Source: an uncultured Clostridia bacterium (GTDB taxonomy: Bacteria; Bacillota; Clostridia; Christensenellales; UBA1242). From it: 56,173 bases of DNA. The notes beneath the pieces are model-generated. The model did no database searches, had not been told where the DNA came from, and saw nothing but the letters and a program-made list of their open reading frames with translations. Location of the stretch: the NCBI GenBank assembly GCA_944383295.1, contig CALWOW010000020.1, positions 1-56,173 on the forward strand, written 5' to 3'. The translations under genes and the position numbers were made by a program. Shown one piece after another: positions 1 to 56,173 of this stretch (within the stretch, counting starts at the first letter, position 1; each line of letters starts with the position of its first letter).

Positions 1-3000
1 ATGTCACCTGCTTTGGTAGATGAAACTAATGGTTATGTCTTTTACGAACAAGGGTCAACTCCTTTGTTTACAACAAAAGTTGATGCTAAACAAAAATACG
101 TATTTAAGCAATGGAATATGCTTTATACAACTGATTCGGTTAAAAATTGGTCAGTGTTTGAAAGAGTTTCAAATCTTGAAAGTGCACAATTTTTCACAAA
201 TCATGATGCTACATTAATTTCTGTATTTGATTATAGGGAATATACTATTTCTCTTGCTATTAATTCAGAAAATTATAATGCAAGTGAATCGACTATAAAA
301 ATAGGTGAACAAAGTATAACACTTGCCGACCAATTAGCAGGCTCTTATATAAAAGCTAATTATTTGGATGTAGTTGAATTTAATTTAGTACCAAATGCAG
401 GATTTGAGGTGGCTAGTTGGAATTGCGAATATCCAGATGCTTTGTTAAGTGATGGAGCAACTGCTACATTAAGTTTGAGTACGTTCTTGGATAAATATTT
501 AGAGACAAATGGCTCTACAAATCTACCAACAAGTATTTCTGTAACTGCACTATTAGAAGCAAAAACATACACTTTTACTACTAATGCAAATTTGGATAGT
601 GTTGGTACTGTCGCTGTGTATTCAGAAGGTGTTGAATATAACGAGGGAACTGTTACTTTTGGTAAAAACTTAGAATTAAAAGCGACAGTTACAGATGCAA
701 GCTACGAATTTATCGGTTGGGAGGTAAATGGTGAAATAGTAAGCCAAATGCCAACTTATAGCTTTACAGTAAGTGATTATGAAAATGGTTCGTTGCAGAT
801 AACGGGTGTTTTCGAAAAGAAAAAATATAGTGTTGTTTTAACACAAACAAATGGCGGTAGCGTCGCTGTAACAACCCCAGCAACAGGTGTATATTATTAC
901 GGTGATACCATTACAATTACTGCTGTACCTGAATACGGATATGAATTAAATGGCTTTACGTTGTCAATCGGTGGACAAAATGTAGATTTGACCTCGGTGG
1001 ATGACAGTGTTGCTAAGGTTGATTTAGCAAACGGAACGTTAATCATATACAACATAACAGATAATATTGCTTGTTCAGCTGTTTTTAACCCTATTTCATT
1101 TGATTTTACTGTAATTCTTAGCCATGAAAACGGTGCATCTGTTTACAATGGTACAAACACAGAAGAAAATTCACTTCTTGGCACTCATTCGTTCGTTTAT
1201 AAGCAATATATCACTTTAGGCATTGAGTTAGCCGAGGGGTACAAGTTAATTAGCATAACAGATGAAAATAATGAAAACTATTTCTCTGGTCACAGCATTC
1301 AAATTTTAAAAGATACTGTCCTTACTATAACTTTAGAACAAATTAAGTTTACAGTTAGTGTTTCAATATCGGTTGATGATAAGACATACAACTTGCAAAA
1401 CGACTGTATTGAAGGTGCTGGCGAATATGTTTATGGTAGTGAAGTTCGTGTTGCAATAAACTATCCTGAGATGTTCGATTTTGCATATTGGGAAGTTGAA
1501 GGAAATACGATTGAAAATGCTGTTATCGATAACGTAAATGCAGTATTTACTTGTCCACGCATTTTACAACATATTACTCTTAAAGCACATTTAAAAGTAA
1601 AAACGGTTTCTTTGACTTTTGATGTTAGGGGATTAAATACTGATGGAGATTGGTATAAGGTAAATGGTTCGGCCATTAAATCTAAATATACTATTAAAAA
1701 ACAATACAGAACACAAATCGATGTTGAGTTAATTAGTCTTTCAAATGTATCATCTACATTTAGTTATTGGGAAGTAAATGGTGTTCCAGTTTCACAAGAA
1801 TCTTATTACTCATTTATTGCTGAAAGTGAAGACTTAAATATTACTGCTGTTTATGTACCAACAAATTATTCAGTTTCAACCTATGTTGTTAGATGGAATA
1901 CTGATAGTAATATTTACGACAGTCTAGAAGATGCTGGAACAATATCGGGCTTAAGTGCTAATATGGTAGAATACGGCAAAACTATTACACTAACCGCTAC
2001 AGCAAAAGATGGTTATAAATTTGTAGGCTGGTATGTTTGGGATTACACATCTACAAATTCACGTGGTGCAAAGATTACAGCAGAGGCTACTCTTGAATAC
2101 GAGATAACCAAAGATACTAGGATTTATGCAAATTTTGAGCGTATATCTAAAGTAGTGATTAGTATGTCTGATTCAAATGCTGGTACAGTTACAGGTGCAG
2201 GTGAATATTTGGCAGGCGAATCTGTTACAGTAACAGCAAAAGCGAACCAAGGTTATCGTTTAGTATGTTGGAAAGAAAGCGGTGAAGTTGTAAGTAATAA
2301 TACAAATTATACGTTTACTACTAATAGAAATGATAGGACAATTACAGCAGAATTTGAGCCTGTGTTTACGATTGCTTTAAAGACAAATAATGATAGTTAT
2401 GGTAAAGTTGTTGGTAACACAACAGGGAAGTATCGTGAAAATGTTGTTTTGCAAGCGGTGAGTGAAAACAACTGCTCCTTTGTTGGCTGGGTTATTAATG
2501 ATGTAGTGGTTAGTACTGCTGATACATTAAGCCTTAACTTAAACGGTAACATGGAAGTTTATGCTTTATTCAAAAAGAATTTCGATTGGAATATATTGAT
2601 TATTCTGGCAGGTTGCTTCTTGTTCGCAATTGTGTTGATTGCAGGTTCTGCAGCTTATATTAAGATGAGAGAATCTGAACCAATGCCTGTACGTGTGTTG
2701 ATGAGTAGTAAGGATGACAAAGAATTGTTGCAAAAACCTCAAAAACGCAAACGCTACCGTGATACAATCGAGCCAGTTCCTACAAGGAAGAATACAAAAG
2801 CTAATGTTGCTCCAATCCCTGTTCGTAAAATTACAGTTGCGCCAATTAATCACAAAGGTGAACTTGTTGGTCGTAAACAAAAAGCTATCGAAGAAAAACC
2901 AACACTGAATACTGAAATTAAAGATGAAAAAGCTGAAGTTGAAGAACAAAATTTAGAGACAAAAGTAGCAAAGACCACCGCTACAAAGTCGAAAACAAAT

Positions 3001-3087
3001 TCTAAAGCTAAAACAAAAAATTCATCTAAAAAATCAAAATCTTCTGGGAAAAAGACCAATAAAAAATCGAATTCTAAAAAGAAATAA
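1..3087 (+). CDS. Large surface protein with InlB B-repeat-like (Flg_new_2-type) repeats, C-terminal TM anchor and Lys-rich tail; probably 5'-truncated by the window edge
   Basis: Repeated 'GY.F.GW ... I.A.F' beta modules; TM WNILIILAGCFLFAIVLIAGSAAYI; basic tail; ORF starts at base 1 so upstream context is not visible. Confidence 0.75.
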   Translation: MSPALVDETNGYVFYEQGSTPLFTTKVDAKQKYVFKQWNMLYTTDSVKNWSVFERVSNLESAQFFTNHDATLISVFDYREYTISLAINSENYNASESTIKIGEQSITLADQLAGSYIKANYLDVVEFNLVPNAGFEVASWNCEYPDALLSDGATATLSLSTFLDKYLETNGSTNLPTSISVTALLEAKTYTFTTNANLDSVGTVAVYSEGVEYNEGTVTFGKNLELKATVTDASYEFIGWEVNGEIVSQMPTYSFTVSDYENGSLQITGVFEKKKYSVVLTQTNGGSVAVTTPATGVYYYGDTITITAVPEYGYELNGFTLSIGGQNVDLTSVDDSVAKVDLANGTLIIYNITDNIACSAVFNPISFDFTVILSHENGASVYNGTNTEENSLLGTHSFVYKQYITLGIELAEGYKLISITDENNENYFSGHSIQILKDTVLTITLEQIKFTVSVSISVDDKTYNLQNDCIEGAGEYVYGSEVRVAINYPEMFDFAYWEVEGNTIENAVIDNVNAVFTCPRILQHITLKAHLKVKTVSLTFDVRGLNTDGDWYKVNGSAIKSKYTIKKQYRTQIDVELISLSNVSSTFSYWEVNGVPVSQESYYSFIAESEDLNITAVYVPTNYSVSTYVVRWNTDSNIYDSLEDAGTISGLSANMVEYGKTITLTATAKDGYKFVGWYVWDYTSTNSRGAKITAEATLEYEITKDTRIYANFERISKVVISMSDSNAGTVTGAGEYLAGESVTVTAKANQGYRLVCWKESGEVVSNNTNYTFTTNRNDRTITAEFEPVFTIALKTNNDSYGKVVGNTTGKYRENVVLQAVSENNCSFVGWVINDVVVSTADTLSLNLNGNMEVYALFKKNFDWNILIILAGCFLFAIVLIAGSAAYIKMRESEPMPVRVLMSSKDDKELLQKPQKRKRYRDTIEPVPTRKNTKANVAPIPVRKITVAPINHKGELVGRKQKAIEEKPTLNTEIKDEKAEVEEQNLETKVAKTTATKSKTNSKAKTKNSSKKSKSSGKKTNKKSNSKKK

Positions 3088-3094
3088 AAAATAT

Positions 3095-3121
3095 AAAAAC
3101 CGCAAATAAACTGCGGTTTTT
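3095..3121 (+). terminator. Rho-independent terminator
   Basis: AAAAACCGCA-loop-TGCGGTTTTT just after the stop codon. Confidence 0.7.
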
Positions 3122-3136
3122 ATATTAGGAGTGTAT

Positions 3137-3559
3137 ATGTTATTTTTAGCAAATGACCACGCAGGTTTCGAATTAAAAACTAAAATAATAAAATATTTAA
3201 AGAAACAAAAAATTGATTTTCAAGATTTAGGTGCGTTTTCTAATGAAAGAACTGATTATCCTAAATTTGCCAAATTGCTAGCAGAAAAAGTTTTACAAGA
3301 CGAAAGCAACAAAGGAATTTTAATCTGTGGTACAGGTATTGGTATGAGTATAGTTGCTAACAGATTTCCTAAAATAAAGGCAGGTCTTTGTAAAAATTGT
3401 AAAACGGCAAGATTAGCAAGACAGCATAACGACATAAATGTGTTGGTACTTGCTGGACGTAGTACTTGTGCTATAAAAGCTAAGCGTATGGTAAAAATAT
3501 TTTTGAATACGCCAGCACTAGAAGGAAGATATGCAGAAAGAAGAAAACAAATCGACTAA
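3137..3559 (+). CDS. rpiB: Ribose-5-phosphate isomerase B (RpiB/LacAB family)
   Basis: ANDHAG, DYP, ICGTGIGMSI.AN and ARQHND motifs; AGGAG RBS before ATG 3137. Confidence 0.9.
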   Translation: MLFLANDHAGFELKTKIIKYLKKQKIDFQDLGAFSNERTDYPKFAKLLAEKVLQDESNKGILICGTGIGMSIVANRFPKIKAGLCKNCKTARLARQHNDINVLVLAGRSTCAIKAKRMVKIFLNTPALEGRYAERRKQID

Positions 3560-3644
3560 TTTAGTGAAAAAGTTTGGTTAAATTCCAAACTTTTTTTAAT
3601 ATATAAGAAAAAGTACTAATATATATATAAGAAAGGAGAAAATT

Positions 3645-4322
3645 ATGAAAATTCGTTATCTATTTTCAATCTTGCCTATATGTTTAGTATTTTTATTGTC
3701 TGGGTGTACTGTGTCTGCTGAAGAAATAGCAAAAAATAATTTAGCAGAAATTCATTACAATTACTTTACAGGCTCAACGCAAAATTTTAAAGTGTCAATG
3801 TGGAGTGGGGTGAGAGAAGAACCTTATGAAACAAATGGTATTCGAGAGAGTTTGGTTGATTTTTGTGTCATAAGTGTCGTGCCTCAAAACAATGTGAGTA
3901 CATTTGGTTTAAGCTATACAGTAGAAATAAATTCAAAAACTTATAATGGAGAGTTTGAGCAAAGCCCATTTGACAAAACACTTGCCGCTGATTTGGAAAT
4001 TCAATTAAATGAAAGCGATTCAATTTTTGCCTACATTATAGTTGATGGTGTTACCGAAATCAGTAAAATGGAATGCATTTCTAAAAATTTTGGTATAAAC
4101 AGTACACAGGCGTTGGATATTGCCATTAAAAACTATTCACAAGAAATTCTCACTTTATCAAATAACGGTAAAATATCATTAGAAGGGTATTGTAAGATTA
4201 TAAGTACAGACAAAAATTTGGGTGTGTATTTTTGGTATATTAGGTTTGTAAATGTAGATAAAAAAGAAATATCTATGGTAATAGATACCAACTCAGGAGA
4301 AATAGTTGCAAAAAAATTGTAA
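3645..4322 (+). CDS. Hypothetical lipoprotein
   Basis: Signal peptide with lipobox LLSGC; AAGGAG RBS. Confidence 0.7.
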   Translation: MKIRYLFSILPICLVFLLSGCTVSAEEIAKNNLAEIHYNYFTGSTQNFKVSMWSGVREEPYETNGIRESLVDFCVISVVPQNNVSTFGLSYTVEINSKTYNGEFEQSPFDKTLAADLEIQLNESDSIFAYIIVDGVTEISKMECISKNFGINSTQALDIAIKNYSQEILTLSNNGKISLEGYCKIISTDKNLGVYFWYIRFVNVDKKEISMVIDTNSGEIVAKKL

Positions 4323-4455
4323 CATTTATTTGATTTTTTTAATAAACTGACAGTGTAGAGATAAATCAAGAATAAAGTACAAAAGATTTTATATACGAAA
4401 GAATTTACATAATGAAAAATTTCCTTAATAAACAATAGAATTGGAGGTCCAAAAG

Positions 4456-4674
4456 ATGTTTAGCAAATTATTCAGCGGAATGGGCTGTGGCTGTAACGCT
4501 GGTAAAAATTCTAGTTGTGATGTTTTAACTTGGTTAGTTATACTTTATGTTTTAATGAATTGTGGTATTCTTAACTGTGGGTTAGACTGGTGCACTATTT
4601 TGATTTTGCTTTTATTCTTCTGCTGTTGCTTCAAGAAAAACAACTGCGGATGTGGTGCTTACGACTGCAACTAA
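4456..4674 (+). CDS. Small Cys-rich membrane protein, possibly sporulation-associated
   Basis: GGAGG RBS before ATG 4456; 72 aa with 12 Cys and two hydrophobic segments. Confidence 0.65.
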   Translation: MFSKLFSGMGCGCNAGKNSSCDVLTWLVILYVLMNCGILNCGLDWCTILILLLFFCCCFKKNNCGCGAYDCN

Positions 4675-4913
4675 AAAATTAACAATCTAAAAAGTTGTCC
4701 TTAAAATTTTTAAGAAAGCCTTTTTAGGTTGTTTTTATTTTCGACAAAATAAGTTTAAATTTGACAGCATAAATCTAAAAAAAGACCTCAAACTAGAATT
4801 GTAAAAAAACAAATATTTTGTTAAAATGTTTGCGAAAAGTAGTCGTAATTTGTTGACAAAATTTTGGTAATGTTATACAATCGTAATGTTACAATATAAC
4901 AAGGAGACCTTAA

Positions 4914-7900
4914 ATGAAAACGAAATTATTTGGCAAAATGACTTTATTTGCTTTCGTACTTATGGTGACTATGTCTTTAGGTTTTATGAGCCCTATGCTT
5001 TCTAGTAGTTTGAGTGGTGCAACTGAAGTTACACCAACAGGACAAGGCCGTGTTATCGAATTGACTGGATATGTCGCTGAGTATGATTTAAACGATGCAA
5101 AATCTTATAAAGTTAGCGAAACAGAAACTATAGAAGGTTTTGCTTTACCAAAAGCAGTCGTAAAAGAAACCACAGGTTCTACATCTGGTGAGACTGCAAC
5201 GATAGAAGTAAGAAATTCAGCAAGTAAGAAAATTGATTACAAAACAAGTACTGATGGCGTAAATTTCTTGAATGTGAACGAATCAGGAAAGTATTATGTA
5301 ACTTATTCTGTTGAAAACGGTGGCGTTACTACCGCTACTCGTGATATTGTTATCAATATTACTACTGATGAAGTAAGCTTTGATTTCGCTGAAAATTCAG
5401 CACAAATTATCCCTACAACAGCAGTCGCTGGTGACGAGATTGTTTTCCCAATGCCATCAATTAAACAAGGCGATGAAGTTTTGAAAGAACCAGGTGAAAT
5501 CAGCATTACATTGCAAGGCGCTGATTTGGGAACTCGTGATTTACAAGACAAGGTAGTAGATGGCAAAACTTTCAAATCTTACACAATTGCAGATACCGAT
5601 GAGGGTACATTTACACTTACTTACAGCTATGAACACAATGGAAACACAATTTACAAAAAATTTACATTTAATGTAGTAAAAAATGCTCCAGAAGTTCAAT
5701 TAAAGTACAGTGGGTATAGTAGTTCTCTTGAAAACTTGAAATTGGTGGTAGGTGAGGAAGCTAGTTTACCTCAACCTGTTGTTGTAAACAGCAAGGCAAA
5801 CGACGCTGTTGTTACTGATGTTTACACTGTAGTTACAGTTAAAAACAAAAATACAGGCGAAACATTTACTGTTACTGACTTTAAATTTACACCAACAAAA
5901 GATGGCGATTATTTAATCACATATTTGACTACCGATTTGAATGGTAAACATTCTTGTGGTTCTCAAATCAATAAAAACTATGTAAAGAAATCAGGTGACA
6001 GCATTACTTTGAAAGTTGTAGATGACTACGCTGTTGATGATGTTGTGACTATGAAAGAAAACTTTGATGAGTTGGAAAATGTAGATTACAACATTCCTAC
6101 AATCGTTTACAAAGTTACAGGCAGTGATAAAACAGTTAGTTTCCCTGCAGTATTTGCAACTGGCGGTTGGGGTGAGTACAAAAACTTAAAACTTACTCGT
6201 ACTATTTACAAGAATAACAGTTTGCAAGCAGTTTTGGAAGAAACTAAAAAGAGCGGAACTGACGAATACTACAAGGCTAACGAATCTGCTTCATACACAT
6301 TTAGTTCTGCTGGTACTTATACAATTAGATATCAAGCAGTTTATGTTGACGATGAGGGCAACGCTTTAGGATATGACACAACAAAACAACTTCCTAGTTA
6401 CACAATTGTAGTAGAAGAAGTTGATGCTGATGTTACTGAAACTGATTTGACTGTTAAAGCTCCAAATAGTATGCCTAAATCAACTAGAAAAGGTAAAACA
6501 ATTACTTTCAATGCTCCAACAGCAACTGACTACAAGAGTGGTACTACAACAATAGCCGACAAAAACTTAAAGATAGAGGTATCTTACGCTTTTGATGGTA
6601 TAACAACCACTACACCTTTATATGCAACTAAAAACAGTGATGGAACATATTCAATTGAAATTGTTGAACCAACAAACATTTCAGAGGGTACATGGGCAAG
6701 TGTTACAGGTTTAACAGTGACATTTAAGGCAACTAATGACCTTGGGAATCCCGCTACAGCAACTTCAAGAATTGCTATCGTTGATTACTCATCTGATACA
6801 ACTGCACCTACATTAGCAAAAGTTACTCCAGCTAGTGGTAGTGAAACAGATAAAATTGCTTTATCAACAGTACAATTTACAGATGCAAATAGTTTAACTG
6901 TATCTGCATATGTTACAAAGGGTAGCAAAGTACTTGAAGTTTACAACGCAACAACAGGCACCGATGTAACTTTGGAGGGTATTGTTTATACTCCTGTTGA
7001 AGCTGGTGACTACACAGTAACTTATGTTGCTATTGACCAAAACAACAACACTACAACTTATTGTGAAAACTACACAGTTGAATTTAAAGACGGTTATGCC
7101 GTTTCTATTGACACAATTTCTTCACAAGAATACGGTACAACTATTAACTTGCTTGACAAAATTCAAATTACTAAAAATGGTGCTAATGTTGATATGAGTA
7201 CTATTACAGTACAAATGACCAACGAAGAAGTTACTCAAGAAACATTAAATGGTTTGGCTAATGATACTTTGCTTATTCAAGTTATAGGTGACTACAGATG
7301 GCCTTCTTATGACAGACTTGACGGAGAAATAATTACACAAGAAGGTAGCATTGAAGTTAGAGCATGGGCAAAAACTGATGATATTTGTGATTTAGACAAA
7401 AATGGTTCAGTAAAGATTAGTTTTGCTACTTCTGACACTCAAGCTCCAACATTTACTATTGAAAATGAAAATCTAGACAATACTTCATATGCATTTAACA
7501 GTAATGACACTAGTGAAAATGTTATAGAATTGCCTTGGTTTAAAAATGTTGATGACAACAATGGTGCTGGTGTTGACTATGATTCAATGAAAATTACATT
7601 GACATACCAAAATGATAGCGAAAGTAGCCCATTTGCAACATTTACTAGAACTGATTACGAAGCTTTAGGTGCTGGGGAAAACTTGAAATTTACAGCAACT
7701 AAACAAGGTAAGATAAACGTAGTTTACTCTGTTAAGGATGTAAACAATCGTGAATCAACTCGTACATTCGTGTTGAATATTGGTGATGTTACTCCACCAG
7801 AAATTGTAGTAGCTAATGATGCAATTAGTGCTCCTACTAAAGTGGCTGATGATGGAAAAATAAGTATTGACTTAAGCAAAATTACTGTAGAAAATGATGA

Positions 7901-8255
7901 CTTATCTTCTGATGATATTACAATAGTAGTTAAACGTGACGGTACAACTTTAACCACCACAAAAGAAAATGGATTTGTAACTGTTGATGCAAACACTGCT
8001 GGTACTTATGTTGTTACATTCGACATTAAGGATGCAGCAAACAATTCTGCTCAAACTATTACAAAAACATTTACCGTTTCAAATAATGTTGTTAGTCCTA
8101 CAAACTCATCTACTGTTTGGGGAACTATATTAATCATTATTAGTTTAATAGTATTAGGACTTGTAATATTCTTCTTTGTAAAACCTAGTAAAAGCAAAGG
8201 AACTACAATTTCTACACCAAAAGCAAAAGATAAAGACAACAAAGAAAACAAGTAA
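4914..8255 (+). CDS. Large secreted multi-Ig-like-domain surface protein with C-terminal TM anchor
   Basis: N-terminal signal peptide; repeated G.Y.VTY.A.D and D.TAP Ig-type modules; TM VWGTILIIISLIVLGLVIFFFV; upstream TTGACA..TACAAT and AAGGAG. Confidence 0.75.
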   Translation: MKTKLFGKMTLFAFVLMVTMSLGFMSPMLSSSLSGATEVTPTGQGRVIELTGYVAEYDLNDAKSYKVSETETIEGFALPKAVVKETTGSTSGETATIEVRNSASKKIDYKTSTDGVNFLNVNESGKYYVTYSVENGGVTTATRDIVINITTDEVSFDFAENSAQIIPTTAVAGDEIVFPMPSIKQGDEVLKEPGEISITLQGADLGTRDLQDKVVDGKTFKSYTIADTDEGTFTLTYSYEHNGNTIYKKFTFNVVKNAPEVQLKYSGYSSSLENLKLVVGEEASLPQPVVVNSKANDAVVTDVYTVVTVKNKNTGETFTVTDFKFTPTKDGDYLITYLTTDLNGKHSCGSQINKNYVKKSGDSITLKVVDDYAVDDVVTMKENFDELENVDYNIPTIVYKVTGSDKTVSFPAVFATGGWGEYKNLKLTRTIYKNNSLQAVLEETKKSGTDEYYKANESASYTFSSAGTYTIRYQAVYVDDEGNALGYDTTKQLPSYTIVVEEVDADVTETDLTVKAPNSMPKSTRKGKTITFNAPTATDYKSGTTTIADKNLKIEVSYAFDGITTTTPLYATKNSDGTYSIEIVEPTNISEGTWASVTGLTVTFKATNDLGNPATATSRIAIVDYSSDTTAPTLAKVTPASGSETDKIALSTVQFTDANSLTVSAYVTKGSKVLEVYNATTGTDVTLEGIVYTPVEAGDYTVTYVAIDQNNNTTTYCENYTVEFKDGYAVSIDTISSQEYGTTINLLDKIQITKNGANVDMSTITVQMTNEEVTQETLNGLANDTLLIQVIGDYRWPSYDRLDGEIITQEGSIEVRAWAKTDDICDLDKNGSVKISFATSDTQAPTFTIENENLDNTSYAFNSNDTSENVIELPWFKNVDDNNGAGVDYDSMKITLTYQNDSESSPFATFTRTDYEALGAGENLKFTATKQGKINVVYSVKDVNNRESTRTFVLNIGDVTPPEIVVANDAISAPTKVADDGKISIDLSKITVENDDLSSDDITIVVKRDGTTLTTTKENGFVTVDANTAGTYVVTFDIKDAANNSAQTITKTFTVSNNVVSPTNSSTVWGTILIIISLIVLGLVIFFFVKPSKSKGTTISTPKAKDKDNKENK

Positions 8256-8387
8256 TTTCGAATAAATAAATTATAAAGAGGGAAAATTATCTCTCTTTAT
8301 TTTTTGTATTGAAAATAATCCTTATTTGTGATATAATAATAGTTAATTATTTGGGTAATACTAATAAAGATAAAGTGTAGGGGAAAT

Positions 8388-10358
8388 ATGGAAGATAAAA
8401 AATTTGAATTAGTGTCAAATTATAAGCCAACGGGTGACCAACCACAAGCAATTGATAAATTAGTGGAAGGTGTAAATGATGGTTTGAGAGAACAAGTGCT
8501 GTTGGGGGTAACGGGCAGTGGTAAAACTTTTACAATGGCGAATGTTATTGCAAAGCTAAATAGACCTGCGTTAGTTTTGGCGCATAACAAAACGCTAGCA
8601 GCTCAACTTTGTAATGAGTTTAGAGAATTTTTTCCACACAATCGAGTGGAATATTTTGTGAGTTACTATGACTACTACCAACCTGAAGCGTATATTCCTA
8701 GTAGTGATACTTATATTGAAAAAGATTTAGCGATAAATGATGAAATTGATAAATTGAGACACAGTGCAACCTGCTCTTTACTTGAACGCAGAGATGTAAT
8801 TGTTGTCGCTTCGGTGTCTTGTATTTATGGTTTAGGCAACCCTGAAACTTACTACAATATGGGGCTTAGTCTTAGAGTTAATCAAGAAGTTGATATGCGT
8901 AAAGTAATACAAAAATTAATCTCTATGAGATATGAAAGAAATGATGTCGATTTTGCCCGTTCTTGTTTTCGATTGAAAGGTGATACATTAGATATATTTC
9001 CTTCATATAGTAGTGAGGTTGCTATTCGTGTTGAGTTTTTTGGCGATACTATAGAAAGAATATTTGAGTTTAATCCTGTAACAAACAATAAAATTAATAG
9101 TTTGGAGCATTTTCTGCTTTTCCCTGCGACACACTTTGGTGTTAGTGATGAAAACCTTGCTGTTGCACTTGAAGAGATAAAAAACGATGCTAAAATTGCA
9201 GAAGAACAATTCACTGCACAAGGAAAGTTAATTGAAGCACAGCGTATCAAGGAAAGAGTGGCTCACGATGTCGAAATGATACAAGAAATGGGATATTGTA
9301 ATGGTATAGAAAATTATTCTCGATATTTTGACGGAAGAAAGCCGGGGGAAGCCCCTTATGTTTTGCTTGATTATTTCCCTGACGATTTTATCACTTTTGT
9401 CGATGAATCACATATTACATTACCTCAAGTACGTGGGATGTACAATGGTGATTTGGCGAGGAAGAAAAATTTGGTTGAGTATGGCTTTAGGTTGCCATCG
9501 GCTTTTGATAATAGACCTTTGACTTTTGAGGAGTTTGATGAGAGAATAGGACAATTAATTTGCGTTTCTGCTACTCCAGCAAAGTACGAATTAGATAATG
9601 CAGGACAAGTTGTAGAACAAATAATTAGGCCTACAGGATTGGTTGACCCAGAAATTGAAATTCGCAAGACAAAAGGGCAAATTGATGATTTGATGGGTGA
9701 AATATTCAAAACCGTTGAACAACAGGGTAGAGTACTTGTTACTACTCTTACTAAACGCATGGCAGAAGATTTGACTACATTTTTTATGGAACACGGTATT
9801 AAGGTTAAATATCTACATAGCGAGATAGATACTTTGGAACGAATTGAAATAATCAACGGCTTGCGTTCGGGCGATTTTGATGTAATAGTAGGTATAAACT
9901 TGTTGAGAGAGGGGTTGGATTTACCTGAAGTACGACTTGTCGCAATATTAGATGCAGATAAAGAAGGATTTTTACGAAGCGATACGTCTTTGATACAAAT
10001 TATAGGTAGAGCTGCTAGAAATGCAGATGCTCGGGTAATTATGTATGCGGATAACATGACTGATAGTATGAAAAGAGCAATCGATGTGACGGAACGTCGT
10101 AGAAAAATTCAACAAGAATACAATAAACAACACAACATTGTGCCAAAAACTATTGTGAAAGATATTAAAAACACTATTGAAATTACTAAAAAATTAGATT
10201 ATACTAAAGATGATATAAAGACAAAAGATTTGAGGGCTGAGATAGATAGAATAAAAGGTTTAATGCAAGTTGCTAGTAAAAATCTCGAATTTGAAAAAGC
10301 AATTGAATTACGTGAGCAATTAAATTATTTGCGTAAATTATTAAAAGAGGAAAAATAA
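8388..10358 (+). CDS. uvrB: Excinuclease ABC subunit B
   Basis: GVTGSGKT Walker [11 protein letters not shown] beta-hairpin, DESH, C-terminal UVR domain. Confidence 0.98.
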
Positions 10359-13181
10359 ATGCAAGAAAATATTGTTATAAAGGGCGCAAGAGAAAATAAT
10401 TTAAAAGATGTCAACTTAACCATTCCAAGAAATAAACTTGTAGTATTTACAGGTGTAAGCGGAAGTGGTAAATCTACTCTTGCTTTTGATACCATTTATG
10501 CAGAAGGTCAACGTAGGTACGTAGAGTCACTTTCTAGTTATGCTAGACAGTTTTTGGGTCAAATGCAAAAACCCGATGTTGATAGTATCGAGGGATTAAG
10601 TCCTGCTATTAGTATTGACCAGAAAACGACCAATAATAATCCACGTTCTACAGTCGGTACGGTGACTGAAATTTATGACTATTTGAGATTACTTTTTGCT
10701 CGAGTTGGTATTCCGCATTGTCCAAAATGTCATAGACCCATAGCGAAGCAAACTGTGGACCAAATGATAGATAAATTAAAAGAAGAATTGCCAAATGGTG
10801 AAAAAATTATGGTATTAGCACCTGTTGTGCGTGGGCAAAAGGGTGAACATACCAAAGTTTTAGATAGTATTCGAAGAAGTGGTTTTTCTCGTGTTGATAT
10901 AGATGGGAATATTTATACTTTAGATGAAGAAATCTCTCTTGATAAAAACAAAAAGCATTCGATTTCGGTTGTCGTAGATAGAATTATTATGAAAGACGAT
11001 ATTGAGAAACGATTGACCGAAAGTGTAGAAACTGCATTAAAAACAGCAAATGGATTAGTCGTTGTAGTTACACCAGAAAAACAATTTGTTTTCAGTAATC
11101 AATTTGCTTGTCAGCACTGTGGTATAGGAATTGAGGAAATAACTCCTAGATTATTTAGTTTTAATAATCCATTCGGTGCGTGTCCAGAGTGTCATGGTTT
11201 AGGGTTTACTAGTGAGATTGACCCTGATTTGATAGTAAAAGATAAGACTAAATCTATTCACGAGGGTGCAATCAATGTATCAGGTTGGAATTTGGATACA
11301 GGTCTATTCTCTAAAAGTTATTTTGAAGCATTAAGCAATAAATATCACTTTAGTCTTGATGTCCCTTTTAAAGATTTGCCAAAAGAAATTGTAGATATTC
11401 TTTTCTATGGTAATTGCGGTGAAGAGCTTGATATAGAATGGAATACTCGTCGCTTTACAGGAAACACTCGTGGCTCTTTTGAGGGTATAATACCTAATTT
11501 AGAGCGAAGATATAGGGAAACAACAAGTGAATATATCAAAGGCGAAATATCAAAATTTATGCGTGATAAACCTTGCAAGTTATGTCACGGTGAACGCTTG
11601 CGTGATGTTGCTCTCGCTGTAACCATTTTTGATAAAAACATTACTCAATTATGTAATTTAAGTATAGATGAATTGTATGAATTTTTTGAGAATAATGAAT
11701 TTAGTGAAGCCGAAAACATGATTGCCTCTCAAATCGTTAAAGAAATAAAGGCAAGATTAAATTTTTTACGAGATGTAGGATTAAATTATTTGACTTTGTC
11801 TCGTAGTGCTGGGAGTTTGAGTGGTGGAGAATCACAACGCATTCGTTTGGCAACTCAAATTGGTAGTGGATTAACAGGGGTTATCTATATATTAGATGAA
11901 CCAAGTATTGGGCTACATCAAAGAGATAATGATAAATTAATTGCTACATTAAAACATTTACGAGATTTAGGTAACACATTGATAGTTGTAGAACACGATG
12001 AAGATACAATGCGTGCTGCGGATTATTTGGTAGATATTGGACCTTTTGCTGGAAGAAATGGAGGAACGCTGGTCGCAAGTGGGACTTTAGAGGATATAGA
12101 AAACAATTCCAACTCAATAACAGGGAAGTATTTAAGTGGTGAATTGCGAGTTGATATTCCAAAAGAGCGCAGAAAGGGTACAGGAAACTTTATTAAAGTA
12201 ATAGGAGCAACTGAAAATAACCTTAAAAATATTAATGTTGATTTCCCTCTTGGCGTGTTTACTTGTGTTACAGGTGTAAGTGGTAGCGGTAAAAGTAGTT
12301 TGATTACTGATATTTTATACCCTGCATTGTCAAATAGATTAAATGGTAGTACAATGGCAGAGGGACGTTATGAAAAAATTGAAGGCTTGCAAAATGTTGA
12401 TAAAGTTATCGCAATAGACCAAAGCCCTATTGGTCGAACTCCTAGGTCAAATCCTGCTACCTACACAGGAGTCTTTACACAAATCCGTGAGTTGTTTGCA
12501 TCAACTCCTGATGCAAAAGAACGTGGCTATTTGCCTGGAAGATTTAGTTTTAATGTGTCAGGTGGGCGCTGTGAAGCATGCTGTGGTGATGGTATCAAGA
12601 AAATTGAAATGTATTTTTTACCAGATGTTTATGTGCCTTGCGAAGTATGTAAGGGAAGAAGATATAATCGAGAAACACTTGAAGTTAAGTACAAAGGCAA
12701 AAGTATTTACGATGTTTTAGAAATGACAGTTGAAGAAGCACTTACATTTTTCGAAAATCAGTCACAGATTAGAACAAAAATACAAGCCCTTTATGATGTT
12801 GGTTTAGGGTATATCAAGTTGGGACAATCTGCAACAACTTTGAGTGGTGGGGAAGCCCAGCGTGTTAAATTAGCCACCGAATTATCTAAAAAAAGCACAG
12901 GTAAAACTGTTTATATTCTTGATGAACCAACAACAGGATTGCATATCTACGACGTTGATAAATTGATAAAAATTATTCATAGACTTGTCGATGCCGGTAA
13001 TACAGCGATAGTAATTGAGCATAACCTTGATGTAATTAAAGTAGCCGATTATATTATTGATATAGGACCAGAAGGCGGTAGCGGTGGTGGACAAGTAATT
13101 GCAAAAGGTACTCCAGAACAAATTGCTAAATCAAAAGTTAGTCATACAGGTAGATTTTTGGCAAAAATTTTAAACAAATAA
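10359..13181 (+). CDS. uvrA: Excinuclease ABC subunit A
   Basis: Two GVSGSGKS Walker A motifs, two LSGGE signatures, CxxC zinc fingers. Confidence 0.98.
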
Positions 13182-13277
13182 ATCATACTTTTTTAGAAAT
13201 TTAATTTATATAAAAAAATTAAAGTTATATATAATTGCTTTTGAAAAACAAAGGGTAACAATATTAGGAGAATAAAT

Positions 13278-14078
13278 ATGACAATTGAAGAAATTGCAAG
13301 AATTATTAAAGCTAATCCCACAAATAACTTTATTTTCAATAATTTAGATACAAATACGAAGGATATTGTAATAGATTTACTCCTTGAAGTAGATCCAAAT
13401 GATTTTAAAGAACTTAACAGTGATGGCAAGTTCGAATTTTCTAGTTTACCAATTCCTTATGAAAAATTAGAAACGAAATCTGACCCTGAACATAATCTAA
13501 CATTCTCACATAGTCTTATAATAAAAATGCAAGAATTATTAAATAAAATAAATAGTCAAAATGAAAACTATGAATATCCTGCATTGTTTTTTCGCACTGA
13601 AAGTTACGATGAAAAATATAATAACGGGAAAAGTATGAGTAATAATTTGCATAAAACTAATTGTAGTTATGATTGGTTAGAAATAAAAAGATTACTTTCT
13701 AAAGTAAAAGATGGAAATGAAAAGAATTTTACAATTGCATTATTTCACACACATCCAAACCTTTTTGGAGAAAAATATGGGACTTTGTTTGAAAAGTATG
13801 AAAAACAATTTACTAAATTAGGCATAAAACCAAATGGGTTAAATATTTCACTTTCGGATATTTATGCAAATATGTATTTGGATAATATGTTAAAAGAAAA
13901 TCATTTACCGCAGATAGCAGAATCTATCATTTTAATGCATGATGGTCGTGTAATTTCATTTGTTACTAATAATGGAATAAATATTACCGAAAATAATACC
14001 CTAGAAAATATTGCTAAACAAACAGAGCAAAGAAAATTATCTAAAGACACTACAAATATAACTAGCATAACAAAATAG
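13278..14078 (+). CDS. Hypothetical protein with JAB/MPN+ (JAMM)-like metal-binding motif
   Basis: E..ALFHTHP...SLSD; AGGAG RBS. Confidence 0.55.
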   Translation: MTIEEIARIIKANPTNNFIFNNLDTNTKDIVIDLLLEVDPNDFKELNSDGKFEFSSLPIPYEKLETKSDPEHNLTFSHSLIIKMQELLNKINSQNENYEYPALFFRTESYDEKYNNGKSMSNNLHKTNCSYDWLEIKRLLSKVKDGNEKNFTIALFHTHPNLFGEKYGTLFEKYEKQFTKLGIKPNGLNISLSDIYANMYLDNMLKENHLPQIAESIILMHDGRVISFVTNNGINITENNTLENIAKQTEQRKLSKDTTNITSITK

Positions 14079-14340
14079 GGAACTAAAAAATTTTTATTTG
14101 TTAAAAAGAAAATTTTTAATTTATTTATAGATTGCTCAAATAAATAAACAAAAAGTTATTTTGTTGTATGCAAATCCATATTGAACTAATTATTAAAAAA
14201 TCTAAATAGTTAATATCAATTAGTAATAATTATGTGTATTTTTATTATTAAAAAAGGAAATTACTTTAAAAGCAAGTTCCTTTTTTGTTTAAGTTTACTA
14301 GCGAAAAATCGCTTTTACATTAGTCTATTATTTTAAATAT

Positions 14341-14392
14341 AATGAAAAAGGAACTTTACTGTTTGTGTATAGTAATTGTTCCTTTTTTCATT
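14341..14392. terminator. Probable terminator hairpin between convergent genes; a second similar hairpin lies at ~14250-14287
   Basis: AATGAAAAAGGAAC ... GTTCCTTTTTTCATT inverted repeat. Confidence 0.5.
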
Positions 14393-14426
14393 TTAAATAT
14401 TAAAAATACTTTAATTTTTTAGTTTG

Positions 14427-17400
14427 TTATTTTCTATCTTTTAAGTTTTTGTTTTGAATTTTTTGCTGTTTATCACGCATTGCTATATCTTTTTTAGATT
14501 GTTGATTAATGCGGTCACGTTCATCTTCAAGAATTTTGATATCCAATTCAATTTGTTCAATTTTATCTTGTTGAATTTCGATAGATTTTTGAATTTGTTT
14601 AACATCTGGCAATTCTAATTCAACTGTTGGGTTGTCTTGCGCAATTTCTTTTGCAGTATTGTATGCTTCAGTTTGTCGTGCAAGTTCTTCAGATTCTTGT
14701 TGCAAGAATTGTTTTGATTGCGCTAATTCTTCGTGTAATAATTTAATCTTGTGATTAATTGCGGTCTTGCGTTCACGACGGTCAACATCTTTGAGTAAAG
14801 TTTGTAAACGGTCGTAATTATTGTTAATTTTATCAGTTTTTCTTGGCATAGCACGATAGAATTTTTTAACAAAGAAGCCCACAACGGCAAAGATAACAGC
14901 AATGGCAATTATAACAGTTGGGATAGCAAACCAGTCCATATTGTTATAAACATTTCCAGCATCTTCTTCATCTTCAGGGACATTTGTAGCCATTAAAATA
15001 TTGTTAGGAAGATTATTTTCATCTAAAGTAGCAGTTTGACTTTTGTAAGCATCTTCTTCAAGAGAAGTTACGGTTAAGTTAGCAAAGAAGGCATAACCAG
15101 ATGTGTACATAGTAGTATTTCCTAAACCAAGTTTGATAACTCCATCAACATCGCTTGTTGTGTTGATATACATAATATATTCAGTCCAAACATTGTTTAC
15201 ATCGTTAAACTGGTCAACCAAATTAGTAGAGGTTAAATCTTTTCCTGTATTAATGCCTGTAAAACTTTTGTCAATCCCTTCAATTTCAATGCTTGCACCG
15301 TGTACAACAGGAACACCGTTGTCATCATATTCGCCTTCGACATCCTCTTGAATTCCAACAGTTCTTACCCAAACACTAATTTTGTAGTAAGTGCCAGAAG
15401 TAAATTTATAACTTAAATCACTTGAGTAATAGTAATAAGATGGGGTATTAGCAAATATATACATAACCGTATTGTTGTCGCTTGATGGGGCAGTAGGGTT
15501 TGCAACAAAATAGTCCTCATAATCACGCACATCCATTATACCGCTGGAAATATCGTTTGTGTTTGTTTGTGAGATGTTGTTAGCAGTCCATAAAGTAGGG
15601 CTTCCGTTTTCATCCGCAGACATTAAAGAATTTGTTTCCAAATCAACTTTAATAATTTTATCGCTTGCGGTTATTTCATTGAAAACATCTTCCGTAATTT
15701 GTGTATCTATTGTGCAGTTATCGAAGAATGCAATACCATAAGCTGTTTGAGCTTCTTCTCCGAGAGACAATTCGGCAGTTAAGTCTTGAGCGAGGTAATA
15801 ATTATGCAAATAAATTTTATAAGTTTGCCATTGATTGTTAGTGTTTGAAATTTTTATATTTGCAAGTACTGTATTATTTGAATTTTTAATTTTGATATAT
15901 GCATATCCATTTGCGTTCAAATCTCTTACATATGTTTCAACACTAATTAAGGCATAACCATCAGCAGCTAAATTTGTGCTAGCGCTAGTGTAACCTTGAT
16001 AAGTAACATTTTGATTGTTAATCATTAAAACATTGTCAGAGAAATTTCCGTCTGCTTTAGCTGGACGAGGGAAAGTAAATCCTGAATTTTTCCAAATATT
16101 TTCTTCAATATTTACCACGCCACTTTGTCCTGTAGCATTTTCATTTAATTTTGTCCAACTTTGAGGTTCGTAAGGGTAGTTGCCATCTGCTTCAGTGACA
16201 TTAATAAAATTAAATGTACCATTTGTAAATGTTAAACTACTTGCTTCATACATTTGTAAAGTAGCAGAATTTGCTGTGCTGTTTTCTTTATGTGCACTAG
16301 TAACTTTTTCAGTTTTTATTCCTGTAACAGCGATATAACCTGTAGCATCTGCGGTGTCAGAGCCTATGCCTAAATGTAAGTTTACTGTCGAGTCAAACAA
16401 TGGATTACCAACCACATACAAAGTGTAAAGCGCCCAATTATTGTTTAATTCAATTGCGTCAGTTGCTAGGGTAGAAATCGTAGCAGATACAGGAGTTTCT
16501 TCCAAAACAGTTTCATCAGGTAAATTGCCATCAATAGTAAAGTTTATGTTGCCTGTGCTAATTTCACCTTTTGCCCAGAAAGTAATTTTATATAAACCAG
16601 ATTGTTTAATTTCAATATCATTTGATTTGATTGAATTATAACCACTATCTGCACTAATTATTGCACCTTGTTTATTTCCTCGTTGGTTATCTCCGATAAT
16701 TACATTAGTGCCGTTAATATTTAGTTGATTATTTAAGTTTGCTATATAAACCGATTGTGCGTTTTTACTTGCTTCTTGTGTCCAGCCATTTGTAAGAGGT
16801 GATGTAAAGTCACCATTTTCTACGAAGCCATCACCCAAAGTAACATAACTAGGGCGCAAGTCAACTAAAGTTTTAAAATAACCAGAGTTACTTGAAGCAT
16901 CAAAATTATCTCCAGAATGTCTAGTAATGGTAATGTTATCGAATAAAACGAAACCGATACTACCACTTTCTGCACCTTTTTCACCGATAAATAATTCAAG
17001 TCCTACATTTATAGTTTTTTCACTACCGGTAGCAATATAGATAACAACTTGTTGCCAGCCATTTGTATTAATTCCAGTTATAGCACTTGAAGACAAGTTT
17101 TCTACATCATCGCCGGTCAAATAAATACTAGCATGTGCATTAGTGCTTGTGTAAACATAAGCTTGTATAGAATAGAAGCTATTAGGGTCAAGTTCAAAGT
17201 CTGAACTGCTTGCATAACCATAGTTTAAAGAAGCAGTTTTACTGCCATTGTTACCACTGTTAATCATTAAAACATATTGTTCAGTAGCACCTTGTCTTTG
17301 AGGTGGTTGGTCAGTAAAATCACCTAATTTATAATCTTCTATATAATGGTCTTTATAGATAGATGGAGTTAAATCTATAACACCACTTGCTTCTGGAACT

Positions 17401-17660
17401 ACAGTAGTATTAGAGTCCCAAACGCTCCAACCTGAAGGAGTACGAGGGAAAGATGTTCCGCTTGTAGAATTAAATGTGTTGTTAGTTAATTTTGAAGTAA
17501 CATCAACTACAGAAACTTTTCCTGAGCTATCAGCAGATACGTTTGATTTTTGTTGAGAGTTAAAACCAGCCAAAAACCAAGCATTTTGCATAAAAATAAA
17601 AGATAGCACCAAAAGAATAGTTAAAATAAAAGTTTTTGCTGAGAAAAAATTTTTAGTCAT
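14427..17660 (-). CDS. Large membrane-anchored protein with tandem carbohydrate-binding-module-like (CBM4/9-like) domains and cytoplasmic coiled coil
   Basis: Signal peptide; repeated NG.F..W / Y.I..W / W..Y..Y / FDN beta-sandwich motifs; TM WFAIPTVIIAIAVIFAVVGFFV; heptad-rich C-terminus. Confidence 0.65.
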   Translation of the reverse strand: MTKNFFSAKTFILTILLVLSFIFMQNAWFLAGFNSQQKSNVSADSSGKVSVVDVTSKLTNNTFNSTSGTSFPRTPSGWSVWDSNTTVVPEASGVIDLTPSIYKDHYIEDYKLGDFTDQPPQRQGATEQYVLMINSGNNGSKTASLNYGYASSSDFELDPNSFYSIQAYVYTSTNAHASIYLTGDDVENLSSSAITGINTNGWQQVVIYIATGSEKTINVGLELFIGEKGAESGSIGFVLFDNITITRHSGDNFDASSNSGYFKTLVDLRPSYVTLGDGFVENGDFTSPLTNGWTQEASKNAQSVYIANLNNQLNINGTNVIIGDNQRGNKQGAIISADSGYNSIKSNDIEIKQSGLYKITFWAKGEISTGNINFTIDGNLPDETVLEETPVSATISTLATDAIELNNNWALYTLYVVGNPLFDSTVNLHLGIGSDTADATGYIAVTGIKTEKVTSAHKENSTANSATLQMYEASSLTFTNGTFNFINVTEADGNYPYEPQSWTKLNENATGQSGVVNIEENIWKNSGFTFPRPAKADGNFSDNVLMINNQNVTYQGYTSASTNLAADGYALISVETYVRDLNANGYAYIKIKNSNNTVLANIKISNTNNQWQTYKIYLHNYYLAQDLTAELSLGEEAQTAYGIAFFDNCTIDTQITEDVFNEITASDKIIKVDLETNSLMSADENGSPTLWTANNISQTNTNDISSGIMDVRDYEDYFVANPTAPSSDNNTVMYIFANTPSYYYYSSDLSYKFTSGTYYKISVWVRTVGIQEDVEGEYDDNGVPVVHGASIEIEGIDKSFTGINTGKDLTSTNLVDQFNDVNNVWTEYIMYINTTSDVDGVIKLGLGNTTMYTSGYAFFANLTVTSLEEDAYKSQTATLDENNLPNNILMATNVPEDEEDAGNVYNNMDWFAIPTVIIAIAVIFAVVGFFVKKFYRAMPRKTDKINNNYDRLQTLLKDVDRRERKTAINHKIKLLHEELAQSKQFLQQESEELARQTEAYNTAKEIAQDNPTVELELPDVKQIQKSIEIQQDKIEQIELDIKILEDERDRINQQSKKDIAMRDKQQKIQNKNLKDRK

Positions 17661-17807
17661 AATTAATTACCTTTTATATAGATTTAAGCGCATAATTTCG
17701 GCGCATAATATACAACCTATTATATATCATTAAGTTAAATAAAGCAAGTTTTTAAGCATACTTTTGCATAAAGTTTTGCAATATCTTTTGTATTTTGAGG
17801 AGATTTA

Positions 17808-18167
17808 TTGATGACCGCAAAAAAAGTATGGGGTTTGTTATTTGCTGGTGTGTTTATAGGTATTATAAATGGTTTTTTCGGTGGCGGAGGCGGAATGATT
17901 TGCGTACCTGCATTATTATTGATAGGACTATCAAATAAACAGGCTCAAGCAACTGCAATATTAATAATGCTACCGATAAGTATTGCCAGCGCAATAGTAT
18001 ATTATTCAAACGGTTTTGTTGAATGGGATTTAGTGCTTTATACAACGCTCGGCTCTGTTGTGGGCGGTGTGGTAGGAGCATATTTACTAAAAAAACTATC
18101 AAACAATGTTTTACAATATATTTTCGCATTAGTAGTTATCGCTGCGGGAACACGAATGTTATTTTAA
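17808..18167 (+). CDS. TauE/SafE (TSUP) family transporter, half-size subunit
   Basis: G.FGGGGG..VP motif, A.AT, four TM segments. Confidence 0.85.
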   Translation: MMTAKKVWGLLFAGVFIGIINGFFGGGGGMICVPALLLIGLSNKQAQATAILIMLPISIASAIVYYSNGFVEWDLVLYTTLGSVVGGVVGAYLLKKLSNNVLQYIFALVVIAAGTRMLF

Positions 18168-18181
18168 GGGAGGGATAGTCT

Positions 18182-18610
18182 ATGCCGTGGTTTTATTTTT
18201 TAATTGCAGGATTGTGTGGCGGTTTAGTTGGTGGAATGGGTATGGGAGGCGGAACTCTACTAATACCTATATTAACTATGTTTTTGGGAGTTGAACAACA
18301 TTTAGCACAAGCATTAAATTTATTAGTTTTTATCCCAACAGGTATAATTGCCGTGATTATTCACGCAAAAAATAAACTAATAGATTACAAAGTCTTTGGC
18401 ATTATAATAGGGCCAGCTATAGCGACTGCTGTTTGTGCTGCTTTGTTGGTAGGTAAACTCAAAAGTGAGACTTTAGGACTTTTGTTTGGTATCTTCCTTA
18501 TATTAATAGGATTATTTGAAATGTATCTTGCAATAAAAAATTCTATCAAAAACAAAAACAAAATCAAAAAACCTATTTTAAAACATACTTTATATCCGCC
18601 CAAAAAATAA
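18182..18610 (+). CDS. TauE/SafE (TSUP) family transporter, half-size subunit
   Basis: GMGMGGGTLLIP, QH.AQA.NL motifs. Confidence 0.85.
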   Translation: MPWFYFLIAGLCGGLVGGMGMGGGTLLIPILTMFLGVEQHLAQALNLLVFIPTGIIAVIIHAKNKLIDYKVFGIIIGPAIATAVCAALLVGKLKSETLGLLFGIFLILIGLFEMYLAIKNSIKNKNKIKKPILKHTLYPPKK

Positions 18611-18676
18611 ATAAAATATGGACAAGCAATTTTTTGTGTTCACTTTCATATATATTATTTATTAATTTGGAGGTGA

Positions 18677-19384
18677 ATGTTGATAATAGAAACTTTTGTT
18701 GCTTTTATGAACAAAATAATGCTATTTTCATCTTACGTTGACCACGCTTCAAGTTTTCCAAAAACCCTCTCGGCAGAAGAGGAAAAAATGTACATTGAAA
18801 AATTGCAACAAGGTGACCAAAATGCAAAAAGTATTTTAGTTTCGCATAACTTGCGTTTGGTAGCGCATATAGTTAAAAAGTACAGCAACAGTGAAAAAGA
18901 TGCCGATGACTTGATTTCTGTGGGAGCAATAGGTTTGATAAAAGCGATTAATAGTTATTCACCAGACAAGGGGGCTCAACTTTCGACCTATGCTGCAAGA
19001 TGTATTGAAAATGAAATACTTATGTTATTTAGAGCAGGTAAAAAACATCAAGGTAATATATCTTTGGAGGAAACAATAGGAACAGAAAAAGATGGTAATG
19101 AAATTATGCTTGCCGATGTAATTTGCGATATAGATAATGATATTATGGAAAAGGTTGAAAGCAATATTCTTACCGAAAAATTAATAAAGATTATAAAAAA
19201 TTCACTTTCAGATAGAGAATATCAAATACTTTGTATGAGATATGGAATAGGGGGGAAAGTCGCTTATACTCAGCGAGAAGTTGCTAAAAAATTGGGTATA
19301 TCACGCAGTTATATTAGTAGGCTGGAAAAGAAAGCATTGGAAACAGTACGAGAGCAAGTCCACCTTAAAAAATTATTTTTATAA
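18677..19384 (+). CDS. sigK: Sporulation sigma factor SigK (pro-form, uninterrupted)
   Basis: [51 protein letters not shown]; hydrophobic pro-sequence. Confidence 0.9.
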   Translation: MLIIETFVAFMNKIMLFSSYVDHASSFPKTLSAEEEKMYIEKLQQGDQNAKSILVSHNLRLVAHIVKKYSNSEKDADDLISVGAIGLIKAINSYSPDKGAQLSTYAARCIENEILMLFRAGKKHQGNISLEETIGTEKDGNEIMLADVICDIDNDIMEKVESNILTEKLIKIIKNSLSDREYQILCMRYGIGGKVAYTQREVAKKLGISRSYISRLEKKALETVREQVHLKKLFL

Positions 19385-19462
19385 TAAAAATTTTAATAAA
19401 TAGTTTACTTTTTTGCATAAAAGTAGTATATTATACACATAATAATAGAAAGGAGTAAAAAG

Positions 19463-19795
19463 ATGGCTGAAACAAAAAAGAGTTCAAGTACAAAGACAAC
19501 AACTACTTCAAGCAGTAGCAAAAAGTCTTCTTTCTGGGGCTTAAATAAGATTTCATTCTATACAATAGGTGCTGTAGCAATTCTTTACTTAATTAGTTTG
19601 ATTTTATCAGCTTGTAATGTTTCTTCTACAGCAGTTATGGCTCTACAAAACATTGGTACTGCCATAATGGTTGGTATTGTAGCATATCTTGCATGGAAAT
19701 ATGTTCGTTCAAAGCCAACAGTATGGAAAGTGCTTTACTTTGTATTGTTGCTTGTAATTCTTGCAGGTATTATAGTTCCATTAGTAATGGGTTAA
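19463..19795 (+). CDS. Hypothetical membrane protein (3 TM)
   Basis: AAGGAG RBS, three hydrophobic segments, downstream hairpin. Confidence 0.7.
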   Translation: MAETKKSSSTKTTTTSSSSKKSSFWGLNKISFYTIGAVAILYLISLILSACNVSSTAVMALQNIGTAIMVGIVAYLAWKYVRSKPTVWKVLYFVLLLVILAGIIVPLVMG

Positions 19796-19895
19796 TTAAA
19801 AATGCTTCTATTTTAGAGGCATTTTTATTTTTTTGTTTTGAATATAAAAAAATTAAAAAAATTTAAAAATTTTTTAAAATTATGTGTATTTTTAG

Positions 19896-19924
19896 TTGAC
19901 AATGACATAATATAGTAGTAGAAT
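19896..19924 (+). promoter_or_regulatory. Sigma-A promoter of the hrcA operon
   Basis: TTGACA-17 nt-TAGAAT. Confidence 0.8.
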
Positions 19925-19925
19925 A

Positions 19926-19952
19926 TTAGCAATCAACAAGGAAGAGTGCTAA
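19926..19952 (+). promoter_or_regulatory. CIRCE operator (HrcA site)
   Basis: TTAGCAATC-N9-GAGTGCTAA, one mismatch to consensus TTAGCACTC-N9-GAGTGCTAA. Confidence 0.9.
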
Positions 19953-20028
19953 CAATCATAATAATATGAGTGCTAGCAATATGTTGATACTCTTATATGG
20001 GGGTGGTTGTATTTTTGAAGACGAAGTA

Positions 20029-21090
20029 TTGAGTGAAAGGAAAAAACAGATTTTACTTGGTGCAGTTGAAGAATATATACAATGCGCAAGTCCTATTACA
20101 AGTGCGAATGTAAGAAACAAGTTTTGTAATGATTTAAGCACAGCAACTTTGAGAAATGAATTGAATGCATTAGAAGCAATGGGATATTTAAGACAATTAC
20201 ATACATCAAGTGGTAGGGTGCCAACAGCAAAGGGATATAGGTACTTTGTAAATTCAATTATGGGAGATGTTCCGCTTGATAAAAGCATTTTAGAAGAGAT
20301 TCACAAAATCTTTGATAATCGAGCAATTTATTTAGGAGATATGGTAAATGAAATTGCCGATATTGTAAGTAAGGCAACTAATTATCCTGCAGTCGTTATG
20401 TTAAAGGGTTTTGATAAATTAACAATAAAAAATGTTAAGATTGTACCTCTTATGACTGGTCAGGCATTAATTTTGATAGAAACAAATAGCGGTATTATAA
20501 ATAACTTTATGCCAGCCAACGCAGATATGCCAACTCAAACGTATGTTGACGCAAGTAATTTTTTAACAACAACATTTGCAGAGCATACGGTTGCGGATAT
20601 GATACAAAATATAGAAAATTATCGTGTACAAATGGGAAATGAATTGCTAGATTATGTTAGTATTTTTGATACTATGATAAACTCATTAAAAGAGTTAAGC
20701 GACAAAATAGCCTCATCTGGTGGTGTGACCGCAAGAGGCGAGTTAAGATTGCTTAATAGCCCAGAATATCAGGATTTGGATAAAGCAAAACGAGTGATAG
20801 ATGTCTTAACAAATCCTTCCGAGTTGGAGCAAATTTTTGAAGATGAAAATGATGAGGAAATTAGTTTTAAAATAGGCGCAGAAATACCAGTTGCTGAATT
20901 ACAAGACTGCGCAGTTGCTCGTGCAGATTATACAGTTGATGGCGAAAGTATTGCGAGTATAGGTATAATCGGGCCACAACGTATGGATTATGCGAAGATA
21001 GCGAGTGCATTAAAGTTTGTTGTAGGAGAATTTGCAAATTTAAAAGCATTGGACACAACCCAAAAAGGAGAAGACAATGATGACAAATAA
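20029..21090 (+). CDS. hrcA: Heat-inducible transcription repressor HrcA (start uncertain; TTG 20029 preferred)
   Basis: LSERKKQIL, ATLRNEL..LE..GYL.Q.HTSSGRVPT.KGYR, GIIGPQRMDY. Confidence 0.95.
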   Translation: MSERKKQILLGAVEEYIQCASPITSANVRNKFCNDLSTATLRNELNALEAMGYLRQLHTSSGRVPTAKGYRYFVNSIMGDVPLDKSILEEIHKIFDNRAIYLGDMVNEIADIVSKATNYPAVVMLKGFDKLTIKNVKIVPLMTGQALILIETNSGIINNFMPANADMPTQTYVDASNFLTTTFAEHTVADMIQNIENYRVQMGNELLDYVSIFDTMINSLKELSDKIASSGGVTARGELRLLNSPEYQDLDKAKRVIDVLTNPSELEQIFEDENDEEISFKIGAEIPVAELQDCAVARADYTVDGESIASIGIIGPQRMDYAKIASALKFVVGEFANLKALDTTQKGEDNDDK

Positions 21091-21658
21091 AGATAAGAAG
21101 GAAAAAGATAAAGATAATATTACTGACGAAGAAAAAAAAGAAAACGTCAATTTTGGTCAAAATGATGACCTGGTAGCGGGGGAGCAGTTTGGCGACGATT
21201 TATCGCCACCTGAGGATTTGAACTTAAAACTTCAAATAGAAAAAGAAAATAGTATAGCATTAACAAAAATGCTACAGCAGTTGCAAGCGGATTTCTCAAA
21301 TTATCGCAAACGCAACGCAAATTTGGCAACTGAGTCGAAGCAAAAAGGAATTTACGATGCGGTAAATGCTTTATTGCCAACATTAGATGCATTAATGTCG
21401 GCTAGTAAACATATAGCTGACCAAGACACTCTAAAAGGACTAAAAATGGTCGAAAAAGAGTTCTTGAACAGTTTAAAATCTTTGGATATTGAGCAAATTG
21501 AAACCATAGGTTGTCAGTATGACCCTAATTTGCATAATGTAATAGTTGCAGAGGAGTGCGAGGGCGTTCCTAGTGGGCAAATCATCGAAGAAATCAAGCC
21601 GGGATTTAAAAGCCCAACAGGGATTGTCCGAGTTGCTATGGTTAAAATTGCAAAATAA
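21077..21658 (+). CDS. grpE: Nucleotide exchange factor GrpE
   Basis: QADF.NYRKR, LLP.LD, YDPNLH, R.AMV motifs; operon position. Confidence 0.93.
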   Translation: MMTNKDKKEKDKDNITDEEKKENVNFGQNDDLVAGEQFGDDLSPPEDLNLKLQIEKENSIALTKMLQQLQADFSNYRKRNANLATESKQKGIYDAVNALLPTLDALMSASKHIADQDTLKGLKMVEKEFLNSLKSLDIEQIETIGCQYDPNLHNVIVAEECEGVPSGQIIEEIKPGFKSPTGIVRVAMVKIAK

Positions 21659-21718
21659 AATAATGGCTTTTGCCTAAATATAAATTAAAAATTTCAAAAT
21701 TTAAAGGAGATTAATATT

Positions 21719-23551
21719 ATGTCTAAAATTATAGGTATTGACTTAGGAACTACTAATTCTTGTGTAGCAGTAATGGAAGGTGGCGAACCTGTTGTTATCC
21801 CTAATGCAGAAGGTTCTCGTACTACACCAAGTGTAGTTGCATTTACAAAAGATGGAGAAAGACTTGTAGGTCAGGTTGCTAAACGTCAAGCGGTTGCAAA
21901 CCCTGAACACACTGTTTCAAGTATAAAGCGTGAAATGGGTTCTGACTACAAAGTTAAAATTGATGGTAAGGAATACACTCCACAAGAAATTAGTGCAATG
22001 ATTTTGACTAAATTGAAAAATGATGCAGAAAGTTATTTGGGACAAAAGGTAACACAAGCGGTTATTACTGTTCCAGCATACTTTACAGACAGCCAACGTC
22101 AAGCAACAAAAGACGCTGGTAAAATTGCAGGTTTGGATGTTTTACGTATTATAAACGAACCAACAGCCGCAGCACTTGCTTATGGACTTGACAAAGCGGA
22201 AAACGCAAATCAAAAATTGTTGGTATTTGACCTTGGTGGTGGTACATTTGATGTATCAATCCTTGAAATCGGCGATGGAGTTTTTGAAGTAATTGCAACT
22301 AAGGGTAACAACCGTCTTGGTGGTGATGACTTTGACCAACGTATCATTGATTTGTTGGAGAAAGAATTTAAAGCGCAAACAGGTATTGATTTATCAAACG
22401 ACCGTACAGCAGTTCAACGTTTGAAAGAAGCTGCTGAAAAAGCAAAAATTGATTTGTCTGCTTCAACAAGAACAACAATTAGTTTGCCATTTATTTCAGC
22501 AGATGCAAGTGGACCAAAACACTTGGAATACGAACTTACTCGTGCAAAATTTGATGACATTACAAGTGATTTAGTACAACAAACTATAGATTTAACTGCT
22601 GCCGCTTTGAAAGATGCAAATCTTTCTAAAGACCAAATTAACAAAATTATTATGGTAGGTGGTAGTACCCGTATACCTGCTGTTTGTGACGCAGTAAAGA
22701 ACTTTGCAGGCAAGGAAGGTTTTAAAGGCATTAACCCAGATGAATGCGTTGCAATTGGTGCGGCTATTCAAGGTGGTGTATTAGGTGGTGATGTTAAAGA
22801 TGTTTTATTGCTTGATGTAACACCTTTGTCATTAGGTATTGAAACTTTGGGCGGTGTGTTTACTCGTATTATTGACAGAAATACTACTATCCCTACAAAG
22901 AAATCACAAGTCTTTTCTACAGCAGCAGACAATCAACCTGGCGTAGAAATTCATGTATTGCAAGGTGAGCGTGAGTTTGCAAAGGATAACAAGACATTAG
23001 GAAGATTTAACCTTACTGACATTCCACCTGCTCCTCGTGGAGTGCCTCAAATTGAAGTAACATTTGATATTGACGCTAATGGTATTGTAAACGTTAGTGC
23101 AAAAGATTTGGGAACTGGTAAACAACAACAAATCACTATTACTTCAAGTTCTAATATGAAAGAAGAAGAAATTAACGAAGCAATTAAAAATGCAGAAAAG
23201 TATGCAAAAGAAGACAAGGAACGTCGTGAAGTAATTGAACAACGTAACCAAGCAGATGCTATGATATTAGGTCTTGAAAAAGCATTGCGTGAAAATGGCG
23301 ACAAGATTAGTGAAGATGACAAAAAGAAATTGAATGACGCAATAGCAAAAGCAAAAGAAGAAATCAAGGCAGATGACAAAGACAAGATTATGAAAGCGGT
23401 AGAAGATTTGTCAAAGTCTAGCCAAGATGTTATAACAAAATTGTATCAAGCTAGTGCTGAAGCAGCAAAATCAACCGAAAACAAAGATGAACCAGATGTT
23501 GAAGTAAAAGATGCAGATGCAAAGAAAGCAGATGATGAAAGCAAAAAATAA
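21719..23551 (+). CDS. dnaK: Chaperone DnaK
   Basis: [35 protein letters not shown]. Confidence 0.99.
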
Positions 23552-23567
23552 TTAAACGGAGATTAAA

Positions 23568-24701
23568 TTGGCTCAAAATTATTATGAAATATTAGGGGTA
23601 GATAAAAATGCAAGTGCTGATGAAATAAAATCTGCTTATCGTAAACTTGCAAAAAAATATCACCCTGATTTAAACAAAGATAATCCAGAAGCTGCTACTA
23701 AGTTTAAGGAAATAAACGAAGCCTACGAAGTTTTAGGCGACCCACAGAAAAAATCAAATTATGACCAATACGGCGACGCAAAAGGTCCAAATATGAATGA
23801 CTTTTTCGGTGGAAGACAAAGTACTGGTAGCCAAGGCGGTGGCTTTGGATTTAACTTTGGCGATATTTTTGGTGACATTTTTGGCGGTGGCTTTGGTAGC
23901 GCTTCTCGTTCGAATTATGCAGTACAAGGCAAAGATATAAATGTAAAAGTTAACCTAACTTTTGAAGAAGCAGCAAAAGGTGTAAAGCGTGATATAACTT
24001 ATATGCGTACGCAAGAATGTAGCGAATGTAAAGGTACAGGTGCAAAAAACGGTACAGAATATTCTACTTGTACTGAGTGTAATGGTACGGGTACCGTGCA
24101 ATTTACACAAGATACAATTTTCGGTCGTGTAGTCAATAGTGGTGTTTGCAAAAATTGTAATGGTACAGGTAAGATTATCCGAGAAAGATGTTCAACTTGT
24201 GGCGGAGCAGGCGTGAAACGTGGTCAAAATACTGTTACGATTAACATTCCTGCAGGTATTGATGATGGTCAAATTGTTACCGTGCATGGTTATGGTGAAG
24301 CTGGTATTCGCGGTGGCCCTGCTGGTGATTTACAGATTTTTGTATCTGTCAATAAACACCCCTTGTTAAAACGTGATGGTTTTGATGTCTTGTTAGATAT
24401 TCCAGTGCCTTTTACAGTGGCTATGTTTGGTGGTAAAATTTTAATTCCAAGTCTAGAAGGTAAGTTGGAGTTAAATATACCAGAAAATACGCAAAGTGGT
24501 ACAATTTTAAAATTAAAAGGCAAAGGTATCAAGCAATTAAATAAAAATAGTTATGGTGATATGCTTATAACTGTGAAGGTTGAATTACCTAAAGTAAGTA
24601 GTAGAGCGAAAAAGGAAATTCAAACAATGCTTGATGAACAATTTCCTTTGGATAAATTTGATAAGTATAACAATTATAACAAAGCAGTTAAAAATTTATA
24701 A
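23568..24701 (+). CDS. dnaJ: Chaperone DnaJ
   Basis: J domain with HPD, G/F-rich region, four CxxCxGxG repeats. Confidence 0.98.
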
Positions 24702-24798
24702 AAAAGAACCTTTTGGGGTTCTTTTTTTTAAAGTGGTTGTATTGACTTTTTGGGGTGTTAGTGCTATACTAAAAAGTAAAGGGAAAGGGGTTTAAATT

Positions 24799-25068
24799 AT
24801 GGCAAAATTGTTTGGTTTGAAAGATTTGTATGAAACTTTAGTTGATGATAAAAAGGTTAAAGATTGTGCAAGTGCCTTTGGTAAAGGTGCTCCTATAATG
24901 AGTGGGGTTGTGCAACATTATGAAAGAAAAGAGAAAATAAAAAAGCGTGGTGAAATGGAAGAACAAATTTTAATGGAAATGGAAATTAAAGAAGAACTTG
25001 AAAGAGAAAGGGAAAAGAAAGAAGAGATTGCAAAAATACAACAAGCACAACAAGAATTAGTTAGATAA
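24799..25068 (+). CDS. Hypothetical protein with charged helical C-terminus
   Basis: Own promoter-like TTGACT..TATACT, AAGGGG RBS, downstream hairpin. Confidence 0.65.
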   Translation: MAKLFGLKDLYETLVDDKKVKDCASAFGKGAPIMSGVVQHYERKEKIKKRGEMEEQILMEMEIKEELEREREKKEEIAKIQQAQQELVR

Positions 25069-25280
25069 GGTAAAAATTACCTTATTTTTATTTTTAATAC
25101 ATTTTTAAACCCTAACTATTCGCAAAAATTAATGCATAATACATTGCATAGTATATGATTTGTGATTTTTATTATTTGATTTTACAAATAAATGGGTTTA
25201 TGTTATAATTAAAAATCATATATAATGTATTTTTTTACTTTTTAAAAATAATACCATTTACAAATAGGAGGATATTAGAT

Positions 25281-26009
25281 TTGGCACGATTTTTTGTTGA
25301 TAAAGATAAAAAGCAAGACAATAAAATTATAATAGATGGCGAAGAAAATCAGCATCTTTGTTCTGTGTTGCGTATGCGTGAAGGGGATATGATTGAAGTT
25401 TGTTTTAATGATGGATACGTAAATGTCTGCAAGCTTTTGGAAGTAGGTAAAAAAAGTTCGATTGCGCTAATTGAAAAAAGTTATATGCAATCTCAATCTT
25501 TAAGCAAAATTACATTGTTTTTAGCATTGATAAAATCAGAGCGTTTAGATTGGGCTGTGCAGAAATGTACAGAATTAGGGATTGATGAAATTGTTACTTT
25601 TGATAGTGAATACTGTACTGTAAAAGATAAAGGTAACAAGGAAGATAGATTGCGACGAGTTGCTGTTTCTGCTTGCAAGCAGTCAGGTCGAGCGACAATA
25701 CCTCAAATTAGTTGTGGCTTAAATTTTAATGAAATGCTAGACAAATTAAAGGATTTTAGTCAAGTGGTTGTTGCCTATGAGAATGATAAAACAAGTGCTA
25801 AACAAGTCCTTTCTAAACTTGACAAAAATAAAAATACCGCTATCATTATTGGTAGCGAAGGTGGTTTTAGTCAAAAAGAGATTGGTGACCTTTTAAAAAA
25901 CGGAGCAAAAGTCGTTAGTTTAGGTAATACAATTTTAAGGGCTGAAACCGCTTGTGTAGCGCTATTAAGTGCGTTAAATTATGAATTTGATAATTGGAAA
26001 AGGAAATAA
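25281..26009 (+). CDS. rsmE: 16S rRNA m3U1498 methyltransferase
   Basis: H..SVLR, K.TELG, IIIGSEGGFS, LG..ILRAETA. Confidence 0.95.
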   Translation: MARFFVDKDKKQDNKIIIDGEENQHLCSVLRMREGDMIEVCFNDGYVNVCKLLEVGKKSSIALIEKSYMQSQSLSKITLFLALIKSERLDWAVQKCTELGIDEIVTFDSEYCTVKDKGNKEDRLRRVAVSACKQSGRATIPQISCGLNFNEMLDKLKDFSQVVVAYENDKTSAKQVLSKLDKNKNTAIIIGSEGGFSQKEIGDLLKNGAKVVSLGNTILRAETACVALLSALNYEFDNWKRK

Positions 26010-26014
26010 AACAA

Positions 26015-27298
26015 ATGAAAATATCAATGCTTACTTTAGGTTGCAAAGTAAATCAATATGAAGCAGATGAAATTGCTAGAATGTTAAGAAAGCGAGGACA
26101 CGAAGTATCTACTAATTTAGAGCCTAGTGATGTCTTTATTCTTTCTACTTGTGCCGTAACAAATGAGGCAGAGCGAAAATCAAGACAAATGATTGCAAAA
26201 CTTGAAAAAATATCGCCAAATGCCAAAATCATTGTTTGCGGTTGCGCTAGCCAAAATGATGCAAGTAAATTTGTAAATAAACCAAACGTTACTCTTGTTT
26301 TAGGTACTGCGGGTAAAAATTGGATACCTGATTTGATAGAAAAAACAGGTAATTATGTTGTTGACCCCGCTTTCGATTATGAGTATTTTGAAGAAAACAA
26401 TGAACGGGAAAAAGTAAAATCAAAACGCACTCGTGCTTATGTAAAAGTTCAAGACGGTTGCAATAATTATTGCTCGTACTGTCTAATTCCATATATTAGA
26501 GGACGCAGTCGTAGTAGAGATTTGGAAAGCATTGTAGTAGAAGTGTTTAGATTAGCGAAAACTCACCACGAAATAGTTTTGACAGGCATCAACATAAGTG
26601 ACTGGGGTAAGGATTTAGGAATGGATTTAGGGGTGTTGTTAAGTTCTTTATCAACAATAAATGCACGTATTCGATTAAGTTCTTTTGAAATGAATGTCAT
26701 AACTCCTGATTTAATAAAAATTATGACTAATATGCCAAATTTTTGTGACCATTTCCATTTAAGTATGCAGTCTGCTTGTGACAAAACTTTGAAAGCAATG
26801 AATAGACATTATACAGTGGCTGAATTTAAGAAAAAAGTAGAAATGTTAAGACAAGCGTTCCCTAGATGTGCAATAACTACGGATTTAATTATTGGTTTTC
26901 CTGAAGAAACCGATGAAGATTTCGCTGAAACATTAAAAAATGTACAGGAAATAGGGTTTGCGGATATGCATTTATTCCCTTATTCAATTCGTAAAGGTAC
27001 TGTTGCAAGCGATATGGTTCAAGTTGATGGTGAAACCGTGAAAAAACGAGTGATAGAGATGACCGCTTTGCGTAATAAAATGAAACAAGACTTTTTAAGT
27101 AAAGAACATGGAATGATTTACGAAGTGCTTTTCGAACAAGAAAAAGATGGATATGTTGTCGGTCACGCTCGTAATTTTACAAAAGTTTATGTTAAAAATG
27201 AATTAGCAAAGCCAAATACATTAGCTATGGTACGTATGGGGAAACCATATCAAGATGGCGTGCTCGGCGATTTTCTAAAAGTTTGCGAAGACGATTAA
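26015..27298 (+). CDS. mtaB: tRNA t6A37 methylthiotransferase MtaB
   Basis: TLGCKVNQYE, TCAVT, radical SAM GCNNYCSYC, C-terminal TRAM-like domain; follows rsmE. Confidence 0.93.
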   Translation: MKISMLTLGCKVNQYEADEIARMLRKRGHEVSTNLEPSDVFILSTCAVTNEAERKSRQMIAKLEKISPNAKIIVCGCASQNDASKFVNKPNVTLVLGTAGKNWIPDLIEKTGNYVVDPAFDYEYFEENNEREKVKSKRTRAYVKVQDGCNNYCSYCLIPYIRGRSRSRDLESIVVEVFRLAKTHHEIVLTGINISDWGKDLGMDLGVLLSSLSTINARIRLSSFEMNVITPDLIKIMTNMPNFCDHFHLSMQSACDKTLKAMNRHYTVAEFKKKVEMLRQAFPRCAITTDLIIGFPEETDEDFAETLKNVQEIGFADMHLFPYSIRKGTVASDMVQVDGETVKKRVIEMTALRNKMKQDFLSKEHGMIYEVLFEQEKDGYVVGHARNFTKVYVKNELAKPNTLAMVRMGKPYQDGVLGDFLKVCEDD

Positions 27299-27414
27299 TA
27301 TATTTTATATGAAGCTTCAAAATAATTATTTCAATGCTTTGTGCGTTTTTAAGTGCAAAATTTGATTTCGCAAATAGTCGTTGAAATGATTTGGTAAATA
27401 AAAGGAGAAATAAA

Positions 27415-27759
27415 ATGGAAAATTGTATTTTTTGTAAAATTATTAAGGGTGAAATTTCAAGTAACATTCTGTATCGAGATAATGATTTTGTAATATTTAA
27501 AGACTTAAATCCAAAGGCTAGATTGCATTATTTGGCTGTACCTTGCAAGCATTTTGCTACGCTTGCTGAAATGAATGAAAGCGACGCTACTATGTTAGGT
27601 CGTATTTTGGCAAAAATACCAACACTTTCAGACGAGTTAGGGCTTGAAAACGGTTTTAGACTTGTTATAAATCAAAAGGGTGAAAAAGGCAATGATGCAG
27701 GGCAAGAAGTAATGCATTTGCATATTCATATTCTTGCTGGCGAGCGTTTGGGAATGTAA
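27415..27759 (+). CDS. HIT family nucleotide-binding protein
   Basis: CIFCKI, AGQEV.HLHIH. Confidence 0.92.
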   Translation: MENCIFCKIIKGEISSNILYRDNDFVIFKDLNPKARLHYLAVPCKHFATLAEMNESDATMLGRILAKIPTLSDELGLENGFRLVINQKGEKGNDAGQEVMHLHIHILAGERLGM

Positions 27760-27761
27760 CT

Positions 27762-27959
27762 ATGGAAGAAAATGAGTTTAAAAACCTATTGCTCGGCGGT
27801 ACGGTGCTTTTTGTTACTTTAACTTGTGGACTGACCGTTTTGCGAGCGGGGGCGGAAAATGGAAATTTTACATTAGGTGCATTAGGAACAACTGTTTGTG
27901 TCGCTGGTGCAGGTCTAGCTTATACTATTTTTAAAAATACTTATAATCGTGAAATTTAA
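27762..27959 (+). CDS. Small hypothetical membrane protein (2 TM)
   Basis: ORF abuts the HIT gene; two hydrophobic stretches. Confidence 0.5.
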   Translation: MEENEFKNLLLGGTVLFVTLTCGLTVLRAGAENGNFTLGALGTTVCVAGAGLAYTIFKNTYNREI

Positions 27960-28112
27960 TTTTAAGAGTTAAACTCTAGCAATACTTTTTAATAAATAAA
28001 ATAAAAATTTTAATTTTTAATATTAAAACTTAATTTAACCTATCAATAAACAAAAAAATCTATGGCAGTTACCATAGATTTTTATATTTTAAAAAAATTA
28101 TTTACAAAAAAT

Positions 28113-28381
28113 ACTGTGCAACCTTTTTTGTTGGGGAAAGATTAAGCCGTTTTTTAACTTAATGCTCCCGCAAGGCAACCTTATGGCACATACGGCACAC
28201 TCCTTAGTGCTGCTTGCTTCCGCACCTGACACGGTTCGCAGGGCAGTATTGCACAAGACCTTAACGTTCATCACATTAAACTAAACACTTGCCAAACCAA
28301 ACACACCACCGAGAAAGGCATTCGACCCTACTAAAGCGGATTGTAGGTACAGGACACCGCTAGCTTCCCGTCTAGCACAGT
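28113..28381 (-). ncRNA. ffs: Large bacterial signal recognition particle RNA (with Alu domain)
   Basis: Minus strand has GAACCGTGTCAGGTGCGGAAGCAAGCAGCA (S domain) and 5' CTGTGCTAGACGGG...GTGTCCTGTACC; 5' and 3' ends pair (ACTGTGC/GCACAGT); upstream TTGATT-17-TATACT. Confidence 0.92.
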
Positions 28382-28657
28382 AAGAGCAGTATAACATAAT
28401 ATTTGTTTAAAATCAAGTAAAATCAATTATTTTTGCAAGAATACAATATTGTCGGTATGATTAATTTAAGTACTATAAATTCATATTAGGCGAAATTATG
28501 CAACATTATATCAAAATTTGACAATTAATTAGAAAGTTTTAGTGGTAAAAAAATATCGCTATAAAATAAAACGATGATAATTTTTAAATATGTTTTAATT
28601 AGAAGTGGTTGTTATTTTTTTTAAAGTGTGTTAGCATTAAAGATACGAGGTGAGATT

Positions 28658-30436
28658 ATGGAAAATCAAAAATATATTTGGGATTTAACTAAATTTTGTA
28701 AGGATGAAGCCGATTGTGAAAATAAACTTCAAGAAGTTGAAAAAGAAGCCGTATATCTTGCTAAATTTAAAGGGGAATTAGGTACACCAGATAAATTACT
28801 AGAATTTTGGGAAAAGTATTATCTTACGTATGATAAGTTTTGTACGTGCCTTATTTATGTAAATGCAGGGCTTGACACAAATATGGACAACGAGAGTTTG
28901 CGACTTTTACAAGGAAAGTTAGAAAATACTAGAAACATATTTGAAAGTAATTCGGCTTTTGTGGGACCTGAATTAAAAAGTTTAGGGAACGACTACTTGC
29001 GTTCGCTTAAAAGCGATGAGCGATTTAAAGAATGGGAATTGTATATAGATAATATAATTTTTACAAACGAACACACTTTAAGTGAAGCAGAAGAAAAAAT
29101 GTTAGCGGAAGTTTCAAACTTTACATACGGCTATAATGAAATAAACAAAAACTGTTATGGCGCTGATATTAAGTATAATGATGCAGTTGATAGCAAGGGG
29201 AATGTTTACCACCTAAACAGTGGCAATGTTTCAGGTTTTTTATCTAGTCCTGACAGGGCTTTAAGAAAAAGTGTAGCCGAAAATGTTCGTGAAGCATATT
29301 CACATTATACTAATCTAATGACGCAAAATTTTATTTATTATATCAAAACTGTAGTTACTTTAAGTAAAATTCGTAACTACAAATCTGTATTAAGTAGAAA
29401 TCTTAGCGCCTTTAGAGTAGATGAAAAAGTTTATGATAATGTTATAAAATGCGCTAGAGAAAATATCGACCTTCAAGCAATGTATTATAAAGTAAAAAAA
29501 GATGTGCTTGGCTTTGACGAAATGTATAATTATGATATATCAGCCCCTTTTGAGAAAAATACAAACAATTATACTTTTGAAGAAGGTGTGGATATAGTAA
29601 AGAAAGCTTTGAGTGTGCTCGGACAAGAATATGTTGATTTGATTGACCGTGCGGTAAAAGAGCGTTGGATAGATGTGTACCCACGCGACAAAAAACGCAG
29701 TTTCGGATATACATGGGGGACTTATTCACGTACATACATTATCCTTTTAAATTGGACAGGCGACATCAATGATGTATTTACGCTTGCTCATGAACTAGGT
29801 CACGCAATTCAACACTATTTTACAAATACAACACAAAAAATTCAAAATACTGACCAACCTATATTCTTGGCTGAAACCGCAAGTACTTTTAATGAAATTA
29901 TTTTAGGCAATTATTTATTGAAGAATACAAAAGACACAGACGAAAGATTTGTGGTACTTGGACATTTAATAAATGAAATTGTTGGTACGGTGTTCTCACA
30001 AGCAAATTTGTCTATGTTTGAAGATTTTTGTTACAAGACAATTGAAAATGGTGGCAACTTATCTACAGAAGTTCTTAAACAAAAGTGGCTAGAATGTATG
30101 CAAAAACCTTTTGAAGACATAATAAATTTAAGTCAATGTAATTTACTTGGTTGGCAAAATGTTTTTCATTTCTATAATCACAGTTACTATGTGTGGCAGT
30201 ACGCTCTTGCATATATGATTAGTGGTTATTTTGTAGAAAATTTAAACAATGATAAACAAAATGCATTAGAGTTATATTATAAATTTTTAAAAGGTACAAA
30301 CGAGTACTATCCAACAGAATTTTTAAAAAAACTTGGCGTTGATATTAACAGTGAAGAATTTTATAAACAAAGTTTTAAAGGTTTTAGGGCATTATTTGAG
30401 CAGTTCAAAGAACTTGCAAAAGATTACAAATATTAA
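28658..30436 (+). CDS. pepF: Oligoendopeptidase F (M3B family)
   Basis: WDL N-terminus, RWIDVYP, TLAHELGH, AETAS. Confidence 0.9.
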   Translation: MENQKYIWDLTKFCKDEADCENKLQEVEKEAVYLAKFKGELGTPDKLLEFWEKYYLTYDKFCTCLIYVNAGLDTNMDNESLRLLQGKLENTRNIFESNSAFVGPELKSLGNDYLRSLKSDERFKEWELYIDNIIFTNEHTLSEAEEKMLAEVSNFTYGYNEINKNCYGADIKYNDAVDSKGNVYHLNSGNVSGFLSSPDRALRKSVAENVREAYSHYTNLMTQNFIYYIKTVVTLSKIRNYKSVLSRNLSAFRVDEKVYDNVIKCARENIDLQAMYYKVKKDVLGFDEMYNYDISAPFEKNTNNYTFEEGVDIVKKALSVLGQEYVDLIDRAVKERWIDVYPRDKKRSFGYTWGTYSRTYIILLNWTGDINDVFTLAHELGHAIQHYFTNTTQKIQNTDQPIFLAETASTFNEIILGNYLLKNTKDTDERFVVLGHLINEIVGTVFSQANLSMFEDFCYKTIENGGNLSTEVLKQKWLECMQKPFEDIINLSQCNLLGWQNVFHFYNHSYYVWQYALAYMISGYFVENLNNDKQNALELYYKFLKGTNEYYPTEFLKKLGVDINSEEFYKQSFKGFRALFEQFKELAKDYKY

Positions 30437-30547
30437 TTACAAAAGTCTATGGAATCTCATAGATTTTTTATTTTGTCAAAAATATAGTAAAATTATTGTT
30501 ATTTTGTAATAAATATGATAAACTTAAAGAATATACGAGGTAAAGAT

Positions 30548-31270
30548 ATGGAAACAAATGCAGTAAGATTTATTAATGCTTATAACAATATAGACCAAAC
30601 ATTGAGAGCGGTGTACAATTTTAAACGCAATATAACTTTTAGCGATATGATAAGAAGAGCGGTTTCACTCAATAGCGTAGTTCGTAAATATGAAGACAAA
30701 CTTATTGATTATGCTCGTTTGCGTAATGCTATTATACATAACAGTAATGAAGAACGAATTATTGCAGAACCTCACGATGATGTTGTCGTTGATATAGAAC
30801 GTATTGCCGATTTAATTGCAACTCCACCTTTAGCATACAATGAAATCGCTACAAAGAATGTTTTGGTTTTAGATGGTGATATTTCATTAAAAAAGGCTAT
30901 CGAGACAATGTTTAAAACGGGTTTTAAAACCATACCTGTTTGTAGAAATGAAACAATTGCAGGCGTTTTAACGGCAGGTAGAATAGTAAATGTTTTAGGC
31001 GCAATTATTGAAAAAGGTGAAAATTTGGAAAATTTTGCGAATAGGACACCTGTTTCAAACGTTATAAGCGAACAAGATGTTGATAGGGTATTTACTATAA
31101 AATCAAAAAATCTCACAGTGCAAGAAGCTTTAGATTTGTTCTATCACAATAGAAGGCTGTTGGCTATAGTAATTACAAAAAATGGTAGTAATCTTGAAAG
31201 ACCTATTGGAATTTTGACTACAGCAAACACAATGGATTTAAATAAAGTTGTTGAAGACTACGAAGTATAA
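30548..31270 (+). CDS. CBS-pair protein with N-terminal HEPN-like (RxxxxH) domain
   Basis: LRNAIIH motif in a helical N-terminal domain followed by two CBS-like repeats. Confidence 0.7.
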   Translation: METNAVRFINAYNNIDQTLRAVYNFKRNITFSDMIRRAVSLNSVVRKYEDKLIDYARLRNAIIHNSNEERIIAEPHDDVVVDIERIADLIATPPLAYNEIATKNVLVLDGDISLKKAIETMFKTGFKTIPVCRNETIAGVLTAGRIVNVLGAIIEKGENLENFANRTPVSNVISEQDVDRVFTIKSKNLTVQEALDLFYHNRRLLAIVITKNGSNLERPIGILTTANTMDLNKVVEDYEV

Positions 31271-31298
31271 AAATTAATACATGAAAAGGACTAGAAAA

Positions 31299-34200
31299 AT
31301 GTTTGATAAAGTAGATAGTAAATTAAATTTACCACAAATGGATAAAAAAGTTTTAGATTTTTGGGACGCAAATAGCATTTTTGAAAAAAGCATAACAGCT
31401 CGAGAAAATGCTAAACCGTTTGTTTTTTATGAAGGCCCTCCAGGAATGAATGGACTACCTCACATTGGACACGGAAGCACACGAATTTATAAGGATACAG
31501 TTTTGCGTTATTATGCTATGAAAGGCAGAAAAGTTTTACGCAAGGCAGGTTGGGACGCTCACGGACTTCCTGTTGAGCAGAAAGCTGAAAAAGATTTGGG
31601 CATAAAAAACAAAGCTGAAATTGAAACTTTTGGCGTTCAAAAATTTGTAGAACAATGTAAAAAAATCATTAATTTGTATGAAAAAGAATGGCGTATTGCA
31701 ACTCGCAAATTAGGTTTTTGGGTTAATTTTGATGATGCTTATATCACTTGTAGCGATGATTATATAGAAAGTGTTTGGTGGTCACTAAAAAAATTATTTG
31801 AACAAGGCGACATTTATGAGGGATATAGAGTAGGACCTTATTGTCCTCGTTGTGGTACTAGTTTAGCAAGTCATGAGGTGGCACAAGGTTACCAAACAGT
31901 AAAAGACCGCACAATTTATGTTCGTTTTGAAATCAAAAATAAAACTAATTCTTATTTTTTAGCGTGGACAACTACCCCTTGGACTTTACCTAGCAATGTT
32001 GCGTTAGCGGTTAATCCAGAGATTGAATATATAGAAATTGAAGTTGAAAGTGGCGAACATTACATTTTGGCTAAAAACTTGGTAGGCAAACTTTTTGAAG
32101 ATTATCAAGTAGTAAGACAATATAAGGGTAAAGATTTGGAAGGAATGGAATATAAACCTATTTTTGATATTCCTTTAAACTTGTTAGAAAACAAAAAAGC
32201 GTATTATGTAACTTGCGCTGATTATGTAACTATTAGCGATGGTACAGGTATTGTTCACATTGCTCCTGCTTTTGGTATTGATGACTCAAATGTAGGTAAT
32301 CAATATAATCTTCCTTTTGTAAAATTAATAAACGACAAGGGTTGTTTTGATGAAACCTTACCAAAATATGCAGGTAAAAGAAATATTGTCGCAAATGATG
32401 AAATAATTGAAGATTTAAAAGCACGTGGTATTGTTGAGAAAGAACAGCTATACGAACACGAATATCCACATTGTTGGCGCTGTCACACGCCGTTGATTTA
32501 TTGCGCTCGTACAGGTTGGTTTGTGCGTATGAGCAAGTATCGTGAGCAAATGTTAAAAAACAACGCAACGGTAGATTGGCACCCTGAAAGCGTCCGTGAC
32601 GGTAGGATGGGTAATTTCTTGGCTAATGCTATTGATTGGAATTTATCTCGTGACAGATATTGGGGTACTCCTTTAAATATTTGGAAATGTGACAAATGTG
32701 GTAAGTTGCACTCTGTTGGTAGTCGCAAAGAATTGTGTGAATTGACAGGCAAAACCGAAATAAAGGATTTACACAAACCATATATTGATGAATTTACTTT
32801 CAAATGTGAATGTGGTGGGACTATGAAGCGTGTGCCACAGGTAATTGACTGTTGGTACGATTCTGGTGCAATGCCATTTGCACAATGGCACTATCCGTTT
32901 GAAAATAAAGAAAAATTTGAAGAGCAGTTCCCAGCGGACTTTATTTGCGAAGCTCAAGACCAAACTAGAGGTTGGTTCTATTCTTTGCAAGCAATCGGCA
33001 CAACAGTATTCAATACTTCACCATACAAAGCGTGTGTAATGAGTGGGCATATTTACGACAAAAACGGTTTAAAGATGAGTAAGTCTTTGGGTAATGTTGT
33101 AGATATAAATGGACTTATCGATAAATACGGTGCGGACACAGTGAGATTTTACTTCTGTTCTAATTCGGCTCCTTGGTTAAGTCAAAAGTTAGATGAAGAT
33201 GGTATTTTAGAAGTACAACGCAAGACAATATCTACCTTGTGGAATACGTATGCTTTCTTTGTTTTGTATGCTAATATTGATGACTTTAAGCCTACAAAGG
33301 ATATTTTATCTTGCAAACTTACCTTAATGGACAAATGGTTGCTTTCTCAATTAAATGCCTTGATGTTGAAGATTGAAAAATATATGCAGGAATTTAATTT
33401 CACAGACAGCACAAGAGCGATTGCAGATTTTATTGATGTTTTATCAAATTGGTATGTTCGCCGTAGTCGAGAAAGATTTTGGGTTGATGGTGTAAATGAA
33501 GATAAAACAGCAGCATTTAATTGCCTGTATCATACACTTGTAGAGTTAACAAAAATATGCGCTCCTTTTATGCCGTTTTTAAGTGATAACATTTATCAAA
33601 ATTTAACTAAAAATTGTGACAACGAAAAGTTAAGCGTGCATTTAACTGACTTTCCAACTGCAGATTTGGGTTTAATCGATGAAAAATTAAATTCTCAAAT
33701 GAAAGAAGTTATAGATATTGTTGCTTTGGGACGTGCGGGAAGAAATGCAAGTAATATAAAAAATAGACAACCTATTGCAAATATGTTTATATACTCTTCA
33801 AATAAAATTGATTTGAATGAGCAACTAATAGAAATTATTGCCGATGATTTGAATGTAAAGAATGTTAAGTTTATCGAAAATCCAACTGATTACATTAATT
33901 TTGAATTAAAGCCACAACTTAAAACACTTGGTCCTAAATACGGCAAAAATTTAAGTTTGATACGGGAATATCTCGCTAATTGCGACGCTTATTCAGTTGT
34001 TGAAAAATTGCAAAATAATGAGACCATAACAGTTAATGAAGAACTTGATATAGTATTAAATCAAGATGATGTTTTGATTTACCCACACAGCAAGCCTGAT
34101 TTTACTGCTGAAACAAATGCAGGTATAACTGTAATTTTAGATACTGTACTTACAAAGGAACTTATTGATGAAGGTAATGCAAGAGAGTTTATAAGTAAGG

Positions 34201-34421
34201 TACAAAATATGAGAAAAGAAGCTAGTTTCGAAGTCGAAGATAGAATTAATGTTTGGTATGAAACCGATGATAGTCTAACAAATACTCTTAAACAATACGC
34301 TGATTTCATTTCTAAAATAATTTTGGCAGAAAGTATGCAAGTCGGTAATTTAGGTGAATTTAAGTCCAAAGCTGATATCAATGGTACCGAATGTAATATT
34401 TCAATTTCTAAGGTGAAATAA
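31299..34421 (+). CDS. ileS: Isoleucine--tRNA ligase, type 2
   Basis: GLPHIGH, GWDAHGLP, WTTTPWTLPSN, SRDRYWGTP, KMSKS; long IleRS2-type C-terminus without a terminal zinc finger. Confidence 0.96.
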   Translation: MFDKVDSKLNLPQMDKKVLDFWDANSIFEKSITARENAKPFVFYEGPPGMNGLPHIGHGSTRIYKDTVLRYYAMKGRKVLRKAGWDAHGLPVEQKAEKDLGIKNKAEIETFGVQKFVEQCKKIINLYEKEWRIATRKLGFWVNFDDAYITCSDDYIESVWWSLKKLFEQGDIYEGYRVGPYCPRCGTSLASHEVAQGYQTVKDRTIYVRFEIKNKTNSYFLAWTTTPWTLPSNVALAVNPEIEYIEIEVESGEHYILAKNLVGKLFEDYQVVRQYKGKDLEGMEYKPIFDIPLNLLENKKAYYVTCADYVTISDGTGIVHIAPAFGIDDSNVGNQYNLPFVKLINDKGCFDETLPKYAGKRNIVANDEIIEDLKARGIVEKEQLYEHEYPHCWRCHTPLIYCARTGWFVRMSKYREQMLKNNATVDWHPESVRDGRMGNFLANAIDWNLSRDRYWGTPLNIWKCDKCGKLHSVGSRKELCELTGKTEIKDLHKPYIDEFTFKCECGGTMKRVPQVIDCWYDSGAMPFAQWHYPFENKEKFEEQFPADFICEAQDQTRGWFYSLQAIGTTVFNTSPYKACVMSGHIYDKNGLKMSKSLGNVVDINGLIDKYGADTVRFYFCSNSAPWLSQKLDEDGILEVQRKTISTLWNTYAFFVLYANIDDFKPTKDILSCKLTLMDKWLLSQLNALMLKIEKYMQEFNFTDSTRAIADFIDVLSNWYVRRSRERFWVDGVNEDKTAAFNCLYHTLVELTKICAPFMPFLSDNIYQNLTKNCDNEKLSVHLTDFPTADLGLIDEKLNSQMKEVIDIVALGRAGRNASNIKNRQPIANMFIYSSNKIDLNEQLIEIIADDLNVKNVKFIENPTDYINFELKPQLKTLGPKYGKNLSLIREYLANCDAYSVVEKLQNNETITVNEELDIVLNQDDVLIYPHSKPDFTAETNAGITVILDTVLTKELIDEGNAREFISKVQNMRKEASFEVEDRINVWYETDDSLTNTLKQYADFISKIILAESMQVGNLGEFKSKADINGTECNISISKVK

Positions 34422-35083
34422 TGGAAGAAAGAATATTTTTAAAAGATGAAAATTTTTTAGTGGTTTACAAGCAACAAAATGAACCTATGGCTGTATGTAC
34501 AGGGTTAGTAAAAGATTATTTGGGTGGAAAGAATTTAAAACCTATTTATGAGTTGGAAACGCTTGCTTGCGGACCTGTGGTTTATGCATTAAATAAAAAA
34601 ACCTTTGATGTGCTTTCTGCTTTATACAAAAACAAAGAATTCGATTTCAAGTTTTATGCAGTAACTGTTGGACAACCTAAGCAAGATAGTGGTACATTTA
34701 GTGCTTATGTAACAATGGATAAAAAAGAAAATAAATTAATTCATATTCCTCAATTAAATGCGGGGGTGGAAAATTTTGGTATCATTTTTCACACATTGCA
34801 AAAGATACAACAAATTCAATTAGTTAAGATAGAAGTAAATGAAATTTTACCCGAAACCATTCGTTTCGCTATGGCTGATTTGAATATGCCGATTTTTGGC
34901 GACAAAGCGTACAATGGAGATATATTAGCAAAAAACACAAATACAGCGCTTTGTTTGGTGGATATTCGTTTTAAGCATCCATTCAAAGAAGAATTTTTGA
35001 GTTTTAGGGCAATGGTGCCAGAAACAAAACCTTGGAATTATTTTGACTTAAACAAAATTTTTAAATTAAAAATAGGGGGATAA
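34421..35083 (+). CDS. RluA-family pseudouridine-synthase-like protein, catalytic motif degenerate
   Basis: FLVVYK, Y.A, IR..M...PIFGD..Y, F.HP motifs; HRLD replaced by YELE. Confidence 0.7.
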   Translation: MEERIFLKDENFLVVYKQQNEPMAVCTGLVKDYLGGKNLKPIYELETLACGPVVYALNKKTFDVLSALYKNKEFDFKFYAVTVGQPKQDSGTFSAYVTMDKKENKLIHIPQLNAGVENFGIIFHTLQKIQQIQLVKIEVNEILPETIRFAMADLNMPIFGDKAYNGDILAKNTNTALCLVDIRFKHPFKEEFLSFRAMVPETKPWNYFDLNKIFKLKIGG

Positions 35084-35085
35084 AT

Positions 35086-35991
35086 ATGGCTAAGTCTGTT
35101 GGTGTGATAATAGCAAGAGTATTAGTTGCTTTGATAATTTTAGCGGGTATTGGCGCATGCATTTACTTTTTCGTTATTAAAAACGATAATGTAAGAGGTG
35201 CTGTTTATGAAGAATTAAGCAAGACACTTGCTTCGGAAAATCAAAATACTTTGCAAACCAATATCGGTACCGAAATTGAAAAAGGCACTTATTATACATT
35301 TAATAAAGATGTAAATGATTGTGGGTATGACAAAATTTATTTGGCATATTACATAGACCAACAAATTTTAAATACTTATAGTGCTTTATTAGTTTATGTT
35401 GGGAATATTGACAATAAAAGAGTTAATGAAATACAAGACAATATCACAAATTACAACAATGCGCTTACGCAAGCTTTGAGAAGTCAAACTTTATTTAATG
35501 ATACCTATTCTCAATTAGGCGCTGATGAAGTGACCGCAGAAAATTTTAAATCAATGGTTCAAGATTTTAAATCTTTGCAACAAATCTTTCATACGCTGAC
35601 TAAAAATACTTTTAATTATGTGGTAGAACATTTTTATAAGGACATAAATGCAAAGTTAAGTCAAAAATATGTATTGACTTATGGATTATCTATTCAATCA
35701 AATCTTATGAATGTTGCTTTAAATAGTGAAACGGGCGTTAATGCAAATCTATATTTAGATAGCAAAGAAATGGTAAATCATTTTGTAGATTGTAAAAGTA
35801 ATAATTTTACTTCTCAATCTACCGATTTAGATGTCGCAGAGTTCATAAGTTTATTTAGTAATGCGCAAAAAGATTTTTCTGGTTTCTTAAATTCTACAGA
35901 CAAGGCAGCTTATTATAATGAAGCATCTAGTGATGATAAGCTAGATTTATATATTATAATTCGTGGTTTTGGTTTAACAGGGAGGGTGTAA
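35086..35991 (+). CDS. Hypothetical membrane-anchored protein
   Basis: N-terminal TM segment, helical ectodomain. Confidence 0.7.
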   Translation: MAKSVGVIIARVLVALIILAGIGACIYFFVIKNDNVRGAVYEELSKTLASENQNTLQTNIGTEIEKGTYYTFNKDVNDCGYDKIYLAYYIDQQILNTYSALLVYVGNIDNKRVNEIQDNITNYNNALTQALRSQTLFNDTYSQLGADEVTAENFKSMVQDFKSLQQIFHTLTKNTFNYVVEHFYKDINAKLSQKYVLTYGLSIQSNLMNVALNSETGVNANLYLDSKEMVNHFVDCKSNNFTSQSTDLDVAEFISLFSNAQKDFSGFLNSTDKAAYYNEASSDDKLDLYIIIRGFGLTGRV

Positions 35992-35992
35992 T

Positions 35993-37072
35993 ATGAAAAA
36001 ATTTGCAGTTTCAAGTCTTGTTTGTCTTGCGTTGTTTTGTTGTAGTTTAATGCTTTTTACAGGTTGCGACAATACTCAATATACCTATGCAGAATTTCAA
36101 AGCGCTTATAAAAATTTTGTAACCGAAAATGAAGGGGAACTATTTGATTCAAACGGTTATGTTAAAATAACCTATAAAAACGAAGCAATGGACGTCTTTA
36201 TCAATAAAACCGATTTAGACAGCAAAATGACTAAATTTACAAGGCTTTCAAGTAGTTTAGATTCAAACCAAGCAATTTTCGAACCAGCATTAAAAGCAAG
36301 TTTGGTTTTTGTAAAAAATTATGTAAATGTTTCGGCTGACACAGTGCCAACAAGTGTTAGTACAGATTTATACAACAAATTTTTAGACTTTAAGGCGAAA
36401 GCGGAAAAATTTTTATTAGTAAAAAAGAATTTTGATAATCTTGAAACTAGTGAATTCAATCCAGACAACGCATTACAAGTTAGTTGGCTAAATATGTTGC
36501 TAGAAGACTTTTACAATTTGGTAAAGTCAAGTTGTGAATTTTCACAAAAATACATTGAAGTTTACAATCAATATATCTTTATTGATGCGCCAAACACAAT
36601 AGATGGCAGAATTGCAACAGGTAAAATTGCTAAATACTACATTGAAAGTCTTACAAAATTAGCCGATGTTTATATTAATTCTTATTTGCCTTCTATCTAC
36701 GATAAAACTTTAATTGTAGATGACAGTGAATACTATACCGACCAATATTATTGCAAAGATGTTAATTCAGTTTTAAAATCTTACCTTGATATTGATGAAA
36801 AAATCATACAGTTCGAACGCCGTACAGGAGCAATGACTGATGCAGAAAAAGCGGTAGTTACTGCTTATAATTCAGCAATAGAATATAATACTGTATTTGA
36901 AAACAGTTATAAAATGGTTTTGGAAATTTTACCAAAAGTAGATTTGAGTAAAGACAATTTTAGCGAAATTGAACAAGGTTTTGTAAATTTGCTAAATGAT
37001 TTTTATACTTGTGAATATAAAAATTTAACACAACTTATCAATACTATTTCGCAAAAAATTTTAGTAGCATAA
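35993..37072 (+). CDS. Hypothetical lipoprotein
   Basis: Lipobox LFTGC; GGAGGG RBS. Confidence 0.7.
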   Translation: MKKFAVSSLVCLALFCCSLMLFTGCDNTQYTYAEFQSAYKNFVTENEGELFDSNGYVKITYKNEAMDVFINKTDLDSKMTKFTRLSSSLDSNQAIFEPALKASLVFVKNYVNVSADTVPTSVSTDLYNKFLDFKAKAEKFLLVKKNFDNLETSEFNPDNALQVSWLNMLLEDFYNLVKSSCEFSQKYIEVYNQYIFIDAPNTIDGRIATGKIAKYYIESLTKLADVYINSYLPSIYDKTLIVDDSEYYTDQYYCKDVNSVLKSYLDIDEKIIQFERRTGAMTDAEKAVVTAYNSAIEYNTVFENSYKMVLEILPKVDLSKDNFSEIEQGFVNLLNDFYTCEYKNLTQLINTISQKILVA

Positions 37073-37083
37073 TTTGATTAAAT

Positions 37084-37112
37084 AAAAACGAGTGAATTTA
37101 TCACTCGTTTTT
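37084..37112. terminator. Bidirectional terminator
   Basis: AAAAACGAGTGA-5 nt-TCACTCGTTTTT between convergent genes. Confidence 0.8.
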
Positions 37113-37119
37113 TTGTAAA

Positions 37120-37932
37120 CTATAAACCACGTTTTTTATTAACATACTTTTCGACAAGTGCGACAGCGAAATACATAATGCTAGCGAGTATGCAAAGTAT
37201 TAAAGTACTTGCCATTACCAAATCTAGTTTAAATACTTGACTGCCATACACTATCAAATATCCTAGACCTGCACTACTGACTAAATATTCTCCAATGATT
37301 GAGCCGACCCAACTCATTCCTACGCTAATTTTTAGTACGGATACAAATTGCGGTAGGGAGTAGGGAAGTATCAATTTTGTTAAAATTTGAAATTTATTTG
37401 CTCCCATTGAAGTCATCAGTAATATTTTTTCTTTATCGCATTCACGAAAAGCATTTAACATAGAAATTATAGTGATTATAATTGTAATCAGCACGCAAAT
37501 TACAATTATAGATTGCATACCAGCACCAAACCAAATAATAATTATAGGGCCAAGCGCTATTTTGGGTAAGGAGTTGAGTACTACGATGTACGGGTCTAAA
37601 ATCTTTCGAAGTGTTTCGCTCCACCAAAGTATAATTGCAATCAAGCATCCTAAAATCGTTGCTATTGCAAAGCCGAGTACGGTTTCATAGAGAGTAATGC
37701 CGATATGATAGAACAAATCTCCTGACTGATACAAATCACCAATAGTGGATAATATTCGACTAGGGGAACTCATAATCAAAGTGTTGATTGCACCGCATTG
37801 TGCTAGAATTTCCCAAAGAGAAAGGAAAACAATTAAAATACCAAGTTGACTACACAATATGGTTATGCGTTTGCGTTTATTTCGGGCAAGATAACGCAAA
37901 TGCTCTTTTGAATAGTTTACTTTATTTTTCAC
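37120..37932 (-). CDS. ABC transporter permease (NitT/TauT family)
   Basis: PKIALGPIII.WFG, EAA-like loop, GLGYLI. Confidence 0.9.
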   Translation of the reverse strand: MKNKVNYSKEHLRYLARNKRKRITILCSQLGILIVFLSLWEILAQCGAINTLIMSSPSRILSTIGDLYQSGDLFYHIGITLYETVLGFAIATILGCLIAIILWWSETLRKILDPYIVVLNSLPKIALGPIIIIWFGAGMQSIIVICVLITIIITIISMLNAFRECDKEKILLMTSMGANKFQILTKLILPYSLPQFVSVLKISVGMSWVGSIIGEYLVSSAGLGYLIVYGSQVFKLDLVMASTLILCILASIMYFAVALVEKYVNKKRGL

Positions 37933-38689
37933 TTGTTCCTAACTCCTTCCAAATCTTATCTACAATTTCCTTATACTCATCTGTTCGTTTTCTATCCTCA
38001 ATCAAAGGTATTTTTCTCAAATTAGTTTTAAATTCGGCTTTTACAACACTAGGGCGCTTTGATAGAACTATAATTCTATCAGAAAGACTTACTGCTTCAC
38101 TAAGGTCGTGTGTTACTAAAATGCTGGCTTTTTCTTCGCGTGTTATAATGCTACTTACATCTTGAATAACCGTTTTTCTAGTTTGATAATCTAGCGCTCC
38201 AAAAGGTTCATCAAGTAGCAAAATTTCAGGGCGTAGCACAAGGGTACGAATTAACGCAACTCTTTGTCGCATACCACCACTCAAATGATGAGGATATTTG
38301 TTGCGAAAATCGTATAGACCATATTTTTCTAAAAGTTCTTCAAGATATTTTTGATTTTCTGGGTCCTTGTTATGTGTAATTTCTAAACCTAATTTTACAT
38401 TTTGCAAAACTGTACGCCATTCAAATAATTGGTCGCGCTGAAACATGTAACCGATTTTATTTTTAGCTTCGTGTACAGGTTTTCCATTTAATGTAATAGT
38501 TCCTGTACTTGGTTTAAGTATTCCGGCAATAATGGATAATAGGGTAGTTTTCCCACAACCACTTGGACCAACGATAGAGATAAATTCTTTTGTATCTAAA
38601 TGCATTGATATATTCTCTATTGCTTTCGTTTCATCTTTCAACGTATGATAGTTTAAAGATATATCTTGCAGTTTTAAAATTTGTGACAT
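37922..38689 (-). CDS. ABC transporter ATP-binding protein (NitT/TauT family)
   Basis: GPSGCGKT, LSGGMRQR, LLLDEPF, VTHD. Confidence 0.93.
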   Translation of the reverse strand: MSQILKLQDISLNYHTLKDETKAIENISMHLDTKEFISIVGPSGCGKTTLLSIIAGILKPSTGTITLNGKPVHEAKNKIGYMFQRDQLFEWRTVLQNVKLGLEITHNKDPENQKYLEELLEKYGLYDFRNKYPHHLSGGMRQRVALIRTLVLRPEILLLDEPFGALDYQTRKTVIQDVSSIITREEKASILVTHDLSEAVSLSDRIIVLSKRPSVVKAEFKTNLRKIPLIEDRKRTDEYKEIVDKIWKELGTSEK

Positions 38690-38824
38690 TTTCGCCTTCC
38701 GTTTTGTTATAGTCTACATTGCCATTATATTGAGTTTAATTTAAAATTGTTACATATAATTTGCTGGTTGTAATAATTTTTTAAAAAAATGATAGCAATA
38801 TATTGCTATCAAATCTTATTACTT

Positions 38825-39835
38825 TTATGCGTAGTTAAAATACTTGACAACTTTGTTTGCAATTGTGTTATCAATAACTTTGTTAAAATCTACAGAGCCA
38901 TCTAATTCACCAGCATTAGTTATAATATTACACAGTCTATCATAGCCATCTTCTGTCATCACAGGGGAAGAGGCAAAAGCGTTCAATTCGATGTAGTTTT
39001 CAATTGCTGATTGAATACTTTCACGACTGCTACCTACAAACTGTGGCATTAAGGCGTCAACTACATCTTCAATCGGTGCATTCATTAAGAATAAGTATCC
39101 ACGATAAACAGCTCTCAAAAACTGCTCTGCTTGTAAGGCGTTGTTTGTTAGGTAATCTTCGTTTGCAATAAATGCGGTGTAGGGTACATATCCGCCCATT
39201 TGACCAATAGAAGCTACAATTGCTCCTTTTCCGCTTGCAACATAGTCACTAGCGACAGGTTCAAACATAGTGCAATAATCTCCTATACCTGATTCGAAAA
39301 CTGTTGCTACCATTCCAAAATCGTAATCAAGGTTGAGTGTATAATCTCTTCCCGCAATCATACCTTGTTGTTTTAATGCATATTCAAGTGTCATTGCAGG
39401 CATTCCACCTTTACGGCCAGCAATAATTGTTTTACCCCTTAAATCTTCAAGAGTAAAATCAGCATCTGCTTCGCGACTAATAAGCATTGAACCATCGCAA
39501 GCGGTTAATTGACCAAAAACTTTTGGCGAGCTTGCGTTTTCCTCGCTTTGTAAAGCAGTGTAAACGGCAGTTTCAGGCCCAGCAAGACCTATTGTTGCAC
39601 TGCCAGAGATAATTGAAGTCATAACGTTGTTGCTTCCGTTTCCATTTAGCAATTCAATTTCAAGTCCTTCGTCAGCGAAATAGTTGTTTGTCATAGCAAT
39701 ATAAAGTGGGGCATAGAAGATACTATGAGTTACTTCGCTTAATACTATTTTGTTGCTTGTGTTAGTATCCCCGCAACCTGTAAACATTAATAAGGGCATA
39801 AACATCAAAGCAAGCACAAATGCAAATTTTTTCAT
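38825..39835 (-). CDS. ABC substrate-binding lipoprotein (SsuA/THI5-like)
   Basis: Lipobox MFTGC, EVTHSIFYAP.Y.A, GRKGGMP. Confidence 0.88.
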   Translation of the reverse strand: MKKFAFVLALMFMPLLMFTGCGDTNTSNKIVLSEVTHSIFYAPLYIAMTNNYFADEGLEIELLNGNGSNNVMTSIISGSATIGLAGPETAVYTALQSEENASSPKVFGQLTACDGSMLISREADADFTLEDLRGKTIIAGRKGGMPAMTLEYALKQQGMIAGRDYTLNLDYDFGMVATVFESGIGDYCTMFEPVASDYVASGKGAIVASIGQMGGYVPYTAFIANEDYLTNNALQAEQFLRAVYRGYLFLMNAPIEDVVDALMPQFVGSSRESIQSAIENYIELNAFASSPVMTEDGYDRLCNIITNAGELDGSVDFNKVIDNTIANKVVKYFNYA

Positions 39836-39988
39836 TAATTTCCTCCTAATAAGCATTTATGGTTATAATATTCTGTTTTATGTTTTTTTGTTAAAATTGT
39901 TGTTGTTTCATGTAAAATTAGTTTAGTTTTTTATTTTTTTGTGATATAATCAATTATATTTGCAAAAGAATAATAATGGAGAGTATGT

Positions 39989-40558
39989 ATGAATAAATTT
40001 TGGAATGTGCCAAATGCTTTGTCACTTTTTAGGCTGATATTGGTACCTGTTTTTTTAATAGTTTTCTTTTTTGCCCCTGGCGACAATCATATACCCGCAT
40101 TGGTTGTATTTTTGATTGCTAGTTTAACTGATGTTCTTGATGGTATAATCGCACGCAAAACAGGTCAAATTACAAGTTATGGTATCATTTTAGACCCATT
40201 AGCGGATAAATTGTTAAAAATGGCTACTTTAATTGCTTTTGCTATTGCAGATATTGTTCCTCTTTGGTTGACTATAACTTTAATTGTTATAGACCTAGCA
40301 ATGATAATAACAGGTATTTGCTTGTATAAACAACAAATTACAATACCTAGCAATTTCTTTGGTAAGGCTGGTACAGTAATTATGAGCGTTGGTTTTGTTT
40401 TGTGTTTCTTTGCCGATTATTTGAACGGTTGGAATCTTTACATTTTATACGCTGGCTTGATTATGATTGTTGTGAGTGTAATAGTTTATATCGTAATGAA
40501 TTACAAACGAGTTTTTGTAAAAGAGAAACAAGATATTGACAAAACAATAAAAGAATGA
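39989..40558 (+). CDS. pgsA: CDP-alcohol phosphatidyltransferase (PgsA-like)
   Basis: PN.LS.FR, TD.LDG.IAR...G..LDP.ADK. Confidence 0.85.
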   Translation: MNKFWNVPNALSLFRLILVPVFLIVFFFAPGDNHIPALVVFLIASLTDVLDGIIARKTGQITSYGIILDPLADKLLKMATLIAFAIADIVPLWLTITLIVIDLAMIITGICLYKQQITIPSNFFGKAGTVIMSVGFVLCFFADYLNGWNLYILYAGLIMIVVSVIVYIVMNYKRVFVKEKQDIDKTIKE

Positions 40559-40591
40559 TAAAATTGTAAGAGAATAAAAGGGGATAGAGAA

Positions 40592-40825
40592 ATGACTACT
40601 GCATTTTTGTTAGTATCACTTATAGAAAGATTATCACAGGTTAATGTAATTATAGGTATAATTTTAGCTGCTCTCGGTATAGCAATCGCTTGTTTAGCAC
40701 GTAGAATAGCTTGCGCCGCAAGAAAAACAAGTAAGGTTTCAAACGATGATACTATATTGATTGTTACTAAAGTTATAGGTTTGATTTTTATTGTAGTTGC
40801 TTTGGTTGTATTAATTATTCAATAA
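40592..40825 (+). CDS. Small membrane protein (2 TM)
   Basis: AAGGGA RBS, two hydrophobic segments. Confidence 0.65.
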   Translation: MTTAFLLVSLIERLSQVNVIIGIILAALGIAIACLARRIACAARKTSKVSNDDTILIVTKVIGLIFIVVALVVLIIQ

Positions 40826-40961
40826 TATGAATGTTTATTTGTTAAAAACAAATTAAAACGACAAAATGATAAGATATATTTCACTTTTCGTGTAATATAT
40901 CTTTTATTTTTATCCACTCAAATTTTTAAAATGCGTTACAATTAAAGCAATGAGGTGAGAT

Positions 40962-41798
40962 ATGGAAATTGTAGTTGAATATGTCTTGCTTGATAATTTT
41001 TTAATTGATGCGTTGCTTTTAACTTTGACTATCAAAACTCTACATTTACCATTGAGCAAATGGGGAATAGTTTGCGCAAGTAGTTTTGGGGCAGGTTTTG
41101 CGGTTGTGTCTCCTTTAATACCTTTTGAAGGGATATTCGCTATTTTACTAAAGTTAGCTATGGCTTTTGTTATGTCATTTATGGTTTGCTTTTCGTTTAA
41201 AAAAATTTTTTCAAGGTTTTTAATTTTCGTATTATATACCTTTGCTTTTGGGGGAGCGTTAATAGGCATATTTACATTTATGGGGATACAAGTTTATGAT
41301 GCAATGTATATAGGTTACGTTTCAAGTTTACCTTTGGGAACGTTACTTGTCTGTCTATTTTGTTTTGGTGCTTTATTGTTTAGATTGTTAAAGATGTTGG
41401 CTAGGAAGAAAATTTGGGATAGGGCTGTAACATTTTCTATAGATATTTTAGGTAAAAGTAAAAAAATAAAAGGGTTTGTCGATACTGGAAATACTTTAAA
41501 AAATTCTAAAGGCAACAATATAATTGTTTTGCCAGAAAAAGAACTGAAATTTTGGTTTAATGAGCATCAACGAATGTTGTTAATGTTTGGGAGGGGAAGC
41601 GAACTGGGATTAAAAAATTTAGAAAGTATTACGGTTAATAGTTTGGGCGGAAGTTATAAAATGCTTGTGTTTGATTGCTTAATTGATATTGAAGGGAAAA
41701 AACAAACAGCAAGCATAGGTATAAGTAACGGAAAGTTTAAATGTGGTGATTGTCAGGCGATTATAGGAAGTGATTTGTTGGAGGCGGTAAAATGTTAA
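40962..41798 (+). CDS. spoIIGA: Pro-sigmaE processing aspartic protease SpoIIGA
   Basis: Five N-terminal TM segments, DTGN catalytic motif; overlaps sigE. Confidence 0.9.
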
Positions 41799-42508
41799 AT
41801 TGGTTGAAAAAAATATTTATAAAAGCGATAGGATTAGATGAAAGTATAACAAAAGAGCAGATGTTACTTTATTTATGTAGTAATGAAGCATTGCCTAATC
41901 CTATGTCAAATGAGGAAGAATTAGAATATTTAACAAAACTTGCTAATGGTGACGAAGAAGCTCGAGAGCAGTTAATCGAGCGCAATTTGCGTTTAGTAGT
42001 TTATATCTCGAAAAAATTTGAAAATACTGGTGTTGATTTGGAAGATTTAATTTCTGTTGGTTCTATCGGTCTAATCAAAGCAGTTAATACATTTAATTCA
42101 AATAAAAAAATCAAACTGGCCACTTATGCTTCACGCTGTATTGAAAACGAAATTCTAATGCATTTACGAAAGGTTTCAAAACAAAAAAAGGAAACATCAT
42201 TGGACTCACCGTTATCTTTTGATAGCGACGGAAATGAGTTGTTGTTAAGTGATGTCATTGGTATAGACGTTGACGAGGCGTTTAAAAGTATGGAAACTGA
42301 TATGGAAAAGGAAGTGATATATAAAGCACTTGAAAAATTAAATTCAAGAGAAAAACAAATAGTTTCTATGCGTTTTGGTTTGAATGGGGAAGAAGAAAAA
42401 ACGCAAAAACAAGTTGCTGACCTTTTGAATATCTCACAAAGTTATATCAGCAGAATAGAAAAGAAAATATTATCAAAAATGAAAAAAGATATGGCAAAAT
42501 TAATTTAA
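41792..42508 (+). CDS. sigE: Sporulation sigma factor SigE
   Basis: [45 protein letters not shown]. Confidence 0.95.
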
Positions 42509-42570
42509 TTTGAATAAAAACATACTTGGTTGCCGACACTATTGTTTGATTACATTTTTATGGAGGGAAA

Positions 42571-43344
42571 ATGTCAAACAAGGTGATTATTTGTGGTGTG
42601 GATACTTCTACACTCCCCAAATTTAGCGCAACCGAACTATGTGAATTGATGAATAAGATTAAGCAGGGCGATGAAAATGCTAAACAGCAATTTATTTTTG
42701 GCAATATGAGATTAGTTTTGAGTGTTGTACAACGATTTGCTAATAGAAAAGAAAATATGGACGATTTATTTCAAGTAGGTTGTGTTGGTCTTATAAAGGC
42801 TATAGATAATTTTGATGTTACTTTGAATGTAAAGTTTAGTACCTATGCCGTTCCTATGATAATAGGTGAAATACGCCGTTTTTTGAGGGATAATAGTGCT
42901 ATTCGTGTTAGCCGAAGCTTGAGAGATATAGCGTACAAGGCTTTGCAATCAAGGGAAAAACTAGGCGCTACCTTACAAAGAGAACCGACGTTGGAAGAAA
43001 TTGCTTTAGATTTAGATACTCCTTATAGACAAGTCGCTTGTGCTCTTGATGCAATATCTGAACCAATGTCGCTATCCGAACCAATGTATTCTGATGACCC
43101 TGACGCTTCTGAATTAAGTGACCATATCGCCGATATTACAAATGCCGATGATAAATGGCTTGATAATGTTTCAATACAAGATGCATTGACAGAACTAGCA
43201 CCTAGAGAAAAAAAGATTTTACTTTTAAGATATTATCTAGGACATACTCAAGTAGAAGTTAGTGAAGAAGTAGGTATTAGTCAAGCACAAGTAAGTCGTT
43301 TAGAAAAAAATGCGCTTAATGTAGTGAAAAAATATTTCACCTAA
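42571..43344 (+). CDS. sigG: Sporulation sigma factor SigG
   Basis: NKV.ICGVDTS.LP, DDLFQVGC.GL, FSTYAVPMIIGEIRR, GISQAQVSRLEK. Confidence 0.96.
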   Translation: MSNKVIICGVDTSTLPKFSATELCELMNKIKQGDENAKQQFIFGNMRLVLSVVQRFANRKENMDDLFQVGCVGLIKAIDNFDVTLNVKFSTYAVPMIIGEIRRFLRDNSAIRVSRSLRDIAYKALQSREKLGATLQREPTLEEIALDLDTPYRQVACALDAISEPMSLSEPMYSDDPDASELSDHIADITNADDKWLDNVSIQDALTELAPREKKILLLRYYLGHTQVEVSEEVGISQAQVSRLEKNALNVVKKYFT

Positions 43345-43522
43345 TAGGTATATTAAAAAACAAACTTAAAGTATCCAAATTTATGGATACTTTTTTAAAT
43401 CTATTTGAATTTGCTAATTGTTATCAAAAAATATTTAATTGCATATATTAATTTAGAGTTGTAATTTTAATAGAGGAAAAAATTAATGAGTAAAACTTAA
43501 AAGAATGTTTGTGAGGAAATAA

Positions 43523-43873
43523 ATGGAAATAAGTTTTAGCGAGTTGCGTTCCAAAGTGGTAGTAAATTTAACTGATGGTAGGAGATTGGGGCATATTATT
43601 GATTTAATATTTGAACAAAATGGAGCACGTATTCTAGGAGTCGTCGTCCCAGGGACAAAGTCAGGAATGTTTAAAAGCAGGGAAGATATTTTTATACCGT
43701 ATCAATGTATTTGTAAAATTGGTTTGGACACAATACTTGTAGAGTTAAATCCAGTTTCTCAACCTGTAAACAATTTAAGTCTAATTGGCAATTATGCACC
43801 AGCTAGTTCGGTTGTTGTAGAGCCAGAAACAAAAACAAGAACTTATGCGAGTTATAACCCTAGTACTAAATAA
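43523..43873 (+). CDS. ylmC: YlmC/YmxH family PRC-barrel sporulation protein
   Basis: FSELR.K.VVN..DG.RLG.I.D...IP...I.KIG.D.ILV; lies downstream of sigG. Confidence 0.88.
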   Translation: MEISFSELRSKVVVNLTDGRRLGHIIDLIFEQNGARILGVVVPGTKSGMFKSREDIFIPYQCICKIGLDTILVELNPVSQPVNNLSLIGNYAPASSVVVEPETKTRTYASYNPSTK

Positions 43874-43961
43874 ATTTAGCGGTTTTCAACCGTTTTTTCT
43901 TTTTAGCAAGAATAATAAATATATTTTTGTCAATAGTTATTTAAGTTTTTGGAGGTGTATT

Positions 43962-44576
43962 ATGAAATTAAGCGAAAGCAGAACTTATGAAAATTTAGCA
44001 CGTAGTTACGCTGCTGAATGTCAAGCGAGGACAAGATATGAATTTATTGAATATGGAGCAAGATATAATGGTTATAAAAACATAGCAGATATAATCGATG
44101 AAATTGCTTATCAAGAATTTAATCACGCACGTATGTTTTATACATTTATACAAGATGGCGAAGACGAGCAAATAGACAATATTGATATTGTGGCAGGTTT
44201 TCCATTTAGAGAAAAATGGGATTTGTGTGAAAATTTGCGTCTAGCTAGTGAAGATGAAGATAAAGACGCAAAAGCATATATTGAATTTGCAAATATTGCA
44301 AAGGAGGAGGGCTTTCCTGAAATTGCGCAACTATTTTTAGATACTGTAGAAGTTGAAAAATATCATAAAATAGTTTTTAAAGAGTTGTATCAACAAATGA
44401 AAGATGGTACTTTATACAAAAAAGAAAAACCAGTCACTTGGATTTGTGCTGATTGTGGTTATATGGCGACAGGGACAGAGCCATGGGATGAATGCCCTTT
44501 GTGTAAAGCGAAAAGGGGTTCGGTAAAATTAATTTTAGAAGCGCAAAAAATTAGATATAAACATTCTACAAAATAA
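43962..44576 (+). CDS. Rubrerythrin family protein
   Basis: T.ENL...YA.E.QAR..Y, E..H diiron motifs, C-terminal W.C..CGY..CP.C; GGAGG RBS before ATG 43962. Confidence 0.9.
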   Translation: MKLSESRTYENLARSYAAECQARTRYEFIEYGARYNGYKNIADIIDEIAYQEFNHARMFYTFIQDGEDEQIDNIDIVAGFPFREKWDLCENLRLASEDEDKDAKAYIEFANIAKEEGFPEIAQLFLDTVEVEKYHKIVFKELYQQMKDGTLYKKEKPVTWICADCGYMATGTEPWDECPLCKAKRGSVKLILEAQKIRYKHSTK

Positions 44577-44707
44577 GCAAGCTACTGCTTGTTTTTTATT
44601 TTATAAAGATTATTACACAAAAATACAAATAGGTTATATTAATAGTTTTGTTTCAAATTAAACCATAGATATGTTTTATAAGACTTTAAAATTTTGTTCC
44701 GATGATT

Positions 44708-44905
44708 ATATAGTTAAATTATATAATAATTTATATTATGAAATTTGACACAGTTTTTAATCAAATAAAAAGAAAAAAGAAAAAACTCAAAGTCGAATAA
44801 AAAAATTCATAAACTTTGAGTTTTTCCTTTATTTAAGCCAAAATTGAATGGTGCCGAAGACCGGACTCGAACCGGTACGGGATTGCTCCCGAGGGATTTT
44901 AAGTC
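44708..44905. repeat. Left copy of a ~200-bp direct repeat (integrase 3' end + terminator + tRNA-Leu 3' half); the att core is 44849-44905
   Basis: Matches 55715-55924 apart from one missing 12-bp TTGACACAGTTT unit and about 4 substitutions. Confidence 0.95.
44849..44905 (-). pseudogene. 3' fragment of tRNA-Leu(TAA); att core duplicated by integration
   Basis: 57 bp identical to 55868-55924 except 44894; identity stops in the 5' strand of the anticodon stem. Confidence 0.9.
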
Positions 44906-44942
44906 ACAATAAAACCCCTTTTATAATGGCACTTTAAACAAC

Positions 44943-44965
44943 TTGACACAGTTTTTGACACAGTT
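44943..44965 (+). repeat. Tandem TTGACACAGTT repeats, putative integrase arm-type sites; partner pair at 55752-55774
   Basis: The same 11-mer occurs twice inside each end of the element and once at 44745-44755. Confidence 0.7.
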
Positions 44966-45038
44966 ATATTGAAAAATATAAACATTATTATTCAAACATC
45001 CTAATTTTTTAGGTTGTTTTTTATTTGCAATATTCTTT

Positions 45039-46193
45039 TTAATCTTCTATAAATATAGGGTCTAATTCTTCTAATTCTTTAATAGATACTTCGTTAGTTT
45101 TTTCTTTTAATTGTACTTTTGGTATATCATAATAATTGTTTATTAAATCTAATATAGAAGAACCGTTTTTTGTATTCAATACATAACTAGAAAAGTTGTC
45201 ATTATCTTTCTTTTGCTGTATTCCATCTAATTCAGCAAGTAATTTATCAAACTGCTCATTCGATAAATGTAATGTTTTCTTTTTGCCTTTCTTTAAATTA
45301 TATGTATGAAAATATGATTTAGAGCAATAAGGAACAGAAGACTTATCTTTATTCATATACTTTGATAAATAAAATATAACTTTATCAAAACTTGTTAAAT
45401 TATCGCGCGGGGTCAATGGTATTATACTACAAAACCCTAAATCATAAAAATCAGATAAAAAATTATAAATTTTATCACCTATTATAGTTTCTAACGGTTT
45501 CATATAATATTCATTTAAAACAGGTTTACCATTTCTCATTTTAATAGAACCGTCTTTATTTTTTCTAAATCGTTCCATATTAACCGCACGAGCAAGAATT
45601 TTACCAAGTAGGGCATTGCCGATTGCTCCGTGAAAATGTAATTTATTATTATCTTCGTGATACTCAATTACACTTAAAATCTTTATATCAGGATAATAAT
45701 ATTGTAATTTTTGTCTAAATTTCTTCCATGCATACTTAATAGATTTTTGGTTTGTACTATCTATTTTTTTAGGGTCAAAAGTAATAGTTATAAAATATTG
45801 CCAATCATTATTTTGACCGTATGATAGGAAACAGTCCAAAACACGTTTTAAACTTTTTTTTCTACTTAATTCTAGATTATGTACTGTTGCACGTTCATCT
45901 TCTAAACTTTTTTTCCTTAAACAATTATTTTCATCATAATACCACTTCTTTGTTCGTGGTCCTTTAGAATGATTACCTAAAACAGAATAATCTTCTTTTG
46001 TGCGGAATAATTCGATATTATTATTGTTTACACGCACAGTAGTATTTGCAAATAAAATTTTATGCTGTTTATTCAATTTACGAAAAGCATTAACAATACT
46101 TTTTTGATTATTAAAGTCTATATCACAAAAAGGACATTTATGTATATTCTTATTATGTAATAAGCATTCTCTACATAATTCTTTTAGTTCCAT
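45039..46193 (-). CDS. HUH-superfamily rolling-circle replication initiator
   Basis: Motif I FITITF, motif II LHFHG, motif III YLSKYMNK; N-terminal CxxC...CxxC. Confidence 0.88.
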   Translation of the reverse strand: MELKELCRECLLHNKNIHKCPFCDIDFNNQKSIVNAFRKLNKQHKILFANTTVRVNNNNIELFRTKEDYSVLGNHSKGPRTKKWYYDENNCLRKKSLEDERATVHNLELSRKKSLKRVLDCFLSYGQNNDWQYFITITFDPKKIDSTNQKSIKYAWKKFRQKLQYYYPDIKILSVIEYHEDNNKLHFHGAIGNALLGKILARAVNMERFRKNKDGSIKMRNGKPVLNEYYMKPLETIIGDKIYNFLSDFYDLGFCSIIPLTPRDNLTSFDKVIFYLSKYMNKDKSSVPYCSKSYFHTYNLKKGKKKTLHLSNEQFDKLLAELDGIQQKKDNDNFSSYVLNTKNGSSILDLINNYYDIPKVQLKEKTNEVSIKELEELDPIFIED

Positions 46194-46234
46194 TTTTACC
46201 CCTATTTTATTTAATTTGTTTAATTTTCTGCTTA

Positions 46235-46265
46235 TGTGATACCATTATCAAGTATAGGTATCACA
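46235..46265 (-). other. Putative double-strand origin (nick-site hairpin)
   Basis: Perfect 9-bp stem TGTGATACC/GGTATCACA; 13-nt loop reads TATACTTGATAAT on the minus strand (CTTGATA is the pC194/phiX174-type nick motif). Confidence 0.75.
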
Positions 46266-46268
46266 CCA

Positions 46269-46497
46269 AACTAGCAATAATAAATAGTTAAGCGGATAAT
46301 CACGGCACCGAACAAGTTCGGGGCCGTGATTAGATTTCCCGCTACGCTAATTATTAGTTCTTTGCTAGTTAAGCGGTGCCGGGATAGCGTCACCGTAGAT
46401 AATAGTTTACTTATCCTAACAGCCGTCAAGGAGCGAAGAACGGCATAGCCGTTCCGTTGATTTTTGCAAGCAAAAATAATTCGCTTTTATCCTTGAC
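46269..46497. other. GC-rich multi-hairpin region, putative single-strand origin and/or packaging signal
   Basis: AACTAGCAA/TTGCTAGTT enclosing TAATCACGGC/GCCGTGATTA; GTCAAGGA/TCCTTGAC enclosing GAACGGC/GCCGTTC and ATTTTTGC/GCAAAAAT. Confidence 0.6.
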
Positions 46498-46894
46498 CGC
46501 TTTCCATCGTATCACTTAGTACCGGCGTATCCATAGGTTTAACCACTTTTGGCACTAGTATTTGTGCTTCAGCAACCTCTTGTACATAACTTTCTTTTTG
46601 TAACCCTTTATTTTTTGTTTCATTCAATATTTCTTTACATTTTAACCATAACTTTTTATGACAAATACGCCATACAAAACTATGTGGCATTGTTTCTAAT
46701 GCTACTTTTAATTGCAATTCACGTTTAGATTGACGCAACAAAGGTTTACTATATAACTTTGAATATTTTTTCAAATTTTTTTCTACAAACTTAATAAATG
46801 ATTTAGAAGGGTTAACAACACCAAAGGAATCTGCCATTTTATCATATTCAGTATAAAAAAAGACAGTTAACTCACTAAAATTATTAATTTCCAT
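46487..46894 (-). CDS. Hypothetical element protein
   Basis: AGGAG RBS; overlaps the end of the ATPase gene. Confidence 0.75.
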   Translation of the reverse strand: MEINNFSELTVFFYTEYDKMADSFGVVNPSKSFIKFVEKNLKKYSKLYSKPLLRQSKRELQLKVALETMPHSFVWRICHKKLWLKCKEILNETKNKGLQKESYVQEVAEAQILVPKVVKPMDTPVLSDTMESGQG

Positions 46895-47744
46895 AATTTA
46901 TTACTCCTAATTCTTTTAATATACCCTTATCACGTTCCGCATTTTTCCAAAAACCTCGTGGGGCAGTAAAATAATGCGTATTATTAAACTCAACAAAACT
47001 ATCACGTGTAAATTGATAACCATCTTCAGTATAATAATCAACGCCACTATTATAAACATTTTGATAAAAAACGGGGCGATTACTTTTTGAGTTATAACAA
47101 GACAAAATATTAAAATCAAAACTATCAGTAATTTTTTTGCCATACTTCGCTAAATCTTTATTATCGTTAGAAGTTTGATATTTTTCTGCTATTTCACAAG
47201 AAGCAAATTCTGTCATGTGCCATTTTGATTTCGTTATTATTCCATATTCATTTTTTGTAAATTCTACTTTATCCATAACCAAAAAGCGTTCAGCAATGCC
47301 TCTAATGTTTAAATCTATATTTGCTAATCTTTGGCAAGCAAGATAAACATTATAATCATTATGCCTATGTAATTGATACCAATGATATACATCATCACGC
47401 AAATACCTAGACATACGACTATCATAATACCGTTGCGCCTCGTCTAAAAAAATATGTGAATACGGCGGAATAAAAGTAGTATCAAAAAACGGGTTATCCA
47501 ATCCTATACTAAAACCATCTATATAATATGTTTTTAATTTACGCCCAAAATGTATAGGGGTATCACAAAATACCAAATGTTTTTGTGGCGCTAAATCCAA
47601 ATTAAAACCAGTGCTATTTAATTGTATAAATTCACGCTTACAAGATAAAAAATCAACTCGACCATTAATCATACATTCTATAGCAATTTTTGCAAGATAG
47701 GTAGATTTACCAGCGCCAGGAAGACCACAAATACAAGTTAGCAT
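46884..47744 (-). CDS. Zot/pI-like morphogenesis ATPase (no TM segment)
   Basis: Walker A GLPGAGKS at the N-terminus, Walker B IFLDEAQ, HRH...Q....D..IR signature. Confidence 0.8.
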   Translation of the reverse strand: MLTCICGLPGAGKSTYLAKIAIECMINGRVDFLSCKREFIQLNSTGFNLDLAPQKHLVFCDTPIHFGRKLKTYYIDGFSIGLDNPFFDTTFIPPYSHIFLDEAQRYYDSRMSRYLRDDVYHWYQLHRHNDYNVYLACQRLANIDLNIRGIAERFLVMDKVEFTKNEYGIITKSKWHMTEFASCEIAEKYQTSNDNKDLAKYGKKITDSFDFNILSCYNSKSNRPVFYQNVYNSGVDYYTEDGYQFTRDSFVEFNNTHYFTAPRGFWKNAERDKGILKELGVINYGN

Positions 47745-47771
47745 ATTTACCCTCATTTTAAATATAAAATA

Positions 47772-47800
47772 TTGACTTTTTTATTTTTTTTGTATATAAT
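47772..47800 (+). promoter_or_regulatory. Sigma-A promoter antisense to the element's main operon
   Basis: TTGACT-17 nt-TATAAT. Confidence 0.7.
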
Positions 47801-47806
47801 AATATA

Positions 47807-47878
47807 TAGACAAATATCTGATGACATTTTATGTCTGTGGGTATCAATTCCCAGTGAATAGATATTTGTCTTTTTTTT
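47807..47878 (+). ncRNA. Candidate ~70-nt structured small RNA
   Basis: Starts right after the promoter; 12-bp closing stem AGACAAATATCT/AGATATTTGTCT encloses two hairpins; ends in a T8 run. Confidence 0.5.
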
Positions 47879-48212
47879 ATTTATACTTCCTACGATTATT
47901 TTTATATTTTCTTATTTTGGCACGAACCTTTGGCATATCACTTTCAGAAAAATTAAAATTTTTTCTTACACTAGAATAATTATTCTTTTTACTCGTTATT
48001 ATCCCATTTCGCAAATATGATTTATCAATTTTATTTTTTTGAGGATTTTTATCTAAAAGAATATTTTTCTTGCCAAAAGTATATTTTCGATGAGTTATTC
48101 CTAAACTATGATATTTATTAGACTCTTCTTCGAATACATAATTAATATGTTTTGTATTATAATTATAGCGGAATTCATTTTTAGAAAATCGCTTTTTTTT
48201 ATTTTTTCTCAT
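47877..48212 (-). CDS. Small very basic protein, possible PemK/MazF-fold RNase
   Basis: AGGTGG RBS before ATG 48212; pattern H..YV....Y..LGITH...NI.L..NP....SY....FS..D..KV resembles PemK-like spacing (inference). Confidence 0.45.
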   Translation of the reverse strand: MRKNKKKRFSKNEFRYNYNTKHINYVFEEESNKYHSLGITHRKYTFGKKNILLDKNPQKNKIDKSYLRNGIITSKKNNYSSVRKNFNFSESDMPKVRAKIRKYKNNRRKYK

Positions 48213-48268
48213 ATTCACCACCTAAATAATGGTACGAGGTTTTTTAAGATACCTCGATAAACTTTTAA

Positions 48269-49474
48269 TTATTCACCATATGCGTGACCATAAAAATCAC
48301 TATATTTTTTTACATAAGTTAAATATTGTTCGTCTTGCGCATATTCAGGGTGTTGTAATATTAATTGTTCATAAACTTCATCGACAAAGATATACGTAGG
48401 GCAACTATCAAAACAATAAATATAATTATTAATTGTTGCTTCAGGTATTGATTTAAAAATTATTCGTGAAAAACTACAAGCATTTTCAGCGCCCCACATT
48501 ACACCTTCGCCAATTGCTTCAATAGTTTGCAAACTATAAGGTAATTCAAGTGTAAAATCAGTTTTTACATAAACATTGTTTAAATTTGAAACTTGTGTAA
48601 CACCCTCATTAATTATAACTTTAGATAATGTTTGATTTTCTAAATCATAATTTAAATAAGCATGAAATGCAGTAAAATCTACTTGTTCTATGTAAGAAGA
48701 AGTTGTATATTCAGTACCTTTAATAGTATCAGGATAAACATAAATTAATTTTTGTGTAGCAGTATCTACAAGAGTTCCATCCATATTTTCATAAGTACCG
48801 TAAATTTTATTATCTTTAGGAAAATTAATTTCCTTTACATTTTTACCTAAATAGCGAATATTTACTTCTTCGTAATTTGTAGGAATATTTACTACTTCAA
48901 CTGTATCGCTTAAACAATCAACAGCGGTTACTTCATAATCATTACCAGATACATACAAACGCTTTTTACCTAAATGAGTAATAGGGAATGCATTCTCAAT
49001 GCGACCTAACGGTAAAACTAATTTTTCATCTAAATCTCTCAAAGATTTACATACTATTTCAGTTTTATCCGCATATATAAATACAAGATTAAATTGTTCT
49101 ATATCGAAGTCAGTCCCATGGTCAAAATCAGGAGATGACATGATATTCATACGAATTTCTTCTGTATATTCTAACAACTCTTCTAAATTATTAAATGTAT
49201 AATTTTGGTCTATCTCTTTATAACTGAAAGTTTCGGGCAAAGTGAGTACTGTTTCTTCACCGGTATAACCTTCAATCATCCACATAGCGTCATTATAACG
49301 AAATTTGTATGGAAGAGAATCAGCCTCAACTTCTGCAGGCTCTTCATTTGCGTTAAAAGTATTTTGTGTCCATTCCTTAACAGCAGGTACGGTAGCGTAC
49401 AGAACGCCAAAAATCACAGTACATATTGCTATAGCAACAAGTATGCTAATTACAGTTTTTAAAAAATAATTCAT
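48269..49474 (-). CDS. Membrane-anchored protein with degenerate BspA-type LRRs
   Basis: N-terminal TM; IEGYTG....LTLP, V.I.EGV..., LELP.SL..I; AAGGAG RBS. Confidence 0.7.
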   Translation of the reverse strand: MNYFLKTVISILVAIAICTVIFGVLYATVPAVKEWTQNTFNANEEPAEVEADSLPYKFRYNDAMWMIEGYTGEETVLTLPETFSYKEIDQNYTFNNLEELLEYTEEIRMNIMSSPDFDHGTDFDIEQFNLVFIYADKTEIVCKSLRDLDEKLVLPLGRIENAFPITHLGKKRLYVSGNDYEVTAVDCLSDTVEVVNIPTNYEEVNIRYLGKNVKEINFPKDNKIYGTYENMDGTLVDTATQKLIYVYPDTIKGTEYTTSSYIEQVDFTAFHAYLNYDLENQTLSKVIINEGVTQVSNLNNVYVKTDFTLELPYSLQTIEAIGEGVMWGAENACSFSRIIFKSIPEATINNYIYCFDSCPTYIFVDEVYEQLILQHPEYAQDEQYLTYVKKYSDFYGHAYGE

Positions 49475-49496
49475 AATAAACTCCTTTAAAAATATT

Positions 49497-50609
49497 TTAA
49501 TTAAAAGTATTTTCTTCTTTTATCTTTATTCTTTCTTGTATGGTATTCCAAACTGTATCCTCTAAATATTGAGAATAACATTCACTAGAAACATATATTG
49601 TTGTATCTTGAGGTATGTTTTTAACCGCTAATTCAGTTGCCGATACAAACTTATCAAAAATCAATGTTCCATGAAAGCCAACAAAACAGTGTTCACTTAT
49701 TTTAATACAATTAGGTAAATACAAATTTGTTATAGCACTTTCATAAAAACAATAATCACTATTAAAAAATTCAATTTTAGGTAAAGATAAATCACTTAAT
49801 TTTGTTGTTTTATAAAAAGCGTAATTACCTAAACTTGTACAATTAAGCAATTCAGTTGATACTAAATTAGATTGTCCGGCACAAGCATAAGATTTTAAAC
49901 TAGAAATTCCTTTGCTAGAAAATTCAGTTATTTGTCCTGTTAATATCAAATTAAGTTGCTCATCTTCTATTGTTTCACCATAATCAATAGTTGTATAATC
50001 ACTAGGTAAACTATAAACACGCCCAAAATCACGCCAAACACTATTATTTAAATAAGCATTAACAACACCGTTTTGAATATAAATATTAAAAGTATCATTG
50101 CATTCGAACAGAGAAGCGCTAGAAGAAATAGAGCAAAGAGAATTACCTGTTAAATAAATTGATTTTAAATTAGGACACCCTATAAAAGCGTTATTATCAA
50201 TATTTTTAAGATTATCAAAACGAACATACTCTAAATTAATACAATCACGAAAAGAGTAAGCAGGAATATTTTCAACATTAGGTAAATAAACACTAGTTAA
50301 ATTTATATTACCAGCAAAAGCATATTCGCTTAAATTTGAAACATTGCTTTTAAATTTAGTGTAATTATCGCTTAAGTAATTTTCTGTTATTGAAAGAACG
50401 ACCGGTTCAGGTTCTTCCGGGTCTATTGTTGGGTCTTCAGGTTCTTCAGGTGAATTAGGGTCTGTATCTGTAGGTTCTTCAGGTGCAGACTGTTCAGGAA
50501 CAAATACAGCATTAACCCAATTACGAACAACAGGGAATTGATAAGCAACAAACAAGCCAACTATTAAAACCACGGCACTAACTAAATAAGTCCATTTTGG
50601 TACACACAT
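49497..50609 (-). CDS. Membrane-anchored BspA-type leucine-rich-repeat (LRR_5) protein with Pro/Glu linker
   Basis: N-terminal TM, PEEP repeats, I...AF..C.NL..I.L repeats, IYV.....Y.....W caps. Confidence 0.8.
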   Translation of the reverse strand: MCVPKWTYLVSAVVLIVGLFVAYQFPVVRNWVNAVFVPEQSAPEEPTDTDPNSPEEPEDPTIDPEEPEPVVLSITENYLSDNYTKFKSNVSNLSEYAFAGNINLTSVYLPNVENIPAYSFRDCINLEYVRFDNLKNIDNNAFIGCPNLKSIYLTGNSLCSISSSASLFECNDTFNIYIQNGVVNAYLNNSVWRDFGRVYSLPSDYTTIDYGETIEDEQLNLILTGQITEFSSKGISSLKSYACAGQSNLVSTELLNCTSLGNYAFYKTTKLSDLSLPKIEFFNSDYCFYESAITNLYLPNCIKISEHCFVGFHGTLIFDKFVSATELAVKNIPQDTTIYVSSECYSQYLEDTVWNTIQERIKIKEENTFN

Positions 50610-50610
50610 A

Positions 50611-51915
50611 TTAACCACCCCCTCGATTGAATGGTAACGAAATCAATTTCCAAAGACCTAAAAGTATGTATTTTAAAATTTGAAACATAGCAACGAATAT
50701 CCAAGGTAATAATGGTACTAAAACAACCAATAATAAAATTAAAAGTAAAAGTTTAACAATTTTTTTCCACCAAGGTTCAGGTGGGTTATTATCAGGGGTT
50801 AAATCACCGCTTTGCTTATTATCAACTACGCCAAGATTATAAACTACACCGTTGGTTTCAAACTTTAATCGCAACAAAGTTACATCAGTAACTTCGGTAA
50901 CATATTCATAACTTGTAGCAGAATTTACCAATTGATAATCACTCTCATAAAAACGCAAAACCCATTGTTTACCCCTCAATATTTCTTTTGTTTCATTTGT
51001 CAAATTGTTTTGACTATCAGCAATAAAAGAAGTAACTTTTTCTATTCGCTGCCAATTATATTGTGTAGCAAACCAACCATGAGCGGAATTATTACCTTTA
51101 TCAATATCGCTTAATTTTACATTCTCTGTAATTAATTCACCTTCGCTATAACGATGACTACCTGTTAAATTTATATGATAAGTTACATCTTGTCGAATAT
51201 AGCTAATATCAACTTCCATTAATTTATCCATAGGTTTATCAGTATTAAATGCTACATAATGCGAGTCACACGCTTGATTGTATAATGTAAAACCGTTACT
51301 ATAACGGACAAAACCGATATACTTATCTGTAACTAAAATAGTTTCAGTATCTAAACAACTATAAGTAACTTGATTATCTACTGTAACGGCTGTAAACAAT
51401 TTACCAACTTCATAACTAACTTCACTAACAGTATTACCACCGCTAACTTGTTCATCTATCAAAACATTAAAAGGACGAAAAATAGAAACAATAGAATAAT
51501 AACGCATTAAATCAGGCAATATTTTAAAATCGTTTACCTTATATTTAAAAAACACACCATTAGAATTTATAAAAGTTAACGAATAATTTTTTGGGCTAAA
51601 ACTATCATTAATAGAAGTTGAAAAATTAATACTAGACGCTCTAAAATCTAAAGCACGCCCACTAGGTTGATAAACATAAACTAAAAGTTCGTTATCTACA
51701 CTTTCTGCTATTTGAATGACTTGTAATGAATAATCATTTTCGATTAAAGGATAATCGTTAATATTAAATGTTTCATCAGTTTGCAAATCTTCTAGAACAT
51801 TTGAATAAGTGGAATCAGCATAATACACGCCGATAGGAATAAATAACAACAAACACACAAATAATAATAAAAAGCAAATCGAAGATTTAAAAACTACTTT
51901 CTTTTGTTTTTGCAC
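50611..51915 (-). CDS. Secreted protein with C-terminal membrane anchor (spike/pIII-like topology)
   Basis: AAGGAG RBS before GTG 51915; signal peptide; beta-rich ectodomain; C-terminal PWWKKIVKLLLLILLLVVLVPLLPW. Confidence 0.7.
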   Translation of the reverse strand: MQKQKKVVFKSSICFLLLFVCLLLFIPIGVYYADSTYSNVLEDLQTDETFNINDYPLIENDYSLQVIQIAESVDNELLVYVYQPSGRALDFRASSINFSTSINDSFSPKNYSLTFINSNGVFFKYKVNDFKILPDLMRYYSIVSIFRPFNVLIDEQVSGGNTVSEVSYEVGKLFTAVTVDNQVTYSCLDTETILVTDKYIGFVRYSNGFTLYNQACDSHYVAFNTDKPMDKLMEVDISYIRQDVTYHINLTGSHRYSEGELITENVKLSDIDKGNNSAHGWFATQYNWQRIEKVTSFIADSQNNLTNETKEILRGKQWVLRFYESDYQLVNSATSYEYVTEVTDVTLLRLKFETNGVVYNLGVVDNKQSGDLTPDNNPPEPWWKKIVKLLLLILLLVVLVPLLPWIFVAMFQILKYILLGLWKLISLPFNRGGG

Positions 51916-52030
51916 GACTAACTCCTTAATTAAAATTAATGGTAACCTATTGCAAAAATAGGAGGTAAAAAAGCAATAGGAATGGTACAGCAACCACTAA
52001 AGCAGGTTAGACTGTTTACCGCTTTATGTA

Positions 52031-52405
52031 TTAAAAAGGTAAAGGTTCGTTCGTAGATTGTAACGCAGGTGTCATAGCAGTAACATCTACTCCATCAGAA
52101 TTGATTATTTGTCTAAATCTATAATCTTGCTTTCCGCCAAAAGTCAAAACATCGGCTGTTATGGTTACTTTTTCAAATCTTTTTAATTTAGTAATTAATT
52201 CTTCACAGTTAAAATTAGGGTCCTTAACGGAAGACAAATAATAAATTTCACCAGTACCTAATTTATCATTAATAACATCTGCTAAAATTGTTAAAGCAAT
52301 TTTCTTTGCGCCTGTTGGTTCATATTTACCTTCAGCAATTTTTCTTTGTTCATCTCTTAAACTTGCGCTTAATACATAAGCATTTTCAAAAATCATTTTG
52401 TTCAT
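52031..52405 (-). CDS. Putative single-stranded DNA-binding protein
   Basis: GGAGG RBS; beta-rich 124 aa; ends in EPLPF like bacterial SSB C-terminal tails; lies in a rolling-circle element. Confidence 0.55.
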   Translation of the reverse strand: MNKMIFENAYVLSASLRDEQRKIAEGKYEPTGAKKIALTILADVINDKLGTGEIYYLSSVKDPNFNCEELITKLKRFEKVTITADVLTFGGKQDYRFRQIINSDGVDVTAMTPALQSTNEPLPF

Positions 52406-52539
52406 AAGAACGCCTCCAAAAAAATAATAATTTCACCTACATAAATAGGTAATGGTGATAGATTTTTTATTAAAAAACCTACCAAAAAAGAAAATTAACC
52501 ACCATATATAAAAATCAAATTATTAAATAACAATAAACT

Positions 52540-52803
52540 TTACTTTATTTTTAAATTTTTAGTTTTACGCTTATAATTAGGATTACGATATTTAAAAGCA
52601 TGGTTACTATCTTTTGCATGCTCTAAATAACCAGCCCTAAAAGCGAGTTGCTCTTTATTCAATTTAATTTGCTTGCCCTTTTCATCCTTTTTAGCGTGTA
52701 AATCATTTGTATATGCTTTCTTTTCTTTGATTTCCTTAGCATATTTGAAAGCACGCTCAGACGGATTTAATAAAACTTGACCTGTTCTTGTAATATAAGA
52801 CAA
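52540..52803 (-). CDS. Basic hypothetical element protein
   Basis: AAGGAG RBS before TTG 52803 (ORF track extends to 52824). Confidence 0.65.
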   Translation of the reverse strand: MSYITRTGQVLLNPSERAFKYAKEIKEKKAYTNDLHAKKDEKGKQIKLNKEQLAFRAGYLEHAKDSNHAFKYRNPNYKRKTKNLKIK

Positions 52804-52930
52804 TTCAAAACACTCCTTTATCATATTTTTGCCATTAAAGGCAGTGGTAGAGTATTAAGGAATTGCACCTTAATTTTGGAAAAAGTTCAAAAACCAAAAC
52901 TAAACTTAGTACTCCATAAATAAAAATTTA

Positions 52931-53617
52931 TTATTTCATTTTTTCACGAACAAGCGAAAGAATATAATCACTTAAACTAGCAAATTTTTTATATTTCAAA
53001 ACTTGTTCTTTTATAAACTCATAAACATCAGCCGGAAAAACTATCGAAACATTAAACTTATCTTCGCAAGTTAAAGTATCTTTTTGCGGTTCTTCTATAT
53101 TGCTTTCTTCTATAACTTTATTAGGAGTAGAACCGCGCATAGTCTTTACATAATTACGAATATCTGCTCTAGTTGATTTATAATTTAATAAATTTAAACT
53201 AAACGCTTGCTTAATACTATCTAAACTAATAGGAAGCAATTCCTGTAGTTTTGATATACTATAATCTTTTAATTCCGGTATTTTAAATTTTTTGTCGCCG
53301 GCGACAAAATCTATAAACTTATTCGAAATTTGCAACAATCTATATATATACCGTTCTGATAAACCGAAAAATTTACCCAATACATCTGTAAACCGGTATT
53401 GATTTGTTATTTTTGCAACATTTACCGTACCGCTATCAATAAAAGTTGAACCTTTACAAGTCTTAAATAATAAATAAACATTACACAGTAAACCAAAATC
53501 ATCACGCAAATTACTTTTAAATATGTTTTCTAAATTTAACATATAGTTTTGTTGTTCTTTGGTTAAAGATTGATTAATACCACTAAAATAAGTATCTATA
53601 AAAAAATCACTTTCCAT
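52931..53617 (-). CDS. DUF3102-like protein with C-terminal ribbon-helix-helix-like domain
   Basis: FGLSER...R...I...F....YS.SKL.ELL pattern; C-terminal VSIVFP.DVYE.I.......SLSDYI..LVRE. Confidence 0.5.
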   Translation of the reverse strand: MESDFFIDTYFSGINQSLTKEQQNYMLNLENIFKSNLRDDFGLLCNVYLLFKTCKGSTFIDSGTVNVAKITNQYRFTDVLGKFFGLSERYIYRLLQISNKFIDFVAGDKKFKIPELKDYSISKLQELLPISLDSIKQAFSLNLLNYKSTRADIRNYVKTMRGSTPNKVIEESNIEEPQKDTLTCEDKFNVSIVFPADVYEFIKEQVLKYKKFASLSDYILSLVREKMK

Positions 53618-53738
53618 TTTGCTTTTCAAACCTTTTTATTCTCATATATTCCCATTGCTTTTCTAAATCAGGTCCAATAGTTTTCATTTTTGTTGCCGAC
53701 ATAATTTGTATATCGTTATTTACTTTCTTTTTTTCCAT
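53607..53738 (-). CDS. Small hypothetical protein (43 aa), not in the ORF track
   Basis: MEKKKVNNDIQIMS...EKQNGK*; overlaps the upstream and downstream ORFs in a coupled chain. Confidence 0.4.
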   Translation of the reverse strand: MEKKKVNNDIQIMSATKMKTIGPDLEKQWEYMRIKRFEKQNGK

Positions 53739-53832
53739 AACAAACCATATCCATATAATCTAACAACTTTTTTACTTTTGCATACTTGCTTTCTTTTAAC
53801 TCTATAACTTCACGAATTTTATTTTGTTGCAT
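53716..53832 (-). CDS. Small hypothetical protein (38 aa), not in the ORF track
   Basis: MQQNKIREVIELKESKYAKVKKLLDYMDMVCYGKKESK*; starts 1 nt after the stop of the 62-aa ORF; AGGT RBS. Confidence 0.45.
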   Translation of the reverse strand: MQQNKIREVIELKESKYAKVKKLLDYMDMVCYGKKESK

Positions 53833-53833
53833 T

Positions 53834-54022
53834 TTAAAACCTACTTTTTAATATCACTATTTGAAATTTTTCTTTACTACTTGTTTCACCCGCTTCAAGC
53901 ATTCTTATTAATTGTAATAGCATTTCTTCTTCGTCTTCTATTTGATTATGTTCGGAATTAATACTCTTATTTAATTCACTTTTAAAATTGTTTTCATTTT
54001 CTTCTTTATCTGGCTGGTTCAT
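53834..54022 (-). CDS. Small acidic hypothetical protein, first gene of the leftward operon
   Basis: AAGGGG RBS, ATG. Confidence 0.6.
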   Translation of the reverse strand: MNQPDKEENENNFKSELNKSINSEHNQIEDEEEMLLQLIRMLEAGETSSKEKFQIVILKSRF

Positions 54023-54045
54023 TTTTAAACCCCTTTTTATTGATT

Positions 54046-54178
54046 TAGATATTTTTTTTATCTACAAAAAACATTTTAGCAAAATAATTTATCTTTTGTC
54101 AAACATTTTAGATAAGTTTTTTAGATTTTTTATTTAAAATAGATAAATTATTGAAATATTACATTTTTGAATTATAAT
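54046..54178. promoter_or_regulatory. Divergent promoter/operator region (genetic switch)
   Basis: Leftward TTGACA-18-TAAAAT with extended TG (54102-54073); rightward TTGAAA-16-TATAAT (54151-54178); palindrome TAGATA-N7-TATCTA (54046-54064) and further TAGATA half-sites. Confidence 0.6.
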
Positions 54179-54195
54179 TTAATTGGAGGATAGAA

Positions 54196-54510
54196 ATGAA
54201 ATTAAAAGAATTAAGAGAACAAAAAGGATTATCCCAATATGAAATAGCACCTTTACTAAACATAAAAAGGGCAACATACGCAAATTATGAAACAGGAAAA
54301 ACACAACCAACAATAGAAATACTATGCCAAATAGCAGATTTTTACGGAGTATCACTTGATTATCTTTGTGACCACAAAACACAAGATAAACTTCAATTAG
54401 GATATTTAACAGACACACAAAAAATTGCTATTAACTTAATTTTAAAATTAAATGAAAATAACCTATTACAAACAATAGGATACTTGACTGCTCAAATTCA
54501 AAATCAATAA
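54196..54510 (+). CDS. Xre/Cro-C1 family HTH repressor
   Basis: LKELR...GLSQ.EIA..L.I.R..Y.NYETG...P......IADFYGVSLDYL. Confidence 0.92.
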   Translation: MKLKELREQKGLSQYEIAPLLNIKRATYANYETGKTQPTIEILCQIADFYGVSLDYLCDHKTQDKLQLGYLTDTQKIAINLILKLNENNLLQTIGYLTAQIQNQ

Positions 54511-54774
54511 ATATTAACATTTTTTTACATTCGTTTTATAATGCTTCTAAAATAGGAAAAATATTTTAGGAGTAAATTATGCACAACGAAGAAATCTTCA
54601 AATCTTTTTTAAAAGTTACTAGAAGAAGTAGAATCAGCAAATGAAACAATTCAAAAGGCTAACAAAATCTTAAAAGGTTACTTTGGTGGAATGTTGGAAG
54701 CCACACAAAAAGAAAAGAACAACAATAATAATGTTTATATTTTTCAAAATAATACATTAGGAGAATTAAGCAAT

Positions 54775-55755
54775 ATGAAAAATATAAGCAATAGAAAAGA
54801 TGGTCGTAAAATAATAAGAATACAAAAAGATAAAATTATTTATACAAGATACGCCAAAAACGAAAAAGAAGCAAAAACTAAAAGAAAAGAATTATTACTT
54901 GAAATAAAAAATAATCAAATTATAAAAATAAAATACAATTTTCACGAATGGTTAGATAACTGGTATATAACATATAAACAACCTTTTATAAAAGATGATA
55001 CAGCAAAAAAACTAAAAAGAATACTTGATAAAATAAAAAATGGAATAAAAAACCTAGAACTAACAAAAGTCAATACACAAATTATTCAAAATTATCTAAA
55101 CACTATACAAACAAGTCGAACAAAAGAATTTATCACATTATATTTAAATGCTTCATTGCAAAAAGCAGAAGACTTAAATATCATTACCAAAAACCCTTTT
55201 AAATCAGTTGTTAAAGACAAAAAATTAAACAATATAAGGGAAGGGTATAATTTAGAAGAACAAAAACAAATATTAAAAGCAATAAAAGGCACAGAAATAG
55301 AACCAATAATTTTAATTTATCTAGTAACGGGCATTAGAAAAAGTGAAATTGAAACAATAGATTTAGAAAAGGACCTAAATATAGAAAATAAAACTATAAG
55401 AATTTTAAGTGAAAAGAAAAGAGACAAAAAAAATCTTTACAGAGTAATTGATTTAACACAAGAAACCATAAATTTATTTATAAACAACAAAGATAAATTA
55501 AAACTTAAAAGCGATTACATTTATAGACAATTCAAAATTATACTAGACAAACTAAATATTCGTAGCGGATTACATTTGTTAAGACATACATTCGCAACAA
55601 ATCATTTTTATTTAGGTACACCATTAAAATTCATTAGCAGTTGGTTAGGGCACGAAACAATAGAATTAACACAAAATATTTATACGCATATTGATAGAAC
55701 TATAAAAAAAGAAGATATAGTTAAATTATATAATAATTTATATTATCAAATTTGA
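54775..55755 (+). CDS. Tyrosine recombinase/integrase (start uncertain; frame is open from 54613)
   Basis: N-terminal RKDGR arm-binding motif, TGIRKSE, H.LRHTFAT, LGH, IYTH. Confidence 0.95.
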   Translation: MKNISNRKDGRKIIRIQKDKIIYTRYAKNEKEAKTKRKELLLEIKNNQIIKIKYNFHEWLDNWYITYKQPFIKDDTAKKLKRILDKIKNGIKNLELTKVNTQIIQNYLNTIQTSRTKEFITLYLNASLQKAEDLNIITKNPFKSVVKDKKLNNIREGYNLEEQKQILKAIKGTEIEPIILIYLVTGIRKSEIETIDLEKDLNIENKTIRILSEKKRDKKNLYRVIDLTQETINLFINNKDKLKLKSDYIYRQFKIILDKLNIRSGLHLLRHTFATNHFYLGTPLKFISSWLGHETIELTQNIYTHIDRTIKKEDIVKLYNNLYYQI

Positions 55756-55924
55756 CACAGTTTTTGACACAGTTTTTAATCAAATAAAAAGAAAAATAAA
55801 AAAACTCAAAGTCGAATAAAAAAATTCATAAACTTTGAGTTTTTCCTTTATTTAAGCCAAAATTGAATGGTGCCGAAGACCGGACTCGAACCGGTACGGG
55901 ATTGCTCCCGAGAGATTTTAAGTC
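55715..55924. repeat. Right copy of the direct repeat; att core 55868-55924
   Basis: Matches 44708-44905; includes terminator hairpin AAAAACTCAAAGT/ACTTTGAGTTTTT. Confidence 0.95.
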
Positions 55925-55954
55925 CCTTGCGTCTGCCAATTCCGCCACTTCGGC
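55868..55954 (-). tRNA. tRNA-Leu (anticodon TAA)
   Basis: GCCGAAG acceptor pairs with CTTCGGC; GGCGGAATTGGCAGACGC D arm; loop CTTAAAA; long variable arm; GTTCGAG; encoded CCA. Confidence 0.97.
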
Positions 55955-55957
55955 ATG

Positions 55958-56032
55958 TGGAGGCGCCAACCAGATTTGAACTGGTGCATAAAGGTTTTGC
56001 AGACCTTGGCCTTACCGCTTGGCTATGGGGTC
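55958..56032 (-). tRNA. tRNA-Cys (anticodon GCA) with two acceptor-stem mismatches
   Basis: GACCCCA TA GCCAAGCGGTAAGGC C AAGGT CTGCAAA ACCTT TATGC ACCAG TTCAAAT CTGGT TGGCGCC T CCA. Confidence 0.85.
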
Positions 56033-56060
56033 AAAGTTTTCGAATGGCAGTACAAAGTTA

Positions 56061-56089
56061 ATATTAACATATAAAATTAAACTTTGCAA
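56061..56089 (-). promoter_or_regulatory. Sigma-A promoter of the tRNA-Cys/tRNA-Leu operon
   Basis: TTGCAA-17 nt-TAATAT on the minus strand. Confidence 0.65.
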
Positions 56090-56173
56090 GTATTTTACAT
56101 TAAAATTTACTTTTTATTTATATGATTTTTAAATTATAAAGGTGAAAAGCTCATTTTTTAAACAAAAAACCTA

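Follow-up and report, generated by a model that had tools for sequence, protein, structure and literature searches.

An 11-kb tRNA-integrated inovirus-like prophage of a gut bacterium without a small coat-protein ORF

How could an element with the replication and assembly genes of a filamentous phage form particles if it encodes no small coat protein? This question is raised by an 11.0-kb element in the window, i.e., the whole 56,173-nt stretch of DNA analyzed here, in which a first-pass annotation had seen an inovirus-like provirus, perhaps capsid-less or vesicle-forming. From the evidence below, the element is very probably an inovirus-type prophage. Particle formation in the absence of any small coat protein is a tentative proposal with somewhat less than an even chance, while the whole reading, a temperate integrative filamentous-type (inovirus/Tubulavirales) phage whose sheath comes from larger anchored proteins, stands at about even odds.

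The element lies at the 3′ end of a tRNA-Leu(UAA) gene, adjoining its own tyrosine integrase, and is flanked by direct repeats. The att repeats announced earlier were recovered, at a greater length than stated. Two matching segments, 44744-44905 = 55763-55924 (162 nt, 98%, spacing 11019) and 44708-44758 = 55715-55765 (51 nt, 98%, spacing 11007), have offset spacings, which implies a full repeat of ~200 nt and is explained by one additional 12-nt unit in the right copy. The repeat comprises 57 nt of the tRNA-Leu(UAA) 3′ part, a spacer of ~110 nt and the final ~40 nt of the integrase ORF:

44708-44905 (unstranded), left direct repeat, attL side: integrase 3′-end remnant, one 12-nt "arm" unit, ~110-nt spacer and displaced 57-nt tRNA-Leu 3′ part (44849-44905)
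44940-44965 (+), tandem 12-nt units just inside the left end, from repeat-family comparison
55715-55924 (unstranded), right direct repeat, attR side, overlapping the 3′ part of the complete tRNA-Leu(UAA) at 55868-55954 (-)

The 12-nt units are also present at 55749-55774, so that after circularisation they would lie on both sides of the attP core; they are candidate arm sites for the integrase. The unoccupied site was found in one contig each of runs X1 (366 nt) and X4 (997 nt), which joins 44740 to 55748 and skips 11,007 nt; these are two runs of one study and both hold the element too. No circular junction was seen among the contigs of the sequencing runs compared. Near-identical copies of the element are present in runs of two studies, and every gene is full length, with ORF lengths that agree with those of relatives, so that the earlier description as tRNA-integrated and intact-looking stands. 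The ARAGORN call "tRNA-Asn(att)" at 44849-44947, where no Rfam call is made, was rejected because it fuses the displaced tRNA-Leu fragment with DNA of the element.

The genes for integration, control and replication, together with the non-coding regions beside them, are as follows:

54691-55755 (+), tyrosine integrase, 354 aa (PF00589, 2.1e-13; phrog_1, 8.2e-40), last ~40 nt within the repeat
54196-54510 (+), Xre-family repressor, 104 aa (HTH_3, 7.5e-19; phrog_8, 2.8e-19)
54023-54195 (unstranded), divergent control region between xre and the leftward operon, with promoter-like sites
53607-54022 (-), three small hydrophilic ORFs (43, 38 and 62 aa), first in the leftward operon, from the ORF list
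52931-53629 (-), p232, conserved early protein (weak ParB-like PHROG match phrog_4715, E 0.003; 63-65% identical in L034 and L035)
52540-52824 (-), p94, basic, with a conserved "...AYRAGYL..." motif (homologues in L003, L004, L038, L039, L042 and L095)
52031-52405 (-), p124, OB-fold SSB-like, ending in ...EPLPF (AF2 pLDDT 84; Foldseek; conserved C-terminal tip)
46194-46486 (-), strongly structured non-coding region of 293 nt upstream of rep (DNA fold -59 kcal/mol)
45039-46193 (-), HUH rolling-circle Rep, 384 aa (PF23343, 8e-11; phrog_3419, 1.3e-5)

The integrase, the Xre switch gene and the HUH Rep of the first-pass annotation were thus borne out by family matches, and the Rep motif residues T136, T138, H186, H188, Y275, K278, Y279 and K282 (HUH + YxxKYxxK) are invariant in 11 homologues. 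Its SSB-like gene also held: p124 has no Pfam match, and the best PDB neighbours of its confident AF2 model are mostly OB-fold SSB/PriB chains, with weak matches (Foldseek E at least 6e-3, TM about 0.45-0.55). Regarding the proposed nick hairpin, the gap upstream of rep is indeed strongly folded compared with shuffles (z = -8.8; 0/200 fold as well), but the nick site itself was not located. This gap is a candidate origin or packaging region, and its slot in relatives gives only GC-rich junk ORFs. Two of the best promoter-like sites point outward (- strand 54102-54073 and + strand 54151-54178, 11/12 each), the total count of such sites being not above that of shuffles. The 43-, 38- and 62-aa ORFs, hydrophilic as stated earlier, gave no match in Pfam or PHROG searches.

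The expected Zot/pI-like ATPase was found as well, between two conserved genes:

47877-48221 (-), very basic 114-aa protein, conserved family (homologues in L004, L040, L042, L045, L047, L066, L071, L075 and L102)
46884-47756 (-), Zot/pI-like P-loop ATPase, 290 aa (PF05707, 29.9 bits, cut-off 20.3; phrog_197, 1.5e-16; profile match to PDB 2r2a, 5.6e-12)
46487-46894 (-), p135, conserved partner directly after Zot (homologues after Zot in L003, L004, L034-L042 and L049)

The Walker A/B columns of the ATPase are invariant in the alignment, and no TM segment is predicted in it. Likewise, p135 has no TM and no Pfam or PHROG match. The 114-aa protein, which has no Pfam match, may bind or condense DNA. 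Of 300 other genomes sampled from the host family, 100 contain Zot homologues, many genomes of the family having 2-5 Zot matches, and distant homologues of Zot, Rep and the structural protein p460 lie on circular 5-10-kb faecal genomes deposited as Inoviridae. Judging by its genes, the element belongs to an inovirus-like lineage. This lineage is common in ~1-Mb walled Clostridia-like gut bacteria; the host itself is a gut bacterium with a tiny genome, and its 97% complete MAG holds 2 PBP-type and 4 Mur-ligase genes, indicating a walled cell.

The element can be set against known systems. As in Ff (M13/f1/fd) and other Inoviridae, it carries a Rep, an ssDNA-binding protein, a pIII-like protein and a pI/Zot ATPase in one operon; p460 has the topology of pIII, a signal peptide and a C-terminal anchor, and the order in the relative L191 (coat, p460, ..., Zot) resembles the familiar Ff gene order. 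Unlike Ff, it has no equivalents of the Ff proteins pVIII, pVII, pIX and pVI and no secretin, its ATPase lacks a TM or periplasmic part, and it integrates at a tRNA by its own tyrosine integrase. No sequence or fold similarity of its structural proteins to solved phage proteins was detectable. Human-gut Firmicutes inoviruses are described with genomes of 5.6-9.4 kb and 27-41% GC; their Zot domain stands alone, and one of them has a tyrosine recombinase (PMC8530359). As far as that description goes, gut Firmicutes/Clostridiales "Clade-1" inoviruses share with the element a small AT-rich genome, a Zot domain without fused C-terminal part, an HUH Rep, Clostridia-type hosts and sometimes the tyrosine recombinase (PMC8530359). 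In the inovirus-like prophages of Roux et al. 2019, the pI-like ATPase is given as the marker gene and coat proteins as 30-90 aa with one TMD (PMC6813254), and a major-coat HMM is described for the set of Sugimoto et al. (PMC8530359). Compared by description, the Clade-1 and Roux sets are defined by or require small coat proteins, which the element lacks (PMC8530359, PMC6813254). The Plectroviridae (Spiroplasma/Acholeplasma rod phages) have a small AT-rich genome too, and the Rep of the element falls in Pfam PF23343 "REP_ORF2-G2P", another likeness to them; they are released by extrusion and have a designated major coat gene and wall-less hosts (ICTV profile), whereas the host of the element has peptidoglycan genes. 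No plectrovirus was among the tblastn matches of Zot, Rep and p460 in 50,697 phage records.

A further relative, bajarodino virus 12 (PQ006185.1), was deposited under Inoviridae as a circle of 9,828 nt obtained from rodent faeces; no published paper on it was found, and it is known here from the deposited genome alone. It shares with the element Zot (29% identity), an integrase, a repressor and a p460 homologue (31-34%; E 9e-58 when a small local database was searched, 9e-50 with the phage collection), with an N-anchored 352-aa protein just before the latter. It differs in its higher GC (0.36-0.55) and in the long basic tail at the end of its p460 homologue, and BLAST against the proteins of the element gave no Rep homologue.

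The lack of a small coat ORF in the element, already reported by the first-pass annotation, is real. Among all ORFs of at least 25 aa, none on either strand outside the larger genes is coat-like, and the sole hydrophobic small ORFs are other frames of, or antisense to, real genes. The structural block consists of three membrane-anchored proteins, previously given as 370-435 aa and measuring 434, 370 and 401 aa from RBS-supported starts:

50611-51915 (-), p460, 434 aa from GTG 51915 with RBS: signal peptide, beta-rich ectodomain, C-terminal TM hairpin (AF2 pLDDT 87)
49497-50609 (-), LRR373, 370 aa from ATG 50609 with RBS: N-terminal TM, acidic Pro-rich linker, BspA-type LRR domain (PF13306, 1.4e-19)
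48269-49474 (-), p401, LRR-like protein of BspA type with an N-terminal anchor (LRR_5 clusters as Atlas neighbours, 0.91-0.93)

On its modelled architecture, p460 is a candidate adsorption or minor coat protein; its homologues were found in 22/300 genomes of the host family, in 283 metagenome loci and in bajarodino virus 12.

In most relatives the coat slot is taken by a single-TM ORF of 55-98 aa that stands alone. The family of small single-TM ORFs (47-118 aa) counts 170 clusters at E <= 1e-3 among 1.84 billion representatives, and 149 of its best 150 matches stand alone, at 47-118 aa, so that it is almost never fused. It occupies the coat slot of 9/19 first-round relatives, and the small ORF directly follows p460 in 6/6 other p460-bearing elements of the same genus. 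In the element, the slot after p460 is filled by the two N-anchored BspA-type LRR proteins, and in the slot comparison LRR373 takes the position of the small TM ORF. In L191, a circular metagenome contig of 9,151 nt whose ends overlap by 55 nt, the p460 gene is immediately preceded by a 55-aa ORF of classical coat-like build: its N-terminus is acidic, a TM follows and the C-terminus is basic. A basic protein and Zot come after p460. Such ORFs in relatives mark the group as inovirus-like, and the element of the window could have arisen within it by replacement or deletion; given the 6/6 congeneric elements, the simplest history would be loss by module replacement.

The main rival reading, which we consider rather unlikely, is that of a helper-dependent or defective derivative, i.e., an inovirus-type prophage that lost its small coat gene when the "small ORF + adhesin" block was replaced by two LRR genes. 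It would still integrate, excise and replicate, and would form particles only with the coat of a co-resident relative, or none. Besides the retention of the small ORF in exactly this slot and the wide, stand-alone occurrence of its family, this agrees with the mosaic gene content of relatives and with the structural block being a swap hot-spot, run X6 having ~1.3 kb of other sequence in place of 49632-51935; the 2-5 Zot matches of many family genomes also make co-residence plausible. However, the host MAG holds a single Zot match, no second one, and no convincing small-coat match (best E 0.0097, inside a 224-aa ORF), every other gene of the element is intact, and its near-identical copies persist in the runs of two studies. 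The same lack also recurs elsewhere: among 19 loci whose p460 and Zot genes share a strand, an automatic rule found six without a 30-99-aa TM ORF in the block, namely the element of the window, L089, L101, L119, L123 and L140. Bajarodino virus 12, a circular faecal-virome genome, is likewise without one in its structural block, and it and these loci carry N-anchored proteins instead. The first-pass annotation had regarded a small coat ORF in relatives as the sign of an ordinary inovirus or a deletion derivative; most relatives do have one, but its lack in 6/19 loci tempers that conclusion.

For a particle whose sheath is made of larger anchored proteins, this recurrent lack is favourable evidence. 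So is the similarity between the first ~53 aa of p401 and a stand-alone 71-aa TM ORF of L041 (BLASTP E 4e-7, 18/56 identical). Against such a sheath, the small-ORF family is almost never fused and the similarity of the large proteins to it is weak (hhalign prob 27%, P 7e-4 for p401 and prob 3% for LRR373; BLASTP E 0.014 and 0.11 for LRR373 with the L034 small ORF). Moreover, p401-like proteins of ~400 aa occur elsewhere in 3/300 genomes beside other LRR proteins, so p401 may simply be an adhesin. The absence of a TM segment from both Zot and p135 counts against it as well, since membrane coupling then lacks an explanation. To our knowledge, no characterised filamentous phage is without a small major coat protein. 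Such a protein is named even for plectroviruses (ICTV profile).

The membrane anchors of all structural candidates, together with the missing coat ORF, would also suit a pleomorphic membrane-containing particle (plasmavirus-/pleolipovirus-like), in which p460 and the N-anchored proteins are spikes, basic proteins condense the DNA and the ATPase loads buds. Plasmavirus L2 is an enveloped virus of a wall-less host. Like the element, Acholeplasma L2 (NC_001447) is an integrating element of ~11-12 kb (L2 itself ~12 kb) with membrane-anchored structural proteins; among viral proteins, its ORF1 comes closest to the fold of p460 (Foldseek E 2.9e-5, prob 1.0) and likewise has a C-terminal pair of TM helices. 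Two genes further on comes the P-loop protein ORF3, which matches the Zot profile weakly over Walker A/B and an "RH..IYL.Q" block (hhalign prob 27%, P 7e-4). Nevertheless, the TM-scores of the p460-L2 match are only 0.16-0.20, sequence-level similarity is missing (hhalign prob 1.8% with ORF1; no HMMER signal), neither ORF1 nor ORF3 matches a Zot family, and no pleolipovirus or other fusion protein was among the PDB neighbours of p460, whose TM-scores are all <= 0.15. L2 is annotated with DnaA-box origins and no HUH Rep, the host of the element is walled, and close relatives have coat-like small ORFs, one in canonical inovirus order. This particle type is thus improbable, and of the earlier capsid-less or vesicle reading the missing coat ORF stands while the plasmavirus lead is weak; the Rep/SSB-like/Zot-like core and tRNA integration of the overall interpretation are upheld, with the qualification that coat ORFs exist in relatives.

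A non-viral origin, i.e., an integrative rolling-circle plasmid-like element whose P-loop ATPase serves another purpose and whose LRR adhesins are host-surface cargo, appears highly improbable. It would account for the lack of a recognisable capsid gene, LRR_5 proteins are typical of the bacterial surface, and genes resembling p401 are present beyond the Zot elements examined as well. On the other hand, Zot is the family that the ATPase matches, and the Pfam matches at E <= 0.1 included neither a relaxase nor an FtsK or VirB4 family, which does not bear out the plasmid-type ATPase raised earlier as an alternative. In addition, the distant Zot, Rep and p460 homologues sit on small circular genomes from faecal virus surveys, and the LRR genes lie within a tightly packed structural operon (22-nt gap, RBS within the preceding gene).

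In the preferred reading, a filamentous-type phage with a sheath of larger proteins, the Xre repressor and the divergent control region would hold the leftward operon off. Upon derepression, the integrase would excise a circle of ~11.0 kb, Rep would nick the structured 293-nt stretch that precedes its gene, or a site close to it, and the OB-fold p124 would cover the rolling-circle ssDNA. The soluble Zot-like ATPase and its constant partner p135 would then drive assembly at the membrane, where p460, which has a signal peptide and a TM hairpin at its C-terminus, would be waiting together with the two N-anchored LRR proteins. A particle would still be made, with membrane helices that belong to larger proteins sheathing its DNA. 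As a candidate for this role p401 comes first, through its N-terminal helix, which resembles the stand-alone small ORF of a relative, and p460 second, through its C-terminal hairpin. The LRR domains would then serve as displayed adhesins, and neutralisation of the DNA may be aided by the very basic proteins of 114 and 94 aa. In a 3-4% diverged variant of the element from another study, LRR373 carries a 9-nt insertion and is still in frame.

The boundaries proposed in the first-pass annotation, att repeats at a tRNA gene, were confirmed at a tRNA-Leu(UAA). Two direct repeats, one of 162 nt (44744-44905 and 55763-55924, 98% identical, spacing 11,019) and one of 51 nt (44708-44758 and 55715-55765, 98%, spacing 11,007), together form a single repeat of ~200 nt with an extra 12-nt unit in the right copy. 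In the right copy, 57 nt belong to the 3' part of the intact tRNA-Leu(UAA) (55868-55954, reverse strand), from where the repeat continues via a ~110-nt spacer into the final ~40 nt of the integrase ORF. Hence, the left copy contains a tRNA fragment that has been displaced, as well as the remains of an integrase 3' end. This fragment, together with element DNA, was called by ARAGORN as a 99-nt "tRNA-Asn(att)"; Rfam found no tRNA at the left end and just two genuine tRNAs, both at the right. Tandem 12-nt units also lie inside the left end (44940-44965, repeat family D5), and in the circular form such units would flank the core on both sides, like integrase arm sites. The GC content of the element is ~25-30%, against ~32% in the host region. 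The host assembly (1.05 Mb, 48 contigs, the window being contig C20) is estimated to be 97% complete. Elsewhere in the window, a large bacterial SRP RNA at 28114-28380 on the reverse strand (RF01854, 154 bits) fits a Firmicutes-type host.

Part of the element was present in 12 metagenome runs, and in five of them half or more of the sampled words were matched. One study supplied the four best runs, which carry the label chicken gut metagenome, and a second study supplied three others; none of the listed runs is RNA. Four runs were compared with the window as contigs, not reads; no circular junction appeared in them, nor would one be expected, since such contigs break at repeats. In two runs of one study, a single contig each (X1, 366 nt; X4, 997 nt) joins 44740 to 55748, skipping 11,007 nt. 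These contigs represent the unoccupied site and thus a presence/absence polymorphism in the population; since one letter and one gap separate them from the repeat copies, they are taken as an empty allele rather than as a proven excision product of this copy. An integrase beside a repeat that restores the tRNA 3' end and an empty site in the population, as in tRNA-integrating temperate elements with a tyrosine integrase, are thus both present. The ~40-nt remnant of an integrase 3' end lies in the left flank, outside the element (44708-44748), and is also present in the empty-site contigs. Either an earlier integration has thus left its scar at the tRNA-Leu site, or ~200 nt of attB are element-derived.

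The element is small (11.0 kb) and mostly of one orientation, with thirteen genes on one strand and xre and int on the opposite one. Most of its genes have no Pfam match. The assignments made at first reading, i.e., an integrase, an Xre switch, an SSB-like gene, an HUH Rep and a Zot/pI-like ATPase, were all supported by family, motif or fold searches, with the following family matches:

45039-46193, main strand: Rep, PF23343 REP_ORF2-G2P (8e-11)
46884-47756, main strand: Zot-like ATPase, PF05707 (29.9 bits, cut-off 20.3) and phrog_197 (1.5e-16)
opposite strand: Xre, HTH_3 (7.5e-19)
ending at 55755, opposite strand: integrase, PF00589 (2.1e-13) and phrog_1 (8.2e-40)

The three HUH-superfamily motifs of Rep (T136/T138, H186/H188, Y275/K278/Y279/K282) do not vary across 11 aligned homologues. 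The 293-nt gap upstream of rep has a predicted fold of -59 kcal/mol (z = -8.8). In the region separating xre from the leftward operon, two of the strongest promoter-like sites diverge, the total number of such sites not being above chance. A Zot profile built from 14 homologues matches PDB entry 2r2a at 5.6e-12; the depositors named it "uncharacterized protein" and we take it to be a Zot N-terminal domain. No TM segment was predicted in Zot, in p135, the product of the partner gene next to it, or in any homologue of either. The SSB-like protein, p124 (124 aa), has no family match. Its AF2 model (pLDDT 84) has mostly OB-fold SSB and PriB chains as Foldseek neighbours in the PDB, at weak scores (E 6e-3 or worse, TM 0.45-0.55), and its C-terminus, ...EPLPF, is kept in five homologues and resembles the acidic-hydrophobic tip of bacterial SSBs. 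An alternative genetic code was considered and found unnecessary, table 11 giving long ORFs throughout.

Criteria for inovirus-like genomes include, among others, a pI-like ATPase and single-TM structural proteins of 30-90 aa (Roux et al., 2019, PMC6813254). The element has the pI/Zot-like ATPase and, as such genomes do, a small size with short, mostly uncharacterised or inovirus-like genes in one main orientation, and Rep is accompanied by a candidate ssDNA-binding protein, the weakly matched p124; no short structural protein of 30-90 aa with a single TM was found. The idea that the ATPase might be of plasmid-type FtsK/VirB4 origin did not hold: among the 10 larger proteins, neither Pfam nor PHROG gave an FtsK/VirB4/TraG-type ATPase or a relaxase at E ≤ 0.1, so that these features of conjugative or mobilisable integrative elements are absent, and the ATPase matches Zot instead. 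By the ICTV criterion, members of Plectroviridae resemble one another in their major coat (CoaB) and maturation proteins (PMC8295915). No plectrovirus appeared when Zot was compared with the phage collection by tblastn, the element offers no coat gene to compare, and plectroviruses infect wall-less hosts whereas the present host carries peptidoglycan genes, namely two transpeptidase (PF00905) and four Mur-ligase (PF08245) genes. The element is an intact-looking integrative inovirus-type prophage, and its lineage is abundant in the host family. Indeed, Zot matches (E ≤ 1e-3) occur in 100 of 300 other sampled genomes of this family of gut bacteria, i.e., a third, all of them ~1-Mb genomes, and cover 32 of 58 genera when the present genome is included; homologues of p460, the pIII-topology protein, were found in 22/300.

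The structural block consists of three membrane-anchored proteins. The first, p460 (434 aa from GTG 51915, an RBS-supported start), begins with a signal peptide and has a TM hairpin at its C-terminus. It is followed by LRR373 (370 aa from ATG 50609), whose RBS lies within the final codons of p460 and which matches the BspA-type LRR family PF13306 at 1.4e-19, and then by p401 (401 aa), counted as a BspA-type LRR protein because its protein Atlas neighbours are LRR_5 clusters (0.91-0.93). Both proteins after p460 are thus predicted N-anchored BspA-type LRR proteins. Next come a very basic protein of 114 aa, Zot and p135. No hydrophobic ORF of 25 aa or more was found in the intergenic gaps of the element, and an HMM of the relatives' small-ORF family described below had no stand-alone match in the six-frame pieces of 44001-56173 and nothing convincing elsewhere in the host MAG. 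The initial statement that the element has no stand-alone small hydrophobic coat ORF was therefore correct, as judged by the ORF scan (≥ 25 aa) and the gap translations, and the absence of a small coat gene is real. Small ORFs in three gaps (47758-47847, 52402-52485 and 53607-53832) had been considered as hidden coat genes and were rejected, their translations not being coat-like. A hydrophobic 75-aa ORF is nested in another frame of zot (46916-47143).

To place this absence among relatives, 115 sources were examined: the window, 34 earlier loci and 80 metagenome loci, the latter being the best of 283 relatives found by a metagenome scan with the p460 profile. In nineteen of them, p460 and Zot share a strand and lie no more than 8 kb apart. 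Many relatives carry a stand-alone ORF at the coat position, after the SSB-like gene or after p460, in which a short basic N-terminus precedes a single long TM, followed by a conserved juxtamembrane motif and an acidic tail. In a first round of 19 loci (16 larger loci, two MAG loci and the virome genome), an HMM built from five such ORFs matched strongly (E ≤ 2e-13) in nine and weakly in three more. When an 11-sequence profile was run against 1.84 billion representatives, 170 matches were obtained at E ≤ 1e-3 (clusters at 50% identity), and 149 of the best 150 are 47-118 aa long. The survey thus defines a widespread small-protein family of 170 such clusters, with no Pfam or PHROG match. The charge layout of the classical inovirus coat protein is the reverse of that seen in this family (alignment A1), where a basic N-terminus is followed by the TM and an acidic C-terminus. 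Members of this unnamed family include ORFs in the relative loci L003 (4741-4968), L034 (6400-6651, reverse strand) and L048 (7258-7467), among others.

An automatic rule (30-99 aa, one to two TM, < 30% overlap with larger ORFs, located in the stretch from 2.5 kb upstream of p460 to Zot) returned at least one small TM ORF in 13 of the 19 loci that have p460 and Zot together, and none in six, namely the window, L089, L101, L119, L123 and L140. Two of the loci counted as positive, L097 and L155, have most of their candidates well upstream of p460, where they look like antisense artefacts; within the block itself, L097 offers one further candidate of 39 aa. The 19 loci do not include bajarodino virus 12, whose genes run across the origin of its record; this genome likewise has no small TM ORF. 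In the "coat-less" loci, N-anchored proteins of 184-364 aa adjoin p460. The lack of a small ORF recurs across the wider group, including a circular virome genome. The first-pass annotation had named a conserved small coat ORF in this element or its relatives as grounds for abandoning the coat-less reading: such an ORF does exist in relatives, which by this standard counts against that reading, and the lack is recurrent all the same. In the 9,151-nt contig L191, whose ends overlap by 55 nt, p460 is directly preceded by a 55-aa ORF of the classical coat layout, running from an acidic N-terminus through the TM to a basic C-terminus. The group thus uses at least two unrelated small proteins, and some members apparently use none.

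Within the host genus, the small ORF directly follows p460 in all six other p460-bearing loci (6/6), and LRR373 occupies this slot in the window. The missing coat gene looks, from this synteny, like a module replacement within the genus, which would favor the view that the element depends on a helper or is defective, an outcome that we hold to be possible and somewhat doubtful. That particles are built without a small coat protein is a serious possibility, though we place it a little short of an even chance. The same block varies in the population. The X5 variant shows 88 differences in a 2.4-kb piece and an in-frame 9-nt insertion at 50409, in the acidic linker of LRR373; in the X6 variant, 49632-51935 (LRR373 and p460) is swapped for ~1.3 kb of other sequence. 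The adhesin/adsorption block thus appears to be a swap hot-spot, and the relevance to the host would lie in BspA-type LRR adhesins being exchanged between near-identical copies of the element.

Should particles be made without a small coat protein, a helix might be supplied by the large proteins. The first 53 residues of p401 align with a stand-alone 71-aa ORF of L041, a marginal member of the small-ORF family (18/56 identical, E 4e-7 in a single comparison). Profile-profile comparison of p401 with the small-ORF family gave a weak match (prob 27%, P 7e-4). A metagenome scan with p401 returned nothing, and residues 1-80 of p401 matched no shorter protein in a weak test in which just one candidate shared words. 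LRR373 was also considered as a fusion of the coat-slot ORF and found no sequence support, its resemblance being limited to slot and layout (TM, aromatic juxtamembrane stretch, acidic linker). Besides, p401-like proteins of ~400 aa occur in 3/300 genomes in other contexts, beside LRR_5 and small basic proteins. Given the weak profile support, the lack of any for LRR373 and these other contexts, a coat helix fused to an adhesin is kept here as a hypothesis. The p401-like proteins of L104, L105 (183-1292, reverse strand) and L107, found elsewhere in the host genus, adjoin LRR_5 proteins and very basic proteins of 71-72 aa, in L105 also a 369-aa N-anchored P-loop protein, and these loci may be yet another membrane-protein element.

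In its most developed form, the coat-less reading describes a recurrent sub-lineage of Zot rolling-circle phages in walled gut Clostridia whose infectious particles would contain no small helical coat protein at all. Membrane helices of large anchored proteins would form the sheath around the DNA, i.e., the C-terminal hairpin of p460 and the coat-like N-terminal helix of p401-type proteins, and the particle would be either a thick filament natively displaying LRR adhesins over its whole length or a membrane particle resembling that of plasmaviruses. Taken jointly, this set of proposals is unlikely. A membrane particle of vesicle or plasmavirus type, one of the options raised at first reading, was further considered. 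The first viral-library fold match of the p460 AF2 model (18 sequences, pLDDT 87) is ORF1 of Acholeplasma plasmavirus L2, a 66.6-kDa protein (E 2.9e-5, prob 1.0) that likewise ends in two TM helices and sits two genes before ORF3, a P-loop protein. However, the TM score of this match is only 0.16-0.20, hhalign gave a probability of 1.8% for p460 against L2 ORF1 and HMMER nothing, and neither ORF1 nor ORF3 has a Zot family match in Pfam or PHROG; at the Walker motifs, ORF3 can be weakly aligned with the Zot profile by hhalign (prob 27%). A Foldseek search of the PDB with p460 yielded just arrestin and integrin beta-sandwich noise (TM ≤ 0.15) and no pleolipovirus spike, and the protein Atlas was uninformative for p460 (best score 0.76). 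The peptidoglycan genes of the host also argue against a membrane particle, which is retained as a lead of low probability.

Filamentous phages are in practice defined by their small helical coat protein, and an otherwise complete inovirus-type genome is found here without one. If particles are made, they would widen the known ways of packaging ssDNA and provide a natural case of large-domain display on phage; if none are made, the loci would represent a common class of helper-dependent elements. The main metagenomic detector has small coat proteins among its criteria (PMC6813254), and since current inovirus detectors require small TM proteins, coat-less elements would be systematically missed. 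A literature search by title and abstract returned nothing on coat-less inovirus-like elements.

Known phages offer only distant homologues. In tblastn against 50,697 phage records, Zot matched nine and Rep 13, all of them 5-10-kb genomes from faecal surveys and nearly all named "bajarodino" or "Dulem" viruses; no publication on bajarodino viruses was found. One of these records, that of bajarodino virus 12, is a circular genome assigned to Inoviridae and shares with the element Zot and p460 homologues, an integrase and a repressor. At the expected place of rep, this record (L002, PQ006185.1) has a ~1.5-kb GC-rich stretch (1980-3530) without a convincing ORF or Rep homologue. A scan of IMG/VR with the Zot protein alone gave no relative, and with the Zot alignment one locus, on a 52.8-kb contig. 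In a gene comparison of 16 larger loci, two MAG loci and the virome genome, the module Zot-p135-Rep, together with Xre and Int, recurs across relatives and the structural genes are mosaic. One locus, L043 (G043:C2 10000-29999), has two identical copies of a Zot element in tandem, 8.56 kb apart, with Zot at 2418-3263 and 10980-11825, i.e., a tandem prophage array.

A second type of element, represented by L090, L091, L092, L096, L099 and most of L112-L191, has a p460 homologue and no Zot match. Its gene order is an N-anchored protein of 159-185 aa, p460, a basic protein of ~115 aa, a 30-aa TM mini-ORF, a 693-736-aa protein with four TM segments, a PF23343 Rep and an HTH_38 + rve (IS30-like) protein; in L122, for example, p460 lies at 8995-10422 and Rep at 12796-13812. 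Only a Walker-A-like stretch of the 736-aa protein aligned with the Zot profile (hhalign prob 1.4%). This second type dominates the best 80 metagenome loci, which are mostly from the human gut.

Follow-up and report, generated by a model that had tools for sequence, protein, structure and literature searches.

A basic protein of 111 amino acids (p111) and a predicted structured RNA of about 70 nt, encoded convergently on what appears to be a small prophage of gut Clostridia, form a conserved pair. We rate the chances as about even that the two constitute an RNA-antitoxin module, in which a toxin fold of the type III kind is combined with the layout of type I systems and of the OOP RNA of phage lambda. 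The pair was analyzed in a 56,173-nt contig from an uncultured Clostridia bacterium (the window) and in related loci, where the promoter, fold and terminator of the RNA accompany the protein gene.

The protein gene and its predicted convergent RNA in the window

Judging from the genes around it, the pair lies inside an integrated inovirus-like element of about 11 kb. Direct repeats of 162 nt and 51 nt are spaced by approximately 11 kb, with a tRNA-Leu at the right end, and the element carries a Zot-type ATPase, a rolling-circle replication protein and a tyrosine integrase (PF05707, phrog_197, PF23343 and PF00589), the combination by which we regard it as inovirus-like; no coat protein was identified within the approximately 11 kb. 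Both Pfam and PHROGs recognized the ATPase, and the unit indeed has large, probably structural genes on one side and the ATPase gene on the other, in agreement with the placement given in an earlier note on this DNA. Together the protein and RNA genes span about 450 bp (Table 1).

The p111 reading frame has a 56-nt intergenic region upstream and begins either at the ATG at 48212 (111 amino acids) or at an upstream GTG (114 amino acids); its TAA stop codon occupies 47877-47879 of the minus strand. The product is rich in Lys and Arg and very basic. We found 20 close homologues, and at E ≤ 0.001 the family comprises 340 representative clusters; among 59 diverse members His22 never varies, and Thr40, Asn56, Pro57 and Asp92 come close to this. 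By sequence comparison, the reading frame is a true gene of an unannotated family. Several homologues carry long, low-complexity N-terminal tails rich in Lys, Ala and Pro, a feature that would be as much at home in a structural or regulatory protein binding nucleic acids as in a toxin.

Table 1. Features of the protein-RNA pair and of its carrier element, with positions in the window
Feature	Position	Strand	Basis or remark
-35 hexamer TTGACT	47772..47777	+	TTGAC[AT] kept at the same relative place in 39/43 related loci
-10 hexamer TATAAT	47795..47800	+	17-nt spacer
Predicted small RNA, about 72 nt	47807..47878	+	Fold; three-way junction common to class A
Closing stem, 5' arm	47808..47820	+	Inverted repeat; compensatory changes in 6/11 pairs (6 sequences)
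Closing stem, 3' arm	47859..47871	+	Fold, inverted repeat
Inner hairpin a, GACAT-TTT-ATGTC	47823..47835	+	Stem letters differ in all 6 class A sequences, pairing kept
Inner hairpin b, TGGG-8 nt-CCCA	47838..47853	+	Same fold in class A relatives
T8 run, terminator tail	47871..47878	+	Last 2 nt inside the p111 stop codon (other strand)
p111, basic 111-aa protein, candidate ribonuclease toxin	47877..48212	-	Homologues, AlphaFold model, structural matches
Zot-type assembly ATPase of prophage	46884..47756	-	PF05707 4.8e-07, phrog_197 1.5e-16; downstream of the module
Rolling-circle replication protein	45039..46193	-	PF23343
Tyrosine integrase of the element	54691..55755	+	PF00589
HTH regulator	54196-54510		Near the integrase
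Direct repeat of about 200 nt, left copy	44708..44905	.	Boundary of the integrated element of about 11 kb
Direct repeat, right copy	55715-55924		Adjoins tRNA-Leu

The earlier note had described a near-consensus promoter directed against the operon, followed by a three-way junction with two inner hairpins and a run of eight T residues touching the stop codon of the reading frame, and we recovered each of these elements where it had been placed. The promoter agrees with the consensus at 11 of 12 positions; the start of the predicted RNA was inferred 6-8 nt past the -10 hexamer and its end was set in the T-run. The closing stem consists of 12 Watson-Crick pairs and one G-U pair. Folding of the plus strand gave -21 kcal/mol (z = -3.81, with 1 of 200 shuffled sequences equally good), and the minus strand of the same region folds about equally well (z = -4.62), so the window alone cannot tell which strand is the RNA. 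Similarly, the region has no excess of promoter-like sites in general (78 found, 74.5 expected), and the window promoter taken alone is therefore not beyond chance; it rises above chance because it is strict in form and conserved. The two strands of the 1.05-Mb genome contain 52 sites with the strict pattern, and the window site is the only one of them that leads into a closing stem of 8 bp or more and a T5 run. No Rfam family matched the RNA in the window (E ≤ 1) or in seven related loci (E ≤ 0.1).

Conservation of the RNA with the protein family

The earlier note had made its reading depend, among other things, on whether promoter and fold are conserved together with homologues of the protein, and we found that promoter, structured RNA and terminator all are. 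A strict promoter, defined as TTGAC[AT]-N16-18-TATA[ACT]T on the antisense strand no more than 170 nt from the stop codon of a p111-family gene, is present in 39 of 43 related loci, against a background of 0.005 per 170 nt in the rest of the same loci; the hexamers are conserved and the spacer between them varies. Three of the four remaining loci (L022, L025 and L031) have weaker hexamers, and the fourth (L023), with a truncated protein gene, has no promoter. A hairpin promoter acting on single-stranded DNA was a separate candidate and was rejected, the hexamers being mostly unpaired (means of 2.6/6 and 1.6/6) in 34 sequences folded as viral-strand DNA.

The RNAs fall into two classes. In class A, to which the window RNA belongs, the three-way junction is the minimum-energy or an equal-energy fold in all six sequences, even though the stem sequences all differ; folding energy shows no strand preference in this class (3/6 each way). 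For class B, a covariance model (R1) was built from 12 of 25 sequences, chosen as well aligned because the MAFFT alignment of the full set was of too low quality to yield a consensus fold. In these 12 sequences 97.1% of cells are paired, compared with 28.8-47.8% when the partners are slid against each other, and compensatory changes occur at 12 of 18 pairs. When 32 distinct sequences were fitted to the model (alignment A5), 95.8% of cells were paired and all 18 pairs showed compensatory changes, figures for which shuffle controls overstate the significance since the alignment is model-fitted and the sequences are related. The class alignments were made without L006, L020, L021, L023, L029 and exact duplicates. 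The direction of the RNA is indicated by the distribution of wobble pairs, with 27 G-U cells on the antisense strand compared to 5 A-C cells, the form that a G-U pair of the opposite strand would take; in addition, the antisense strand has the more stable fold in 24 of 34 sequences, a comparison made without L020, L023 and duplicates. Read on the antisense strand, the RNA has GNRA-type loops and a recurring GUUGGC-like stretch, which is seen even in the distant locus L077. In all 23 class B loci compared, the 3' end of the RNA extends 2-24 nt (median 11) into the protein gene, and the U-runs that follow the stem in relatives reach into the last Lys codons of the protein gene. Model R1 misses the class A RNA of the window at E ≤ 1, so homology of the two RNA classes rests only on position, promoter and terminator.

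The association of the RNA with the protein can be set against the variability of everything around them. In the window and 18 other loci the immediate protein neighbours belong to many unrelated groups, and none of them is a conserved small protein antitoxin gene of the MazE/PemI type; because the neighbouring protein genes vary in this way, the RNA is the sole constant partner of the protein. One protein of about 700 amino acids lies upstream of the module in four loci and downstream in three. The replication genes of the related loci differ as well (PF23343, Viral_Rep, Rep_1 and DnaD-like), as determined by a Pfam scan of 110 of the 212 called reading frames and a PHROGs scan of 53 hand-picked ones. 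The orientation of the module was always that of the phage operon in the loci examined. Even L077, a distant member whose protein matches the family profile at E 2.6e-6, retains the convergent promoter together with a fold of 66 nt.

Several loci show the pair in decay. An internal deletion in L075 and a frameshift in L025 have broken the protein gene and left the promoter-RNA units intact; in L023 the protein gene is truncated and the promoter is lost as well. L015 has a truncated protein remnant next to an intact RNA gene. Additional RNA units lie clear of any intact protein gene at 7197-7281 of L010 and 5624-5694 of L015, and L006 and L075 contain a tandem unit and three units, respectively. 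A second basic reading frame in L010 (147 amino acids) gave a probability of only 0.66% against the p111 family and had no Pfam match.

The gene is sporadic. In the genomes of the class that we sampled, the protein occurs in 4 of 399 and a related Zot protein in 6 of 400, with both present only in the genome of the window; a phylum-level sample gave 0 of 400 other genomes. Profile searches of viral contigs with the family alignment A1 and with P0120 detected no relative, nor did tblastn find a match for p111 in isolated phages or for P0120 in plasmids.

Fold and proposed action of the protein, and alternative explanations

Searches with p111 and with family alignments gave no relevant Pfam, PHROG, PADLOC or PDB sequence match. 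The same was true for all 20 close members, in PADLOC including the ToxN, CptN, TenpN and AbiQ families and in Pfam, at E ≤ 10, including MazF/PemK (PF02452); among 75 distant members none had a Pfam family above the cut-off. Alignment of the family (A1 and A7) by hhalign to 27 canonical MazF proteins from genomes of the same order yielded probabilities of 0.1% and 0.3%, the sole aligned stretch placing the invariant His on a conserved Arg-Pro of MazF with a non-significant probability of 0.3%. The host genome also has a canonical MazF, on another contig (C27). In the ESM Atlas the 30 nearest clusters carry no family; in the nearest named cluster 14% of the members carry PemK, with a score of 0.89, which we treat as a lead only.

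Structure comparison gave a different picture. AlphaFold predicts a beta-barrel plus a helix (pLDDT 92.9, pTM 0.84). The best matches listed by Foldseek for this model are all MazF-type toxins (best E 0.022, TM 0.45-0.62), with no match at E ≤ 0.001. In an independent search of 48,161 chains the 13 best matches were all MazF, CptN, CcdB, Kid or ToxN. The VIA Z values were 7.5 for MazF, 7.3 for CptN (4rmo; 98 residues, 3.7 A), 5.5 for ToxN (4ato) and 4.8 for AbiQ, all below 8 and so in a range where, according to the tool, a shared common arrangement alone can score. On the strength of the model, p111 resembles the SH3-like barrel with C-terminal helix of the MazF/Kid/CcdB/ToxN superfamily, although the match is only middling. 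The PemK/MazF-like fold tentatively suggested in the earlier note is supported to this degree by predicted structure, but sequence and profile methods provide no link to it.

These features suggest how an RNA-antitoxin module might work. It would consist of two genes and would be carried, in gut Clostridia, by small inovirus-like elements that are integrated into the genome. The first would encode a basic protein of about 110 amino acids, a candidate endoribonuclease toxin; the second, a convergent structured RNA of about 70 nt, would be transcribed from its own near-consensus sigma-A promoter and would be terminated intrinsically, with a U-run that reaches into the stop or last codons of the first. 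The RNA would be the antitoxin that restrains the protein. Because the 3' end and 3' UTR of the protein mRNA have their perfect complement in this RNA, the mechanism most likely is that of OOP, SR4 and SR6: the RNA would pair with the mRNA, the duplex would be cleaved by a double-strand-specific RNase, and the mRNA, having lost its protective 3' hairpin, would decay. Docking of the folded RNA on the protein in the manner of type III systems may act in addition or instead. For a phage that is integrated or that replicates chronically, the pair may serve as an addiction or exclusion module.

Four other explanations compete with an RNA antitoxin that pairs with the mRNA. The RNA could act purely as in type III systems, by folding, binding the protein and blocking its active site, the antisense complementarity being a by-product of gene position. 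The predicted fold is as near to CptN and ToxN as to MazF, Blower et al. 2012 (PMC3401426) describe ToxN as structurally related to Kid, MazF and CcdB, the protein is very basic, and the RNA has a defined architecture with recurring loops and sequence stretches. Furthermore, RNA units exist away from intact protein genes, as in L010, L015, L006 and L075, but these orphans are equally explained as remnants of decayed modules. The locus also lacks upstream tandem repeats and a shared promoter with an internal terminator, and no PADLOC or Pfam toxin model matches the protein; we consider this explanation unlikely. We hold an equally low opinion of the explanation that the protein is no toxin but a phage RNA-binding regulator or chaperone in the manner of FinO/FinP, with the RNA tuning the protein or the late genes as OOP acts on cII. 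The linkage of protein and RNA and the antisense geometry would fit it equally, and the Lys-rich tails and low-complexity N-terminal extensions of some homologues, the lack of a sequence link to any toxin family and the constant orientation with the phage operon are in its favor. Yet toxins make up 13 of the top 13 fold matches, the gene is sporadic and shifts its position relative to core genes, and the RNA gene survives in two of the three broken copies (L075 and L025), as would be expected if the two were toxin and antidote.

In a third explanation, the conserved region would be a cis-acting DNA element only, that is, a bidirectional terminator, a packaging signal or a single-strand origin, with the promoter incidental or serving as a hairpin promoter for a primer. 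The packaging hairpin of Ff phages doubles as a terminator, and their minus-strand origin is primed by RNA polymerase; the intergenic position in an inovirus-like element and the nearly equal folding of the two strands in the window would suit such an element. What makes it quite improbable is that the promoter hexamers are kept across the loci even as the spacer varies, that the wobble pairs favor the antisense strand, and that the region tracks the p111 gene rather than the replication protein, of which there are at least four unrelated kinds. The earlier note had also raised the possibility of an antisense regulator of ATPase expression, and the unit in the window does lie directly upstream of the Zot gene. 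The RNA promoter, however, lies between the RNA and the ribosome-binding site of the Zot gene, which leaves the Zot start outside the RNA, and in the 18 other loci the genes downstream of the unit belong to many unrelated groups, with Zot elsewhere or not found. Given this variable downstream gene, regulation of Zot is largely refuted, and we assign it hardly any probability.

Comparison with known systems

In the published work that we searched, no MazF-fold protein is described together with a convergent small RNA, although Supplementary Table 5 of PMC6813254 could list the family. That large inovirus survey reports toxin-antitoxin pairs made up of two proteins only, nearly all of them from Proteobacteria, and indicates that other phyla are likely under-annotated (PMC6813254). 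The module would be the first RNA-based candidate among the toxin-antitoxin modules of inoviruses, and both its protein family and its RNA family would be additions to what the libraries contain. We also put forward, tentatively and with appreciable doubt, a broader proposal: that the pair represents a class of RNA-antitoxin system, a type I/III hybrid in which a minimal MazF/ToxN-fold ribonuclease is neutralised by a single-copy, independently transcribed convergent RNA that both pairs with the mRNA 3' end and docks on the protein, spread as a mobile cassette of single-stranded-DNA prophages. If so, such a cassette would enforce carriage of the element or exclude rivals in gut Clostridia.

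Several known systems share one or another feature of the module. It has in common with MazEF and PemIK the predicted protein fold, at middling scores (Foldseek TM 0.45-0.62, Z up to 7.5), but differs in having neither a PF02452 match nor a conserved neighbouring gene for a protein antitoxin. SymE of E. coli is a non-membrane, nuclease-like type I toxin of AbrB fold that is held by the cis-antisense RNA SymR; SymR overlaps the 5' end of its target, in contrast to the 3' overlap and predicted MazF-like fold seen here. RNAII of the rolling-circle replicon pMV158 is a small countertranscript encoded between a small protein gene (CopG) and rep, and it targets the start region of rep, whereas the RNA of the module stays with the p111 gene whatever gene follows.

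Like the type III systems ToxIN, CptIN and TenpIN, the module would pair a protein, here one with a predicted Kid/MazF-like fold, with a non-coding RNA and not with a protein; by the title of its PDB entry, CptIN is likewise a system of gut Clostridia. Type III systems are defined, in PMC12283969 and PMC3401426, by tandem direct repeats upstream of the toxin gene, followed by a terminator and served by one promoter. Tandem Repeats Finder detected only two trivial repeats of 8-9 nt between 47300 and 49000, in keeping with the non-canonical layout that the earlier note had pointed out. The RNA of the module is instead single-copy, downstream and convergent, with its own promoter, and type III toxins are longer, at 155-170 amino acids compared with about 110 in the p111 family.

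The type I toxins known to us are small membrane peptides. With the type I pairs bsrG/SR4 and yonT/SR6 of Bacillus subtilis prophages, the module shares a convergent arrangement on a prophage and an RNA with its own promoter and terminator. The antisense RNAs of these pairs are reported to overlap the 3' end of the toxin mRNA, and an RNA of about 70-100 nt in this position would be common to them and to the module. The cis-antisense overlap of type I systems is seen here in gene geometry, where it is short within the coding region (2 nt in the window, 2-24 nt in 23/23 class B loci). The toxins themselves differ, bsrG and yonT encoding small hydrophobic peptides while p111 is basic, soluble-looking and MazF-like in predicted fold.

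Judged by sequence features, the layout of the module also matches that of the OOP RNA of phage lambda. Transcription of OOP runs leftward from pO to tO; the RNA covers the last 52 bases of cII and suppresses the toxicity of CII (PMC5869508). The RNA of the module would, like OOP, be a small antisense transcript of a phage, made from a promoter of its own, stopped by an intrinsic terminator and converging on the 3' end of a phage gene, and both are placed just upstream of the next gene block; the product of cII is toxic in excess, and p111 is a candidate for such a role. On the other hand, CII is a transcription activator unrelated to p111, host and type of phage differ, and the two RNAs have no sequence or Rfam relation. 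To our knowledge, RNA antitoxins take two forms, antisense RNAs against membrane peptides (type I) and repeat arrays processed by ToxN-like nucleases (type III). A widespread family of toxin-type fold that counts at least 340 clusters and has a convergent single-copy RNA as its one constant partner would form a link between them.

Prophage and host setting

The p111 gene, which encodes a basic protein of 111 amino acids, is carried in a low-GC Clostridia genome of 1.05 Mb (97% complete). It lies within a small integrated element bounded by two direct repeats, the right copy of which is adjoined by tRNA-Leu and tRNA-Cys. ARAGORN reports a 99-nt 'tRNA-Asn (att)' at 44849–44947 (− strand) within the left repeat; rather than a gene, this is probably a duplicate of the 3' part of the tRNA-Leu attachment site. 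The minus strand of the element forms a single long gene string, ending in the order BspA-type leucine-rich-repeat (LRR) protein, 401-aa protein, p111, Zot-type ATPase, 135-aa protein, and a rolling-circle Rep of family PF23343. This element of approximately 11 kb is an inovirus-like prophage. The BspA-type gene is one of its large genes, which are probably structural; relatives occur in two related loci, L012 and L021. The p111 gene and its convergent RNA occupy the sole sizeable intergenic gap inside the element. A short hairpin (CGAGGT-10 nt-ACCTCG; 48213–48268, − strand) between the 401-aa gene and the p111 ribosome-binding site possibly serves in attenuation or processing.

Coordinates of the prophage features and of the p111/RNA pair
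Feature	Position	Strand
Direct repeats (162 nt + 51 nt, ~11 kb apart)	44708-44905 and 55715-55924	
Zot-type ATPase	46884-47756	-
Promoter TTGACT-17-TATAAT	47772-47800	+
Small RNA (predicted, ~72 nt)	47807-47878	+
p111 ORF	47877-48212	-
BspA-type LRR protein (PF13306, 1.4e-19)	49497-50618	-
HTH regulator	54196-54510	+
Tyrosine integrase	54691-55755	+

Conservation of the convergent promoter and predicted RNA

The earlier note had described a near-consensus promoter directed against the operon and a compact RNA whose terminal T-run touches the p111 stop codon; all of the features that it named were found where it had placed them. The + strand RNA is predicted to fold as a three-way junction (−21 kcal/mol, z = −3.8), and in the window sequence the complementary strand folds equally well. 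Promoter-like sites in general showed no enrichment (78 found, 74.5 expected from shuffles). Because both strands fold equally well and promoter-like sites are not enriched, the reality of the promoter and the relevant strand could not be decided from the window alone. In favour of the promoter, strict TTGAC[AT]-N17-TATA[AC]T sites occur only 52 times genome-wide, both strands counted, and of these the small-RNA promoter is the only one with a long closing stem and a T-run behind it.

Related loci were drawn from species-representative genomes (25 loci, all Clostridia MAGs and mostly Christensenellales-like) and from metagenomes (17 further loci), and promoters were counted over the 43 loci that extend 120 nt or more beyond the stop codon. 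A strict promoter (TTGAC[AT]-N16-18-TATA[ACT]T) was present in 39 of the 43, on the opposite strand and no more than 170 nt from the stop codon, compared to a background of 0.005 such sites per 170 nt in the remainder of the same loci, demonstrating that the promoter is co-conserved with p111 homologues. The median distance from the −10 hexamer to the stop codon was 66 nt. Of the four loci lacking a strict promoter, three (L022, L025 and L031) carry weaker hexamers, and in the fourth, L023, the gene is truncated. Even L077, a remote member (E 2.6e-6 to the family profile), retains TTGACT-17-TATACT and a 66-nt fold with the stop codon within a stem. In L002, L004, L008, L018, L020, L022 and L077 the ORF next downstream of the RNA promoter encodes a hydrophobic peptide of about 30–35 aa (e.g. 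MLKILKLIIRIV...), possibly a coat-like or membrane protein.

Two RNA architectures are found between the promoter and the stop codon. In class A (the window, L005, L007, L012, L017 and L025) a three-way junction precedes U7-8. Class B, comprising all remaining loci, has a first hairpin at the 5' end, where the RNA would start; a second stem, in which the stop codon lies, closes over a short hairpin, and the U-run is complementary to the final Lys codons. When a MAFFT alignment of 12 class B sequences was scored against a three-helix structure drawn by hand, 97.1% of cells were paired, compared to 28.8–47.8% with slid partners, two-sided changes were found in 12 of 18 pairs, and the observed score was reached by none of 500 shuffles. 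A covariance model built from this alignment found the element beside the gene in the other class B loci; among 32 distinct model-fitted sequences, which are related and whose alignment is biased towards the model, 95.8% of cells were paired and all 18 pairs showed compensatory changes. The RNA fold is thus co-conserved with the protein homologues, and with covariation. As to strand, 27 G-U cells lie on the promoter-driven strand, and the A-C cells, which would read G-U on the opposite one, number 5; the promoter-driven strand is the more stable in 24 of 34 distinct sequences (mean 2.5 kcal/mol), and GAAA-type tetraloops lie on this strand.

The evidence for class A is thinner. The common junction is the minimum-energy or an equal-energy fold in all six sequences and compensatory changes occur in 6 of 11 closing-stem pairs; both inner stems differ in sequence in each member (hand alignment, with a register slip in L017), and folding energy favors neither strand (three sequences each way). 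The class B covariance model did not detect the class A RNA; that the two classes share an origin is therefore inferred from their position, promoter and terminator.

Predicted fold of p111

Twenty close homologues of p111 (approximately 105–190 aa) were found, and a profile search of 1.84 billion representatives extended the family to 340 clusters at E ≤ 0.001. Searches of Pfam, PHROG, PADLOC and PDB sequences gave no match for p111, the 20 close relatives or 75 distant ones. Across 59 diverse members His22 is invariant, and Thr40, Leu53, Asn56, Pro57 and Asp92 are nearly so. A canonical MazF is encoded elsewhere in the host genome (contig C27:13497-13820) and is unrelated to p111 by sequence.

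AlphaFold2, using the 20-sequence alignment, predicted five strands and a C-terminal helix (pLDDT 92.9, pTM 0.84). The Foldseek matches listed against the PDB were MazF-type toxins only (best E 0.022, TM 0.45–0.62), none at E ≤ 0.001. With an independent all-against-all aligner, the best 13 of 48,161 chains were MazF, CptN, CcdB, Kid and ToxN, with AbiQ and E. coli ToxN ranking lower; scores were Z 7.5 for MazF, 7.3 for the type III toxin CptN (98 residues, 3.7 Å) and 5.5 for ToxN, all below 8, a range in which Z can reflect a common arrangement. By hhalign, comparison of the family with 27 canonical MazF proteins from genomes of the same order gave 0.1–0.3% probability, and the single short segment that aligned placed the invariant His-Pro on the Arg-Pro of MazF, a suggestive but not significant alignment. 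Weighing the model, the structural matches and the weak profile results together, we consider with fair confidence that p111 has a MazF/CcdB/ToxN-like fold. The PemK/MazF fold proposed in the earlier note is therefore supported by structure but not by Pfam or hhalign, and we do not assign p111 to the MazF, CcdB or ToxN family.

Mobility and possible action of the pair

In the window and 18 other loci, the proteins encoded immediately beside the pair belong to many unrelated groups. One protein of approximately 700 aa lies upstream of the pair in four loci and downstream in three; Zot is directly downstream in the window only, being more distant, upstream or not found elsewhere; and at least four kinds of replication protein occur (PF23343, Viral_Rep with helicase, Rep_1, DnaD-like). 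Among approximately 400 sampled genomes of the same class, the p111 family was found in 4 of 399 and a related Zot in 6 of 400, both together in the window's genome only; the family was absent from 400 further genomes of the phylum. The RNA accompanies p111 rather than the genes beside it. Given the varying neighbours, the sporadic taxa and the promoter and fold kept by the remote L077, the behaviour of the pair is that of a mobile accessory cassette.

Several copies have lost the protein and kept the RNA. In L075 (1270–1930; the source genome, G032, is of the same family) only a pseudogene of the p111 homologue is left: part of its interior is deleted and the frame is broken after 'GHPAY'. 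Three intact convergent TTGACT-17-TATAmT promoter/RNA units surround it. The L025 gene is frameshifted beside an intact RNA unit. In L015 (5390–5730) a C-terminal p111 remnant is followed by an intact class B RNA gene; this and a further unit with a TTGAAT −35 lie approximately 300 nt upstream of a complete pair. L010 (6330–7310) has three promoter-RNA units in a row with nearly identical promoters, the first behind p111, the second behind a different basic ORF of 147 aa (6621–7064; no Pfam match, hhalign 0.66% against the p111 family) and the third an orphan. Such loss would be expected of a harmful protein with a protective RNA, with L023, where both are gone, as a counter-example. In L006 (6333–6450), the sole array-like case seen, two tandem terminator-like structured units lie behind one promoter.

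Neither p111 nor the RNA is covered by any Rfam family, protein family or defence-system model, and full-text literature searches returned no description of such a protein/convergent RNA pair. The toxin-antitoxin pairs reported in a large inovirus survey are type II plus one type IV, almost all from Proteobacteria, and the survey considers that other inovirus families probably hide undescribed pairs (PMC6813254). We rate the p111/RNA pair as a candidate RNA-controlled toxin-antitoxin or antisense module; that it constitutes a new type I/type III hybrid class seems to us rather unlikely.

The earlier note had also offered the RNA as an antisense regulator of the Zot-type ATPase. This fits poorly, as the ATPase start lies outside the RNA and the gene downstream of the RNA varies by locus. 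A single-strand origin with a hairpin promoter fits poorly as well, the promoter hexamers being mostly unpaired in DNA folds of the viral strand. There is more room for direct binding of p111 by the folded RNA in the manner of type III systems: p111 resembles CptN and ToxN and is charged, the RNA architecture is conserved and orphan RNA copies exist, all of which would agree with this, but p111 lacks the canonical layout, described in accounts of type III systems as tandem repeats and a terminator upstream of the toxin under one promoter (PMC12283969, PMC3401426).

The predicted RNA is complementary to the 3' UTR and the last 2–24 nt of the gene (class B median 11 nt in 23 loci; window 2 nt), and by pairing with the 3' end of the p111 mRNA it would trigger antisense decay. 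We consider such decay the most likely action of the RNA because the layout matches known cases. Lambda OOP, as described, runs from a promoter (pO) to a terminator (tO) of its own, overlaps cII by 52 bases and suppresses CII toxicity (PMC5869508), and it is arranged on cII as the small RNA is on the p111 gene; SR4 and SR6, described as prophage type I antitoxins of B. subtilis, share this layout with the p111/RNA pair.
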